A stretch of DNA of 43,055 nt from an uncultured Candidatus Melainabacteria bacterium (GTDB taxonomy: Bacteria > Cyanobacteriota > Vampirovibrionia > Gastranaerophilales > Gastranaerophilaceae). The position numbers were made by a program, and so were the translations under genes. Shown here in pieces: positions 1 through 43,055 of this stretch; the stretch's first letter is position 1, and each line of letters starts with the position of its first letter. Where the stretch lies: NCBI GenBank assembly GCA_934693215.1, contig CAKUVB010000001.1, forward strand, positions 1 to 43,055, given 5' to 3'. Below the pieces are notes generated by a model, which did not search any database, had not been told where the DNA came from, and saw only the letters and a program-made list of their open reading frames with translations.

Positions 1-582
1 ATATTGGTTTTAGCTGCAGCAATTAACAGAGTTTCTTTTTACAACAAAAACAAACGTGACGTTGTTCAGTTTATTCCTAAACTACAAAAAGAATTAGCTA
101 AAAACAACCTTGTTGGTGCTCAAAATTTAGCACTTCAATGTGGTGGTGTTATCGGTGAAGTTACAGAAGAAGCTGTAAGAATTTTTTCTGAACAAAAAAA
201 CGGATTCTCTCGTTCATTTGATATCGCTGCAAGTTTAGCATCAAGAAAATTGGAAAACCATTTAACAATTCTAGGTACAATTGGTGGTGTTGCACCTTTC
301 TTAGGTTTGTTTGGTACTGTTGTAAGAATCCTATATACATTCCAAGATTTAGCAACACAAGGTAACCAATCTGCAGCAGTTGCTATGGGTATTGGTTCTG
401 CTTTGATTGCTACAGCATTTGGTTTGGGAGTTGCGATTGTTGCAGTTATCTGTTTCAACTCTTTCCAAGCTATCGTAAAACGTTTTGAGGACGATTTCCA
501 ATTAATCAAACTATTATTCTTAAGCTTTGTTGATTCAGAAGATGAACAATCAACAGGTAAATCTCAAAGTATAGCATTATAA
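1..582 (+). CDS. exbB: MotA/TolQ/ExbB-family proton-channel protein (5' end cut by window edge)
   Basis: The frame is open from base 1. The C-terminal half has the family-typical TM helices (GTIGGVAPFLGLFGTV, GIGSALIATAFGLGVAIVAV). Two ExbD/TolR genes follow directly. Confidence 0.85.
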   Translation: MLVLAAAINRVSFYNKNKRDVVQFIPKLQKELAKNNLVGAQNLALQCGGVIGEVTEEAVRIFSEQKNGFSRSFDIAASLASRKLENHLTILGTIGGVAPFLGLFGTVVRILYTFQDLATQGNQSAAVAMGIGSALIATAFGLGVAIVAVICFNSFQAIVKRFEDDFQLIKLLFLSFVDSEDEQSTGKSQSIAL

Positions 583-600
583 TCATAGGAACATACTACA

Positions 601-1080
601 ATGGCTATAAAAAACGGCAAAAATGCCATGTTTACAGAAATAAATATTACACCGCTAACGGATATCTTTTTGGTACTTTTAATCATAATGATGGTTGTTG
701 CACCGACATTCCAATCTGTTGATAATTCAATAAGTGTACCTGAGATAAATAGTGGTGTTGCCATTGAACAGAAAAATGCTACCGTTGCAGTAACTCAAGA
801 CGGTACAATGTATTTGAATGATAAACGTGTAAATCCAGATAATTTAGCATCAGCATTAGTTGAACTAAAACCAACTCTAGAAAAGAAAGAAGTTGTAGTT
901 AAGGCTGATGAAAAAGTTAAGAGTGCAGAAATCATGAAAATAATGAATGCTGCACAAGAGGCTGAATATAAAAAACTTGTTGTTGCGGGAGAACCTTTAA
1001 ATAAGAAAGCACAAAAAGTTTTGGAAAAACAAAATGAAATTATTGAACAAAACCAAGAACAAATGGAAGGAGGTTATTAA
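601..1080 (+). CDS. exbD: ExbD/TolR-family biopolymer transport protein
   Basis: N-terminal signature FTEINITPLTDIFLVLLIIMMVVAP (single TM) with a periplasmic domain. It lies directly downstream of the ExbB-like gene. Confidence 0.85.
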   Translation: MAIKNGKNAMFTEINITPLTDIFLVLLIIMMVVAPTFQSVDNSISVPEINSGVAIEQKNATVAVTQDGTMYLNDKRVNPDNLASALVELKPTLEKKEVVVKADEKVKSAEIMKIMNAAQEAEYKKLVVAGEPLNKKAQKVLEKQNEIIEQNQEQMEGGY

Positions 1081-1457
1081 TGAGAGATTCTTTTAACGAA
1101 ATTAATATCACTCCACTAACAGATATTTTCTTAGTGCTTTTGATTATAATGATGGTTATAGCACCTTTGCTAGACCAACAAGGTTTGAATTTGACCGTAC
1201 CGGAAAACGTTAAAGCTGAAAATGTTAAAGAGGCTAAAACTATCAATTTTGTAATTACGAATGATGACAAATTTATGTTAGATGGTCAAGAAGTTGATGC
1301 AGACCAACTAGAATCTGTCATTTCTTCTCAATCAAAAACATTAACAGACGGTTTGTTAATCCAATCAGACCCTGAAGCGACACATGGTGCTATTGTAAAA
1401 CTTATGGATAGTGCTAGAAATTCAGGTGTTACAAATATATCTGTTGTTGGTTTATAA
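1080..1457 (+). CDS. exbD: ExbD/TolR-family biopolymer transport protein (second paralogue)
   Basis: Same signature (FNEINITPLTDIFLVLLIIMMVIAP). Its start overlaps the previous stop (TAATG), indicating translational coupling. Confidence 0.85.
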   Translation: MRDSFNEINITPLTDIFLVLLIIMMVIAPLLDQQGLNLTVPENVKAENVKEAKTINFVITNDDKFMLDGQEVDADQLESVISSQSKTLTDGLLIQSDPEATHGAIVKLMDSARNSGVTNISVVGL

Positions 1458-1465
1458 TCACCTTT

Positions 1466-1885
1466 TTATTTATATAATTCATCAGTATAACTTGCGAATT
1501 TTCGTATCAATATATTAACTCTATCTTTCAATTTATGCTGAGATTTTGGCTTGACAGAATCTACTACAACCTGTTCTTTATCAACGAAATACTGTCTTGC
1601 TATCATAGTTTTGGGGTACATTTTGTTAGCTTTATGAACAAGTTGTTTATTCAAAGATTTTACAACAAAATCATTATCAACAACTTTAGCATTTTGTTTA
1701 AAACTATCATTTAATCTATTTGCATATTCTTTATTAATTTTGTGTTCGGCAAGCATACCTTGTGTTGGACTGTTCAAAGTTGATTTCATAAAAGTTCTTG
1801 CTTTTGCTACCTCAAAAGTAGTTGGTGATTTTAACATTGATTGATACATATCTCTTGCTTGATTTACAACATTATTGATTGACAT
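1466..1885 (-). CDS. hypothetical protein, 139 aa, Lys/Asn-rich, no recognised domain
   Basis: Long ORF with a strong SD (GGGAGG) 6 nt upstream of the ATG. The N-terminus is MSINNVVNQ. I recognise no family motif. Confidence 0.6.
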   Translation of the reverse strand: MSINNVVNQARDMYQSMLKSPTTFEVAKARTFMKSTLNSPTQGMLAEHKINKEYANRLNDSFKQNAKVVDNDFVVKSLNKQLVHKANKMYPKTMIARQYFVDKEQVVVDSVKPKSQHKLKDRVNILIRKFASYTDELYK

Positions 1886-1963
1886 ACAAACCTCCCTTTT
1901 TTCAATAAAAACATACCCAAACTATGTATTCAATATTTAGTAACAAAAAGGATACACATAATA

Positions 1964-1987
1964 CAAAAGCTGCAGTTACCTGCAGCT
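1964..1987 (-). terminator. intrinsic terminator downstream of the 82-aa gene
   Basis: Perfect 8-bp stem AGCTGCAG / CTGCAGCT with a 4-nt loop. On the minus strand it is followed by a U-run (A-run 1965-1968 on the plus strand). Confidence 0.6.
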
Positions 1988-2027
1988 AAAAAACACACTA
2001 ACACTTAATTTTTATTCTAAAACTTTT

Positions 2028-2276
2028 TTATGGTTTCTTGAAATGCTTAACCAATCTATAAATTCCGTAAGCCGCAGAACCAATTGCGGTTAAAATTCCA
2101 CCTATCGTAAGACCTTTTTTTAAATTGCTTGATTTTTTAGTAGATGGTTCAAAAGAGTCAGTTGGATATTCCGGAGCTTTTGGCATTGGCGGTTTTCCGC
2201 AAATGTTTAACCCTTGATCATACAAAGCATTTATTAATAAATCATCTGCTCCATAATATGATGGTACACCTTGCAT
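2028..2276 (-). CDS. hypothetical small tail-anchored membrane protein, 82 aa
   Basis: The ORF has an SD-like GAAAGG upstream and one C-terminal hydrophobic helix (GLTIGGILTAIGSAAYGIY) followed by basic residues. It is bracketed by motif copy E1 and a terminator. Confidence 0.6.
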   Translation of the reverse strand: MQGVPSYYGADDLLINALYDQGLNICGKPPMPKAPEYPTDSFEPSTKKSSNLKKGLTIGGILTAIGSAAYGIYRLVKHFKKP

Positions 2277-2309
2277 AAACTAACCTTTCAAATTAACCTT
2301 ACTCTTATA

Positions 2310-2336
2310 TAAAGTATTTTTTTATTCAAAAATTGC
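2310..2336 (-). promoter_or_regulatory. bipartite motif GCAATTT-N14-ACTTTA, copy E1 (perfect)
   Basis: The minus strand reads AAAAAAGCAATTT-ttgaataaaaaaat-ACTTTA. The ATG of the 82-aa gene is exactly 33 nt downstream. Confidence 0.6.
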
Positions 2337-2411
2337 TTTTTTGTAAAAAAATGTAACGTTAGGTAAATTTTTTGCTTATATTATAGCAAAATCAAAAATT
2401 CCCATGACTTA

Positions 2412-2440
2412 TTGATATGGTGGAGAAAACACTGTATAAT
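2412..2440 (+). promoter_or_regulatory. sigma70-type promoter TTGATA-N17-TATAAT
   Basis: TTGATA (2412-2417), a 17-nt spacer and TATAAT (2435-2440). It points toward the kinase gene at 2587, leaving a ~140-nt leader. Confidence 0.5.
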
Positions 2441-2586
2441 GAATATATAACCAACAAACTTAAAAATGTATGAATTCCTTATTATATAAGGGCTTCAGCA
2501 AAAATTTAACAAAACATAACAAATTCAGAAAAATTTTCTGTTTTAAAGTAAAATGTTACTAATATATGGGAACAATGGTGTAGATT

Positions 2587-3426
2587 ATGATGGAAACCTT
2601 AGACTTAACTAGTTACAATTTTTACTCAAGCCGTTTAGATATGGAATTGATATCTAACATTGTTGAGGGCTTTAAAGAAATCTTAGAAGAAGACAAGAAA
2701 GAGAAACAACCTTTATTTTTAAAGGTAAAAGACAATTTTATTATGAATATTGCACGTAAAGTTGTACAAGAAAAGAAAAAAACTTTTCTTATTGGTATAA
2801 CTGGTGAAAGTGCATCTGGCAAAACAGTTTTTGTTGATAACACAATTCAAGCTGTAGTAAAAGACAAAAAAGAAGGTATCTACACAGTTATTAGATGTGA
2901 TGACTATTACAAAGACACATCAAAAGAACTTCAACAAGCGGGAAGTTACGAAGAATTGTTTAAATCAGGTTTCAGCTTTGATACTCCTGAAGTTATCAAT
3001 CTAGCTTTGATGAGAGAACACCTTATGGGTCTAAAACAAGGTCAAACTGTTGTTTCTCCTCGTTATGATTTCAAAACTTGTGAATCTCACCCTGATGGAG
3101 ATGTAAAAACTCCAGCAAAAGTTATTTTAACAGAAGGTTTATACGTACTTAATGAAGAAGTTCGTGACATTATGGACGTAAAAGTTTATGTATTTACTCC
3201 ACTTAATGTTATAAAAGAAAGATGGTATAAACGAGCTATCTCAAGAGGCAAAACCGGAGAGGCTGCAGATTTACAATTCAAAGATGTAAACAAAACTGCT
3301 CAACAATATATCAGACCAACATACCAAATTGCTGACTGCATAATTAACGGTATGGTTACTCAAGAATATATTCAAGAAATTACTGATAAAATGTTCAAAA
3401 AACTTTCTGAAATTATCGGTGGGTAA
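2587..3426 (+). CDS. phosphoribulokinase/uridine-kinase-family P-loop kinase
   Basis: Walker A GITGESASGKT, a later DDYY motif and a family-like C-terminal half. A ~65-aa N-terminal extension precedes the P-loop. Confidence 0.75.
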   Translation: MMETLDLTSYNFYSSRLDMELISNIVEGFKEILEEDKKEKQPLFLKVKDNFIMNIARKVVQEKKKTFLIGITGESASGKTVFVDNTIQAVVKDKKEGIYTVIRCDDYYKDTSKELQQAGSYEELFKSGFSFDTPEVINLALMREHLMGLKQGQTVVSPRYDFKTCESHPDGDVKTPAKVILTEGLYVLNEEVRDIMDVKVYVFTPLNVIKERWYKRAISRGKTGEAADLQFKDVNKTAQQYIRPTYQIADCIINGMVTQEYIQEITDKMFKKLSEIIGG

Positions 3427-3476
3427 TATTTTTAAGAAACTTTGTTCTTATCTCATTTTTGGTATAAAATACCGAA

Positions 3477-4562
3477 ATGAACAAGGTTATGCTTAAAAAT
3501 AAAAACCTATATTATATTGGTGGCATTGTACGTGATATGATTCTTAATAAAGAATCTTTTGACATTGATATCACATACGTTGGCAATGCTATTGAATATG
3601 CACAAACATTAAATAATATTGAGATTATTAAAATTAATGAGCCATTTGGAACAGTAAAAATCAAACATAATGGTCAAGAAATAGATTTGGCATCAACAAG
3701 AAATGAAATATATCCCAAAGCCGGACACTTACCTGTTGTCGTTGAGATAGGGTGTTCTTTAAAAAAAGATGTAGAAAGACGAGATTTTACCATTAACACT
3801 CTAGCAAAATCTCTTGAAACAGGAGAAATAATTGATTATTTAGGTGGCTTAAAAGATATTGAATCCAAAACCATTAGAGTTTTGCACGACAATAGTTTTA
3901 TAGATGACCCAACAAGAATAATTAGAGCATTAAAATTTTCTGTAAGATTTGGGTTTGATTTAGATTCGCATACAAAAGAATTACAAACAAAATATTTACA
4001 GAATATTAATTATGATATGAGCTATAAAAGAGTAAAAAAAGAGATTATAGAAACATTTAACTTGAATTCTCAACAAGCTTTTGAAAGATTTTTTGATGAA
4101 AAAATTTATAAACTATTAACTATAAAAGAATTTAAAAAACCAAAATATAATATTCAAAAATTAATAGAAAAATATCCTGTCAAAAATGTTTGGTTGGTTT
4201 ATCTTGGTTGGTGTGATTTGAGCAAACTTTCGCTAACTAAACAAGAATCAAAGATTATTGAAAACTATAATAGACTAAAAACTTTGAACCTTGAAAATAA
4301 TTATGAACTATACAAAGAGTTTAAGGATTCCGAAAAAGAGAGTATTCTTTTATATGCAATAAACATTGATGATAAAAAAGTGTTCCATTATTTTGAAAAC
4401 CTTGCAGATATCAAACTGAATATTACTGGAAAAGATTTGCAGAATATGGGAATAAAACCGTCTAAAAAATATTCTGAATGTTTTGAATATGTTTTGAAAC
4501 AAAAAATACAAAATCCTAAAATAAATGAACAACAAATTGCACTAGAATTTTTTAAGCAATAG
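3477..4562 (+). CDS. cca: tRNA nucleotidyltransferase (CCA-adding)/poly(A) polymerase family protein
   Basis: Motifs GGIVRDMILNK..DIDI, RRDFTINT and DDPTRIIRALKF are typical of class II nucleotidyltransferases. The protein is short (361 aa) and lacks an HD domain. Confidence 0.75.
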   Translation: MNKVMLKNKNLYYIGGIVRDMILNKESFDIDITYVGNAIEYAQTLNNIEIIKINEPFGTVKIKHNGQEIDLASTRNEIYPKAGHLPVVVEIGCSLKKDVERRDFTINTLAKSLETGEIIDYLGGLKDIESKTIRVLHDNSFIDDPTRIIRALKFSVRFGFDLDSHTKELQTKYLQNINYDMSYKRVKKEIIETFNLNSQQAFERFFDEKIYKLLTIKEFKKPKYNIQKLIEKYPVKNVWLVYLGWCDLSKLSLTKQESKIIENYNRLKTLNLENNYELYKEFKDSEKESILLYAINIDDKKVFHYFENLADIKLNITGKDLQNMGIKPSKKYSECFEYVLKQKIQNPKINEQQIALEFFKQ

Positions 4563-6126
4563 TTTTAATTTTATTTGGTTGTTGAGGTTGGGCTTGTACT
4601 TGTTTTGTAGCTTGAGCCACTTGTTGTTGATAATCATGTGTTCCAGGGAAAGCATCAACACCTGTCATTTTTTTAGTAATCCAATACTGTAAATCAGGAA
4701 TCAATTTCGACAAGAATAATGCTGCAACTGCAAATCCAGCTACAAAATTAATGCCGTTGTACATCATATTTTTATTTTTCATTTTCTTCAACAAATTCAA
4801 ATCAACTATATTTCCGTTTTTCTTTGCGGCTTTGCAAACATCATCTACATAATCCTTCATTCTTCCATTTAATTTTTCTAACTTTTTGTAAGAAACAAAC
4901 TTATTAGGATTAGAAGATGCACCATCTGTGTATAATTCATGTGCTGATTTTAAGAGTTCAGGATTATTAAGTTCCCCACCTTGATAAACCCCTCTTACTT
5001 GAGCTCTTGTCAAAATGCCTTTTCCTTGTTGTTGAGGTTGAACAGTAGACATTTTTGCTGCACGAGCTTGGATTTCCGGATTGGTTTCAATCTCATTAAA
5101 TCTATCAAGAGTAATTGCCTCAGCTTTTTCTCCAAAGAACTTATCAATATCAACTGTTGATGTTTGATTACCATAAGCTCGTTTTTTGAATTCCTCAATA
5201 GACATTGTTGCATTATGTTCATTGTCAAACATACTAGCAAAATGGTTGTGCAAAATACCCGCAGTATTAGGGTCAAGCCTTGTCCAACGACCAGATTCAG
5301 CTTTGTTCATCGCTGCTCTAACATGGTCTTGTGCAAACATATAGAAATAAATCGAACCGCCATCACGTACGACAATTTCTACTTTTTCTTCTTTTTTACG
5401 GGCATTGTATGTTCTACCACCAAGTACACCCAAATCAGTAGATAATAACTGACCAGTGTTGGTGTTTTCCATAAAGTTTGTGAAAGTGTTTAGTCCACCT
5501 TTAAATGCTGGCTGACCTTGTGATATTGCAGGATTTTGCGTGATTTTTGTTTTAAAATTATCAAATTTTGATTTGTTAGACGCATCATCTTGGACAACTG
5601 TCAAACGATAATGAGGAACAATATGATTTTTATCTTGTTTTTTGAAGGAATTAGTAATTTTATGGTTTAGTGGCGGAACAACAAAACCAATAATATAGTT
5701 TGCGGCAAGCACACTAGCTGCAACTTTACCAAATTTCAACATTGAAAGCTTGCGTTCGGATAAATTTTTTGGATTGAATAATTTGTTTTTAATAAAGTTA
5801 TTAAACGGTTTTCTTACAGCATCTTGACCGACATCAAATGAAGAATCCAGACGTTTGCCATTCGAACCTTTTGCGACATTAAGGAATTTCGCAATGACTT
5901 TATCTCCAATATAATTAAAGAGTTTTACTCCACCAAGCCATACAAGAGAACCGCTAGTTTCTTCTATTGCACGTTCTCTGGCTTCTTCTACGCCACCTCT
6001 TTTATATGCTTTTGCAGTACGACCGGTCACAACAAAACCCTCTAACCCAATAATTGGAGTAAGAGCATCTTGTTTTGTAACAATTGTTATACCTTTTCCA
6101 AGTAAATTGCCTAAACCTGCAGTCAC
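4552..6126 (-). CDS. hypothetical membrane protein, 524 aa, Gln-rich C-terminal tail
   Basis: GTG start with AAGGA 6 nt upstream. Several hydrophobic helices (e.g. FGKVAASVLAANYIIGFVVPP, INFVAGFAVAALFLSKLI). No recognisable domain. Its 3' end overlaps the cca-like gene by 11 nt. Confidence 0.7.
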   Translation of the reverse strand: MTAGLGNLLGKGITIVTKQDALTPIIGLEGFVVTGRTAKAYKRGGVEEARERAIEETSGSLVWLGGVKLFNYIGDKVIAKFLNVAKGSNGKRLDSSFDVGQDAVRKPFNNFIKNKLFNPKNLSERKLSMLKFGKVAASVLAANYIIGFVVPPLNHKITNSFKKQDKNHIVPHYRLTVVQDDASNKSKFDNFKTKITQNPAISQGQPAFKGGLNTFTNFMENTNTGQLLSTDLGVLGGRTYNARKKEEKVEIVVRDGGSIYFYMFAQDHVRAAMNKAESGRWTRLDPNTAGILHNHFASMFDNEHNATMSIEEFKKRAYGNQTSTVDIDKFFGEKAEAITLDRFNEIETNPEIQARAAKMSTVQPQQQGKGILTRAQVRGVYQGGELNNPELLKSAHELYTDGASSNPNKFVSYKKLEKLNGRMKDYVDDVCKAAKKNGNIVDLNLLKKMKNKNMMYNGINFVAGFAVAALFLSKLIPDLQYWITKKMTGVDAFPGTHDYQQQVAQATKQVQAQPQQPNKIKTIA

Positions 6127-6193
6127 AATTAATCCTTATTTTCTACACTTTCATGATAAATAAGTCATGAACATATACATATTTGCTTATTTT

Positions 6194-6229
6194 ATCAAAA
6201 ATGTTACGAAATTTGAATCAAAATGTTAC
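6194..6229. repeat. direct repeat ATCAAAA(A)TGTTAC x2, 23 nt apart
   Basis: ATCAAAAATGTTAC at 6194-6207 and ATCAAAATGTTAC at 6217-6229. They lie between the response-regulator stop and the start of the 524-aa gene. Confidence 0.5.
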
Positions 6230-6244
6230 AATCAACCGTATATT

Positions 6245-6907
6245 TTACACTAATCCCTCTTTCAAAGCTTTTACTGCGGCTTGTGTTCTATCATCAACAA
6301 CAAGTTTTTGAATAATATTACAAACATGAGCTTTTGCAGTATGCTCACTTATAGTAAGGGTTTTAGCAATTTCACTATTGGTTTGTCCATCAACAACAAG
6401 TTTTAGGACTTCGTATTCTCGTTGAGTAAGATTAGAATGTGTTTCTCTAAACCCAGCTCTTGATAATTGACGAGGAGGAATAACTCCACAATTTTTATCT
6501 TTTATAAATGGAACAACTTGTGGGTCTATCCACATCGCCCCATTTTTTATTGTTTTTAAAATAACCATGAGTTGTTCTGTATTTATGTCTTTCATTATGT
6601 ACCCAAACGCACCGGCTGATAAGGAGTTAAATATCTCGTCTTCTGATACACGAGCCGTTAATATCACAACTTTAACATTAGGAATATTTAATTCCATAAT
6701 TTTTTTTGTAGCATCAATCCCTGATATATCAGGTAATCCGATATCCATCAGAACAATATCAGGCTTTAACAATTTTGCTTTTTCAACAGCTTCTGCACCG
6801 TTTTGAGCTTCAGCAACTATTTCTAGTTCAGGATATTCTTCAAAAAGTGATTTTATCCCAATTCGCATAAGTTTTTGGTCATCTACAAGTAAAATACGTA
6901 TAGCCAT
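6245..6907 (-). CDS. NarL/LuxR-family two-component response regulator (REC + LuxR HTH)
   Basis: REC motifs LLVDDQ, DIVLMDIGLPDISG and LTAR, followed by the C-terminal HTH LTQREYEVLKLVVDGQTNSEIAKTLTISEHTAKAHV. The start is set at MAIRILLVDD because GGAGG lies 7 nt upstream; the track's start at 6922 has none. Confidence 0.9.
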   Translation of the reverse strand: MAIRILLVDDQKLMRIGIKSLFEEYPELEIVAEAQNGAEAVEKAKLLKPDIVLMDIGLPDISGIDATKKIMELNIPNVKVVILTARVSEDEIFNSLSAGAFGYIMKDINTEQLMVILKTIKNGAMWIDPQVVPFIKDKNCGVIPPRQLSRAGFRETHSNLTQREYEVLKLVVDGQTNSEIAKTLTISEHTAKAHVCNIIQKLVVDDRTQAAVKALKEGLV

Positions 6908-7037
6908 AATTATCCTCCACAATAGATTTTATTGTGAATCAATTATTTTTATATCGTCTTTAAGCAATAGTCCAAAGATAATCTTATGAATTTATATTTT
7001 TGAATTCTCATTTGATAATAATATAAATTTCCTATCT

Positions 7038-7193
7038 CTAATCTCTTTCAAACCGTTCTTTTATTGGACATTCTTCATCTACCCAAATAAGAGTTATTTG
7101 AGTTGGCATAGAAAACGGATTTGTTTTTGATACGATTTTATCAAATTTGTTTATTTTTTTATTCAAGGTTTTGAAAAAATTTATTATTTCCAT
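7038..7193 (-). CDS. possible small ORF, 51 aa (MEIINFFKTLNKKINKFDKIVSKTNPFSMPTQITLIWVDEECPIKERFERD)
   Basis: Below the track's length cut-off and translated by hand. AAGGAA lies 10 nt upstream of the ATG. Most of the ORF falls inside the left copy of the direct repeat. Confidence 0.3.
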   Translation of the reverse strand: MEIINFFKTLNKKINKFDKIVSKTNPFSMPTQITLIWVDEECPIKERFERD

Positions 7194-7285
7194 AAATACA
7201 TTATTCCTTGATATTTGTATTTAAAATCGGAACAAAGTATAAATTTTCGAAAAGAAATTTAACCACATCGACTAGGTTTGATATT
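7043..7285. repeat. left copy of direct repeat flanking the EF-hand gene
   Basis: 7043-7179 matches 7987-8123 with a handful of substitutions and 1-2-nt indels. 7255-7285 is identical over 31 nt to 8136-8166. The left copy carries ~75 extra nt (7180-7254). Confidence 0.85.
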
Positions 7286-7310
7286 ATCGTAATATTTCTT
7301 AACGCATATA

Positions 7311-7337
7311 GCAATTTCTTACCCCAAGTTGGTTTTA
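7311..7337 (+). promoter_or_regulatory. bipartite motif, copy E5 (degenerate second box: GCAATTT-N14-GTTTTA)
   Basis: The first box and the 14-nt spacing are exact. The ATG at 7371 is again exactly 33 nt downstream of the second box. Confidence 0.4.
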
Positions 7338-7370
7338 TATAAATATATAAAAGTGTGTGGAGGTAAATCT

Positions 7371-7949
7371 ATGGTTTATTCTGTTAGTAACAATATTGCG
7401 ACAATTACCGGACAAAATGGTATATACGACAAAAAAGTAACATCACCTGATGTCAAATACGGACGTAATGCTGCCGCTAATTACAACCAATATATCAAAG
7501 ATATTGTAAAATCTCCCGATTTGCCACCTCTCAAATTTGAATACAGATATATTCCGACAGGAAAGTACTCGACCCAAGCACTTATGGGCAATGCTTATGA
7601 AGAATTAGGCAAAAAAACAGAAGTTTCTGTGAAAGAGCTGAATGAAAAACTGCAATCTCCTGAATTGACTGCAGAAGCACTTGACCTTAATAATGACGGA
7701 AAAGTCGATATCGCTGAATATGCAACCTCTACTATGGCTACCGATATGCTTGATACAGACCAGACAAAATGTGATGTAAAAAATCTTGACGGAAAAATTA
7801 CCAACAAGGGTGAAGACGCAACAATGCATCTATATACAAAACAAAATGTACAAAACGCAAAAGCCTTGTTCACAGAAATTCATAAACACTTTGACCTTGA
7901 TAAAGCAATGAATGAGTTTAAGGCTAATCCGAATAATACTATAGAATAA
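7371..7949 (+). CDS. hypothetical protein with one canonical EF-hand Ca-binding loop
   Basis: The start is moved to ATG 7371 because GGAGG lies 7-8 nt upstream. DLNNDGKVDIAE fits the 12-residue DxNxDGxIDxxE loop. A second, imperfect loop is DVKNLDGKITNKGE. There is no signal peptide. Confidence 0.65.
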   Translation: MVYSVSNNIATITGQNGIYDKKVTSPDVKYGRNAAANYNQYIKDIVKSPDLPPLKFEYRYIPTGKYSTQALMGNAYEELGKKTEVSVKELNEKLQSPELTAEALDLNNDGKVDIAEYATSTMATDMLDTDQTKCDVKNLDGKITNKGEDATMHLYTKQNVQNAKALFTEIHKHFDLDKAMNEFKANPNNTIE

Positions 7950-7983
7950 TTATTGTTTGTTGTTTTAACATTTTAAATAACTA

Positions 7984-8055
7984 TCACTCTTTTTCAAACC
8001 GTTCTTTTATTGGACATTCTTCATCTACCCAAATAAAAGTTATTTGAGTTGGCAT
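7984..8055 (-). pseudogene. truncated/frameshifted second copy of the 51-aa small ORF
   Basis: Only MPTQITFIWVDEECPIKERFEKE remains in frame. A 1-nt deletion in the A/T run upstream introduces TAA, and the N-terminal part and SD are missing. Confidence 0.25.
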
Positions 8056-8166
8056 AGAAAACGGATTTATTTTTGATACGATTTTATCAAATTTGTTTAT
8101 TTTTTATTCAATGTTTTAAAAAAGTTTTCAAAAACAAATTTAACCACATCGACTAGGTTTGATATT
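7987..8166. repeat. right copy of direct repeat flanking the EF-hand gene
   Basis: See the left copy. It ends 18 nt upstream of the thiL ATG. Confidence 0.85.
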
Positions 8167-8183
8167 TCTGATAAAATTTCTTT

Positions 8184-9107
8184 ATGAATGAAATTAATCT
8201 TATAAATAAAATAAAAAATACACTAAAATCTCAATATATTGGAGATGATTGTGCATATTTAAAAGATTTGGGAATCGTTATTTCGCAAGATAGTCTTGTA
8301 GAAGATGTCCATTTTAGCAAACACATGATGAGTCCTTATCAAATAGGATATAAATCTGTAATGGTTAATTTGAGTGATATAGCTGCTTCAGGAGCAAAAC
8401 CGGCATATCTTACGGTTGCACTTTCTTTACCAAAACAAATCAAAGACGATGCTGTTATTGATTTTTATGAAGGTGCAAAATATGCTCTAGAAAATTTAGA
8501 TGTAGAGATAGTTGGCGGAGATATTACAGGGTCTGATAAATTGTATATTTCTATTTCTGTTATTGGGAAAACATTGAATAGAAAAATATCATCAAGAAGT
8601 CACGCAAAAATCGGACACAAAATTATTACAAGTGGAGTTCATGGTTCTAGTGCAGCAGGGCTAAGAATTCTACAAAATGATTTAGAACCTGATAAAGATT
8701 TGATAAAAGCTCATTTGATGCCTGTTGCTCAGATAGATTTTGCAAAACAAATCTCGGAACAAATACAAGAAGATTATGCAATGATGGATACATCAGACGG
8801 GCTGTTTGATGCCTTGTTCAAAATAGGTTCAGCGAGTGAATGTACAATGTCTGTTGATTTTGAACGAATATTATATGACCCAAAAATTAAAGAATATTTT
8901 TCTGATTATAAAGACCTTATTTTATTCGGTGGCGAAGATTATCAAATAGTTGCAACTGTTCCTGTAGAACTTTTACCAAGCCTTAAAAATTATATAATCA
9001 TTGGCGAAGTATTACCTAAAGAAGATTGTGTAATAAAACTGAATACTGATAACAAAGTCGAAAAATTCAATGATTTAAGCAACAAGTGTTTTAATCATTT
9101 TGGTTAA
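8184..9107 (+). CDS. thiL: thiamine-monophosphate kinase
   Basis: AIR-synthase-related fold motifs: GDDCAYL, LVEDVHF, MVNLSDIAASGAKPAYLTVAL, GGDIT, MDTSDGL. Confidence 0.85.
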   Translation: MNEINLINKIKNTLKSQYIGDDCAYLKDLGIVISQDSLVEDVHFSKHMMSPYQIGYKSVMVNLSDIAASGAKPAYLTVALSLPKQIKDDAVIDFYEGAKYALENLDVEIVGGDITGSDKLYISISVIGKTLNRKISSRSHAKIGHKIITSGVHGSSAAGLRILQNDLEPDKDLIKAHLMPVAQIDFAKQISEQIQEDYAMMDTSDGLFDALFKIGSASECTMSVDFERILYDPKIKEYFSDYKDLILFGGEDYQIVATVPVELLPSLKNYIIIGEVLPKEDCVIKLNTDNKVEKFNDLSNKCFNHFG

Positions 9108-9244
9108 GTTTTTCTTGAATTTGTCTAGAATAAAAAATATCAATTAGTCATTCCGTACTCTGATACGGAATCTGTCAGTTTGATGTCTTAATGATAATCA
9201 ATTTCGTAAGTAGGTGAAAACAAAGTGCCACATTAATCCCCTAG

Positions 9245-9979
9245 CTATTTTACAATCAAAGCATTGACTTTTTTCCTATCCGTTATTGTTTCGTCAAAAC
9301 TTCGTTGCAATTCTGCTTCTGTATTCACATTATACAACTTGCCACTTGTAACATTTGCAGTGCATTTCAACTGATCTAAATCATCTATATTATCAATATT
9401 TATTGCAATAACATCAATTTTTACATCTTTACGAGTTTTTATTAAATTCATTACATATTCACAAGGGCTTTCGTCACAATTTTCACCACCATCTGTTACT
9501 AAAATAATATGTTTTGGAGATTCATTCTGTGGGAAATCTTTTTCTATCGTTTCTTTTAGAGAATACGTTATAGGTGTCATACCTCTTGGACGATATTTAG
9601 CAATTTTTTCTAAAATAATATCTCTATTATATTTATTAATCCCTTCTGCCATAGTTGTAGCTTTGCACGCATCAAAACTTGTCAAGCCCCAACGATGACC
9701 ATAAACTCTTACTCCAACAGGAGTTTCATCAGGAATTTGTGTTATTAAATTTTGAAAACACCTTTTTAGAATAGAATATTTACTTTCACCATTTATTCGC
9801 ATATTCATACTATTTGAATAGTCCAAAATAAATACAGTCGGAATATTTCCATTCCCCTGTGAAAGGTTGGTTCTATAATCATATACTCGATATCCTTCTT
9901 GAGCCATACAAACAAGCGAAAAGAAGATAAAACAAATTAATACAAATCTCATACTGGGATTATAGATTTTCAAGCTCAA
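9245..9979 (-). CDS. secreted von Willebrand factor type A (vWA) domain protein
   Basis: Signal-peptide-like MRFVLICFIFFSLVCMAQE. MIDAS motif DYSNSM (DxSxS), later LVTDGGEN. The start could be M1 (9979) or M10 (9952). Confidence 0.8.
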   Translation of the reverse strand: MSLKIYNPSMRFVLICFIFFSLVCMAQEGYRVYDYRTNLSQGNGNIPTVFILDYSNSMNMRINGESKYSILKRCFQNLITQIPDETPVGVRVYGHRWGLTSFDACKATTMAEGINKYNRDIILEKIAKYRPRGMTPITYSLKETIEKDFPQNESPKHIILVTDGGENCDESPCEYVMNLIKTRKDVKIDVIAINIDNIDDLDQLKCTANVTSGKLYNVNTEAELQRSFDETITDRKKVNALIVK

Positions 9980-10055
9980 AAGTTATTCTCTATTTGACGA
10001 ATATTCTCGCTTGAAATATCATTATCATGATTGCCAATATTATTAAGGATAAATT

Positions 10056-11303
10056 ATGAAACCAGAAACAGAACAAAAATTTAAACAAGCAGAACAAATA
10101 TTGAAACCTCAATTTGATTATATTGAAGAAATAAGAGATTTTAACCAAGAAAAAGTTTTAAACGCTTTTATAGACAATAAAGTATCACCAGAACATTTTT
10201 ATACTGTATCAGGATACGGACACGATGATATGGGTAAAGAAACTCTTGATAATGTTTTTGCTCAAGTATTTTCTGCAGAAAAAGCGATTGTTCGTAACCA
10301 TTTTGTTTCAGGTACACATTCGATTGCTTGTGCATTGTTTGGAAATTTACACTATGGCGACAAACTTGTTTCTGTTACAGGAACGCCTTATGATACCATG
10401 CTTGAGGTTATTGGCAAGGTTGAAGGCAGAGAAGAAATTCGTCCTGAATCTTTGATGGGTCATGGTGTTTTGTATGATGAAGTTCCATTAAAAGAGGACG
10501 GTACTGTTGATTTTGAAGGAATAGAAAACAAAATTGATGAAACAGTAACAATGGTAGAAATTCAACGTTCAAGAGGATATTCACTAAGACCTTCGATAAA
10601 TATTGATACCATAGAAAAAATCTGTAAAATTGTAAAATCAAAGAACCCTAATTGTATTTGTTTTGTTGACAATTGCTATGGTGAATTTGTTGAAAAGAAA
10701 GAACCACTTGAAGTTGGTGCTGATTTGATAGCTGGTTCTTTGATAAAAAATCCGGGGGGCGGAATTGTTGAAACAGGTGGATATATTGCAGGTAAGGAGC
10801 AATATGTTGAACAATCTGCAATGCGTTTGACTGCTCCGGGGATAGGCTCAGAAGGTGGTGCAATGCTAAACCAATTAAGACTAATTTTTCAAGGACTATT
10901 TATGGCTCCGTCAGTTGTTGCAGATGCAGTTAAAGGGGCTGTTTTGGCGGCAAAAGTGTTTGAAGATATTGGGTATGTTTCGACTCCAAAATACAACGAA
11001 CATAGAACAGATTTAATTCAGACAATCGCATTTGGCAAACCTGAACCATTGGAAGCATTTTGTCGAACAATTCAAAAATTATCACCAGTAAATTCTCATG
11101 TTACTCCTATCCCTGATGAAGTTCCCGGATACGAGGATAAACTTATTATGGCGGGAGGAACATTTATTGAAGGCTCTACGATTGAACTTTCTGCCGACGG
11201 CCCTATGCGAAAACCTTATGCCGTATATATGCAAGGTGGATTGACATATTCTCATGTTAAATGTGTTTTAAAGCATATATTTGAAGAAGTTAATAACAAA
11301 TAA
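10056..11303 (+). CDS. YnbB / 'aluminium resistance' family PLP-dependent enzyme (Met gamma-lyase-like)
   Basis: The N-terminal pattern NQEKVLNAF...SGYGHDDMGKETLDNVFAQVF.AEKAIVR..FVSGTHSI matches my memory of this family. Confidence 0.75.
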   Translation: MKPETEQKFKQAEQILKPQFDYIEEIRDFNQEKVLNAFIDNKVSPEHFYTVSGYGHDDMGKETLDNVFAQVFSAEKAIVRNHFVSGTHSIACALFGNLHYGDKLVSVTGTPYDTMLEVIGKVEGREEIRPESLMGHGVLYDEVPLKEDGTVDFEGIENKIDETVTMVEIQRSRGYSLRPSINIDTIEKICKIVKSKNPNCICFVDNCYGEFVEKKEPLEVGADLIAGSLIKNPGGGIVETGGYIAGKEQYVEQSAMRLTAPGIGSEGGAMLNQLRLIFQGLFMAPSVVADAVKGAVLAAKVFEDIGYVSTPKYNEHRTDLIQTIAFGKPEPLEAFCRTIQKLSPVNSHVTPIPDEVPGYEDKLIMAGGTFIEGSTIELSADGPMRKPYAVYMQGGLTYSHVKCVLKHIFEEVNNK

Positions 11304-11331
11304 CAAATAACTATACAAACTCAACATTTTT

Positions 11332-11340
11332 TGCTATAAT
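11332..11340 (+). promoter_or_regulatory. extended -10 promoter element TGCTATAAT
   Basis: TGnTATAAT lies 22-34 nt upstream of the two candidate nupC start codons. Confidence 0.4.
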
Positions 11341-11361
11341 TCACTCACAGTCTTTATATCA

Positions 11362-12648
11362 ATGGAGAAAATTATGAGTAGATTATTTGGTGTTTTGGGT
11401 ATTATTTTTATTTTGGCAATAGCTTATTTGATGTCAAATAATCGAAAGAAAATAAACTTTAAAACAGTAGGAATTGGTTTCTTACTTCAAGTTTCACTTG
11501 CAGTATTTATTTTCAAAGTTCCATTAGGACAAAAAATGTTTTTAGGCATTGGTGTTTTAATACAAAAAATTCTTGATTTTGCGTTTCAAGGTGGAGAATT
11601 CGTTTTTGGGGCATTGTTAAACTTCAAATTATTCGATACGGTTTTCGGTGCAGGTCATAGAATTTTTGCATTACAGTTAGTTGCATCTTGTATTTTTATG
11701 ATGATATTAGTAAATATTCTTTATTATTACGGAATAATGCAACGTATTGTATTAGTTTTGGGTAAAGCGATGAACAAATTAATGAAGGTTTCTGGGGCAG
11801 AAGCTCTTTGTTCTGTTGCAAACTCTTTTGTAGGACAAATTGTTGCTCAGATTATGATTAAACCTTATTTGGAAGCTTTAACTCGTTCTGAATTATTGGC
11901 TTGTATGGCCGGTAGTATGGCTTGTATTTCTGGTGCTATGATGCCTATTTATATTGGTATGGGAATTCCTGCACAATACATTCTTGCATCATCAATCATG
12001 GCAGCTCCGGGAGTTTTGGTTATTACAAAAATGATGTATCCTGAAGATAGAGTTCCTGAAACTGGTGAAAACATCAAATTATCTACAGAAAAAACTCACG
12101 TTAATTTAATTGATTCAATTGCATCAGGTGCGAGCGAAGGTATGCAAGTTGCTATTAACGTTACAGCAATGCTAATTGCTCTTGTTGCACTTGTTTCTAT
12201 GATTGATTTCACTCTTGGATACTTCGGTTCTATGATTTACAAAACATTCCATATGCAAGGTGCATTTTTAGGATTAGATTTACAACATCTTTCATTAAAA
12301 ATGATTTTAGGTAAATTCTTTGCAATATTTGCATTCCTAATGGGAGTTCCTCATCAAGATATTACAACTGTTAGTCAATTGATGGGTACAAAAGTTATTT
12401 TAAACGAAATGGTTGCGTATATTGATTTGTCATCAATGAAAGACGTTATGACACCAAAAGGATTTTTGATTGCAAGTTTTGCGTTATGTAGTTTTGGTAA
12501 CGTAGGTTCTATCGCAACTCAATTAGGTGGTATCGGTGAATTAGCACCTAACCAGAGAAGAAACCTTGCAGAACTTGGAGTTAAAGCTCTTATTTGCGGT
12601 ACATTAACTTGTTTTATGTCTGCAACAATTGCGGGTATTTTATTCTAA
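11362..12648 (+). CDS. nupC: NupC-family concentrative nucleoside transporter
   Basis: Polytopic membrane protein with the family-typical N-terminus (LFGVLGIIFILAIAYLMSNNRKKINFKTVG) and length. An alternative start at ATG 11374 has GGAG 6 nt upstream. Confidence 0.85.
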   Translation: MEKIMSRLFGVLGIIFILAIAYLMSNNRKKINFKTVGIGFLLQVSLAVFIFKVPLGQKMFLGIGVLIQKILDFAFQGGEFVFGALLNFKLFDTVFGAGHRIFALQLVASCIFMMILVNILYYYGIMQRIVLVLGKAMNKLMKVSGAEALCSVANSFVGQIVAQIMIKPYLEALTRSELLACMAGSMACISGAMMPIYIGMGIPAQYILASSIMAAPGVLVITKMMYPEDRVPETGENIKLSTEKTHVNLIDSIASGASEGMQVAINVTAMLIALVALVSMIDFTLGYFGSMIYKTFHMQGAFLGLDLQHLSLKMILGKFFAIFAFLMGVPHQDITTVSQLMGTKVILNEMVAYIDLSSMKDVMTPKGFLIASFALCSFGNVGSIATQLGGIGELAPNQRRNLAELGVKALICGTLTCFMSATIAGILF

Positions 12649-12670
12649 ATAATAAAATATAAAATATTTA

Positions 12671-12844
12671 TTAAAATTCGGAATGAAGATTTTGATTACT
12701 TATGTTATTAAAAATTTTCATTCCGTTTTCAATTTGGTTTCTTGCAAGTTCAATATAATTATTGGATTCATTAGCTTGCGATAAATAAATATACCCTTGA
12801 TGAAATTCATTATTTAATTGCTGATATAATGTTGAACTACTCAT
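12671..12844 (-). CDS. possible small ORF, 57 aa (MSSSTLYQQLNNEFHQGYIYLSQANESNNYIELARNQIENGMKIFNNISNQNLHSEF)
   Basis: Hand-translated. Its ATG overlaps the dfx stop (ATGAGTAG). A 57-codon open frame is uncommon in DNA this AT-rich. Its 3' end runs into the terminator hairpin. Confidence 0.3.
   Translation of the reverse strand: MSSSTLYQQLNNEFHQGYIYLSQANESNNYIELARNQIENGMKIFNNISNQNLHSEF
12679..12725. terminator. bidirectional hairpin between convergent nupC and dfx units
   Basis: 15-bp stem with one mismatch (CGGAATGAAGATTTT / AAAATTTTCATTCCG), a 17-nt loop and T-rich flanks on both strands. Confidence 0.45.
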
Positions 12845-13232
12845 TTATTTCACCTTCATATAGCCCATGAACATTACAATATGAAACTGCTTTTTTGATA
12901 TTATAAACACCATCAAGTACCATTTCTACTTTATCATTTGGATAGAAAAATTTTATATAAACATTATTGTTTTCACCATCTTCTGCTCTTAAAAATACAA
13001 TATAATGTTTTTCTTCCATAGAGTGGTTTGACATACGGATAATTGTTCCATTGTCTGTATGTTCAATTTCAGGAGTATGTTTTTCTGCGACTGTTTTTTC
13101 GCTTTCATGGTTTAGTGGTTTTAATAACTCCATATCTTCACCACAACAAACAAGTATTCCTGATTCAGGTACAAGAACTTCTGTAATATTTCCACAAACA
13201 TTACATTTATAAATCTCTAGCTTTTTAGTCAT
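12837..13232 (-). CDS. dfx: desulfoferrodoxin (class I superoxide reductase)
   Basis: N-terminal desulforedoxin motif YKCNVCGNITEVL...LVCCGEDM. C-terminal neelaredoxin-type ligands (KHTPEI ... YCNVHGL). Confidence 0.85.
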   Translation of the reverse strand: MTKKLEIYKCNVCGNITEVLVPESGILVCCGEDMELLKPLNHESEKTVAEKHTPEIEHTDNGTIIRMSNHSMEEKHYIVFLRAEDGENNNVYIKFFYPNDKVEMVLDGVYNIKKAVSYCNVHGLYEGEINE

Positions 13233-13257
13233 AATATACTCCTTTTTATAATTGGTT

Positions 13258-13287
13258 ATAATAATTTTTTATTTATTCAATTATTAT
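13258..13287. promoter_or_regulatory. 9-bp inverted repeat ATAATAATT-N12-AATTATTAT in the dfx / Cys-cluster-gene divergent promoter region
   Basis: Perfect inverted repeat seen by eye with a Fur/PerR-box-like composition. AT-rich palindromes also arise easily by chance. Confidence 0.25.
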
Positions 13288-13342
13288 CTGTCTAAACTCA
13301 AATATCATTGCCGTACAGGGTAATTTATGCTATTCTGTGAGT

Positions 13343-14050
13343 ATGGTTGATTTGAACACACAATACGAAGAAATGGAAGCTAATTATAAAGAAATCTTTA
13401 TAGAAGCCGCAGAAATGATTCGTGCAGCTATTGATAAGTTTAAACCTGATTATAGTTGTAAATCGTGTCGTATAAATTGTAATATTCAAAATGTTGATAT
13501 TTTTGCAGAGTTCCCTGGAGGTTGCCCTTATTATAATTGGCAAATGCAAGCTTTGACATATTTAACCACAACTTATGCTGAAAAATTAAAAAAAGCAAAA
13601 GCAAAAATTATGGAAGGCAAGGAAAAATGTAAATGCAATATGTGTGGAGCTTGTTGCAAACTTGCAGTTAGTGAATATTCATACACTCAACTTAAACAAA
13701 GAGCTATGCGTGGAGATAGATTCGCTAAAATGTTTACAAGTGTGTTTGTTCCTTACGAATCCGAAGAAGCTGCAGAAAAAGCTGCACCTGAATATTTTGA
13801 ATTATCTAGTCAACTTTTAGACCCAAATGAACGAGTGTATTTTTATTATTGTCCAAAATTGACACCTGATAATAAATGTTCTGATTACGAAAATAGACCG
13901 TTAATTTGCAAGGATTTTCCAATTACACCTCTAAAATTACTTCCGTCAACGTGCGGATACCTACCTTGGAGAACCGGTGCAAATAAACTCGCAATGTCTA
14001 TTAAAGCACGAGAAGATATTATTGCTTTTTATAAACAAAAATTAGGATAA
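13343..14050 (+). CDS. YkgJ-family cysteine-cluster protein (UPF0153-like)
   Basis: CKCNMCGACCKL (CxCxxCxxCC) plus a second cluster CPKL...CSDYENRPLICKDFP. The start is either ATG 13343 or GTG 13337. Confidence 0.7.
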   Translation: MVDLNTQYEEMEANYKEIFIEAAEMIRAAIDKFKPDYSCKSCRINCNIQNVDIFAEFPGGCPYYNWQMQALTYLTTTYAEKLKKAKAKIMEGKEKCKCNMCGACCKLAVSEYSYTQLKQRAMRGDRFAKMFTSVFVPYESEEAAEKAAPEYFELSSQLLDPNERVYFYYCPKLTPDNKCSDYENRPLICKDFPITPLKLLPSTCGYLPWRTGANKLAMSIKAREDIIAFYKQKLG

Positions 14051-14058
14051 AATTCAAC

Positions 14059-15096
14059 TTACGAAATTTTTATAAGGAACGTGTATCCCAAAAATATTAC
14101 CTTTTTATAATACATGCCGGCAGATGTATGAGTATGTACAGAAAAAATTGTTTCTAAAAAAGACTGCTTTTTATTTTCTACAACTTGTTCAAATTTAGTA
14201 TATTCTGAATCGGATAAATTATTTCTGAATAATCGTTTGATTGATTTAGCAATAAGTAAGTACTCAGAAGATAAAGCTTTTATTTTATACGATTCAAATT
14301 CTTTTTTGTATTCCTCTAGTTTATTTGATTTTATTAAAATATCTTCAATTAGTTTTAGATTTGCATTTATTGAATTCAAATTAATATTAAACTCTGTAGG
14401 TTTATCAGTCGGGTTAGAATATGAACCCACACGTTTAACATAATGATAAAAGTTTTTCTTTATATAACAAAGTTTTTTAGCATTCAAAAAACATTCCAAA
14501 CAAAAATAAAAATCTTCTGTTCCAACATCAAAATATTTAATATTATTTTCTCGAATAAAAGATGTTAAATATAGCTTGTTAATTGAATTGGCACGTATAT
14601 AAAAAATATTATTTTTTATATCTTTTGGCGAATAATTAAACCCAAATAAAATTTTTAATTGTGTTAAAAATTTATATTTATGCAATTTTAGTTTTTTAAC
14701 ACTTTTTTTATCAAATTTAAAATCTCTATGCTCAACAATATCACATTCTACGATTTCTGCATTATTTTTCTTTGCTTTGTGATACATAACATCTAACGTG
14801 TTATTGTCAATCCAATCATCAGGGTCCATCATATAAATATATTCCCCAAGAGCATTTTCAATACCAACATTACGAGCTGCACTTACTCCGGAATTTTCTT
14901 GAGAAATTACCTTTATCCTTGAATCTTTTTCTTTATAACTTTCTAAAATTTTTAAAGAATCATCAGTAGAACCATCATTTATACAAATTATTTCTATATC
15001 AGAAAATGTTTGTGCTATCAAAGAATCTAAACCTTTTTCAAGATATTTATCAACATTATAAATCGGCACTATGACTGATATTTTTGGATTTGACAT
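14059..15096 (-). CDS. family 2 glycosyltransferase
   Basis: ISVIVPIYNVDKYLEKGLDSLIAQTFSDIEIICINDGSTDDS is the classic GT2 N-terminus. A DPDD-type motif (MMDPDDW) is present. Confidence 0.85.
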   Translation of the reverse strand: MSNPKISVIVPIYNVDKYLEKGLDSLIAQTFSDIEIICINDGSTDDSLKILESYKEKDSRIKVISQENSGVSAARNVGIENALGEYIYMMDPDDWIDNNTLDVMYHKAKKNNAEIVECDIVEHRDFKFDKKSVKKLKLHKYKFLTQLKILFGFNYSPKDIKNNIFYIRANSINKLYLTSFIRENNIKYFDVGTEDFYFCLECFLNAKKLCYIKKNFYHYVKRVGSYSNPTDKPTEFNINLNSINANLKLIEDILIKSNKLEEYKKEFESYKIKALSSEYLLIAKSIKRLFRNNLSDSEYTKFEQVVENKKQSFLETIFSVHTHTSAGMYYKKVIFLGYTFLIKIS

Positions 15097-15261
15097 TTTA
15101 ACCTCGCAATTTGTATAAATAAATTATTACATAAATCTTACAAAATTCCAAAATATAAACATACAAAATACGACATCTACATTTTATTCAAGACATTATA
15201 TTATTTTTTCAATAACATAGCTCTTACTTTCTAAGAAAATGCGATTTTTTAGACTAACTCA

Positions 15262-15270
15262 TGATATAAT
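15262..15270 (+). promoter_or_regulatory. extended -10 promoter element TGATATAAT
   Basis: TGnTATAAT lies 39 nt upstream of the phosphohexomutase ATG, which has an AAGGA SD. Confidence 0.4.
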
Positions 15271-15308
15271 TTTGTCTGTAAACACGTTATGAGAGTTAAG
15301 GATACAAA

Positions 15309-16682
15309 ATGACAGATATTAAATTTGGTACAGACGGTTGGAGAGCTGTTGTAGGAAAAGATTTTACAGAAGAAAACGTAATAAAAGTTACAAATGCTAT
15401 TGGAAAATATGTTTTTGATAAATACGGTATTAATAAAAAAATTATCGTTGGATACGACCCTCGCAATATGGCTGATGTATTTTCAAAAAAATGTGCAGAA
15501 ATATTAGCAGATAAAGGATTTAATGTTTTTTACTCAGAACGTGTTATTCCAACTCCTGTTCTAGCTTTTTGTGCAAAAGATAGAAATGCCTGTGCAATTA
15601 TGTTTACTGCATCTCATAACCCACCTGAATATTTAGGTATAAAATTTATCCCTGATTATGCTGGGCCTGCAACTCAAGAAATTACAGATAAGTTGGTAGA
15701 AAATCTAGACAAGGATTTTGTAACAGAAAAACCTTCTAAAAAAATTAATATTGAAAATTTTGAAGAAGAATATTATCAACACATCGAACAATTAATAGAT
15801 TTTGATATGATAAAAGACCTTGATACTACAATAATTTTTGACGGTCTGTATGCTGCAAGCATAGGTTATTTTGATAAATTATTAGATAGACATGGCATAA
15901 AATACGAAAGTTTACACATGCACCACGACCCTAATTTTGGTGGTGGTATGCCTGAGCCTAAACCTAAATTCTTAACAAAATTGATAGAACGAGTTAAATC
16001 AAACGGTAATGCCGTAGGGTTTGCAAATGATGGCGATTCTGACAGATTTGGAGTTATTAATGAAAAAGGCGAATACGTTACTCCTAACGAAATTATAGCT
16101 ATTTTATTATTACACTTGGCTGGTGAAAAAAATATGGAAGGTTGTTTAGTAAAAACAGTCGGTGCAAGTTTGTTGCTAAACAAAGTTGCAGATTTGCTAA
16201 ATGTTCCTGTTGTTGAAACTGCCGTTGGATTCAAACACGTTGGACAAGCGATGAGAGATAATGATTGCATAATAGGTGGCGAAGAATCAGGGGGCTTAAG
16301 TATAAAAGGTCATATCCCTGAAAAAGACGGAATTCTAGCTAATTTGTTAGTTTTAGAAGCAATGGCATACTCTGGTAAATCACTCGTTGATTTACAAAAA
16401 GAAATTAAAGCTCTTGCAGGCTGTTCTTTTGTGAACGATAGAATTGACTTAAAACTAGAAAGCAGAGATAAAATCAAACCGGTTTTGGATACTGTTGCGA
16501 CTTTGAGTGATAACAAAAATCTTATAGACGGAGTTAAGGTTTACTTTGGTGATTCAAGCTGGGTACTTGCAAGACCTTCCGGTACAGAGCCACTTTTAAG
16601 AATTTATTTTGAAAGTGATACAGAAGAAAACTTGAAAAAATTAGAAAAAGATATTATGTCAAAAATTGATGATATAATATAA
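15309..16682 (+). CDS. alpha-D-phosphohexomutase (phosphoglucomutase/phosphomannomutase)
   Basis: Active-site loop TASHNPPEYLG, metal loop GFANDGDSDR, sugar loop GGEESGG and phosphate loop RPSGTEP. Confidence 0.9.
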   Translation: MTDIKFGTDGWRAVVGKDFTEENVIKVTNAIGKYVFDKYGINKKIIVGYDPRNMADVFSKKCAEILADKGFNVFYSERVIPTPVLAFCAKDRNACAIMFTASHNPPEYLGIKFIPDYAGPATQEITDKLVENLDKDFVTEKPSKKINIENFEEEYYQHIEQLIDFDMIKDLDTTIIFDGLYAASIGYFDKLLDRHGIKYESLHMHHDPNFGGGMPEPKPKFLTKLIERVKSNGNAVGFANDGDSDRFGVINEKGEYVTPNEIIAILLLHLAGEKNMEGCLVKTVGASLLLNKVADLLNVPVVETAVGFKHVGQAMRDNDCIIGGEESGGLSIKGHIPEKDGILANLLVLEAMAYSGKSLVDLQKEIKALAGCSFVNDRIDLKLESRDKIKPVLDTVATLSDNKNLIDGVKVYFGDSSWVLARPSGTEPLLRIYFESDTEENLKKLEKDIMSKIDDII

Positions 16683-16716
16683 TAACAAACAAAAACACGA
16701 AGAAGGAATATAAATT

Positions 16717-17223
16717 ATGATAGAAATGAAAGTTATGGGTATAGCATTGGATACAAGAACAGGTTCTCCAATCGTAGTTTTGCACGATTTAGAAAATCGT
16801 AAGGCTCTACCTATTTGGATTGGTTCAGCTGAAGCTAGTGCAATTATTAGAAAAATAGAAAAACTTTCTGTTGCTCGTCCTATGACTCATGATTTGATTA
16901 TTTCTATTGTGGATAAAACAGGTTATAAACTAGACCGAATCGAAATTAATGATGTTGAAAAAGAAACATACTATGCAACATTATTTTTAACAAAAGGTGA
17001 TGATGTAATAGAAATAGATTCACGTCCATCTGATGCTATTGCTGTAGCAATGAGAGCTGAAGCACCAATATTTGTAACTGCAAATGTTTTGATGAACGGT
17101 TCTGTATCAACAGATTCTGCACGAGATGAAGAAGAAGCAGAAGAATTCAAAGATTTTATCCAAAGCGTAAAACCTTCTGACTTTGAAAAACTTATTGATA
17201 AACATAGAGAATCTGATCAGTAA
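16717..17223 (+). CDS. bifunctional nuclease (BFN/DUF151) family protein
   Basis: PIVVLHD...LPIWIGSAEASAI...RPMTHDL...RPSDAIAVA matches the family pattern. Acidic C-terminal tail. Confidence 0.75.
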   Translation: MIEMKVMGIALDTRTGSPIVVLHDLENRKALPIWIGSAEASAIIRKIEKLSVARPMTHDLIISIVDKTGYKLDRIEINDVEKETYYATLFLTKGDDVIEIDSRPSDAIAVAMRAEAPIFVTANVLMNGSVSTDSARDEEEAEEFKDFIQSVKPSDFEKLIDKHRESDQ

Positions 17224-17231
17224 ACATTACC

Positions 17232-20200
17232 TTACTCATGTTTTTGTTGCTCTTTGAACATTTCTTCTAGAATGTTCAATTTTTCAACAATCTGAGGTTG
17301 TGTAATTAATGTATCTAACTGAGAACGAATTAAATCCGTTAGATTATAGCTATATTCTGCTGATCTTTTATCTGTTTGTCTATCTATCATCTCTGCCATT
17401 GTATTTGTCAGAACATTTGGGAATGTTTCTAAATCTAATTTTTTAGAATGAATAAACACACCCTCTAATTTATCAAAAGGTTTTGATGCAGAAAAACCTG
17501 TTTTACTCTTAACATTTGAATTATTATCATATACATAAAGTTGTGGTATTATATCCGGTAATACTTTTTTTGAATCATTTTCAGCAATTAATTGTATAGC
17601 TTCATTAAGTATTTGTAATTGTTTTGATTGTCGCTCTGTTGGTCGTACAGAATGCGGTCTATGTAGTTTCTCATACAATTCATGTGCATCAGGAATACCT
17701 ATACCTCTACCTTCATTATCACAGAAGATATATCCTTGTTCTCTAAAGAAATCTTCTTCTTTTGGAGCAAGGTTGCGAGAATATTCACTATTAATTTTAT
17801 CTACAGTAACAACTTTTTTATCACCAAAATCTATATTCATTTTTCTATTTTTTGCTTCTCTAAGAACTGCAACTGCAAATTGATATGAAAGATTCTTTTT
17901 CTGAGAAGAAACATTAAATATTTTGCTTTTTGCATCTTTACTCATAAGAATTGGTTCTAATACTTCAAGAGCTTTTAACAATTCAGCATCAGATAATGTT
18001 TTGAGATAAGCAGAGGATAATTCTCGCATTTGACGAGCCTCTATTGACATTCTATCTCTAGTTGTATTCAAATCTATTGTATAACCGACTTTGTTTTTAA
18101 ACTCATCACCAAAAGCTGCTTGTTTAAATACAATAGTCATATCTTGCATACCGCCTTCCATTTTTTTGTCAGGGGTTTGGAATCTTTGTATATAATATAA
18201 GTTTCCGTTATGTTCAGGAGTAACTTTAAATCCAAAGAACTCATTTTCAACATCTAAATCTTTGAAATCAGGGTTATGCGGATTATAGAAATAATTTTTT
18301 GATTCCATAATCATTTTCACAAGATTTTCGTCTGTGGTATCAAATTCTACATAATTACCATCAAGTCGTTCAGGTTGTTTTGTCAAAGTTCTTAAAACTG
18401 ATGCATTTTCTTTATTGTTTTTATCAGAGTTTGTAAAATCCATTTGCCAATCAGCACAAGCAAATCTGACTCTATCCGAACCTTTCGCAAGCAAACTGCC
18501 AGCTATAATACGGCTACCTTCTCCGTAACCACCTGCATCTTTAGGATTATCCTTGTCAGAGCCACCAAGACGTTTCAAATGATGATAATCATAAATACCC
18601 TTACCATCTATTCTAACTGTATATGTACCGTTCTCGTTTTTATTAACTTTTATATCTACACCTTCAAGTGTATGACCATTTCCATCATAGAAATTTTGCA
18701 TCAAATCTCTAGCAATTTTTTCATTACTCCAATCTCTTTTTTCGGCATAAGAAACTGTCATTCTTGCTTGAACAGTTTTATTCAAATCCCTATCATTTTC
18801 TACGTTAGGTATTTCAGAAATTTTAGGATTTAATCCACCTGAATCAGCAATATTTATTTCAACATGCCCGTTATCCTCCAACTCTTTCATTGTTGTTTCT
18901 GTAGATTTGAGAGTTGTGTATGTATCATGTTTCTCAGGAATATATTCTTGATATTTAAGTGAGTTAGCTTTTTTAGGTTTCGTAACTGTTTCTGTTTCAA
19001 TTGCTGTTTCTACAGGCATTTCTGCTTTATTTCGTCTTAATATCCTATTAATAAAAGATTTTGCAAAACGTTTTATACCTGTTAAGTTAAATCTAGAAGT
19101 TATTTTGTGATTTTCTTCAAAGGTTTTTAATTTCGATTTATCAAAATCTAAAACTGCTTTATTATTTCCATCTGAAAGTTGTTTTTTAGATGTATACATA
19201 TCTTCTGATTCTGAAGATTTTTCCGGTACTACATATTCTTTATATTCAACAGGTGTTGATATCAATTGTTCTATAGATTGTTTATATTCTTCTGGTTCAA
19301 AATTATCATCTCTAATTATTTCTGTTTCTATTTTTTCCTTATACTGTTCACTTTTTACTTCATTAAAAAGTTTTGATAAAACTTGGAATTTTTTAATCGC
19401 ATTTGGATTATGCATCAAAACATTTGTAATATGCGATTGCATCTCAATTAATTGTTCAGAAAATCTTTCTGACGTATCCGGACCTATTTTGTGAGAAATT
19501 TCATGTAAAAATGTAGATAAATTTTCTACATAATTCTGTAATAACAAGTGACTATCACGCATCCAGTGACCTTGATATTCTCTGTTTTCAATAATTGCTT
19601 CAGCACCTTCATTTAAAGCACCACCTTCACCAAACATATATGTTGGTTTGCCGACTTCATCGCTATTTAATAAATTTTGTGTTCTTGTATCTGTACATTC
19701 TTGCAATATACGAACCCCTTCTTCTAACAGTCTGATTTGTTTAGATTGAGCCTCAGTAGGTTTATGTGGCATTTTAGATTCATCAACACTTGTAAGACTT
19801 GGCATACCAACATCTTTCATTTCTTCTACTGCAAGTTTATATCCCATTAGTTTTGCCATTTCTATAGTTTCAGGAGAAGCAAGTTTACTCATATATACAT
19901 ATCTGGAATCCTTGAAATCTATACCTAGACCACGTTCTTTTGCTTCTTGAATAAAAGGCATAAACATTGTATTGGATTGTTTATCTTCACTAATTTTCCA
20001 AAAATTTTCCATTGAAGAAATTGTTTGCGTAAGTTCTTCATCACTCATTGATTTTATATATCGAGATAAAATGCGATTAATATCACTTGACGGAATTTGA
20101 GCTCTATCAACACCTGTGCCAAGTTTAAAATCTGTTCCTCCATCTTTCTCTACAAGTGTTGGGTGGTTCGGCTGTGTCTTAAATACAATAGTAACACCAT

Positions 20201-23200
20201 CAAGTCCATTATCAGAAGTATAATTAGTTTCATATCGTTGTATTAAATATATATTACCACTTCTTTTTTGAGGTAACAATTTAATACCAAAAAACTCATT
20301 TTCAAAATCAAAGTTTTGAAAATCCGGATTATGCGGGTGATTAAAATAATCTTGAGCATCAAGAATATTTTTAACCATATAAATATTATCAGTTTCAAAT
20401 TCAACCGTAGACCCTTTCACTTTTGATTCATTTTGAGAAAGAGTTTGTGTCATATATGCAGATTTCAAATCATCAGAAGAACGACCATAAGTCATTGTCC
20501 AATCTCCTGATGCATATTTAACATTTTTTATATCAGGTTTAGAAAGTAGGCTTACAGCAACGGCTCTTGTTCCTTCACCATATCCACCGGCATCTAATGG
20601 ATTATGTTTTGTAGATGACCCCATTTTATCAAGATGAGCATAATCCCAACTGCTTTCACCTGAGATTTTTATTCTGTATGTTCCATTTTCTGTTTTGTTT
20701 ACTTCAATATCAACACCTTCAAGTGTATGACCATGACCGTCATAATAATTTTGAAGAATATCACGTGCTATTTTGAAATTACTCCATTGTAATTTTGTAC
20801 CATAGCGAATTTTTATATCTGCATCTTCTTCAACATTAAGACGTTCTCTATCCTCAGGGTGTATTATTGCATCATAAGGTTGTACTTTTACTCCACCTTC
20901 GTTAGGAATAGATAGTTTAACATGACCTGTATCCTTCAATTGAGCCATAAGCTCTCTTGTTGAAGGCAGTAAATCAACATTTACTCTTGGTTTTTTAGGT
21001 AATTTTTCAAATGGGTTTATTTTTGAAGGAGTATATTTATCCTCAAAAGAAGAATACATATTTCGTTTATCTATGCTTTCTGCAATAAGTTTAGCAGCCT
21101 CTACAGGGTCATAATCGACAGGTTCTGCCATTTTTTCTCGCATTTGAGATTCATATACTTCGACATCAACAGGTTCTTCTACTCTCACCTCTAGAGGTGT
21201 AACAAGCCTGTTAAAATCTTTGTCTGACATATTTAATATTCTTTGCCAATCACCAAATTTATACGTTTCTGATAATATATTTTGTCTTGTTTCAAAATTA
21301 GCTTTCTTTTGTTCAAATTCTTTGTCATCACAATTAAGGAATTCGAATACTTCACTATTATCAATAGATTTATTCTTATAAGCATTTTCTAACATTGAAA
21401 GAATTTCTCTTTGAGCAAGTTTAGAATAATCAAGCTCTAACAATTTATCTTTTTGTGCAGAATTACAATACAAATTTTGTATCAAGTCAATTTCATTTGT
21501 TTCAAGTAATGGATAATAACCCTCAAATCTCTGAATTATCGCATTTCGTTTAGTTTCATTTTCATTACAAGTTAATGCATAGTTTAAATCGGCAATTTGT
21601 CTATTTCTAGATGGAAAATATTGACTAAGATTTCTAGATGCCTGTTCAAGCTCTGAAACACCTTTAGTATAATATGGTAATTCCTTTAGGATTTGATTGA
21701 TAACTCTTTGTTCATCATCGTTTAATTTTTCATTTCTTATGTCACTAGAACCTGAACTTAGTAAAGATTCTTCACTACAATATTCCTCCAAATCCTTAAA
21801 ATCTTCAGGGGCAATATGGTTTTTCAAGATTTCTATATAATCATGTTTTAGTTTATTAAGTCTTTCAAACTTTGAAATCCTATATATACCATTATTAACA
21901 TTATTTATAAATCTCGCTTCTGCTTCTTTATCTTGAACAAAACTCAACAATTTTTCTGTTTGTTTCTCTGGAACTTGTCCATTTTCTTCAATTACTCTTG
22001 CAAGCTCTATATTATTTTTATTAATAGATCGAATACTTGAACGATTTAAATGAGTCAATACATCAATATTATCTTTTACAAAATCTTTATCCCAAGACTG
22101 TCTGTTTAATTTGGTTAAAATTGTACTTACATTTTCAGGGTGGCCATCATTATTGATATATGTTTTTTCAACAAGTTCTTGTGCAATATCGAAATTTTCT
22201 TTATTTGTCTTTGATAAAGTTTCATAAACATATTCTTTAGGTATATTTCTACCTTTTATCATATCTAATATTTGTGTTTTTGATGGAATATCTTCCATTT
22301 TTAAATTTCTATATGGAAGCCATTCTTCTTCAGCTTTATCACCTCTTAAATCTTTTGTTAAGTCATAAAACTGCTTTATTGCATCAGCATCACTATTTTC
22401 AAGTCCTTCTTTGACTTGTGCAAACCAATCTTGTGAAATATTTTCTTCGTTTGCAAAATTATCATATAATTTTTTGAACTGAGAATAATTTCTGTCATTT
22501 ATAAATATCATATGTTGTCCAAATATATTATCATTATGAATAATATTTGAATATTTACCTGCTTTTGCGTCTTTATAAAATTCTAACATTACTTTTTGGA
22601 CATCAGAAGGCGAACTTGCAATAAAAGTTCCATCTAACAAGTCTATTTTTTCTAAATCCGAACCAAAAGCTTTTATCAAGTTATTTGTACTCTCAGCATT
22701 ATCTGAAACACTAACTGCATATAAAATATCTGATTTTAGTTCGTCAGAAATATTATCTTTGCTCCTCAACGTATCTATTAATTCTTTGAAATCGGCTATA
22801 TTTTTTGAATTAATATGTCCAACAACTTCATGCCCGTCAGGAAACATTTTTTTGCCTTCTTCGGTGTTTATCCAATCAAAAATTTCTTTGACGGCAGATA
22901 AATCTTCAGGTTTGGAAATCTTCTCTATTTCTGATAATCCCATTAAATTTTGAGGAGTTTCATCACCCTTAAACTCTTTAATAAAATCTGCTTTTTGTTG
23001 CTCAAAATTCTCTGCCGTAATTAACTGAGTATTATTTTCCGAAGCTTTACTTTGTTTATGTGTATTTTCTTCGTTTATTCTATCTTCATTTCTTTCACCA
23101 TCATGTCTAACTGTTGCAGAAAGAACAGTTTTTGTAGGGTCAAAGTCTTGAGGGTTTTGTTCATTATCAGGAGTAACAGATTCTTCATTATTCGTAGAAG

Positions 23201-24725
23201 GTTTTATGTTGCTAGCCATATCAAATTGCATAATGACATTACATTTCGCAATAACTTCTTCCATTGTCAAAACATTACTTTTACTGCCATCAGGCATTGT
23301 TAATTCAAAAGAAGTTTTGCCATTATCTGTTTTCTTTTCAACTTTTATATTATTAAGTGTTTCACATTTAGACAAATTGTCTTTGATAATATTATTTCTA
23401 ATATCGGCAGTTCCTTTGTGCATAAATATCAATTTAGAAATAGCTTTTATCTCAGCAAGATTTGTCGCTTGTCCTTTAAAATGCTTCCACAAATATTTTG
23501 CTAAACCTTCTTCTGTCAAATCTTTTGGAAGATGTCTTTCTCCGTTTTCATCTTTTTTGAGTAATTCTTTTGTAACCTCATTAGCCGTTTCGTACATAGT
23601 AAACCCTGATATCTCAGCTAACATGCCGGCAGAATTTGCAACTACACCCGGACCTTGTTTGGTGAGAAAGGTTTGCATAATATCTTTACCTGTTAGAGAA
23701 GAGGATTTATCAAGAGTTTTTGCTAAGTTTTTAGTGACTGCATGAGAAACAGGTTTTTCTAAAAGTTTTGTCGTTCCTGCAACAACTTTACCAACAACGG
23801 TAGAACTTAATAACCCTGCAAAAGCACCAAATTTAGCGGATTCAATATTCCCCTGTTTGTATGCTGCCCATTCGTTAGCAGCATCTTCTCCTGAAAGTTG
23901 GATATCTTTTGTTTTAAGATTGATATAGTTCTTGCTTGCGTCCCATATTGAAAAAGTAGCACTTTGCATAGCCATAGCACCTAAAACAGCACCTACGGTT
24001 ACTTTGTTGCCACCAACCTTCATAAGACCTTTTGCAGATATATTTTTAAGAACTTTTGGTATATATGGAGATATCTTTTTACCAATCGCACCTACACCTT
24101 TGCCAAGTCCTTTGCTGATTAAACCTGTTCCAAGTAACATAATTACGATATCTGCGGCACCGTCTATGTATTCTTGATACTTAACTTTTTTGAGTGCGTT
24201 GTTCACAATTTTGTTTTCGTATGAAACATTACCGTTTTTATCAGTTTTTTCAACATTATATGCTTTTTCATAAGAAGCAGTCCAATCCTCACCATTAGAT
24301 GCGTTGACTAAAAACTCTTTCATTGCATCTTCATCATATTCTTTGCCGGTGAACTCCTTAAACTCACGTTTAAAATCGCCTTCGTGGTTGGCTACATATT
24401 CAAGCCTGTTTGTCGCAAATTCTTTTTCTTGTTCAAGGGTTTTGATAGCTGTATCACAGCAGAGCTTTATGTCTGTAATATTATTGTTCTTTAAAAATTT
24501 ACCGAGTTTTTCTCTATAAAACCCTGCATTCAATACCCCTTGATTACCTTGATATTGTTTGAGAGTATTTATTGCATTATCATACGCAATGGAGATGTTT
24601 TGAGCAGCAGCCTTCCTTATCTCAAGCTTTTGTTGCTCAGAATCTTGTTCTTGTGAGATATTACCTACCTTTGATGCTTTGTTCAATGCATTGGAAGATA
24701 TGTTATTCCCATCTACACTTACCAA
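17232..24725 (-). CDS. giant hypothetical protein, 2,497 aa; N-terminal hydrophobic-helix region, long helical middle, two tandem GHKL-ATPase-like modules
   Basis: Uninterrupted 7.5-kb ORF. TTG start with AAGGAG (24733-24738) 7 nt upstream. The internal duplication and motifs are described under findings. No signal peptide. Confidence 0.85.
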   Translation of the reverse strand: MVSVDGNNISSNALNKASKVGNISQEQDSEQQKLEIRKAAAQNISIAYDNAINTLKQYQGNQGVLNAGFYREKLGKFLKNNNITDIKLCCDTAIKTLEQEKEFATNRLEYVANHEGDFKREFKEFTGKEYDEDAMKEFLVNASNGEDWTASYEKAYNVEKTDKNGNVSYENKIVNNALKKVKYQEYIDGAADIVIMLLGTGLISKGLGKGVGAIGKKISPYIPKVLKNISAKGLMKVGGNKVTVGAVLGAMAMQSATFSIWDASKNYINLKTKDIQLSGEDAANEWAAYKQGNIESAKFGAFAGLLSSTVVGKVVAGTTKLLEKPVSHAVTKNLAKTLDKSSSLTGKDIMQTFLTKQGPGVVANSAGMLAEISGFTMYETANEVTKELLKKDENGERHLPKDLTEEGLAKYLWKHFKGQATNLAEIKAISKLIFMHKGTADIRNNIIKDNLSKCETLNNIKVEKKTDNGKTSFELTMPDGSKSNVLTMEEVIAKCNVIMQFDMASNIKPSTNNEESVTPDNEQNPQDFDPTKTVLSATVRHDGERNEDRINEENTHKQSKASENNTQLITAENFEQQKADFIKEFKGDETPQNLMGLSEIEKISKPEDLSAVKEIFDWINTEEGKKMFPDGHEVVGHINSKNIADFKELIDTLRSKDNISDELKSDILYAVSVSDNAESTNNLIKAFGSDLEKIDLLDGTFIASSPSDVQKVMLEFYKDAKAGKYSNIIHNDNIFGQHMIFINDRNYSQFKKLYDNFANEENISQDWFAQVKEGLENSDADAIKQFYDLTKDLRGDKAEEEWLPYRNLKMEDIPSKTQILDMIKGRNIPKEYVYETLSKTNKENFDIAQELVEKTYINNDGHPENVSTILTKLNRQSWDKDFVKDNIDVLTHLNRSSIRSINKNNIELARVIEENGQVPEKQTEKLLSFVQDKEAEARFINNVNNGIYRISKFERLNKLKHDYIEILKNHIAPEDFKDLEEYCSEESLLSSGSSDIRNEKLNDDEQRVINQILKELPYYTKGVSELEQASRNLSQYFPSRNRQIADLNYALTCNENETKRNAIIQRFEGYYPLLETNEIDLIQNLYCNSAQKDKLLELDYSKLAQREILSMLENAYKNKSIDNSEVFEFLNCDDKEFEQKKANFETRQNILSETYKFGDWQRILNMSDKDFNRLVTPLEVRVEEPVDVEVYESQMREKMAEPVDYDPVEAAKLIAESIDKRNMYSSFEDKYTPSKINPFEKLPKKPRVNVDLLPSTRELMAQLKDTGHVKLSIPNEGGVKVQPYDAIIHPEDRERLNVEEDADIKIRYGTKLQWSNFKIARDILQNYYDGHGHTLEGVDIEVNKTENGTYRIKISGESSWDYAHLDKMGSSTKHNPLDAGGYGEGTRAVAVSLLSKPDIKNVKYASGDWTMTYGRSSDDLKSAYMTQTLSQNESKVKGSTVEFETDNIYMVKNILDAQDYFNHPHNPDFQNFDFENEFFGIKLLPQKRSGNIYLIQRYETNYTSDNGLDGVTIVFKTQPNHPTLVEKDGGTDFKLGTGVDRAQIPSSDINRILSRYIKSMSDEELTQTISSMENFWKISEDKQSNTMFMPFIQEAKERGLGIDFKDSRYVYMSKLASPETIEMAKLMGYKLAVEEMKDVGMPSLTSVDESKMPHKPTEAQSKQIRLLEEGVRILQECTDTRTQNLLNSDEVGKPTYMFGEGGALNEGAEAIIENREYQGHWMRDSHLLLQNYVENLSTFLHEISHKIGPDTSERFSEQLIEMQSHITNVLMHNPNAIKKFQVLSKLFNEVKSEQYKEKIETEIIRDDNFEPEEYKQSIEQLISTPVEYKEYVVPEKSSESEDMYTSKKQLSDGNNKAVLDFDKSKLKTFEENHKITSRFNLTGIKRFAKSFINRILRRNKAEMPVETAIETETVTKPKKANSLKYQEYIPEKHDTYTTLKSTETTMKELEDNGHVEINIADSGGLNPKISEIPNVENDRDLNKTVQARMTVSYAEKRDWSNEKIARDLMQNFYDGNGHTLEGVDIKVNKNENGTYTVRIDGKGIYDYHHLKRLGGSDKDNPKDAGGYGEGSRIIAGSLLAKGSDRVRFACADWQMDFTNSDKNNKENASVLRTLTKQPERLDGNYVEFDTTDENLVKMIMESKNYFYNPHNPDFKDLDVENEFFGFKVTPEHNGNLYYIQRFQTPDKKMEGGMQDMTIVFKQAAFGDEFKNKVGYTIDLNTTRDRMSIEARQMRELSSAYLKTLSDAELLKALEVLEPILMSKDAKSKIFNVSSQKKNLSYQFAVAVLREAKNRKMNIDFGDKKVVTVDKINSEYSRNLAPKEEDFFREQGYIFCDNEGRGIGIPDAHELYEKLHRPHSVRPTERQSKQLQILNEAIQLIAENDSKKVLPDIIPQLYVYDNNSNVKSKTGFSASKPFDKLEGVFIHSKKLDLETFPNVLTNTMAEMIDRQTDKRSAEYSYNLTDLIRSQLDTLITQPQIVEKLNILEEMFKEQQKHE
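17235..18908 (-). repeat. module B of the intragenic tandem duplication (aa ~1940-2497)
   Basis: Aligns by eye with module A along its length. Contains ARDLMQNFYDG (nt 18682-18713) and DAGGYGEGS. Confidence 0.8.
19290..20969 (-). repeat. module A of the intragenic tandem duplication (aa ~1253-1812)
   Basis: Contains ARDILQNYYDG (nt 20737-20768), DAGGYGEGT (D codon at 20592-20594) and HEISH (19491-19505). Confidence 0.8.
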
Positions 24726-24825
24726 TTACTTACTCCTTATACTCCATTTGTTACATGGGTTTACGGCAAGGTTGAGAATTTCTTTAGGAATATAACGAAT
24801 TTATTTACAAAAATTAAAATATTGC

Positions 24826-24857
24826 ATAAAAAAAACTCCTCGTGGGAAATGAGGAGT
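24826..24857 (-). terminator. intrinsic terminator ending the grpE-dnaJ-propeller-methyltransferase unit
   Basis: 7-bp stem ACTCCTC / GAGGAGT with a 9-nt loop. On the minus strand it is followed by an 8-U run. It separates that operon from the giant gene. Confidence 0.65.
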
Positions 24858-25057
24858 AAAACTAGAATTAGGAAGGGAATTAGGGTATTTAAAAAATCTT
24901 TTTTATAATCTCTTATCGATTACATATATATAAAGTATATACATATAACCCAATTTCAAGTTGTGTTATATTTGTTACAAAACTTAATATCCTTGTCTAA
25001 AAATCACTATTAGCAAGGAATCTCTAAAAATTAATAACTACCCAACATTATAAATTA

Positions 25058-25612
25058 CTAATTATTTTTATAAGAAACAGCAAGTCCGGCTGGCAAATCC
25101 AAAATTTCGGTTTGGAAATCACTATCAGACATAATAGCATCAAGATATGTTTGCACTTTTTCTCTATGAGAATTTACATTATCTGCAGCTATTATTGCAT
25201 TGGGTAGTAAATGCGGTTTGATTAATTCAAAGTTTTTTACATACTCTCGTTTATTGGCATCAATAAAAACAAAATCGAATTTTTTATCTGAATCAAAGTT
25301 CTCCATAATATCACACGCAGAACCCAATAAAGGAGTGTACATGCCGGCAAATCCACATTTATCATAATTTGCTCTGGCAACACTTTGACGTTTATCATAA
25401 TATTCTATAGTTGTTAAATGACCTTTTGTAACTTTTAGAGCATCAAGAAACCATAAACCTGAATATCCGTTTGATGTTCCAACCTCAAGAACACTTTTGG
25501 AATTACTAATTTTCACCAACATATTCAAGAAATTTCCTGTTGCTCTTGAAACATTCCAAAAATCTTTTTGTGTTTTTTCTAACTCAACTAAGGTTTCTTC
25601 TAATATACTCAT
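25058..25612 (-). CDS. class I SAM-dependent O-methyltransferase (caffeoyl-CoA OMT / YrrM-like)
   Basis: VLEVGTSNGYSGLWF (SAM motif I) and FDFVFIDANKREY are typical of the Methyltransf_3 family. Confidence 0.8.
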   Translation of the reverse strand: MSILEETLVELEKTQKDFWNVSRATGNFLNMLVKISNSKSVLEVGTSNGYSGLWFLDALKVTKGHLTTIEYYDKRQSVARANYDKCGFAGMYTPLLGSACDIMENFDSDKKFDFVFIDANKREYVKNFELIKPHLLPNAIIAADNVNSHREKVQTYLDAIMSDSDFQTEILDLPAGLAVSYKNN

Positions 25613-25614
25613 AA

Positions 25615-27060
25615 TTAAATCTTTCTTATATTTTTACCAACAATAATATGACTAGCAGGCATATCAAGAGGGTTTGTCTTTATAACCATTTTCTTATTCA
25701 AATCCAAAACCGAATACTTACCAGCTTTCGCATCAGAAATCAAAACCAACGATGTATTAGGTATCAATGTCATTGAAGTTGGAAAACCATTTGTGCTTAA
25801 TAATATGTTTGCAACAGGTTCATCAGTTGTTCTATCGATAACCTGTACTACATTATCCTCTGCACCCAACACATACAAGAACTTGCCATAAACTACCATA
25901 TCAACAGGTTTTTTAACTGTTTCGAATTCTGATAACAATGTTTGGTTTTTATAATCTAAAACTGCTATTCTATTTTTAGTTCTACTTGCAAGATACAAAT
26001 TACCATTTTCATACGCAAGTTTTGAAATATTAGGATAAGAGCCTAAATCCTTCAAAGTATATTCATTACCAAGCTCTATACTCCAAATTTTGTTTGTAAA
26101 TCTATCAACATAAATAAGATAATCATCATTCAATATCATACGTTCACATCTGCCATTAACCTTTATTTTTTTCTTCAAGGCCATATCTGACAAAGCAACT
26201 TGATAAATAGTATTAGCTACAGGACTTGAAACGTAAGCAACATTGCGTTTGCTATCCATTACTATTTCACCACCATTTGTAGTTAAATCTAACTGTTTGA
26301 TTATTCTATCATCAGCTAAAGATATTACATCTACAAGAGTTGAATTATATGCAGTAACTAACAAAAACTTGTTATCTGGAGTAATAGCTACACAATTAGG
26401 AATAGATTTTTGTGCCAATGCGTAAGCCGGTGTTTTAGATTCACCTTTTACGACCTGAATATTTTTTGTATAACAAGTTGAAATATAAAGAGTCTTGTCC
26501 TTCAACTGTGGAATTGTTGAAACAAGATTTGCCGGTTTTATATTATTAACAGTAACAACTTTATCATAATTAATCTTTGTTGCTGCAACTTTTATTTCTT
26601 CAGCTGGTGCAATTTTTATATCCAAATTCCCTGTAATACTTTTCAAGTTTTCAGGAATAATAAGATTCTTAGGTACAAGCATATCTTGTGGCAAAAGACC
26701 TGATTTAACCTCTACAGGCGGTTTGTCAAACTTCTTGATAGTTTTTGTACCGTTTTGATTCACAATAACCTTCAAAAGTACAAAATCGTTATTAAAAACA
26801 ACTACATCAGGACATTTTTGAAGTGGAGTTTTAGCCGGATATGTTGTTTGAACCTCAAACTTTTCCGGCGTTTTTATTTTTGCGGGATACAACGGTAAAT
26901 AAACCGTTCCATCTTGCAATATAATAACACCATCAAATCTTATATCAGCCGTTGGAAAAGTCTTCTTTAACATTGATTGAACATCATCTGGTAACTTTGC
27001 TGCCAATGTTGACGCAGAAGTTAAACACAAAACGATAAGTGAAAGAAGAAATTTTTTCAT
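25615..27060 (-). CDS. secreted protein with C-terminal YncE/YVTN-like beta-propeller repeats
   Basis: Signal peptide MKKFLLSLIVLCLTSASTLAA. The C-terminal ~300 aa show repeated beta-strand-rich units (..YVSSPVANTIYQV.., ..LYVLGAEDNVVQVID..). The fold call is tentative. Confidence 0.6.
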   Translation of the reverse strand: MKKFLLSLIVLCLTSASTLAAKLPDDVQSMLKKTFPTADIRFDGVIILQDGTVYLPLYPAKIKTPEKFEVQTTYPAKTPLQKCPDVVVFNNDFVLLKVIVNQNGTKTIKKFDKPPVEVKSGLLPQDMLVPKNLIIPENLKSITGNLDIKIAPAEEIKVAATKINYDKVVTVNNIKPANLVSTIPQLKDKTLYISTCYTKNIQVVKGESKTPAYALAQKSIPNCVAITPDNKFLLVTAYNSTLVDVISLADDRIIKQLDLTTNGGEIVMDSKRNVAYVSSPVANTIYQVALSDMALKKKIKVNGRCERMILNDDYLIYVDRFTNKIWSIELGNEYTLKDLGSYPNISKLAYENGNLYLASRTKNRIAVLDYKNQTLLSEFETVKKPVDMVVYGKFLYVLGAEDNVVQVIDRTTDEPVANILLSTNGFPTSMTLIPNTSLVLISDAKAGKYSVLDLNKKMVIKTNPLDMPASHIIVGKNIRKI

Positions 27061-28181
27061 TATTTAAAAGCCCCTTTGATTTTATCCTTAACAGATTGTT
27101 TCTTTACTCTACCAGTTTCTATTTCATACAAAGATTCGTACAAACGTCTTTCCTCATTAGAAATATGAGTTGGTGTTTTAACAGAAACAACAACAATATG
27201 ATTACCTCGCATTGATGGATTAGAAATAACAGGAACACCCTCACCTTTTATAGTAATTCTATCCCCTGATTGTAAACCTTGCGGAATAGATACTTTGCGA
27301 GTTCCATCAATTGTTTTTATTTCTACCTCATCACCCAATACAGCTTGTGCCGGAGATACTTCTAATTGGGTATAAACATTTATACCATCTCTATGGAAAT
27401 AGTCAGAAGGTTTGACGTGAATAATTACATACAAATCACCTGCTGGCCCACCGTTTTGTCCGGCATCACCTTCGCCCGACAATCTCATCTTAGAACCTGT
27501 GTCAACACCTTTAGGAACTTTTATTGTAAGAGTTTTTTCAACCTCTTTGCTTCCTTTACCTTTACAATCAGGGCAAGGGTCAGAAACAATTTTACCTTTA
27601 CCATGACATTTTGGACAAGTTGTAATCTGTGCAAAACTACCTAGTATGGTCTGAGTTGTTTGTTGAACTTGTCCTCGTCCACCACAAGTTGGACAAGTAA
27701 CAGGTTGACTGCCTTGTTTTGCACCTGTGCCACCACAAGACTTGCAAGTTTCAAGATGGTCTATTTTTATTTCTCTTTCAACCCCAAACATTGCTTCTTC
27801 AAACTCTAGTTCTATATCAAGTCTAAGATTTTCGCCTCGAGTTGGGGCATTCGGGTCAACTCGTCTTGAACCGCCAAAACCAAATCCACCAAAGAAAGAT
27901 TCAAATACATCATTCAAATCACCAAAGCCTTCAGCAAAAGGTCCTTGAGTTGAATAACCTGCATTTTGTAATCCTTCTTCTCCAAACCTATCATAAGTAG
28001 CACGTTTATTATCGTCCATTAAGGTTTCATAAGCCTTACCCAATTCTTTAAACTTAGCCTCAGCATCTGGTGCTTTGTTTACATCTGGGTGATATTTTCT
28101 TGCCATTTTTCTAAAGGCACTTTTTATTTCGTCTTTGGTTGCATCTTTTGATACGCCCAGTATTTCATAATAATCCGTCAT
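27060..28181 (-). CDS. dnaJ: molecular chaperone DnaJ
   Basis: J domain with HPD (KYHPDVNK), a G/F-rich region and four CxxCxGxG zinc-finger repeats. Confidence 0.95.
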   Translation of the reverse strand: MTDYYEILGVSKDATKDEIKSAFRKMARKYHPDVNKAPDAEAKFKELGKAYETLMDDNKRATYDRFGEEGLQNAGYSTQGPFAEGFGDLNDVFESFFGGFGFGGSRRVDPNAPTRGENLRLDIELEFEEAMFGVEREIKIDHLETCKSCGGTGAKQGSQPVTCPTCGGRGQVQQTTQTILGSFAQITTCPKCHGKGKIVSDPCPDCKGKGSKEVEKTLTIKVPKGVDTGSKMRLSGEGDAGQNGGPAGDLYVIIHVKPSDYFHRDGINVYTQLEVSPAQAVLGDEVEIKTIDGTRKVSIPQGLQSGDRITIKGEGVPVISNPSMRGNHIVVVSVKTPTHISNEERRLYESLYEIETGRVKKQSVKDKIKGAFK

Positions 28182-28207
28182 CTTTTTCTCTTTGCTATTT
28201 ATTATAT

Positions 28208-28804
28208 CTATTCAGCTGTTGCAACATTAACAAGTGCCGGTCTTAGCACTCTGTCACCTAGTTTATATCCCTTTTGCAATACTGCAATTATTGTATGTTC
28301 CGGTTGTTCGCTAGTAGGTGTTTGCATAACAGCTTCATGGAAATTAGGGTCAAATTCTTCTCCTTCGCACTCTATTGTTTCCATACCTACTTTTTGTAAC
28401 GCATCTTTTAATTGTTTATGTACAAGAGCAAAACTTTCTTTTACTTTTTCACAATCTTCAATATCTTTAATAGCCTTTTCTCCTCTATCAAAGTTATCTA
28501 AAACTTCCACCAATTTTTTCAATGTGTCTTCTGCACCATATTTCAAAAGACTTTCACGTTCTTGCGCTTGTCTTTTTCTATAGTTATCAAAATCTGCAGC
28601 AAGTCTTATATATTGATTATTCAAAGTATCATATTCTTGTTGCAACTTATCAATTTGTGCATCTATTTCTGACTTTGAATCTTTATCTATTTCTTCAGTT
28701 TTTTCGACAGTTTGTTCTGCAGGAGCTTTTTCATCAACAACTACTTCAGCTTCCGGATTAACCTCTGTTTTTTCTTGTTCATCTTTATTAAAAGGATTTG
28801 CCAT
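28208..28804 (-). CDS. grpE: nucleotide exchange factor GrpE
   Basis: The acidic N-terminus, RLAADFDNYRKR and the C-terminal GYKLGDRVLRPA.V are GrpE hallmarks. Confidence 0.9.
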   Translation of the reverse strand: MANPFNKDEQEKTEVNPEAEVVVDEKAPAEQTVEKTEEIDKDSKSEIDAQIDKLQQEYDTLNNQYIRLAADFDNYRKRQAQERESLLKYGAEDTLKKLVEVLDNFDRGEKAIKDIEDCEKVKESFALVHKQLKDALQKVGMETIECEGEEFDPNFHEAVMQTPTSEQPEHTIIAVLQKGYKLGDRVLRPALVNVATAE

Positions 28805-28933
28805 AACCTAAACTCCCTTACAGTATCGTACATTCTTAATTATAGATTATCAAGTAACATATACAAGGAAAGTTTATTTTTTTTTAACAATTGAAGATAC
28901 CAAAAAACTCATAAAATACAAACTTTATCAGAT

Positions 28934-29983
28934 TTAGAAAGTTTCTGTTTTATATGGATACAATGAATCTGCCGGTACAACTATTTGACTATTCACTTCC
29001 ACCTGAGATGAACCCTCAATAAGAGGTCTGTTTTTTACAAAATAAAGACTTTCACTTTGGATATAATCACAAATTGTTTTTTCTAGATTAACCCCAAAAT
29101 GTTGATTAATTTCTTTAATAAAATAACAAGGGCTTGTTACATTTATCTCTATAATCTGTTCATTTACAACATCTAACCCGGCCATTGGAATACCCATTTT
29201 ATTAAGCTCTTGAGCTACACGTTTAAAGTTTTGTTCTTCTGAAAATGTTAGTTTTGATTTTCTAATGTAATTATCATTATGTGTATTAAATTTGAAATCA
29301 TCATTCGTAGGAAGTTTTAGTACACATTCTGACAAAACATTATCTCCCAATGTCAAAACACGTTTATCTCCAAATTTGATATCAGGAATATATTTCTGAA
29401 CCATAACAAGAGAGTTTTCGTTATTAGTAACACTATTAATAATAGAACGAGTGTTAGGGTCACCTATATGCAAATACATAACCCCTGAACCAAAACATTG
29501 ATTAAGTGGTTTCAAAACAATTTCGCCACATTCGTTCAAAAAATCTTCTATACGAGAACGACTTGCTGACACAATGTATTTAGGCATAAGGTCTGAAAAC
29601 AACACAGTATGTATTTTTTCGTTAAAATTCCTAATAGCACGTGGGTCATTAATAATTTTTGTATTTTTTACAAAATCCAAAACGTATGTTGCACTCAAAT
29701 AATCCACATCTACAGGTGGGTCTGGACGGAACATTACGAGGTCAAAGTCTTCTACTTTGAAATTCAATATTTCTTTTTGATAAAAAATATTTTCATCTTC
29801 TATATATGATTTGTAAGTTCTTGCATAAGCACTTGAGTTTTCAAGATACAAATTATTTATGGTTGTTATGCAAACATTGTTCCCTCTTTCTAAGAACTCT
29901 TTTATAAGCCAAAAATTTGTAACAAGATTATTAAACTCAAAATACTTTAATTCAATCTTATCAATCACAAATAAAATATTCAT
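28934..29983 (-). CDS. gshB: glutathione synthetase-like ATP-grasp enzyme
   Basis: GDKRVLTLGDN and GLDVV..IIEINVTSP match the prokaryotic GshB signatures (GDKRIL; EINVTSP). The start is set at MNILFVIDK because AGAGG lies upstream; the track's longer start has no SD. Confidence 0.65.
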   Translation of the reverse strand: MNILFVIDKIELKYFEFNNLVTNFWLIKEFLERGNNVCITTINNLYLENSSAYARTYKSYIEDENIFYQKEILNFKVEDFDLVMFRPDPPVDVDYLSATYVLDFVKNTKIINDPRAIRNFNEKIHTVLFSDLMPKYIVSASRSRIEDFLNECGEIVLKPLNQCFGSGVMYLHIGDPNTRSIINSVTNNENSLVMVQKYIPDIKFGDKRVLTLGDNVLSECVLKLPTNDDFKFNTHNDNYIRKSKLTFSEEQNFKRVAQELNKMGIPMAGLDVVNEQIIEINVTSPCYFIKEINQHFGVNLEKTICDYIQSESLYFVKNRPLIEGSSQVEVNSQIVVPADSLYPYKTETF

Positions 29984-30164
29984 AATATACCTCTTTTGTC
30001 CCCTAGTAATATGAACAATCGTAACATCAAAACTATTCTTCAACAAGTTTGTAAAGCTGAATATAGCCCAAGTAGGAAGAAAAATCCTCTAATTGATGTA
30101 CTCAACTGCCGATTTAATAATTTTTATTTTTGGTAAATAACTGTAACGAAATTTTAAAAATATA

Positions 30165-30191
30165 GCAATTTTCATTTTTCAGAATATTTAA
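30165..30191 (+). promoter_or_regulatory. bipartite motif, copy E7 (weak: GCAATTT-N14-ATTTAA)
   Basis: The first box and spacing are exact, and the second box matches 4 of 6. It lies 27 nt upstream of the 47-aa ORF. Confidence 0.25.
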
Positions 30192-30218
30192 AATCGGAGT
30201 AGAAAGGTAACCCCAAAT

Positions 30219-30362
30219 ATGACATCAACCACAATAGAAAAAAACTATACAACAAATTCAATTATTAAAGATTGGCTAACTCTAAGAGCCAAATTAAACA
30301 AAGATAAACAACCCTCTGTAAAAATAGATTATGACAAGTTTAATGTAACTATTGAAGGCTAA
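30219..30362 (+). CDS. possible small ORF, 47 aa (MTSTTIEKNYTTNSIIKDWLTLRAKLNKDKQPSVKIDYDKFNVTIEG)
   Basis: Hand-translated. It is preceded by the weak motif copy E7 and followed by a hairpin at 30376-30397. Confidence 0.3.
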   Translation: MTSTTIEKNYTTNSIIKDWLTLRAKLNKDKQPSVKIDYDKFNVTIEG

Positions 30363-30375
30363 ATAATACTAAAAT

Positions 30376-30397
30376 GGGATACCCTTTAAGATATCCC
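30376..30397. terminator. short hairpin between the convergent 47-aa ORF and the 102-aa gene
   Basis: 6-bp stem GGGATA / TATCCC with a 10-nt loop, followed by T-rich sequence. Confidence 0.3.
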
Positions 30398-30409
30398 ACC
30401 TTTTATATT

Positions 30410-30718
30410 TTACATTCTACGCATATTATATTCATCATCATCGTGTTGATATTCTTTATGTTTTTCAAGCCACCAAAAAGCTATAGCCGGTGCTAGGGCA
30501 AACTGTACAATAAATGCCTTCCACAAAGACATAAACCCGAATACGTGATGTATAAATTCGTGGTAAGTTAAACTATAACAATGCGATATCATCGCATAAA
30601 TATTATGCTTGAATAACATAACCATCAAACATGCCAGTAACATTAAAACTAAACTGACAACAAAATAATTTACAAAAAATCGCCTTTTACATTTTAATCT
30701 TTTTAAACACTTACTCAT
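30410..30718 (-). CDS. hypothetical membrane protein, 102 aa
   Basis: AAGGAG lies 7 nt upstream of the ATG. Two or three hydrophobic helices and an acidic/basic C-terminal tail. Confidence 0.55.
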   Translation of the reverse strand: MSKCLKRLKCKRRFFVNYFVVSLVLMLLACLMVMLFKHNIYAMISHCYSLTYHEFIHHVFGFMSLWKAFIVQFALAPAIAFWWLEKHKEYQHDDDEYNMRRM

Positions 30719-30826
30719 AAAAAATCTCCTTTCGGTAAGAATTTAAAAAAGATTGACAATTTTATCAATTCAACATCTGTACTACGCAAGGAGATTTATT
30801 ATATTATTTTTTATTTTATACCAAAA

Positions 30827-31264
30827 TTATTTGCCTGTAGAACCAAACCCACCTTCACCTCTAACAGTGTCAGTTAATTCTGTTACAACTTCGATTTTCG
30901 CTTGTTCAGCTCTTGCAATTACCATTTGAGCAATTCTTTCTTGAGGTTGGATTGCATAAGTTTCGTTAGAAATATTAACTATCGGAACGCAAACTTCACC
31001 CCTATAATCTTCATCAATCGTACCTACACAGTTAATCAATGTGATACCATGCTTGATTGATAAACCGGAACGTGGTCTTACTTGTGCTTCGTAACCATGC
31101 TCTAACTCAATTTTTAAACCTGTTGGAACAAGTGTTCTCTCTAAAGGTTTTAAAACAATAGGCTCTTCTATTGCCGCACACAAATCCATTCCTGCAGCAC
31201 CTTCTGTTTTATATTCAGGTAAAATTTTATTATGTTCTAATCTTTGAATTTTTAATACTGTCAT
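30827..31264 (-). CDS. dut: dUTP diphosphatase
   Basis: Motifs AAGMDL, RPRSGL, GTIDEDYRGE and RGEGGFGSTG. Confidence 0.95.
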   Translation of the reverse strand: MTVLKIQRLEHNKILPEYKTEGAAGMDLCAAIEEPIVLKPLERTLVPTGLKIELEHGYEAQVRPRSGLSIKHGITLINCVGTIDEDYRGEVCVPIVNISNETYAIQPQERIAQMVIARAEQAKIEVVTELTDTVRGEGGFGSTGK

Positions 31265-31360
31265 ATCATACTCCCTCTATTCCTTTTTTAGTATATATAA
31301 AAAAAAGATTTTTTTCTAATTCATATTTTTATAAAAATCAAAACAAAAATCCCTCATTAA

Positions 31361-31397
31361 AAAACCTGTAGCAAATCAAATATTTACTACAGGTTTT
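31361..31397 (-). terminator. intrinsic terminator after clpC
   Basis: 11-bp stem AAAACCTGTAG / CTACAGGTTTT with a 15-nt loop and a U-run on the minus strand. Confidence 0.6.
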
Positions 31398-31419
31398 TAG
31401 TATTATAAAAATTCAATTA

Positions 31420-33918
31420 TTATTCTTGAACTTCTGCCTTTGGTTGTTCTTCAGCTTGTTCTTCTGCTTGCTTTTCACCTGATTTTTTCTCAAATACAAT
31501 CTTGTCATCTTTTAATTTCAAAAGGATTGTATCACCAGGCTCATAAGCATTAGTAAGAATTTCTTCTGCAAGTTCGTCTTCAATCTTTCTTTGGATAAGA
31601 CGTCTTAGAGGTCTTGCACCATAAGCTTCTGAATAACCGTCTTTTGCTAAGAAATCTTTAACTTCATCAGTTACTTCCATTGTCAATTCACGTTCAGACA
31701 ATCTCTTGAACAAGTCTTTCATCATCAAATCAACGATTTCTCTGATTTCTTCCTTAGACAAGTGAGCAAATACGATAATATCATCAATACGGTTAAGGAA
31801 TTCAGGTCTAAATGCCTTTTTCAATTCCTCATTAACTGTATCTTTAAGTTTTTCGTACTTATCTTTCTTTTCGTTTTCTGCGGTAGAGAAACCAAGTTTT
31901 CCTTGAGTTGTAATCATACTTGCACCAACATTTGATGTCATAATTATAACTGTATTCTTAAAGTTGATATGACGACCTTTAGCATCTGTCAAACGTCCAT
32001 CATCAAGGATTTGTAACATGATGTTGAAGATATCAGGGTGAGCTTTTTCGATTTCGTCAAAAAGAATTACTGAGTAAGGTTTCTTTCTAACAAGTTCAGA
32101 AAGTTGTCCACCATCATCATAGCCAACATATCCCGGAGGAGAACCAATAAGTTTTGCAGTTGAATGTTTTTCCATAAATTCTGACATATCAACACGAATC
32201 ATATTATCCTCAGAACCAAACATTGCTGCTGCTAAAGCTTTTGCAAGTTCTGTTTTACCAACACCTGTAGGACCTGAGAAAATAAAGCTTCCGATAGGTC
32301 TGTTTGGTGATTTCAAACCAACTCTTGCACGTCTGATTGCTTTTGATACCGCAACAATTGCATCATTTTGACCGATTACACGTTCATGAAGAACTTTTTC
32401 AAGATTCAACAATCTTTCGCTTTCACCTTCTGTCAATCTTGTAACAGGAACACCTGTCATTGTTGCGATAACTTCTGCTACATCTTCTGCCGTTACAACA
32501 GGTTTATTTGCTTCGTTATCTTTTTTCCATTGTTCGGTTACTTCTCTGATTTTGTCCTTCATATCAGCTTCATCATCACGTAAAGAAGATGCTTTTTCAA
32601 AATCTTGATTTCTTATTGCTTCTTCTTTATCTTTAACGATTTCTTTTAACTTTTTATCAAGTTCACGAGCTTCAGGACAAAGTGATGAAACTTTTAACCT
32701 AACTTTTGAACTAGCCTCATCTAAAGCATCAATAGCTTTATCAGGAAGGAATCTGTCTGTTACATACTTCGCTGATAACTTTGTAGCCGCAACAACAGCC
32801 TCATCTGATATAACTAATTCGTGGTGTTCTTCGTATTTGAATTTCAAACCACGTATAATTTCTATTGTTTCATCAATAGAAGGTTCTTCAATAATAATTG
32901 ATTGGAATCTTCTTTCTAATGCTGAATCTTTTTCGATGTATTTTCTATATTCATCTAATGTTGTAGCACCAATCACTTGAATTTCACCTCTTGATAAAGC
33001 CGGTTTCAAAATGTTTGCAGCATCAATAGCACCTTCAGCTGCACCAGCACCGATTAGAGTGTGCATTTCATCGATTACAAGAATAACATTACCAGCTTGT
33101 CTGATTTCGTCCATAATCTTTTTAAGACGTTCTTCAAACTCACCTCTGTATTTTGTACCAGCAATCAAAAGACCCATATCTAATTGGATAACTTTTTTAT
33201 CTTCTAAAATATCAGGAACTTCACCGTTCACTATTCTTGTAGCCAAACCTTCTGCTACTGCAGTTTTACCAACACCCGGTTCACCCAATAATACCGGATT
33301 ATTTTTTGTACGACGTGCTAAAATCTGAATAACACGTTCAATTTCTTTTTCACGACCAACAACCGGATCAAGACGCATTTCTGCAGCTGCAAGTGTTAAA
33401 TCTGTACCGTACTCATCTAATGACGGAGTTTTAACCTTTGATGCAGGTGCTGAACCACCACCTGATGAAACTGTTTGTGATTTTGATTCACCAAGCATTT
33501 TTACAACATTTGTTCTAATTTTGTTTAAATCTACACCTAGATTTTCCAAAACTCTTGCTGCAACACCTTCACCTTCTCTTATAAGACCCAAAAGCAAATG
33601 CTCTGTGCCTATATAGTTGTGTCCTAACTGTCTTGCTTCGTCCCAAGATAATTCAAGAACTCTCTTTGCTCTAGGGGTAAAAGGAATTTCTACAGCAACA
33701 AAACCTGAACCTCTACCGATGATTTTTTCAACCTCTACACGAGCATCTTTTAGATTAACTCCCATAGATTTTAGGGTTTTTGCTGCAACGCCTGTACCTT
33801 CGCCAATAAGACCCAATAAAACTTGTTCAGTTCCCACAAAGTTGTGTCCGAGTCTCCTAGCCTCTTCTTGAGCAAGCATTATTACTTTAATAGCTTTCTC
33901 TGTAAAACGTTCGAACAT
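31420..33918 (-). CDS. clpC: ATP-dependent Clp protease ATP-binding subunit ClpC
   Basis: Two Clp_N repeats, Walker A GEPGVGKT and GPTGVGKT, and a UVR-like linker. The N-terminus is almost identical to cyanobacterial/plastid ClpC as I remember it. Confidence 0.95.
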
Positions 33919-34079
33919 TTAATTTAATTCTCCTATATTTATGCATAAAATAAAATTTATATATCTATACTACATAAAAATTCGGAAACTTTCAAGTAGT
34001 GCAAGAAGAATCTACGTATCACGATAAATGAATAAAACTTGTCATACTAACAAATTTTTCAAGACAAACGGTTTATTTA

Positions 34080-35000
34080 TTACTTAACAATCTTACTATT
34101 ATCAATAAACCCGCTATAACCAAACTTAGCAAGCTCTTTTGGAGTATAAACTTTTCTAATTAATCCATCTCTCCTATTGAGTTCTTGAAATTCACCAACT
34201 TCTTGATTTCCATAAATGCCTTCCCAAGGGGCATTAACAATTTCTCGTTCGCCCTTGTCACTCTTTATTTCGTTTGCATTTCCTTCAATAACTGTTATTG
34301 AACCATCAGGATTAACTGACTCTATTATACCAATATGACTTGCATCAAATTTTTTTAACTGACCACCAGAAAGTTGTACCATATAAGATGACTTCCAAAT
34401 AATATAATCACCTTCATGCATTGATTTTGTTTGTTGTCTAATTTGTTTTTCTCTTGATGCACGTTCTTGTTTATAATTTTTTGGAGTAATTTCTTGTTCT
34501 TTTATCGGTTTATATGTTTTCTTATCCGTTGCCCAATCAATAAACTCTTTTACAGACTTTTTATGTCCATCTATGTTCATACCGGCTTCTTCTGACAAAT
34601 GACTAACCGTATGGGCACACCATTGATGATTTAATTTTCCATAATCCCCAATAAGATGCATTTGAGTATTACGTTTTTCTTGTGGAGAAAGTTTATCATA
34701 TTCATTTTGCGTTACTTCTTGAATTCCAAGATGGTTTTGTGCAACATTCAATAAATTCGTTTTATGAGGCTTTTTATACATTAATGACATTGTTTTTTGT
34801 CCAAAAGGTTTTGCAATTTTCCCAACTTTTGGTGGAATAATTTTGGTTTGACCAAATGATATATTTGGGAAAAAACTATTATTTAAATCCACTTTATAAC
34901 TAAACAATGGTGTTTCACCTTTATTTAGTGTTTTTTGTTTGCCCAAAGTATCATCTTGTTGCAAAACCGGTTGAAAATTTATATCGTAAAATTCTGTCAT
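34080..35000 (-). CDS. CHAP-domain (cysteine/histidine amidohydrolase-peptidase) protein
   Basis: The C-terminal half has QWCAHTV (Cys nucleophile context), HIGIIESV (His) and VIEGNA. There is no signal peptide. The ~130-aa N-terminal part is unrecognised. Confidence 0.7.
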   Translation of the reverse strand: MTEFYDINFQPVLQQDDTLGKQKTLNKGETPLFSYKVDLNNSFFPNISFGQTKIIPPKVGKIAKPFGQKTMSLMYKKPHKTNLLNVAQNHLGIQEVTQNEYDKLSPQEKRNTQMHLIGDYGKLNHQWCAHTVSHLSEEAGMNIDGHKKSVKEFIDWATDKKTYKPIKEQEITPKNYKQERASREKQIRQQTKSMHEGDYIIWKSSYMVQLSGGQLKKFDASHIGIIESVNPDGSITVIEGNANEIKSDKGEREIVNAPWEGIYGNQEVGEFQELNRRDGLIRKVYTPKELAKFGYSGFIDNSKIVK

Positions 35001-35020
35001 TAAAATCCTCTTATTATATA

Positions 35021-35047
35021 TAAAGTATTTTTAGAGATAAAAATTGC
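35021..35047 (-). promoter_or_regulatory. bipartite motif, copy E2 (perfect)
   Basis: The minus strand reads AAAAAGGCAATTT-ttatctctaaaaat-ACTTTA. The CHAP gene ATG is 20 nt downstream. Confidence 0.6.
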
Positions 35048-35129
35048 CTTTTTAAAATAAATTTCTATCACCATAAAAACTGGTAAATACGTTAAAGGAT
35101 TTTATAAAAAATAAAGTATCATATATAAT

Positions 35130-35354
35130 ATGAACAATATTTGGAATTTAACAGATAGAGAATATGAAATTTTAAAGTTTATTACTCAAGGATTATCAAA
35201 TCCTGAGATTGCAGAAAAACTTTATATTACAACTCATACTGTAAAAGCTCACATTCTTGCAATATATCAAAAAACAGGTATCCACTCCAGAGTTGTTTTA
35301 GCTGTGAGGGCGATAAAATTAAGAATTATAAATACTGAACATTTTACCGAATAA
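35130..35354 (+). CDS. stand-alone LuxR-type HTH protein, 74 aa
   Basis: LTDREYEILKFITQGLSNPEIAEKLYITTHTVKAHILAIYQK is a complete LuxR/GerE HTH with no receiver or ligand domain. Confidence 0.75.
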   Translation: MNNIWNLTDREYEILKFITQGLSNPEIAEKLYITTHTVKAHILAIYQKTGIHSRVVLAVRAIKLRIINTEHFTE

Positions 35355-35392
35355 ATCTTTACCGATTCGATAATTGGAGTATAATATTTTAT

Positions 35393-35737
35393 ATGTTAAA
35401 AAAGAATTATAGGTTAAAAAACAAGTCCGCTTTTAATGCAACATACCGCATACAAAATTCTTTTTATAAGAACGGAATAATAATGTTTTTGGGACAAAAA
35501 AAAATCGATTCTCATTGTAAAATTGGTTTTGTCGTCAGCAAAAAAACTCACAAACGAGCAGTTAAACGAAACAGATTAAAACGTCTTATGCGAGAAAGTG
35601 TAAGATTGATTATTAAAGATGGTTTTGATTTTAAAAACACCCAATCTATTGTTTTTGTTGGAAAATCAAGAGCATTAGGTAAATCGTTTAAAGAAATAGA
35701 CTCATCAATAAAAGAACTTCTCAAGGAGATAAAATAA
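35393..35737 (+). CDS. rnpA: ribonuclease P protein component
   Basis: LKNKSAFNATYR... and GFVVSKKTHKRAVKRNRLKRLMRE (RNR motif region), with typical size. Confidence 0.85.
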   Translation: MLKKNYRLKNKSAFNATYRIQNSFYKNGIIMFLGQKKIDSHCKIGFVVSKKTHKRAVKRNRLKRLMRESVRLIIKDGFDFKNTQSIVFVGKSRALGKSFKEIDSSIKELLKEIK

Positions 35738-36333
35738 TGCCTCTTGTAGAACGTGCAACACCGCCGAATGTTCGTATTATAGATGAAACTAAATTGTACC
35801 CACGATACCCGTCCGGTCTATTAGAGGGACAGAGCGAACTATATAGATACGGGTATTCTGAGTGCAAACACCCTATTTTAAGACTTGCTGATTATATTAG
35901 CGATTACAACGGCAAGTATCTAAAACCCGGAATATATGAACTTGCCTTGAGTGATGACAAGGAATTCTTGCTATTTATACAATCAGGTAATCTTATGGCT
36001 GTAATACCTGTTTTTAAATTGGCAGAAAGTCAAGAAGAAGTCGAAAAATACCGTCAAGAACAGTCTTACAAAACTGGTCGTTTCAAATACAAACCCAGAA
36101 AACAACGCACAAAAGAAAAAATCCAAAAGGTTTTGAAAGCAAAATATGCGGAAGATTCTATCACTCCCGAACCCGAAGAATACGTTTACCAAAACGCAAC
36201 GATTGAATATATCCCAGAAGGTGGTTACTATCTCGTCACCTATGAAAACGGAATGTATAGAGCTTGGGGTGCAATTAAAACACGTTCAGGATTTGGAAAA
36301 AATCCACCTTCAGATTTGAGAGGTAAACAATAA
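35737..36333 (+). CDS. hypothetical protein, 198 aa, translationally coupled to rnpA
   Basis: The start overlaps the rnpA stop (TAATG). No recognisable motif. Basic stretch KYKPRKQRTKEKIQK. Confidence 0.6.
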   Translation: MPLVERATPPNVRIIDETKLYPRYPSGLLEGQSELYRYGYSECKHPILRLADYISDYNGKYLKPGIYELALSDDKEFLLFIQSGNLMAVIPVFKLAESQEEVEKYRQEQSYKTGRFKYKPRKQRTKEKIQKVLKAKYAEDSITPEPEEYVYQNATIEYIPEGGYYLVTYENGMYRAWGAIKTRSGFGKNPPSDLRGKQ

Positions 36334-36339
36334 CCATTT

Positions 36340-36876
36340 TTATTGCGAATATTTATTATAAATAATATTTTCTTCATTCCATTTTTCAATAGGAGAATTA
36401 TCCGATTTTGGATACCCCACAGGAATTACACATAGAGGAACAATGCATTCCGGCAAATTCAATATTCTCTGAGGAATTTCAACCCTATCTTCTTTTGGAT
36501 AACACGCAGTCCAAACCGCACCTAGACCCAGAGCCTCTGTTGCTATTAAAATATTTTCAACTGCCGCACAACAGTCTTGTACCCAAAATGTATTGGCAGT
36601 TATATCTTCTTTGTTACTAATATCTCCGCAAACGACAATTCCAAGAGGCGAATTCAAAAGCATTTTTGCGTGCGGAAGCTCTGCACCCATAGCTTTCAAT
36701 AAATCTTTATCATCTACTACCACAAACTTCCAAGGCTGACGATTGCGGGCTGACGGTGCTGACATGCCGGCACGAAGTATGGTTAATATCTTATCCTTTT
36801 CTACCGGTTTATCAGAAAATTGTCTTACACTTTTTCTGTTTAATATGGTTTTTATAACGAGGTTTTCTTGCATCAA
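36340..36876 (-). CDS. nitroreductase-family protein
   Basis: RKSVRQFSDKPV, SAPSARNRQPWKFVVV, and family-typical size and C-terminus. Confidence 0.85.
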   Translation of the reverse strand: MMQENLVIKTILNRKSVRQFSDKPVEKDKILTILRAGMSAPSARNRQPWKFVVVDDKDLLKAMGAELPHAKMLLNSPLGIVVCGDISNKEDITANTFWVQDCCAAVENILIATEALGLGAVWTACYPKEDRVEIPQRILNLPECIVPLCVIPVGYPKSDNSPIEKWNEENIIYNKYSQ

Positions 36877-36918
36877 TTTCTACCGTCCCACTGTCGAATG
36901 ATACAAAAATTTTAGCAA

Positions 36919-37032
36919 CATGCCAACTTTTTTACATTTCTTCACACACAGCAAAATCATGAAAACCCATGCCATGAGCATGATTGCATGATTTAAAACT
37001 CTACAATCATGTCATGGTGCGATATTGACATG
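36919..37032. promoter_or_regulatory. CATG-dense segment with four AATCATG/CATGATT half-sites
   Basis: Nine CATG in 114 nt (starting at 36919, 36958, 36968, 36973, 36979, 36987, 37008, 37013, 37029). AATCATG at 36955 and 37005; CATGATT at 36979 and 36987. They can form two 7-bp hairpins. Confidence 0.4.
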
Positions 37033-37219
37033 GTTTCAGAATAAACAAATCAAGCTATTACAGGTTTTAAACCCTCTAAAACTCTTTGTAATAAACATTT
37101 ACAAACGGCTTGTAAAAACATGCTTAACCCATATAATTAAAGAAAGGTTAAGAAAGCCTACGGAGAATGGTTCTTTAGAACTATCATAAATATATTGGTG
37201 GAAATACTTGGAGGACAGG

Positions 37220-37438
37220 TTGTTTAGAAGTCGTGATATGGGGAGAGCTATTGCTGTTAGAAGATGGACACCAACAGCATTAGAATGTTATAAAAGAGGT
37301 TGTAATTGTGAAGGTTGTTTTTATAGCGACTTTTTCAAAGGAACATCTCAAAAATGTCAAATGAAGGCATCAGTATTGGAATTGGTTAGGGTTATAGGTA
37401 CACCTAATGTTGAAATTCCACAAATAATTACAGATTAA
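37220..37438 (+). CDS. hypothetical small Cys-rich protein (~72 aa)
   Basis: The ORF contains CYKRGCNCEGC. The likeliest start is TTG 37220 (GGAGG at 37210-37214, 5 nt upstream); alternatives are 37208 and 37238. Confidence 0.45.
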   Translation: MFRSRDMGRAIAVRRWTPTALECYKRGCNCEGCFYSDFFKGTSQKCQMKASVLELVRVIGTPNVEIPQIITD

Positions 37439-37499
37439 TCACTTTAAAAATTGTTAAGTATGTTGTATAATGGAAAAGTACACATTATTGGAGGCATAC

Positions 37500-37886
37500 A
37501 TGCATATACACGTAAATGGTAAAAACATCGAAATCACAGACGCTATCAAAGCTTATGTAAAAGAAAAATTAGGCAAAGTTGTTAACCATTATGATCAAAT
37601 TCAGGGTATTAAAGTTATTTTATCCGTTATCAAAAACCCAGCAGCATCAGGCAAACATGTTGCGGAAGTAAAATGTACACTAAATAGTGGCAATGTTGTT
37701 CATGTTGAAGAATCTGCAGAATCTATGTATGCTAGTATAGATTTAATCGCTGATAAACTAGACAGACAAGTTAAAAAAGTTAAGAGCAAATCTTTATATG
37801 CTGACAAAAACACCATCAGAAACGCAGAAGTAGAAGTTGTTGAAGATGATGATGAAGAAGTAGCAGATATAAAGGCTATTGACTAA
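37500..37886 (+). CDS. hpf: ribosome hibernation-promoting factor (RaiA/HPF family)
   Basis: MHIHVNGKNIEITDAIKAYVKEKLGKV is the family N-terminus. GGAGG lies 5 nt upstream of ATG 37500. TATAAT at 37465-37470. Confidence 0.85.
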   Translation: MHIHVNGKNIEITDAIKAYVKEKLGKVVNHYDQIQGIKVILSVIKNPAASGKHVAEVKCTLNSGNVVHVEESAESMYASIDLIADKLDRQVKKVKSKSLYADKNTIRNAEVEVVEDDDEEVADIKAID

Positions 37887-37910
37887 AAGATATATAGCTT
37901 AAGCTAATAA

Positions 37911-37944
37911 AATAGACCGTTTATAACAAACGGTCTATTTTTTA
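37911..37944 (+). terminator. intrinsic terminator after hpf
   Basis: 12-bp stem AATAGACCGTTT / AAACGGTCTATT with a 5-nt loop and a T-run. Confidence 0.75.
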
Positions 37945-38018
37945 TTATAAATAATTTTCAAACAACTTTTAAAAAAAACTCATTGAACAAATTTCACATA
38001 AATACTATAATCAGAAGT

Positions 38019-38999
38019 ATGGCAAAGATTCAAAAATTAAATTTATTTAACCATTCAAAAATCAAAAATTTAATTCCGTTTCTAAATACTAATAAGAATA
38101 ACTGGTTCTTAAAGCTTTTAGCAATAGGTCCGTTCTCTTGTATTCATAATCTTTTGCCATTAAGATACAAGTTTTTAGATGAATCATACATAATCTCTGA
38201 AAATAACGAATCTCTTGGAGCAATAACCGTTTCGCCTATTGTTGGCAACTATTCTAAAATTGCAATATCACAATTATTTTTCTCAGAAAATGCCTATGAT
38301 GTCGCAAAGCAACTAATTGAATTCATAATATCCCACTACGGGGCAAATGGTGCAACTACATTCTATGCAATTATTAACGAACTAAATACAGATTTACTAA
38401 ATCTATTTATTTCAGGTTGTGGATTCAGACAATGTTCTGCCGAAGAAATTTGGGAAGTTACAAGAAAAACTTTCCAAAAAACAAATACAATCAAATATCG
38501 CAGATTAAAAGATTCTGACCTAAAAGAAATTTCTGAAATATATAACGATTCTCTAATCACTTACTTCAAGCCAACACTAGAGCGAAGTGCTAAAGAATTT
38601 GCAGAAACTTTTTGTCATGGTCTTACGTATTCAACCTCATACAGATATGTAATTGAGGATTCTGCCTCAAGCAGAATAATTGGTTACTTCTTAGTTTCTA
38701 CAGACGATAACGAAAATTACGTAATTGATTTTAATTATTCTGACGGATATGAAATTGACCTTGATGGAATGATGTATTACGCAACTCGTGAAATCCTTAA
38801 ACGTAAACGCCATTTCAAACTCTACGTCAAAACTAAAAGATACCTAAAAACCTCAGAAAAACAAAAAGAATACTTTGTTGCAAGTAATTTTCAATGGATA
38901 AAAACTAAAATGTTACTCGTCAAAGATTTTTATAAATTAGCAAAACAAGTATCGCCACTAAAAGAATTTATCATGCTTGGAGAAATGAGCAGAGGATAA
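38019..38999 (+). CDS. hypothetical protein (~326 aa), possibly acyltransferase-like
   Basis: Long ORF with its start probably at ATG 38019 (MAKIQKL). I see only a vague GNAT-like pattern and have no confident family. Confidence 0.55.
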   Translation: MAKIQKLNLFNHSKIKNLIPFLNTNKNNWFLKLLAIGPFSCIHNLLPLRYKFLDESYIISENNESLGAITVSPIVGNYSKIAISQLFFSENAYDVAKQLIEFIISHYGANGATTFYAIINELNTDLLNLFISGCGFRQCSAEEIWEVTRKTFQKTNTIKYRRLKDSDLKEISEIYNDSLITYFKPTLERSAKEFAETFCHGLTYSTSYRYVIEDSASSRIIGYFLVSTDDNENYVIDFNYSDGYEIDLDGMMYYATREILKRKRHFKLYVKTKRYLKTSEKQKEYFVASNFQWIKTKMLLVKDFYKLAKQVSPLKEFIMLGEMSRG

Positions 39000-39093
39000 G
39001 CATAACACTTATTTTACTTGCTTTTTCACTATTTCATATTTTATATTTTAACCATTTATTGTAAATAAATGTAACAAACTTGCATCAAAAAAG

Positions 39094-39120
39094 GCAATTT
39101 TTTGTTTCTTAAATACTTTA
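39094..39120 (+). promoter_or_regulatory. bipartite motif, copy E4 (perfect), not followed by an ORF
   Basis: AAAAAAGGCAATTT-tttgtttcttaaat-ACTTTA. The second box is part of the perfect 17-nt palindrome ATACTTTAATAAAGTAT (39113-39129). Confidence 0.6.
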
Positions 39121-39129
39121 ATAAAGTAT

Positions 39130-39187
39130 AAAGCTCTCTCTTCTTATTTAAACGGACAGACCTTGATAACACAAGGTCTTTTTTTTA
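39130..39187 (+). ncRNA. candidate small RNA (~50-55 nt): CU-rich 5' part plus intrinsic terminator
   Basis: Downstream of motif copy E4 there is no start codon. The sequence is GCTCTCTCTTCTTATTT, then the hairpin AGACCTT-gataacac-AAGGTCT (39158-39179), then T8. Confidence 0.35.
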
Positions 39188-39301
39188 TGTAATTTTCAGT
39201 TAAATATTCACATAACTAACATTTTAATAATCCAAATTTTTCATAAAAAATAATTATTATACAAACATAGCCCATATTGGCTATACAAAGTCTTAAATCA
39301 A

Positions 39302-39310
39302 TGTTATAAT
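39302..39310 (+). promoter_or_regulatory. extended -10 promoter element TGTTATAAT
   Basis: A TGnTATAAT match. It would give a ~155-nt leader to the RHH gene. Confidence 0.3.
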
Positions 39311-39396
39311 GTTTGTATCACAAATTTATATAAAGATTGTTAGTGTTTGATATCGTGTACTTTTGTAACAATATTAGCAATTTCTATTGTAAAAGA

Positions 39397-39423
39397 GCAA
39401 TTTTTGTATGAATATATACTTAT
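39397..39423 (+). promoter_or_regulatory. bipartite motif, copy E6 (GCAATTT-N14-ACTTAT)
   Basis: The first box and spacing are exact, and the second box differs from ACTTTA at two positions (a TA/AT swap). It overlaps the palindrome TATACTT-ATA-AAGTATA (39416-39432). The RHH gene ATG is 51 nt downstream. Confidence 0.45.
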
Positions 39424-39474
39424 AAAGTATATACAGGGTATATGATATCGACTAGATAAAAGGAGAATATAAAT

Positions 39475-39663
39475 ATGGCAAGAGTACTTATTTCAATGCC
39501 TGAAAAGTTTTTAGACGAAATTGACAATGTTGCTGACACAGAAAATCGTTCTCGTTCAGAACTTATCAGAGAAGCATTAAGAACTTACATTCACAGAAAC
39601 AGAGTAAGAACATCTAGTTATGCAAACAAAAATGCCCAATTACTTGAAGCATTGTTAGACTAG
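39475..39663 (+). CDS. CopG/ribbon-helix-helix family DNA-binding protein, 62 aa
   Basis: MARVLISMPEKFLDEID...RSRSELIREALRTYI is a typical RHH beta-strand plus two helices. AAAGGAG SD. Confidence 0.75.
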   Translation: MARVLISMPEKFLDEIDNVADTENRSRSELIREALRTYIHRNRVRTSSYANKNAQLLEALLD

Positions 39664-39694
39664 TATCAACAAAAACACTAAATTTTATGAAAAA

Positions 39695-39722
39695 AGACGA
39701 AACAATGTTTCGTCTTTTTTGT
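39695..39722 (+). terminator. intrinsic terminator after the RHH gene
   Basis: 9-bp stem AGACGAAAC / GTTTCGTCT with a 3-nt loop and a T-run. Confidence 0.75.
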
Positions 39723-39833
39723 ATATTTTACCAATTTTTCTCTAAAAATTTTATTTTTCTGATTTTCTCTTATTATTAATTCGTTTTTATGTTAGTATTA
39801 TGGAAAAATTAGAATTATTTTAGGAGAAATTAT

Positions 39834-40493
39834 ATGCAAGCAAGACGTGCGGCTCGTGAATTAGCACTAATATTATTTTCACAATTTGATAAAAAAATCA
39901 CATCATACTCTTCAAAAGATTTTGAAGATATCATGCTAAAATCTGTTAGAATTCTTTCGAATAATGCTTCAGAAGAATTAAAACTTTCTGTTGGTTCTTT
40001 GATTGATATAAAAGATTATATAGACACATACGAAGCAGAACACGAATCAAACCTTTCAAGACCAATTGGTGCGAAAGATAAACCTGTTCCTGTTCCTACA
40101 ACACAAGATTTATCAACCAATATTGAAACAGTTCTTGATGTTGTAGAAAAGACTCTACTTGCTTTAGAAATTGCTGAATTTACAACACTTGAATCTCAAT
40201 CTGATGTTCAAGAATATGTAATACAGATTGCAGAAGCTTTTAAAGCTCACTATGAAGAAGTTGATAACGAAATTCAAAAATACACTACCGGTTGGGATAT
40301 CAGCAGATTAGTTAAAATGGACAAAGATATCTTACGTATCGCAATAATTGAACTTCTTTATACTAAAGGAGCTCCAATGAAGGTTGTTGTTGATGAAGCT
40401 GTTGAATTAGCTAAAAAATATTCAACAGAAGATAGTTCATCTTTTGTAAACGGTGTATTAGCAAAAGTTGTAGTTGAAAACGGACTTAAATAA
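39834..40493 (+). CDS. nusB: transcription antitermination factor NusB (long form)
   Basis: N-terminal RRAARELALILFSQ and C-terminal DKDILRIAIIELLY...VVVDEAVELAKKYS...SFVNGVLAKV. A ~80-aa insertion gives the long form, which as I recall is also seen in cyanobacteria. Confidence 0.85.
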   Translation: MQARRAARELALILFSQFDKKITSYSSKDFEDIMLKSVRILSNNASEELKLSVGSLIDIKDYIDTYEAEHESNLSRPIGAKDKPVPVPTTQDLSTNIETVLDVVEKTLLALEIAEFTTLESQSDVQEYVIQIAEAFKAHYEEVDNEIQKYTTGWDISRLVKMDKDILRIAIIELLYTKGAPMKVVVDEAVELAKKYSTEDSSSFVNGVLAKVVVENGLK

Positions 40494-41407
40494 TGTTTGG
40501 ATTCTTTTCTAACAGTATAGAAAATCTCAAAAAAACTGTATCAAAAACGGCTCAAGCACTTGTTGGAAATGTTGTTGATACAGTAAGTGAAGAAGAAGAA
40601 TTTTCTGAATTTGTACTTGATGATATGGAGGACTTATTAATCAGTGCAGATTTAGGGGTTGACTATGCTACAGAATTGGTTGATAAACTACGTTCACAAG
40701 ACAAAATAAAACCATCAGAGGTTAAAAACTTTTTAAAGGAACAATTTACTTCAACATTAAACTCTGCCGGTTCTAACAAACTCAATTTTGTTGACAACTC
40801 TTTGAACATATATTTTATTGCAGGAGTAAACGGTGTTGGCAAAACAACTCTAATTGGTAAACTTGCATACAAATTTAAGCAAGAAGGCAAAAAAGTTTTG
40901 ATTGCTGCGGCTGATACATTCAGAGCTGCGGCAGAAGAACAACTTGATATTTGGTCAAAACGTGCTGGAGCTGATATTGTACGCAGAGATAAAGCAGACC
41001 CAGCCTCTGTAGTTTATGAGGCTATACAAAAAGCTCAAAATGAACAATATGATATCATTTTAGTAGATACGGCAGGACGTTTACAAAACAAATTTAATTT
41101 GATGGAAGAACTTTCTAAAATAAAATCTGTTATTGATAAAAATGCAGCCGATTGTTTAAGGGAATGTATCTTGGTTCTTGATGCTAATACCGGTCAAAAT
41201 GGATTGCAACAAGCAAAAGTTTTTAAAGATGCCGTAGCATTAACTTCCGTTGCTTTAACTAAACTTGACGGTTCTGCAAAAGGTGCAATTGTATTGGCTA
41301 TTGCTAAAGAACTTAATTTACCTGTAAAACTTATTGGTGTTGGCGAAAAAATGGAAGATTTAAAAGAGTTTAATTCTTCTGATTTTATAGAAGCTTTATT
41401 TAGTTAA
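40493..41407 (+). CDS. ftsY: signal recognition particle receptor FtsY
   Basis: NG-domain motifs GVNGVGKTT, DTAGRL and TKLDGSAKGG-like. The start overlaps the nusB stop (TAATG). Confidence 0.95.
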   Translation: MFGFFSNSIENLKKTVSKTAQALVGNVVDTVSEEEEFSEFVLDDMEDLLISADLGVDYATELVDKLRSQDKIKPSEVKNFLKEQFTSTLNSAGSNKLNFVDNSLNIYFIAGVNGVGKTTLIGKLAYKFKQEGKKVLIAAADTFRAAAEEQLDIWSKRAGADIVRRDKADPASVVYEAIQKAQNEQYDIILVDTAGRLQNKFNLMEELSKIKSVIDKNAADCLRECILVLDANTGQNGLQQAKVFKDAVALTSVALTKLDGSAKGAIVLAIAKELNLPVKLIGVGEKMEDLKEFNSSDFIEALFS

Positions 41408-41433
41408 CAACTAAATGAACATAATAAACTAAA

Positions 41434-41457
41434 AAGCCTGTCAATTATGACAGGCTT
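41434..41457. terminator. bidirectional intrinsic terminator between ftsY and the 67-aa gene
   Basis: 10-bp stem AAGCCTGTCA / TGACAGGCTT with a 4-nt loop. There is a U-run on the minus strand and a weaker T-rich tail on the plus strand. Confidence 0.7.
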
Positions 41458-41485
41458 ATATTTAAAATTTTTGTATTACTAACAA

Positions 41486-41689
41486 TTAATTGTTACTCAA
41501 AACAATTCTTAATGTTGCTAAATTCTTAATAGATAACATTTTGTGTTTGTTTCTTTGAGCTTTTGCAATCTCAAAAATACGAATCATTCTTTGAATTTCA
41601 TCAATATCTTTTTGTGATTCGATTTTATATACATTATTAATTGGATCTGCTACTACTGACATCATTGCGTTTAATTCTGATTCTTTCAT
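41486..41689 (-). CDS. hypothetical small protein, 67 aa
   Basis: AAAGGA SD. It is bracketed by motif copy E3 and a terminator. No recognised motif. Confidence 0.55.
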   Translation of the reverse strand: MKESELNAMMSVVADPINNVYKIESQKDIDEIQRMIRIFEIAKAQRNKHKMLSIKNLATLRIVLSNN

Positions 41690-41722
41690 TTTTATTCCTT
41701 TTCAAAATTCTCTATACTTTAA

Positions 41723-41749
41723 TAAAGTTTTTTTGAACAAGGAAATTGC
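41723..41749 (-). promoter_or_regulatory. bipartite motif, copy E3 (perfect)
   Basis: The minus strand reads AAAAAAGGCAATTT-ccttgttcaaaaaa-ACTTTA. The ATG of the 67-aa gene is exactly 33 nt downstream. 36 of 44 nt are identical to copy E4. Confidence 0.6.
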
Positions 41750-41825
41750 CTTTTTTATTTATGTTTGTAAAGATATATTTACAAACTGTTTATGATAGTC
41801 TAAATAAATACTCCTAATATTCACA

Positions 41826-43049
41826 TTATAAAAGGTCTTTTAAATATATGTCAATTAGTTTTCTATGTAAATTTACATTATGTACACGCAAATAATCTAT
41901 CTCTTTTTCTATCGCAATTGTATTAAGGGCAACGGTGAAAATATCTTTTTCTTCATTGTTTTCCAACTGTAACAAACTTTTTCTTGAAATTCCCAACATT
42001 ATAGGATACCCCATAGATTTGAATTCATCTATACGGTTAAATAATCTAAAATTGTCCTCTAAAGTTTTGTCAAACCCTATCCCCACATCAATGATAATAT
42101 TATTAATCCCCATTGATTTGGCATATTCTGTTTGTTTATAAAGGTCAAGATAAACCTCATCAATTAGTTTGTCATACGGCTCTACATTACTCCCTCTGTT
42201 TTGACGATACAAGGAATGTTGAATAACAACTGTTGCATTATACTTAGCAATAGTTTCAGCCATATTAGAATCATATTTCAACCCGGAAACATCATTAATA
42301 ATTTTTGCACCTTTTTTCAAACATTCTTCTGCAACAATAGAACTACGAGTATCAATGCTTATAATAGATTTGTCATTAACAAGTGGCAAAAGCCTTTTGA
42401 GTTGAATTTCAGGTGATATCGGCTCAGCATTTAGCTTAGTTGATTCTGCACCAATATCTATAATATCTGCCCCATCTTGTACAAGTTGATTAAAATGGGC
42501 TTGTGCTTTTTCAACCTCTAAATACTCTCCACCGTCCGAAAATGAATTGTTTGTAATATTCAAAATCCCAACAAGTTTGGTTTTGTGATGTTTGGTTTCT
42601 AATTGAGCTAAGATTTCATTTGACAGTTCTTTGAGTGAAAAAGGTTGGAATTTTAGCTTTTCTGCAATTTTTCTTAGTTGTGAAAAACTTCCACCCAATA
42701 TTACATCTGAGGTATCAACTTTTCCTGTAATAACTTCTCTATGCACTGCACAATCAGAACCTAGTGTTAATGCAATTTGCTTCAGGATATTCGCTTGCGG
42801 AACAGTTAAACCATATATTTTTAAATTTTTATAAACAAATTTTTCCTTCGCTTTATGTCGATAACTAACATCAAAACCTATATTTTCCAGTTCTTTAACA
42901 TAATCTGCGTTATTGATTTCTTTCAAAATAAACTTACTCATTTCTAAAGGATAACATAATAAAAACAACACTACCAAAACGAATATTAACTTTTGTAAAG
43001 AATTGAAAAGCATGTGAAATTGCGGGTTTTGGAATGTTTTTATATACAT
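41826..43049 (-). CDS. folP: dihydropteroate synthase with ~150-aa N-terminal extension
   Basis: Pterin-binding motifs ILNITNNSFSDGG, DIGAEST, ISIDT, INDVSG, DVGIGFDKT and GISRKS. The frame stays open to the window edge, so the true start is uncertain. Confidence 0.85.
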   Translation of the reverse strand: MYIKTFQNPQFHMLFNSLQKLIFVLVVLFLLCYPLEMSKFILKEINNADYVKELENIGFDVSYRHKAKEKFVYKNLKIYGLTVPQANILKQIALTLGSDCAVHREVITGKVDTSDVILGGSFSQLRKIAEKLKFQPFSLKELSNEILAQLETKHHKTKLVGILNITNNSFSDGGEYLEVEKAQAHFNQLVQDGADIIDIGAESTKLNAEPISPEIQLKRLLPLVNDKSIISIDTRSSIVAEECLKKGAKIINDVSGLKYDSNMAETIAKYNATVVIQHSLYRQNRGSNVEPYDKLIDEVYLDLYKQTEYAKSMGINNIIIDVGIGFDKTLEDNFRLFNRIDEFKSMGYPIMLGISRKSLLQLENNEEKDIFTVALNTIAIEKEIDYLRVHNVNLHRKLIDIYLKDLL

Positions 43050-43055
43050 GTAAAG

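Follow-up and report, generated by a model that had tools for sequence, protein, structure and literature searches.

The question raised by this locus is what the two-box motif GCAATTT-N14-ACTTTA does, and which proteins read it, in a 43,055-nt stretch of Gastranaerophilales DNA that is analysed here as a whole (the window). The initial annotation, made from the letters alone, had noticed the motif in front of small or hypothetical genes and proposed a candidate regulon, based either on a promoter class of an alternative sigma factor or on a promoter that an operator overlaps.

The window stems from a chromosome of Candidatus Gastranaerophilales. Its gene content is chromosomal (ClpC, DnaJ, GrpE, NusB, FtsY and RnpA), and a plasmid or mobile-element origin was rejected on this content and on an empty megablast of both halves against plasmids. 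No tRNA was found in the window, and no Rfam family matched anywhere in it at gathering thresholds. The G+C content of the host genome is 31%.

Sequences and analysis

The related-DNA set consisted of 79 related loci and the window, 1.39 Mb in total. The related loci are syntenic around ftsY, so that part of the class sites are orthologous copies; 64 sites were left after redundancy filtering. Sites were scored with a class weight matrix of 42 positions trained on related genomes, and motif coordinates in the clade take the G of GCAATTT as their zero point. Chance levels were taken from dinucleotide-preserving shuffles of the window. Degenerate copies in the window were sought with two mismatches allowed and then matrix-scored. 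Sigma genes were sought by tblastn using sequences of SigA, RpoE and SigF as queries.

Motif copies in the window

Exactly four perfect copies of GCAATTT-N14-ACTTTA were located, at the positions first reported, and the rough expectation of about 0.01 copies agreed with a shuffle mean of 0.01; no shuffle contained four copies. The copies, including two weak candidates that had been overlooked, are as follows.

2310-2336, minus strand: E1 core promoter, perfect match, 33.3 bits, the top score of the window
2336-2330, minus strand: E1 box 1, GCAATTT, from the sequence
2315-2310, minus strand: E1 box 2, ACTTTA, from the sequence
2313-2308, minus strand: E1 putative -10 element, TTTATA, with a putative transcription start at about 2300-2302
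35021-35047, minus strand: E2 core promoter, perfect match, 28.0 bits
41723-41749, minus strand: E3 core promoter, perfect match, 28.5 bits
39094-39120, plus strand: E4 core promoter, perfect match, 28.9 bits
7311-7337, plus strand: E5 core promoter, box 2 GTTTTA, 22.0 bits
39397-39423, plus strand: E6 core promoter, box 2 ACTTAT, 26.8 bits
30165-30191, plus strand: E7, 6.0 bits
6160-6186, minus strand: weak candidate, 10.8 bits, the GTG of a 524-aa orphan gene (4552-6126, minus strand) lying 33 nt on
24931-24957, minus strand: weak candidate, 10.7 bits, a 2497-aa gene lying about 200 nt on

Among the three degenerate copies that had been claimed, E5 and E6 proved to be true members, while E7 is probably not a class member because its score falls inside the noise. 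The box 2 region of E6 forms the palindrome ATATACTTATAAAGTATAT. Membership of the 6160-6186 copy is uncertain since its score lies below the class gap; that of the 24931-24957 copy, which has a good box 2 and a good upstream TGTAAC with a degenerate box 1, is uncertain as well.

The other observations of the initial annotation on these copies were upheld. The copies face the adjacent gene, the start codon follows box 2 after 33 nt in E1, E3 and E5 (33 nt being also the mode in the clade), and the A-tract preceding box 1 is real. Housekeeping genes lack the motif in the window and in the 1.39 Mb of relatives, and E4 is followed by an intrinsic terminator with no downstream ORF.

A promoter class across the clade

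In the 1.39 Mb the two boxes were separated by 14 nt in 22 copies, while each other spacing from 0 to 40 nt gave 0 to 2 copies. The motif had been expected to be commoner upstream of genes than inside them if it was real, and all 22 perfect copies were intergenic and gene-directed, compared with an intergenic share of 13.6% of the DNA; the one-mismatch copies were intergenic in 27 of 33 cases. Box 2 was followed by a start codon after 29-53 nt in 80 of 83 cases. Motif discovery in upstream regions, which had also been suggested, was performed by EM on 689 regions and recovered the motif, about 76 regions converging on it with 27 bits. In a matrix scan of both strands, 93 sites reached at least 18 bits and 27 fell between 10 and 16 bits, while the interval of 16-18 bits was empty; the class density was about one site per 15 kb. 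Conservation at orthologues in relatives was found as proposed: the boxes of E3 are kept upstream of the 67-aa orthologues across 5 orthologous loci, while the flanks have diverged. About 60 of 121 exact matches in metagenomes showed every unselected feature of the class, and the remainder were clearly chance.

The motif is a real promoter type conserved across Gastranaerophilales, promoter-like in position and orientation, and the proposed regulon of small or hypothetical genes was correct but far larger than the window suggested, the 93 sites being clade-wide.

The anatomy of the class comprises an A-tract at -8 to -2, GCAATT(TTT) at 0-8, a 17-nt spacer ending in AAAAA-TAC, and TTTATA at 23-28, which overlaps the ACTTTA first described. 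The geometry of a 7-mer, N14 and a 6-mer is thus the same as GCAATT, 17 nt and TTTATA, and is compatible with -35/-10 contacts. The best conserved bases of box 2 are C22, T23 and T24. The typical leader is about 25 nt long and contains a Shine-Dalgarno sequence.

A candidate small RNA at E4

The terminator behind E4 delimits the following candidate.

39128-39187, plus strand: candidate small RNA of E4, about 58 nt, predicted from terminator, fold and conservation

The 5' part of this RNA is unstructured and CU-rich (AUAAAGCUCUCUCUUCUUAUUUAAACGGA), the 3' end is a terminator hairpin (39158-39179) followed by a U-run, and the fold has z = -2.96. A 22-nt core recurs unchanged in the metagenome contigs L109 and L126, in which the promoter sequence has diverged, and no Rfam family matched the RNA at gathering thresholds. 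We infer that at least one small RNA, that of E4, is driven by a promoter of the class.

Transcription start and -35/-10 register

Two target families leave no space for a leader, with the ATG at +34 from the G of GCAATTT in a 189-aa family (4 loci) and at +36 in a 460-aa family (2 distant loci). In the E4 small RNA, conservation extends from about +34 onward, while the promoter spacer has diverged. Judging from these leaderless ATGs and this conservation edge, transcription probably starts some 34-36 nt past the G of GCAATTT, which would make GCAATT the -35 and TTTATA the -10 element. The assignment of GCAATT as -35, 17 nt of spacer and TTTATA as -10 had been offered before, and the putative start falls where it predicts.

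Sigma-70-family proteins usually require A at position 2 of the -10 element; TTTATA has none there, so an activator-dependent mechanism or another register is possible. Possible alternative -10 registers are TACTTT at 20-25 and AATACT at 18-23, the latter as in the SigJ J-Box. Read as a sigma-A-like TAnnnT and as a J-Box-like element, respectively, both were considered less likely since neither fits the conservation profile and the leaderless ATGs taken together, and a Bacteroidetes-type TAnnTTTG register and TTTACA as -35 with GCAATT as -10 were considered less likely on the same ground. A T7-like promoter (AATAC...TATAGGG) was rejected, as its spacing is exceeded by 3 nt and it does not account for the GCAATTT box.

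Comparison with the majority promoter class

The remaining upstream regions carried TTG-N17-TGnTAnAAT in about 58% of cases. When scored with this majority model, class regions reached a median of 3.5 bits and the other regions 7.5 bits. The A and T that sigma-A reads stand at 0.69 and 0.67 in the motif class compared with 0.91 and 0.93 in the housekeeping class, the TG extension is missing from the motif class, and the class matrix offered no hexamer register in which A stands second and T sixth, as expected for housekeeping sigma-A. Since TTG-N17-TGnTAnAAT serves most other upstream regions, the motif is a minority promoter class distinct from the majority class. Leaderless spacing was frequent in the housekeeping class, where the distance from -10 to ATG had a 25th percentile of 9 nt.

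The layout resembles housekeeping sigma-70-type promoters, with a -35 at 0-5, a 17-nt spacer, a -10 at 23-28, a start 5-7 nt on and an A-tract directly upstream that resembles a proximal UP subsite, but both hexamers are unlike TTGACA and TATAAT.

Upstream repeats

The upstream regions of the class contain enriched and phased repeats. About two thirds of the copies have one to three TGTAA(A/C) or (G/T)TTACA units, 10-11 bp apart, at -36 to -4, which is about -70 to -40 relative to the putative start, and TGTAA clusters at -34 and -23 (39 occurrences vs 5.8 expected). The cyanobacterial HLR1 element consists of two 8-nt direct repeats, (G/T)TTACA(T/A)(T/A), with 2 nt between them (PMC6525291). 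Matches to HLR1 of at least 14/16 were present in 42% of the 64 non-redundant sites and in 3.9% of intergenic windows, five being perfect, E4 included, and 27 of the 58 intergenic HLR1-like sites had a class site no more than 70 nt downstream. Their centre was at -26.5 ± 1.5 from box 1, that is about -61 from the putative start, with a second cluster at -12.5 (about -47). Three examples from the window are given below.

2340-2367, minus strand: E1 upstream array, three direct repeats with a 10-bp period, TTTACCTA / GTTACATT / TTTACAAA
41764-41785, minus strand: E3 upstream element TTTGTAAA-N6-TTTACAAA, two inverted HLR1-type half-sites, invariant in a 6-sequence alignment
39058-39075, minus strand: E4 upstream element ATTGTAAATAAATGTAAC, opposite-strand HLR1 consensus (16/16), centre 27.5 nt before box 1

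In E1 the last two repeats form a perfect HLR1-type pair with its centre about -47 from the putative start, and the distal pair scores 15/16. A good repeat array is missing at E2, and one third of the sites have no repeats. The HLR1-type units are mostly reversed relative to the gene and vary in number and register. The half-sites of HLR1 are A/T-rich words, in a genome of 31% G+C.

At a subset of sites the upstream array resembles the HLR1 (RpaB) consensus and contains candidate binding sites. RpaA, RpaB and NblS homologues are encoded by Melainabacteria, and those of RpaB were reported in MEL.A1, B1, B2 and ACD20 (PMC3787301). MEL.A1 is our locus L039, which bears class sites. No OmpR-type regulator gene was found in the window and the related loci, the sole matches being receiver domains of NarL-type proteins.

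RpaB activates from HLR1 centres at -66 to -45 and represses where HLR1 overlaps the start (PMC6525291). The centres described above would lie within the activating range, and the class further resembles the RpaB/HLR1 promoters of Synechocystis and Synechococcus, which belong to a sister lineage, in its paired 8-nt units with a 10-bp period upstream of the core. It differs from them in that photosynthesis and light-stress genes are not among the targets, in that the units are mostly reversed and number one to three, and in their coupling to the conserved non-canonical core GCAATTT / ACTTTA. To our knowledge, no such core is on record for the RpaB targets of cyanobacteria.

Target genes

The targets in the window are listed below.

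2028-2276, minus strand: E1 target, 82-aa protein, hydrophobic anchor at the C-terminus, no Pfam family, start 33 nt past box 2
34080-35000, minus strand: E2 target, 306-aa CHAP protein (Pfam CHAP, E = 2.9e-7), no signal peptide, start 20 nt past box 2
41486-41689, minus strand: E3 target, 67-aa protein, no Pfam family
39475-39663, plus strand: E6 target, 62-aa ribbon-helix-helix (RHH, CopG family) protein (Pfam RHH_1, E = 3.1e-10)
7371-7949, plus strand: E5 target, 192-aa protein, weak EF-hand-like match below the Pfam cut-off, ATG 33 nt past box 2

Orthologues of the 67-aa protein occur in L002-L006 and L010, and metagenome locus L186 has one under the same promoter. The RHH and CHAP genes are species-specific among the ftsY loci, and the region of E4, E6 and the RHH gene had no DNA-level counterpart in the ftsY loci outside the species.

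Across the clade the targets form at least 30 families, mostly without a Pfam match and a few with LysM, CHAP or HEAT domains; protease-like and low-complexity proteins were also named among the members, and some targets bear peptidoglycan-binding or peptidoglycan-cleaving domains. Searches for target function by sequence were empty in Pfam for most of them and in three PDB sequence searches. An N-terminal hydrophobic segment was present in 1% of target proteins vs 19% of other proteins, and since the products almost all lack Sec signals, an unrecognised export route or intracellular assembly is suggested. In nearly all loci a motif-bearing gene occupies the position immediately behind ftsY, of varying family and orientation. 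The regulon comprises roughly a hundred lineage-specific genes in each genome, with fast turnover.

Proteins that may read the motif

Taken together, the motif is rather probably the core of a specialised second promoter class that serves an orphan regulon through an alternative sigma factor and an RpaB-like activator. RNA polymerase with an alternative (non-housekeeping) sigma factor would read both boxes, and an RpaB-type response regulator of the OmpR family would bind the upstream repeats and aid recruitment of the polymerase. The class would thereby co-ordinate about a hundred lineage-specific, mostly Sec-less orphan genes and at least one small RNA. Of the two mechanisms first offered, the promoter class stood, on the rigid spacing, the gene-directed placement, the separate majority class and the start-site indications; the overlapping operator is weakly indicated and is weighed below.

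Among the genes under the motif no sigma or regulator gene turned up, and there is therefore no sign of autoregulation; a sigma-like gene stood behind none of 93 + 71 sites in about 2 Mb of scattered DNA. Sigma autoregulation was rejected for the sigma genes of L053, L062, L074 and L043, which have no motif upstream, and the region 4.2 residues of these proteins look sigma-A-like. In L053 a divergent class site lies near the sigma gene.

For ECF sigma factors, AAC in the -35 and CGT in the -10 element are expected about 19-20 nt apart. The distance fits (20 nt from A2 to C22), but the bases found are AAT and CTT, both near-invariant. A canonical ECF-type promoter, GGAACTT-N14-CGTCTAA, is present elsewhere in the clade and has the 7+14+7 geometry in common with the motif, which differs from it in the key bases AAC and CGT. 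The consensus of sigma-54 is GG-N10-GC and that of sigma-28 is TAAA-N15-GCCGATAA; the class matrix contained no conserved GC 10 nt past GG and no GCCGATAA.

A rather unlikely explanation, although the foremost of the rivals, is that housekeeping sigma-A acts together with a dedicated class II-type activator, for example a stand-alone GerE/LuxR-type protein, bound to GCAATTT, with box 2 as a weak -10 and discriminator. A 74-aa GerE-family gene is divergent from E2, a NarL-type regulator adjoins E5 and the weak 6160 copy, T20-A21-n-n-n-T25 fits the minimal TAnnnT, and no alternative sigma gene is tied to the motif. However, conservation in box 2 peaks at C22, T23 and T24 and not at the A and T that sigma-A reads, and there is no TG extension; GerE homologues are close to class sites in few loci only, and a start at +34-36 is too distant from a -10 at 20-25.

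The boxes could also be a repressor operator, for example of the RHH protein behind E6, that overlaps ordinary promoters, but this is improbable. The dyad partner AAGTA of box 2, at +28 or +30, was found in 12 of 64 sites compared with 2.3% of background windows, palindromes of the type ATACTTTA.TAAAGTAT occur at E3, E4 and E6, and an RHH gene does lie downstream of E6. Against this, the whole motif is asymmetric and strictly oriented, the dyad is limited to about 19% of sites and comes at two spacings, the RHH gene occurs in a single species while the motif is order-wide, and no ordinary -35/-10 lies beneath the boxes.

Still further from the data is a mobile cassette boundary, that is, a recombination site or miniature element with variable cargo and not a promoter, which we regard as very unlikely. 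The variable but nearly always motif-bearing slot downstream of ftsY would suit it, as would the 78% identity of E3 and E4 across 76 nt, but conservation is confined to the boxes with a freely varying spacer, start codons follow at a constrained distance, always with the motif on their 5' side, orthologous sites are inherited stably, and neither flanking repeats nor an integrase was noticed in the sequences as read by eye. That the motif is the general housekeeping promoter consensus of an A/T-rich clade is scarcely credible, its frequency of about one per 15 kb notwithstanding, as a different majority class is present, housekeeping genes lack the motif and the scores are bimodal.

Comparison with other systems

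In Pseudomonas syringae and Erwinia, HrpL, an ECF sigma factor, recognises the Hrp box (GGAACC-N15/16-CCACNNA). Like the present motif, this box is bipartite, of fixed spacing and non-housekeeping, stands singly before many variable strain-specific genes without Sec signals, and can serve to flag a hidden set of proteins throughout a genome. The boxes have other sequences and the phylum is another, and here no secretion system or sigma gene is linked.

In Bacillus subtilis the coat regulon is controlled by the mother-cell factors sigma-E and sigma-K together with GerE. It likewise comprises many small, fast-evolving proteins without signal peptides under alternative-sigma promoters of their own, some being of low complexity and some LysM or cell-wall hydrolase proteins, and here the 74-aa GerE-family gene adjoins E2. 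The consensus sequences differ, the resemblance is restricted to gene content, and we know of no sporulation genes or spores in Melainabacteria.

SigJ of Nostoc punctiforme is an alternative sigma factor with about 100 promoters, whose J-Box is GGGaAtacT with an invariant GGG and a weak -35 (PMC6495340). This system belongs to the sister lineage and has the hexamer AATACT in common with motif positions 18-23. It differs in that positions 15-17 of the motif are A (0.68, 0.71 and 0.88) in place of GGG, in that GCAATTT is the strongest part here, and in that the putative start lies 4-6 nt further downstream than the J-Box register would place it.

Biological meaning

In conclusion, the 27-bit tag with its bimodal scores allows about 100 co-regulated and otherwise uninterpretable orphan genes per genome to be listed from sequence only. 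A literature search gave nothing relevant on promoters or regulons of uncultured Gastranaerophilales, and the housekeeping promoter TTG-N17-TGnTAnAAT with its frequent leaderless genes is a first description for the lineage. The E4 transcript is a candidate regulatory small RNA.

Photosynthesis genes are the well-known targets of the RpaB/NblS two-component system, which controls them in response to light and redox state. Homologues of this system in non-photosynthetic cyanobacterial relatives have been unexplained since 2013 (PMC3787301), and the class sites provide a concrete candidate target set for them. We tentatively propose, as a possibility that is still doubtful, that in gut Melainabacteria RpaB/NblS and a dedicated sigma factor control a large, fast-evolving, Sec-less orphan regulon together with an anti-Shine-Dalgarno-like small RNA. 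If this were true, it would point to an ancestral, pre-photosynthetic job of RpaB, and would suggest that Melainabacteria possess a hidden pathway of export, a cell-surface structure or a developmental programme.

Methods

Related loci were obtained by an FtsY search, which returned 80; the titles that name a taxon mostly give Candidatus Gastranaerophilales, Melainabacteria or Cyanobacteria, a few, from MAGs, name other taxa, and many loci are labelled only 'uncultured bacterium'. The complete MEL.A1 genome is L039, and locus L001 is from the window's own species. The comparative set amounted to 1.39 Mb, with the window counted in and L001 left out. The motif model was obtained by expectation-maximisation on 689 upstream regions, and a second model was built by the same procedure with a TTGACA-N17-TATAAT seed on regions without the motif. 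Start codons were called only with a Shine-Dalgarno-like sequence. Public metagenome contigs were scanned with the exact pattern, and the class features outside the query were A-tracts, upstream repeats, a TATA-rich stretch with G's behind it, and an ORF at a distance of 30-45 nt.

Results

The motif GCAATTT (box 1)-N14-ACTTTA (box 2) was found in exactly four perfect copies in the 43,055 bases, E1 to E4, placed as in the initial annotation.

Motif copies in the window
2310-2336, (-): E1, perfect, before the 82-aa gene
35021-35047, (-): E2, perfect, before the CHAP gene
41723-41749, (-): E3, perfect, before the 67-aa gene
39094-39120, (+): E4, perfect, no ORF
7311-7337, (+): E5, degenerate, before the EF-hand-like gene
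39397-39423, (+): E6, degenerate, before the RHH gene
30165-30191, (+): E7, degenerate
6160-6186, (-): weak extra copy, about 10.7 bits
24931-24957, (-): weak extra copy, about 10.7 bits

Dinucleotide-preserving shuffles reproduced the earlier estimate of about 0.01 expected copies (mean 0.01), and none reached four. GCAATTT alone was not enriched in the window (26 versus 19 ± 4.5), therefore the signal comes from the two boxes occurring together. E5, E6 and E7, the degenerate copies, also lie where they had been reported, but E7 scores only 6.0 bits, while the scores of E1, E4, E3, E2, E6 and E5 descend in that order from 33.3 to 22.0 bits. The start codon lies 33 nt after box 2 at E1, E3 and E5, as had been claimed. 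A weak copy stands about 200 nt upstream of the gene for a 2497-aa orphan protein (17232-24725, (-)) with two long internal repeats, each containing the segment WSNxKIARDxxQNxYDGxGHTLEGVDI.

In the comparative set, the two boxes were spaced by 14 nt in 22 cases, and by each other spacing from 0 to 40 in 0-2. All copies (22 perfect and 33 with one mismatch in 1.39 Mb) face the next gene, in line with the orientation described for the window. Intergenic DNA makes up only 13.6% of the set but holds every one of the 22 perfect copies and 27 of the 33 one-mismatch copies. The model (about 76 sites, 27 bits) reads A-tract, (a/g)GCAATTTTt, six free positions, AAAAA-TACTTTATAtAnATAt. A scan of both strands of all DNA was bimodal, with 93 sites at >=18 bits, none at 16-18 bits and 27 at 10-16 bits. 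An ORF was assigned to 83 of the 93 sites, and in 80 of these the start codon follows box 2 by 29-53 nt, with a mode of 33. The metagenome contigs gave 121 matches, of which about 60 carry every class feature outside the query, on contigs of 28-38% G+C, and about 55 score far below zero, being chance matches in unrelated DNA. By spacing, placement and score, the element is promoter-like, discrete and present across the clade.

The genes behind class sites belong to more than 30 families and turn over rapidly. Pfam gave no family for most of the proteins, the exceptions being LysM, CHAP, HEAT repeats, a ribbon-helix-helix protein and a weak EF-hand match, and PDB sequence searches gave no match. 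Read by eye, several targets show HExxH or Cys/His protease-like motifs, low-complexity regions rich in Gly/Cys or Asn/Tyr, or a membrane anchor at the C-terminus. An N-terminal hydrophobic segment is present in 1% of class-site proteins versus 19% of others, and N/G/S/T/Q/Y/P make up 45% versus 33% of the first 60 residues. The window's RHH and CHAP genes were found, among syntenic loci, in its own species only. Most loci have a gene-turnover hot spot at about 1.2-2.6 kb downstream of the ftsY start, occupied in the window (41486-41749) by E3 and the 67-aa gene; nearly every locus has a motif-bearing orphan gene there, of differing families and in either orientation.

Two families unrelated to each other point to the transcription start. 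With the G of GCAATTT as position 0, the ATG of a 189-aa family stands at +34 in four loci and that of a 460-aa family at +36 in two distant loci, both directly at the motif end, too close for a ribosome-binding site to fit. The predicted transcript from E4 is kept from about +34 on in two metagenome contigs with diverged promoter spacers. The class probably starts at +34 to +36, which would make GCAATT (0-5) the -35 and TTTATA (23-28) the -10 with a 17-nt spacer, the same register as initially proposed. The usual leader would then be about 25 nt, equal to that of the housekeeping class.

The product of E4 would be a small RNA about 58 nt long: 30 unstructured, C/U-rich nt (CUCUCUCUUCUU), then a terminator hairpin and a U-run.

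Predicted small RNA and relatives
39128-39187, (+): small RNA from E4, no ORF
L109:1-55, (-): relative on a metagenome contig
L126:6590-6657, (-): relative on a metagenome contig

A 22-nt core is identical in both relatives, and no Rfam family matched. Two further class sites (loci L076 and L009) likewise have a terminator and no ORF behind them. We speculate that regulon mRNAs could base-pair with the anti-Shine-Dalgarno-like CU stretch through their GA-rich ribosome-binding sites.

A separate promoter class, TTG, 17 nt, (T)GnTAtAAT, covers about 58% of the motif-free regions (-10 conservation T 0.95, A 0.91, A 0.84, T 0.93), and the predicted housekeeping promoter of the clade is TTG-N17-TGnTAnAAT with an extended -10. 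Motif-bearing regions have a median score of 3.5 bits under this model versus 7.5 for the remainder. No hexamer register of the motif has the housekeeping-type A at position 2 with T at position 6, and box 2 is most conserved at C22, T23 and T24. The separate majority class and these low scores support the earlier idea of a distinct promoter class. In about a quarter of housekeeping sites the start codon follows the -10 by <=9 nt (6-9 nt), suggesting frequent leaderless mRNAs in Gastranaerophilales. A perfect TTGACA-18-TATAAT (41825-41854, (-)) lies at the folP 3' end, about 70 nt upstream of E3, and is conserved in 6/6 orthologous loci; therefore the 67-aa gene may be served by two promoters, or transcription may also run through the motif.

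Upstream of box 1, TGTAA, GTAAC, GTTAA and TTACA are strongly enriched at -34 ± 1, -23 ± 1 and at times -12. These words are (G/T)TTACA in its two orientations, the half-site of HLR1, which is bound by the cyanobacterial response regulator RpaB and consists of two 8-nt (G/T)TTACA(T/A)(T/A) repeats 2 nt apart (PMC6525291). HLR1 matches of >=14/16 occur at 42% of 64 non-redundant class sites versus 3.9% of intergenic windows, five of the 64 being perfect, E4 included. The matches are mostly in reverse orientation, centred 26.5 ± 1.5 nt before box 1. Among the 58 intergenic HLR1-like sites of >=15/16 in all DNA, 27 lie <=70 nt upstream of a class site. Relative to the inferred start the centres would fall at about -61, and the E1 pair at about -47, both within the -66 to -45 reported for RpaB-activated promoters (PMC6525291). 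The array is absent from one third of class sites, including E2.

Discussion

RpaB/HLR1 promoters are the closest analogue for the upstream part of the class. The HrpL hrp-box and Bacillus mother-cell coat regulons are analogous in logic and target type. The SigJ J-Box shares AATACT with the motif, which lacks the defining GGG of the J-Box. Features that define promoters of the sigma-A, ECF, J-Box, sigma-54 and sigma-28 types were looked for and were missing from the motif, and no published account of promoters or sigma factors in Melainabacteria was found; therefore we class it as an undescribed alternative promoter class and regulon.

In the mechanism we prefer, GCAATT/TTTATA would be read by an alternative sigma factor, with help from an RpaB-type regulator bound to the repeats upstream. 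The main competing mechanism would use sigma-A and an activator dedicated to GCAATTT, and GerE/LuxR-family genes do adjoin E2 and E5. A stand-alone 74-aa GerE/LuxR-type protein (35130-35354, (+)), divergent from E2, and a NarL-type response regulator (6245-6907, (-)), between E5 and the weak copy at 6160, are possible local regulators.

A repressor operator is unlikely for the class, and box 2 may serve part of the regulon as an additional operator, since in E6, E4 and E3 it makes up one half of a palindromic sequence (ATACTT(T)A.TAAAGTAT); its AAGTA partner occurs at 12 of 64 sites across the clade.

Box 2 palindromes
39397-39440, (+): E6
39110-39130, (+): E4
41715-41735, (-): E3

Also unlikely are chance, a general promoter, and a mobile-cassette boundary. 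The window holds ordinary chromosomal genes (ExbB/D, ClpC, DnaJ, GrpE, dUTPase, RnpA, NusB, FtsY, FolP) at 31% G+C, with no plasmid relatives found.

Regarding the preferred alternative sigma factor, the motif was absent upstream of the sigma genes lying in the loci, one pair of which is preceded by the canonical ECF promoter GGAACTT-N14-CGTCTAA. A canonical ECF-type promoter (GGAACTT-N14 with CGTCTAA or CGTCTTA) upstream of a 308-aa group-2-like sigma gene (L074:2590-2663; L062:13340-13419) hints at a sigma cascade. In locus L053 (1-520) a 300-aa sigma factor gene (515-1417) is divergent from a class site scoring 25.5, an arrangement that could be fortuitous or could point to the cognate sigma factor.

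Non-photosynthetic Melainabacteria retain RpaA, RpaB and NblS homologues, which must serve another purpose there (Di Rienzi et al. 2013, PMC3787301). The HLR1-like array, whose half-site is A/T-rich and whose arrangement varies, is a concrete candidate target of that system, and the class gives a testable link to the role of RpaB/NblS in non-photosynthetic relatives of cyanobacteria.

What the first reader, a model, noticed from the sequence alone, without database searches (positions are those of the whole stretch)
17232..24725. Giant 2,497-aa protein ending in two tandem GHKL/Bergerat-ATPase-like modules; family not recognisable
One uninterrupted 7.5-kb ORF with a TTG start and AAGGAG 7 nt upstream. 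It is set off from the upstream operon by an intrinsic terminator at 24826-24857.

The C-terminal ~1,250 aa are two diverged copies of one large module, aa ~1253-1812 and ~1940-2497. By eye the cores are roughly 55-65% identical. Matching blocks (module A / module B):
- WSNFKIARDILQNYYDGHGHTLEGVDIEVNKTENGTYRIKISG / WSNEKIARDLMQNFYDGNGHTLEGVDIKVNKNENGTYTVRIDG
- NPLDAGGYGEGTR / NPKDAGGYGEGSR
- HNPDFQNFDFENEFFGIKL / HNPDFKDLDVENEFFGFKV
- PTEAQSKQIRLLEEG / PTERQSKQLQILNEA

The pattern DxxxNxxD, then about 55 residues, then GxxGxG fits motif I (N box) and motif III (G2 box) of the GHKL ATP-binding fold (Hsp90, MutL, GyrB, MORC, sacsin repeats). It deviates from canon by having Asp in place of the usual Glu and no clear DxGxG box.

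The ~1,250 aa before the modules have no motif I recognise. Tandem GHKL-like modules inside a giant protein recall the sacsin-type repeat architecture. I cannot place this protein in any described bacterial family, and it is the most likely seat of novel biology in the window.
Basis: partly seen in the sequence, partly recalled or inferred. Interest (0 to 1): 0.8.

Follow-up and report, generated by a model that had tools for sequence, protein, structure and literature searches.

The report
Giant protein with GHKL–zinc-protease modules
A 2,497-residue protein of a gut Melainabacterium ends in two copies of a previously undescribed three-part module (an Hsp90/MORC-type ATPase fold, a middle domain and a small zinc protease); only the first copy keeps the protease metal site, so it may be an enzyme that switches a protease on through an ATPase-type fold, which is not how any protease I know of is controlled.

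Summary
The ORF, TTG start, RBS, upstream hairpin and internal duplication are all real. The duplication is 33% identical over 571 aa (E 7e-96), not 55-65%. An AlphaFold2 model of module A (pLDDT 90.6) matches TRAP1/Hsp90, Topo VI-B, ParE, MORC3/4 and phage rIIA-like proteins. The proposed N-box and G2-box residues are at least 94% conserved in 103 modules. It is a small WLM/selecase-like zincin with the family signature HExxH[KQ]xGGD. That site is intact in module A and in single-module relatives and destroyed in every module B. Module A has in turn lost two otherwise invariant residues (Y1757, T1760) that B keeps. The canonical adenine-binding Asp of the G1 box is Ile/Val in the whole family, so ATP binding is unproven. 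The family has 518 clusters at 50% identity, mostly Gastranaerophilales and some Patescibacteria. It has no Pfam, NCBIfam, PADLOC or literature description and no conserved neighbours. Most single-module members carry an N-terminal membrane anchor. Best reading: a ligand-gated, dimerising GHKL switch controls a latent metalloprotease, and the tandem form is a single-chain pseudo-heterodimer. The domain composition is solid; the mechanism is inferred.

The parts
17232..24725 (-). Whole gene: 2,497 codons plus stop, TTG start
   Evidence: same-length proteins predicted in public assemblies (P0001-P0012)
24733..24738 (-). AAGGAG ribosome-binding site, 7 nt before the TTG
   Evidence: read directly from the sequence
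24827..24857 (-). Terminator-like hairpin plus U8 that closes the upstream GshB-GrpE-DnaJ-propeller-methyltransferase gene string
   Evidence: dG -9.6 kcal/mol, z -3.55; upstream genes identified
24186..24725 (-). aa 1-180: polar N/K/E-rich N-terminus with no signal-peptide-like segment
   Evidence: 50% identity to the 57% relative
23346..24185 (-). aa 181-460: Gly/Ala-rich region with three moderately hydrophobic segments (186-211, 242-260, 299-317); candidate membrane-association region; shared only with other giant tandem proteins
   Evidence: Hydropathy scan; BLAST to other giant members at 25-56% identity; 65% identity to P0014, the best-conserved part outside the modules
20970..23345 (-). 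aa 461-1252: fast-evolving E/K/N-rich spacer of unknown fold; aa ~1000-1250 are conserved among tandem proteins
   Evidence: no hit in Pfam, NCBIfam, PDB, PHROGs or PADLOC
19290..20969 (-). Module A (aa 1253-1812): GHKL + middle + active-looking zincin
   Evidence: AF2 pLDDT 90.6, pTM 0.78; Foldseek
20340..20834 (-). Module A GHKL (Bergerat-fold) domain, aa ~1298-1462. N-box IARDILQNYYDG 1319-1330; G1-like strand YRIKISGESSW 1350-1360; G2 box DAGGYGEGTR 1378-1387; motif IV KGSTVEFET 1437-1445
   Evidence: Secondary-structure order in the model; column statistics; Foldseek GHKL hits; boundaries approximate
19770..20339 (-). Module A middle (transducer-like) domain, aa ~1463-1652, with invariant N1466, Q1496, K1516 and the D1540-R1541 pair (position 1539 is Arg in most of the family, Val in window module A)
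   Evidence: Foldseek alignments to TRAP1, ParE 43 kDa and MORC ATPase cassettes run 310-660 columns, beyond a GHKL domain alone; boundaries approximate
19305..19769 (-). Module A zincin domain, aa ~1653-1807; FLHEISHKIGPD at aa 1739-1750 (nt 19476-19511)
   Evidence: Family signature; selecase prob 0.96-0.99 with TMt 0.55-0.58, and Wss1 prob 0.80; Pfam WLM sub-threshold in 21 of 66 members
18912..19289 (-). Inter-module linker, aa 1813-1938, K/E-rich; most of it (aa 1838-1920) is predicted disordered
   Evidence: pLDDT below 50 for model residues 541-623; 40% identity to P0014
17235..18911 (-). Module B (aa 1939-2497): GHKL and middle motifs intact (IARDLMQNFYDG 2004-2015, DAGGYGEGSR 2063-2072, TRDRMS 2222-2227). 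The zincin metal site is lost (TMAEMIDRQTD 2442-2452), but Y2460 and T2463 are retained

Best explanation
The gene encodes a member of an undescribed protein family. Its unit is a ~520-560-aa module of three domains. The first is a Bergerat-fold GHKL domain, nearest to the MORC/Hsp90/sacsin/phage-rIIA branch. The second is a transducer-like middle domain. The third is a small WLM/minigluzincin-type zinc metallopeptidase with the motif HExxH[KQ]xGGD. This composition is shown.

The mechanism is inferred. As in other GHKL proteins, ligand (probably nucleotide) binding in the GHKL pocket drives dimerisation of two modules, and the middle domains transmit that change. This positions or unmasks the latent peptidase, so proteolysis is gated by the GHKL cycle. 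Single-module relatives would act as homodimers tethered to the membrane by an N-terminal anchor. In the giant protein one ancestral duplication has put both partners in one chain. Both GHKL and middle units stay under full constraint, but only module A keeps the zinc site. Module B keeps two family-invariant residues (Tyr and Thr on the helix after the metal site) that A has lost. The result would be a single-chain pseudo-heterodimer with one functional, possibly composite, active site. The ~1,250-aa N-terminal part is a lineage-specific tether and spacer that includes a conserved hydrophobic region. The substrate is unknown. My guess is that it acts on proteins at or near the membrane (quality control or processing), by analogy with FtsH/HtpX and with Wss1 plus Cdc48.
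For: Fold: the AF2 model of module A has pLDDT 90.6 and pTM 0.78 from a 66-sequence MSA. The first 16 Foldseek PDB hits are GHKL ATPases: TRAP1 (E 3e-5), Topo VI-B, ParE, MORC4 and MORC3. Separate hits go to selecase (prob 0.96-0.99, TMt 0.55-0.58) and Wss1 (prob 0.80). In BFVD, uncharacterised phage proteins score E 4e-14, followed by a long run of rIIA-like, HSP90-family and histidine-kinase-like ATPase proteins.

Sequence bridge: a family member (P0168) hits phrog_6077 at 3.8e-11. The family profile hits phage EC152 and K412 proteins that carry a canonical RELIQNAIDA N-box. EC152 scores E 8.7e-7 on the NCBIfam sacsin N-terminal model and 9e-4 on HATPase_c_3.

Conservation: RDxxQNF[YF]D[GA], K1373, AGx[FY]GEG, G[NST]x[IVL]EFxT, Q1496, K1516 and the RDR triad (D1540 and R1541 invariant) are near-invariant in modules A and B and in single modules. 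HExxH..D is present in 21 of 21 aligned A modules, 83 of 90 single C-terminal modules and 14 of 14 single N-terminal modules. H1741 is absent from all 19 B modules.

Reciprocal loss is confined to the zincin domain, while 46 other conserved positions are kept in both modules. A and B form one clade nested among the single-module proteins. B's pseudo-zincin evolves faster than A's zincin (59% against 71% identity).

The tandem AF2 model has pTM 0.62 with a disordered linker. This is above my rough estimate of ~0.45 for modules placed independently.

Forty-two single-module proteins have a clean 19-26-residue hydrophobic anchor.

Precedents: paraMORC GHKL ATPases fused to C-terminal effector domains (PMC3710099); the WLM protease Wss1 is latent, is activated by oligomerisation, and works with an ATPase chaperone (PMC4559962).
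Against: The adenine-contacting Asp of the G1 box is Ile/Val across the family. This register was inferred from the strand pattern and model secondary structure, not from a superposition. ATP binding is therefore unproven, and the catalytic-base position holds Asp rather than Glu. No profile library places the family in GHKL or WLM above threshold. hhalign against Hsp82 and MutL single sequences gave nothing. Whole-chain TM-scores are low (0.2-0.35) because the domains are oriented differently. I had no coordinates or PAE, so I could not inspect the A-B contact, the position of Y/T relative to the zinc site, or the pocket geometry. Membrane topology is undetermined (p = 0.18); if the module is extracytoplasmic, an ATP-driven cycle is unlikely. 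There is no expression, substrate or neighbourhood evidence.
Confidence: 0.5

Rival explanations
1. Regulated or sensor metalloprotease with a pseudo-GHKL domain. The Bergerat-fold domain no longer binds ATP. It serves as a ligand-binding, dimerisation or substrate-recognition scaffold for a membrane-tethered, possibly extracytoplasmic, zinc protease. No energy coupling is involved.
For: The G1-box Asp is replaced by Ile/Val in all classes, and Glu by Asp in the N-box. The single-module forms have a signal-anchor-like segment preceded by a Lys-rich tail, which is compatible with an N-in/C-out topology. The best peptidase match, selecase, is to my knowledge a minimal soluble model of the catalytic domains of membrane metalloproteases.
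Against: The Mg-binding Asn, lid Lys, G2 glycine loop, motif IV and middle-domain Q/K/RDR residues are invariant even in protease-dead module B. That is hard to explain without a phosphate-containing ligand and a transducer function. Patescibacteria forms have no anchor. Phage relatives with a canonical ExxxN N-box also lack the G1 Asp, so its loss need not mean loss of nucleotide binding.
Confidence: 0.25
2. One reading: a sacsin-like giant chaperone with two tandem GHKL ATPase modules, acting on protein folding. The C-terminal part of each module is only structural.
For: GHKL fold with best PDB hits to Hsp90/TRAP1. Repeated modules in a giant protein as in sacsin (PMC3710099). Sub-threshold sacsin-domain hits through the phage bridge protein.
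Against: The HExxHxxGxD site is conserved in about 93% of single modules and in all aligned A modules, with a zincin fold. That argues for catalysis, not structure. No SACS, HSP90, DnaJ or HEPN domains were found. Most family members have one module, not repeats.
Confidence: 0.1
3. DNA-directed machine. A MORC- or Topo VI-B-like ATP-driven DNA clamp is fused to an SprT/Wss1-like protease that removes DNA-bound or crosslinked proteins.
For: MORC, Topo VI-B, ParE and MutL-type GHKL ATPases act on DNA, to my knowledge. Wss1 and SprT/Spartan are DNA-dependent proteases (PMC4559962). Both kinds appear among the Foldseek hits.
Against: No DNA-binding domain was detected. The single-module forms are membrane-anchored. 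There are no restriction-modification or repair genes in conserved neighbourhoods. The third zinc ligand and its spacing differ from WLM.
Confidence: 0.07
4. Secreted or injected giant toxin or effector, whose N-terminal hydrophobic region inserts into a target membrane and whose modules act in a target cell.
For: Giant size, variable N-terminal region and Gly/Ala-rich hydrophobic segments. Zincin domains are common in effectors (PMC3417536). Vampirovibrio relatives are predatory (PMC4451040, listed).
Against: No immunity-like or secretion genes sit next to the gene, and the context is housekeeping and varies between species. No signal peptide or known delivery domain was found. The family is near-universal as one or two copies in gut fermenters, not polymorphic cassettes.
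Confidence: 0.06

Closest known systems
Phage rIIA-like and uncharacterised phage GHKL proteins (phrog_6077; e.g. Enterobacter phage EC152 WZX10611.1, Vibrio phage K412 CAM0051634.1; T4-type rIIA)
   Same: These are the closest relatives of the GHKL + middle part by structure (BFVD E 4e-14 to 1e-4) and by sequence. They share QNxxD, GxFGEGxK and LDRDR, and they also lack a G1 Asp. rIIA is annotated as membrane-associated in phage records.
   Different: The two phage proteins examined (379 and 408 aa) are too short to hold a zincin domain, keep the canonical Glu in the N-box and are encoded by viruses. Their function is itself unknown. The window's module A gives no direct tblastn hit to phages.
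MORC/paraMORC and other GHKL-S5 ATPases with C-terminal effector domains
   Same: GHKL + transducer cassette followed by an effector domain. MORC-style G2 box GxFGxGxK. Foldseek hits to MORC3/4 ATPase cassettes over 311-347 columns. A paraMORC-HEPN fusion is a precedent (PMC3710099).
   Different: HATPase_c_3 is not reached (2 of 66 members, E >= 0.024). There is no G1 Asp. The effector is a zincin rather than a nuclease/HEPN. There is no restriction-modification neighbourhood.
Hsp90/TRAP1 and the sacsin repeating region
   Same: Best PDB fold match, with alignment spanning the N and middle domains. Sacsin is a giant protein with repeated Hsp90-like modules. The N-box resembles the sacsin/Hsp90 ELIxNAxDA motif through the phage bridge protein.
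   Different: No Pfam HSP90 or SACS hit. No Hsp90 C-terminal dimerisation domain, DnaJ, UBL or HEPN. About 10% identity. The module carries a peptidase.
WLM/Wss1, SprT/Spartan and minigluzincins (selecase, abylysin)
   Same: Small zincin fold with HExxH on the active-site helix followed by G-x-[metal ligand]-x-x-x-F. Foldseek selecase prob 0.99 and Wss1 prob 0.80. WLM is the most frequent weak Pfam hit (21 of 66). Wss1 is latent, is activated by oligomerisation, and partners with an ATPase chaperone.
   Different: Below the Pfam threshold. The presumed third ligand is Asp, five residues after the second His, where I recall WLM having His six residues after it. There are no SIM, VIM or SHP motifs. 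It is fused in cis to a GHKL module.
FtsH (membrane-anchored AAA+ ATPase fused to an HExxH peptidase)
   Same: Functional analogy only: N-terminal membrane anchor, then an ATPase-type domain, then an HExxH zinc peptidase in one chain, acting as an oligomer.
   Different: A different ATPase superfamily (AAA+ against GHKL), a different peptidase family (M41), and a hexameric ring against a presumed dimer. There is no homology.

Membership tests
GHKL (Bergerat-fold) ATPase superfamily | Bergerat alpha/beta sandwich fold | tested here: met
   AF2 pLDDT 90.6. Top Foldseek hits are TRAP1, Topo VI-B, ParE and MORC3/4 at prob 0.92-1.0, and rIIA/HSP90-like proteins in BFVD at prob 1.0.
GHKL (Bergerat-fold) ATPase superfamily | Motif I / N-box ExxxNxxD on the first long helix | tested here: met
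   RD1322xxQN1326xxD1329G lies on model helix 64-78 and is 94-100% conserved. Asp replaces the catalytic Glu. It aligns to RELIQNAIDA of the phage relatives.
GHKL (Bergerat-fold) ATPase superfamily | Motif II / G1 box DxGxG with the adenine-binding Asp | tested here: not met
   The strand reads [YF]x[VI]x[IV]-x-G-x-[GSA]. The in-register Asp position is Ile/Val in all 147 modules. The neighbouring position varies (S, E, D, K, R). The register is inferred from the strand pattern and model secondary structure, not from a superposition.
GHKL (Bergerat-fold) ATPase superfamily | Motif III / G2 box GxxGxG before a helix, and motif IV (G-T/S...) on a strand | tested here: met
   A-G1380-x-[FY]-G1383-E-G1385 is 100% conserved in the 103-module set and is followed by helix 133-142. 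G1438-[NST]-x-[IVL]-E-F-x-T is also conserved.
GHKL (Bergerat-fold) ATPase superfamily | ATP binding and hydrolysis; ATP-driven N-terminal dimerisation | not testable with these tools
   The only indirect evidence is the tandem model pTM of 0.62 and the conservation of pocket residues.
GHKL (Bergerat-fold) ATPase superfamily | Recognition by curated profiles (HATPase_c, HATPase_c_3) | tested here: not met
   No hit for the window protein. HATPase_c_3 appears in 2 of 66 members at E >= 0.024. The phage bridge protein scores E 9e-4, 19.7 bits against a cutoff of 25.
Sacsin repeating region (SRR) | Match to the SACS domain or sacsin N-terminal ATP-binding-like models | tested here: not met
   No hit for the window protein or four family members. 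Only phage EC152 scores: NF047352 at 29.3 bits (cutoff 50) and PF25794 at E 0.013.
Sacsin repeating region (SRR) | Architecture: UBL, three SRRs, DnaJ, HEPN | tested here: not met
   None of these domains was detected. The only resemblance is repeated GHKL-type modules in a giant protein.
MORC / paraMORC GHKL-S5 ATPases | GHKL followed by an S5-fold transducer that supplies a conserved basic residue to the gamma-phosphate | tested here: inconclusive
   Foldseek alignments to MORC, ParE and TRAP1 extend 310-660 columns, beyond the GHKL domain. Q1496, K1516 and R1541 are conserved. Without coordinates I could not confirm the S5 fold or residue placement.
MORC / paraMORC GHKL-S5 ATPases | Association with restriction-modification or defence neighbourhoods | tested here: not met
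   No partner is conserved across 75 loci, and the window context is housekeeping. PADLOC found nothing.
WLM / SprT / minigluzincin zincins | Zincin fold with HExxH on the active-site helix | tested here: met
   H1741-E-x-x-H1745 lies on model helix 480-495. Selecase scores prob 0.96-0.99 with TMt 0.55-0.58, and Wss1 prob 0.80 with TMt 0.46. The motif is conserved in all aligned A modules, 83 of 90 single C-terminal modules and 14 of 14 single N-terminal modules.
WLM / SprT / minigluzincin zincins | Third metal ligand as in WLM (His six residues after the second His; this spacing is from my memory) | tested here: not met
   The family has an invariant Asp (D1750) five residues after H1745, giving HExxHxxGxD.
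WLM / SprT / minigluzincin zincins | Pfam WLM gathering threshold | tested here: not met
   21 of 66 members hit WLM, but the best E-value is 0.001 and the best score 19 bits against a cutoff of 26.
WLM / SprT / minigluzincin zincins | Zinc binding and peptidase activity | not testable with these tools
   Needs metal analysis and an activity assay with an E1742A control.
Phage rIIA | N-terminal GHKL domain with a variable C-terminal domain, phage-encoded, paired with rIIB | tested here: not met
   There is structural similarity only. The gene is chromosomal in a housekeeping context, with no rIIB-like neighbour identified. Module A gives no tblastn hit in phages.

The most novel reading that the evidence does not exclude
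These proteins are a new class of energy- or ligand-dependent protease, in which a GHKL (Hsp90/MORC-type) dimerisation cycle gates a minimal zincin instead of an AAA+ ring. The active site would be assembled across the dimer: HExxH..D from one module and Tyr/Thr from the other. This would explain why the giant single-chain form keeps exactly one complementary half-site in each module. To my knowledge every ATP-dependent protease described so far uses an AAA+ ATPase.
Probability: 0.2. Interest if true: 0.85.

Novelty: new variant of a known kind. Interest (0 to 1): 0.68.

Why it matters
GHKL ATPases are known as DNA clamps, chaperones and kinases. Small WLM/minigluzincin proteases are known as latent enzymes that need a partner or oligomerisation to act. 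I found no description of the two fused in one conserved module, and no Pfam, NCBIfam, PADLOC or PHROG annotation names it. If the GHKL cycle really gates the peptidase, it would be a mechanistically new way to control proteolysis.

The tandem form would also be a clean natural example of a homodimer turned into a single-chain pseudo-heterodimer with reciprocal site degeneration. The family is large (518 clusters at 50% identity) and occurs in many species of Gastranaerophilales, an uncultured but common gut lineage, as well as in Patescibacteria. It therefore accounts for part of the "dark" proteome of these organisms.

The family also links to uncharacterised phage GHKL proteins and to rIIA, whose biochemical function is to my knowledge still unknown. 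The family-wide loss of the adenine-binding Asp, with every other pocket residue retained, raises a specific and testable question about what this branch of the GHKL fold binds.

Tried and rejected
1. The Pfam hit KH_DEAH11_1st (PF24638, 28.2 bits, nominally above its cutoff) covers only 24 residues of a GHKL beta-hairpin. I rejected it as a false positive.
2. A sequence search of the whole protein against the PDB gave nothing. A search with the 66-member profile returned only spurious 19-residue matches to de novo TIM barrels and to coiled coils.
3. hhalign of the family N-domain profile against Hsp82-N and MutL-N gave probability below 1% and the wrong register. Both reference sequences were recalled from memory and validated against the PDB. 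There is therefore no residue-level bridge, and motif mapping rests on model secondary-structure order, column statistics and the phage bridge proteins.
4. PADLOC found no defence-system match. PHROGs found nothing for the giant protein.
5. tblastn of module A against phage genomes gave no hit. Only the single-module relative P0168 reached phage proteins.
6. The gene-neighbourhood analysis of 75 loci found no conserved partner. By inspection of their sequences, the recurrent neighbours look like housekeeping genes (BioD-like, DnaN-like, XerC/D-like, acyl-CoA ligase-like) shared only by close relatives; I did not profile-scan them.
7. A positive-inside analysis of 42 anchored proteins was not significant, so topology was left open.
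8. Pfam on longer giant relatives (P0138, P0136, P0014) showed nothing significant in their N-terminal regions.
9. Literature searches for GHKL + zincin, GHKL + metallopeptidase, rIIA + GHKL, sacsin + GHKL + bacterial, and Melainabacteria + giant + protein + metalloprotease found no description of this fusion.
10. I considered that the ORF might be an artefact or pseudogene and rejected it, because many independent contigs carry the same full-length protein.


Full report
OBSERVATION

The window is a 31% GC chromosomal segment. The minus-strand ORF 17232..24725 is uninterrupted: 2,497 codons with a TTG start. AAGGAG sits 7 nt upstream at 24733-24738. A hairpin followed by U8 lies at 24827-24857, on the same strand and about 100 nt upstream. 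It has a 7-bp stem and a 9-nt loop, with dG -9.6 kcal/mol and z = -3.55. The consensus scanner did not report it, probably because the loop exceeds the scanner's 8-nt limit.

BLASTP of aa 1151-1850 against aa 1851-2497 gives one alignment: aa 1253-1789 against 1939-2492, 33% identity over 571 columns, E 7e-96. The duplication is therefore real and far beyond chance. The N-terminal 1,150 aa have no internal repeat.

ORGANISM AND CONTEXT

The flanking genes are housekeeping. On one side lie desulfoferrodoxin, a GT2 glycosyltransferase, phosphoglucomutase and a bifunctional nuclease. Upstream on the same strand lie GshB, GrpE, DnaJ, a beta-propeller protein and an O-methyltransferase. Further out are a ClpC-type ATPase, a CHAP-domain protein, a nucleoside transporter and DHPS. 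There are no tRNAs.

A scan of one genome per GTDB species with the module profile returned 75 loci. Nearly all are from Candidatus Gastranaerophilales/Melainabacteria MAGs of animal guts, and one is from Vampirovibrionaceae. The closest, at 94% identity, is Gastranaerophilales HGM07924. The window therefore comes from a gut Gastranaerophilales bacterium.

WHAT THE CURATED LIBRARIES SAY

The curated libraries say nothing useful. Pfam gives only a 24-residue match to KH_DEAH11_1st, which I treat as spurious. NCBIfam, PADLOC, PHROGs and a PDB sequence search give nothing for the giant protein. In that sense "family not recognisable" is correct.

THE FAMILY

The word-indexed search found 267 relatives. 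The listed 120 are near-identical proteins plus a group of ~3,140-3,690-aa proteins at 57% identity, all unnamed. Each of the ten I checked ends in the same two modules.

An exhaustive HMMER profile search of 1.84 billion cluster representatives found 518 clusters at E <= 1e-3 and 177 at E <= 1e-30. Three architectures appear:
- Giant proteins of 1,150-6,024 aa with two tandem modules.
- Proteins of ~650-940 aa with one C-terminal module. This is the commonest form in Gastranaerophilales.
- Proteins of ~800-880 aa with one N-terminal module followed by about 300 aa that draw only weak coiled-coil-type Pfam hits. One of these is a "hypothetical protein" from a Patescibacteria MAG.

Forty-two of the single C-terminal-module proteins have one clean 19-26-residue hydrophobic segment at about aa 35-110, flanked by Lys/Arg. 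The giant proteins share a conserved Gly/Ala-rich, moderately hydrophobic region instead. In the window protein it is aa 181-460, with segments at 186-211, 242-260 and 299-317.

No gene neighbour is conserved across the 75 loci. Neighbours that recur among close relatives look like housekeeping genes by inspection.

THE MODULE HAS THREE DOMAINS

AlphaFold2 on module A (aa 1253-1812), with a 66-sequence alignment of diverse family members, gave mean pLDDT 90.6 and pTM 0.78.

Against the PDB, Foldseek returns only GHKL ATPases in the first 16 places:
- TRAP1/Hsp90 (E 3e-5, prob 1.0, alignment ~660 columns)
- Topo VI-B
- ParE
- MORC4 and MORC3 ATPase cassettes

Separately, for a ~110-130-residue stretch, it returns the minimal zincin selecase (prob 0.96-0.99, TM normalised to the target 0.55-0.58) and Wss1 (prob 0.80).

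Against predicted viral structures the matches are stronger. Uncharacterised phage proteins of 360-540 aa score E 4e-14 to 1e-8. They are followed by dozens of rIIA, rIIA-like, "HSP90 family" and "histidine kinase-like ATPase" proteins.

The order of elements in the model matches the Bergerat fold:
- a helix carrying RDILQNYYDG
- two strands
- a short helix
- a long loop ending in AGGYGEG
- a helix
- a long hairpin ending in GSTVEF

SEQUENCE-LEVEL SUPPORT

Scanning all 66 aligned members individually against Pfam, the only recurrent non-coiled-coil families are WLM (21 members, best E 0.001) and HATPase_c_3 (2 members). All are below threshold.

A family member (P0168) hits phrog_6077, of unknown function, at E 3.8e-11 over its GHKL part. 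It also finds hypothetical proteins in 50 phage genomes by tblastn. Two of these are Enterobacter phage EC152 (379 aa) and Vibrio phage K412 (408 aa). They align to the family profile and carry a canonical N-box (RELIQNAIDA), a MORC-style G2 box (GKFGEGMK) and the family's LDRDR motif. EC152 scores sub-threshold on the NCBIfam sacsin N-terminal ATP-binding-like model (E 8.7e-7), on HATPase_c_3 (E 9e-4) and on SACS (E 0.013).

This chain places the family's D1322 at the position of the catalytic Glu. It independently ties the family to the HATPase_c_3/sacsin/MORC branch.

A direct hhalign of the family profile against Hsp82 or MutL single sequences was uninformative.

CONSERVATION

Across 103 modules from 75 loci and 147 modules from the exhaustive search, the following are near-invariant:
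- W1314
- R1321-D1322-x-x-Q1325-N1326-F-[YF]-D1329-[GA]
- G1356
- K1373
- A-G1380-x-[FY]-G1383-E-G1385
- W1409
- G1438-x-x-x-E-F-x-T
- N1466, Q1496, K1516
- the Arg-Asp-Arg triad at 1539-1541 (window module A has Val at 1539)

There is one clear failure. The G1-box strand reads [YF]-x-[VI]-x-[IV]-x-G-x-[GSA]. Given the in/out alternation of the strand, the position equivalent to the adenine-contacting Asp of DxGxG (Hsp82 D79, from my knowledge of that structure) is Ile or Val in every class. The next residue is variable. The phage relatives lack the Asp too. Nucleotide binding is therefore plausible, because the Mg-binding Asn, lid Lys, phosphate loop and middle-domain Gln/Lys/Arg are all kept. 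It is not established, and the base-recognition mode cannot be canonical.

Module A contains FLHEISHKIGPD (aa 1739-1750). Across the family this is the signature T-[WYA]-[LIM]-H-E-x-x-H-[KQ]-x-G-[GS]-D-x-[ST]-x-x-F-S-Y-x-L-T-D. H1741 and H1745 are each present as follows:
- 21 of 21 aligned first modules of tandem proteins
- 83 of 90 single C-terminal modules
- 14 of 14 single N-terminal modules

In the model the motif lies on helix 480-495, and the invariant Asp sits in the loop before the next helix. The resemblance to the WLM consensus as I recall it extends beyond HExxH and probably explains the recurrent weak WLM hits. The putative third ligand here is Asp, five residues after the second His, not His at six.

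In every second module the site is destroyed. H1741 becomes A, S or C, H1745 is variable, and D1750 is mostly lost. In the window this region reads TMAEMIDRQTD.

RECIPROCAL DEGENERATION

I took all positions that are at least 75% conserved in single modules and asked what the tandem modules retain:
- 46 positions are kept in both A and B. All lie in the GHKL and middle domains except two leucines.
- Six are kept in A and lost in B: W1721, T1738, L1740, H1741, D1750 and F1755, all around the metal site.
- Exactly two are kept in B (94% and 88%) and lost in A (5% and 4%): Y1757 and T1760, on the helix after the metal site.

A and B together form one clade nested within the single-module diversity. 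That fits a single duplication.

Against the 57%-identity relative, regional identities are as follows:

| Region | Identity |
|---|---|
| Module A, GHKL + middle | 74% |
| Module A, zincin | 71% |
| Module B, GHKL + middle | 69% |
| Module B, pseudo-zincin | 59% |
| Hydrophobic region (aa 181-460) | 65% |
| Spacers and linker | 40-43% |

AlphaFold2 on aa 1298-2497, with 17 tandem sequences, gave pLDDT 80.1 and pTM 0.62, with the linker disordered at aa 1838-1920. By my rough estimate, two independently placed modules of this quality would give about 0.45. The model therefore hints at a defined A-B arrangement. I could not see the PAE or coordinates, so this is weak evidence.

INTERPRETATION

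Shown:
- The gene is real.
- The duplicated module is real.
- The module has a GHKL fold, an additional middle domain and a zincin-fold domain with a conserved HExxH..D site.
- The zincin site is present in A and absent in B.
- The family is large, lineage-restricted and unannotated.
- Many members are membrane-anchored.

Inferred:
- The GHKL domains dimerise in response to a ligand, as GHKL proteins generally do (my knowledge of the GHKL literature).
- The middle domain transmits this change.
- The peptidase is thereby switched on.
- The tandem protein is a single-chain version of the dimer with one working site.
- That site may be composite.

Precedents for the logic are GHKL ATPases fused to C-terminal effector domains (paraMORC-HEPN; PMC3710099) and the latent WLM protease Wss1. 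Wss1 is grouped with the minigluzincins, is activated by DNA binding and oligomerisation, and works with the ATPase chaperone Cdc48 (PMC4559962). The overall layout of anchor, ATPase-type domain and HExxH peptidase is analogous to FtsH, not homologous to it.

The main rival is that the GHKL domain is a pseudo-ATPase scaffold on a membrane or surface protease. The missing G1 Asp and the undetermined topology keep this alive. DNA-directed and toxin readings have little support.

NOVELTY

Literature searches for GHKL with zincin or metallopeptidase, rIIA with GHKL, sacsin with GHKL and bacteria, and Melainabacteria giant proteins found no description of this fusion. No curated profile covers it.

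Both component folds are well known, and GHKL-effector fusions are an established theme. I therefore rate it a new variant of a known kind. A more radical possibility, a GHKL-gated protease with a trans-assembled active site, remains open.

LIMITS

- There is no experimental evidence.
- I had no coordinates.
- The genome scan used two clade-specific peptide patterns, so the taxonomic spread is a lower bound.
- The E-values of the PDB fold matches are modest (3e-5 and weaker) because the multi-domain orientation differs from that of the targets.
- The function of the N-terminal 1,250 aa remains unknown.

Noticed in passing
L001 7349-7351 (CAAFVD010000013.1, Gastranaerophilales HGM07924); equivalent to window codon 369 of the giant ORF (about nt 23619-23621): The orthologue in the closest species-representative MAG has an in-frame TAA where the window has TTA (Leu), splitting the gene into 368 + 2,128 codons. 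It is a single-base difference: either a MAG consensus error or a strain-level nonsense mutation.
   Followed up: partly
window 20652-20723 (aa 1335-1358): Pfam PF24638 KH_DEAH11_1st scores 28.2 bits, just above its 27-bit cutoff, on 24 residues of a GHKL beta-hairpin. It is the only precomputed Pfam label on the close homologues. It is a false-positive annotation that could propagate.
   Followed up: yes
L076 3992-5131 (Enterobacter phage EC152, WZX10611.1); L077 4001-5227 (Vibrio phage K412, CAM0051634.1): A family of ~380-410-aa phage 'hypothetical proteins' is the nearest sequence relative of the module's GHKL + middle part. I link it to phrog_6077 by inference, because P0168's GHKL region hits both. 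Members occur in Vequintavirinae-like phages of ~140-150 kb and in ~46-60-kb Pseudomonas phages such as PaMx11. They have a canonical RELIQNAIDA N-box but also no G1 Asp, and they sit among small early-type genes.
   Followed up: partly
window 4552-6126 (-) and 37983-38999 (+): Two sizeable ORFs (524 aa and 338 aa) have no Pfam match at E <= 1e-4.
   Followed up: no
L004, L015, L021, L037, L052, L057, L062, L067, L068, L070, L074: Contigs carrying this Melainabacteria-typical family are labelled Methanomethylophilaceae archaeon, Muribaculaceae, Brachyspira sp. CAG:484, Clostridiaceae/Clostridium or Gammaproteobacteria in their records. They are probably mis-assigned or contaminated bins.
   Followed up: no
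P0124 (6,024 aa, ENA contig of 71 kb): The largest relative has the two modules in the middle (aa 1740-2969), followed by about 3,000 further residues of unknown nature. It was too long for the family-scan tool.
   Followed up: no
L012 13543-13974 and the equivalent ORFs in L013-L015; L039 8341-9390 and the equivalent ORFs in L043 and L057: A 143-aa ORF lies directly downstream of the tandem-module gene in four loci. A ~340-364-aa ORF of unknown function lies directly upstream of the single-module gene in three loci. These may be lineage-specific partners or just local synteny.
   Followed up: no
P0141-P0146, P0149-P0150, P0153-P0156, P0159-P0163 (about 840-940 aa): A subgroup of single-module proteins gives split profile hits with a gap of very roughly 100 aa between the middle and zincin parts. 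This looks like an inserted segment or a divergent stretch.
   Followed up: no
window 25058-35000 (-): The genes upstream on the same strand include several for protein quality control or redox balance: a ClpC-type ATPase, GshB, GrpE and DnaJ. A beta-propeller protein and an O-methyltransferase follow, and then the hairpin. This arrangement is shared only with the same-species contig L001, so I draw no functional link to the giant gene.
   Followed up: partly
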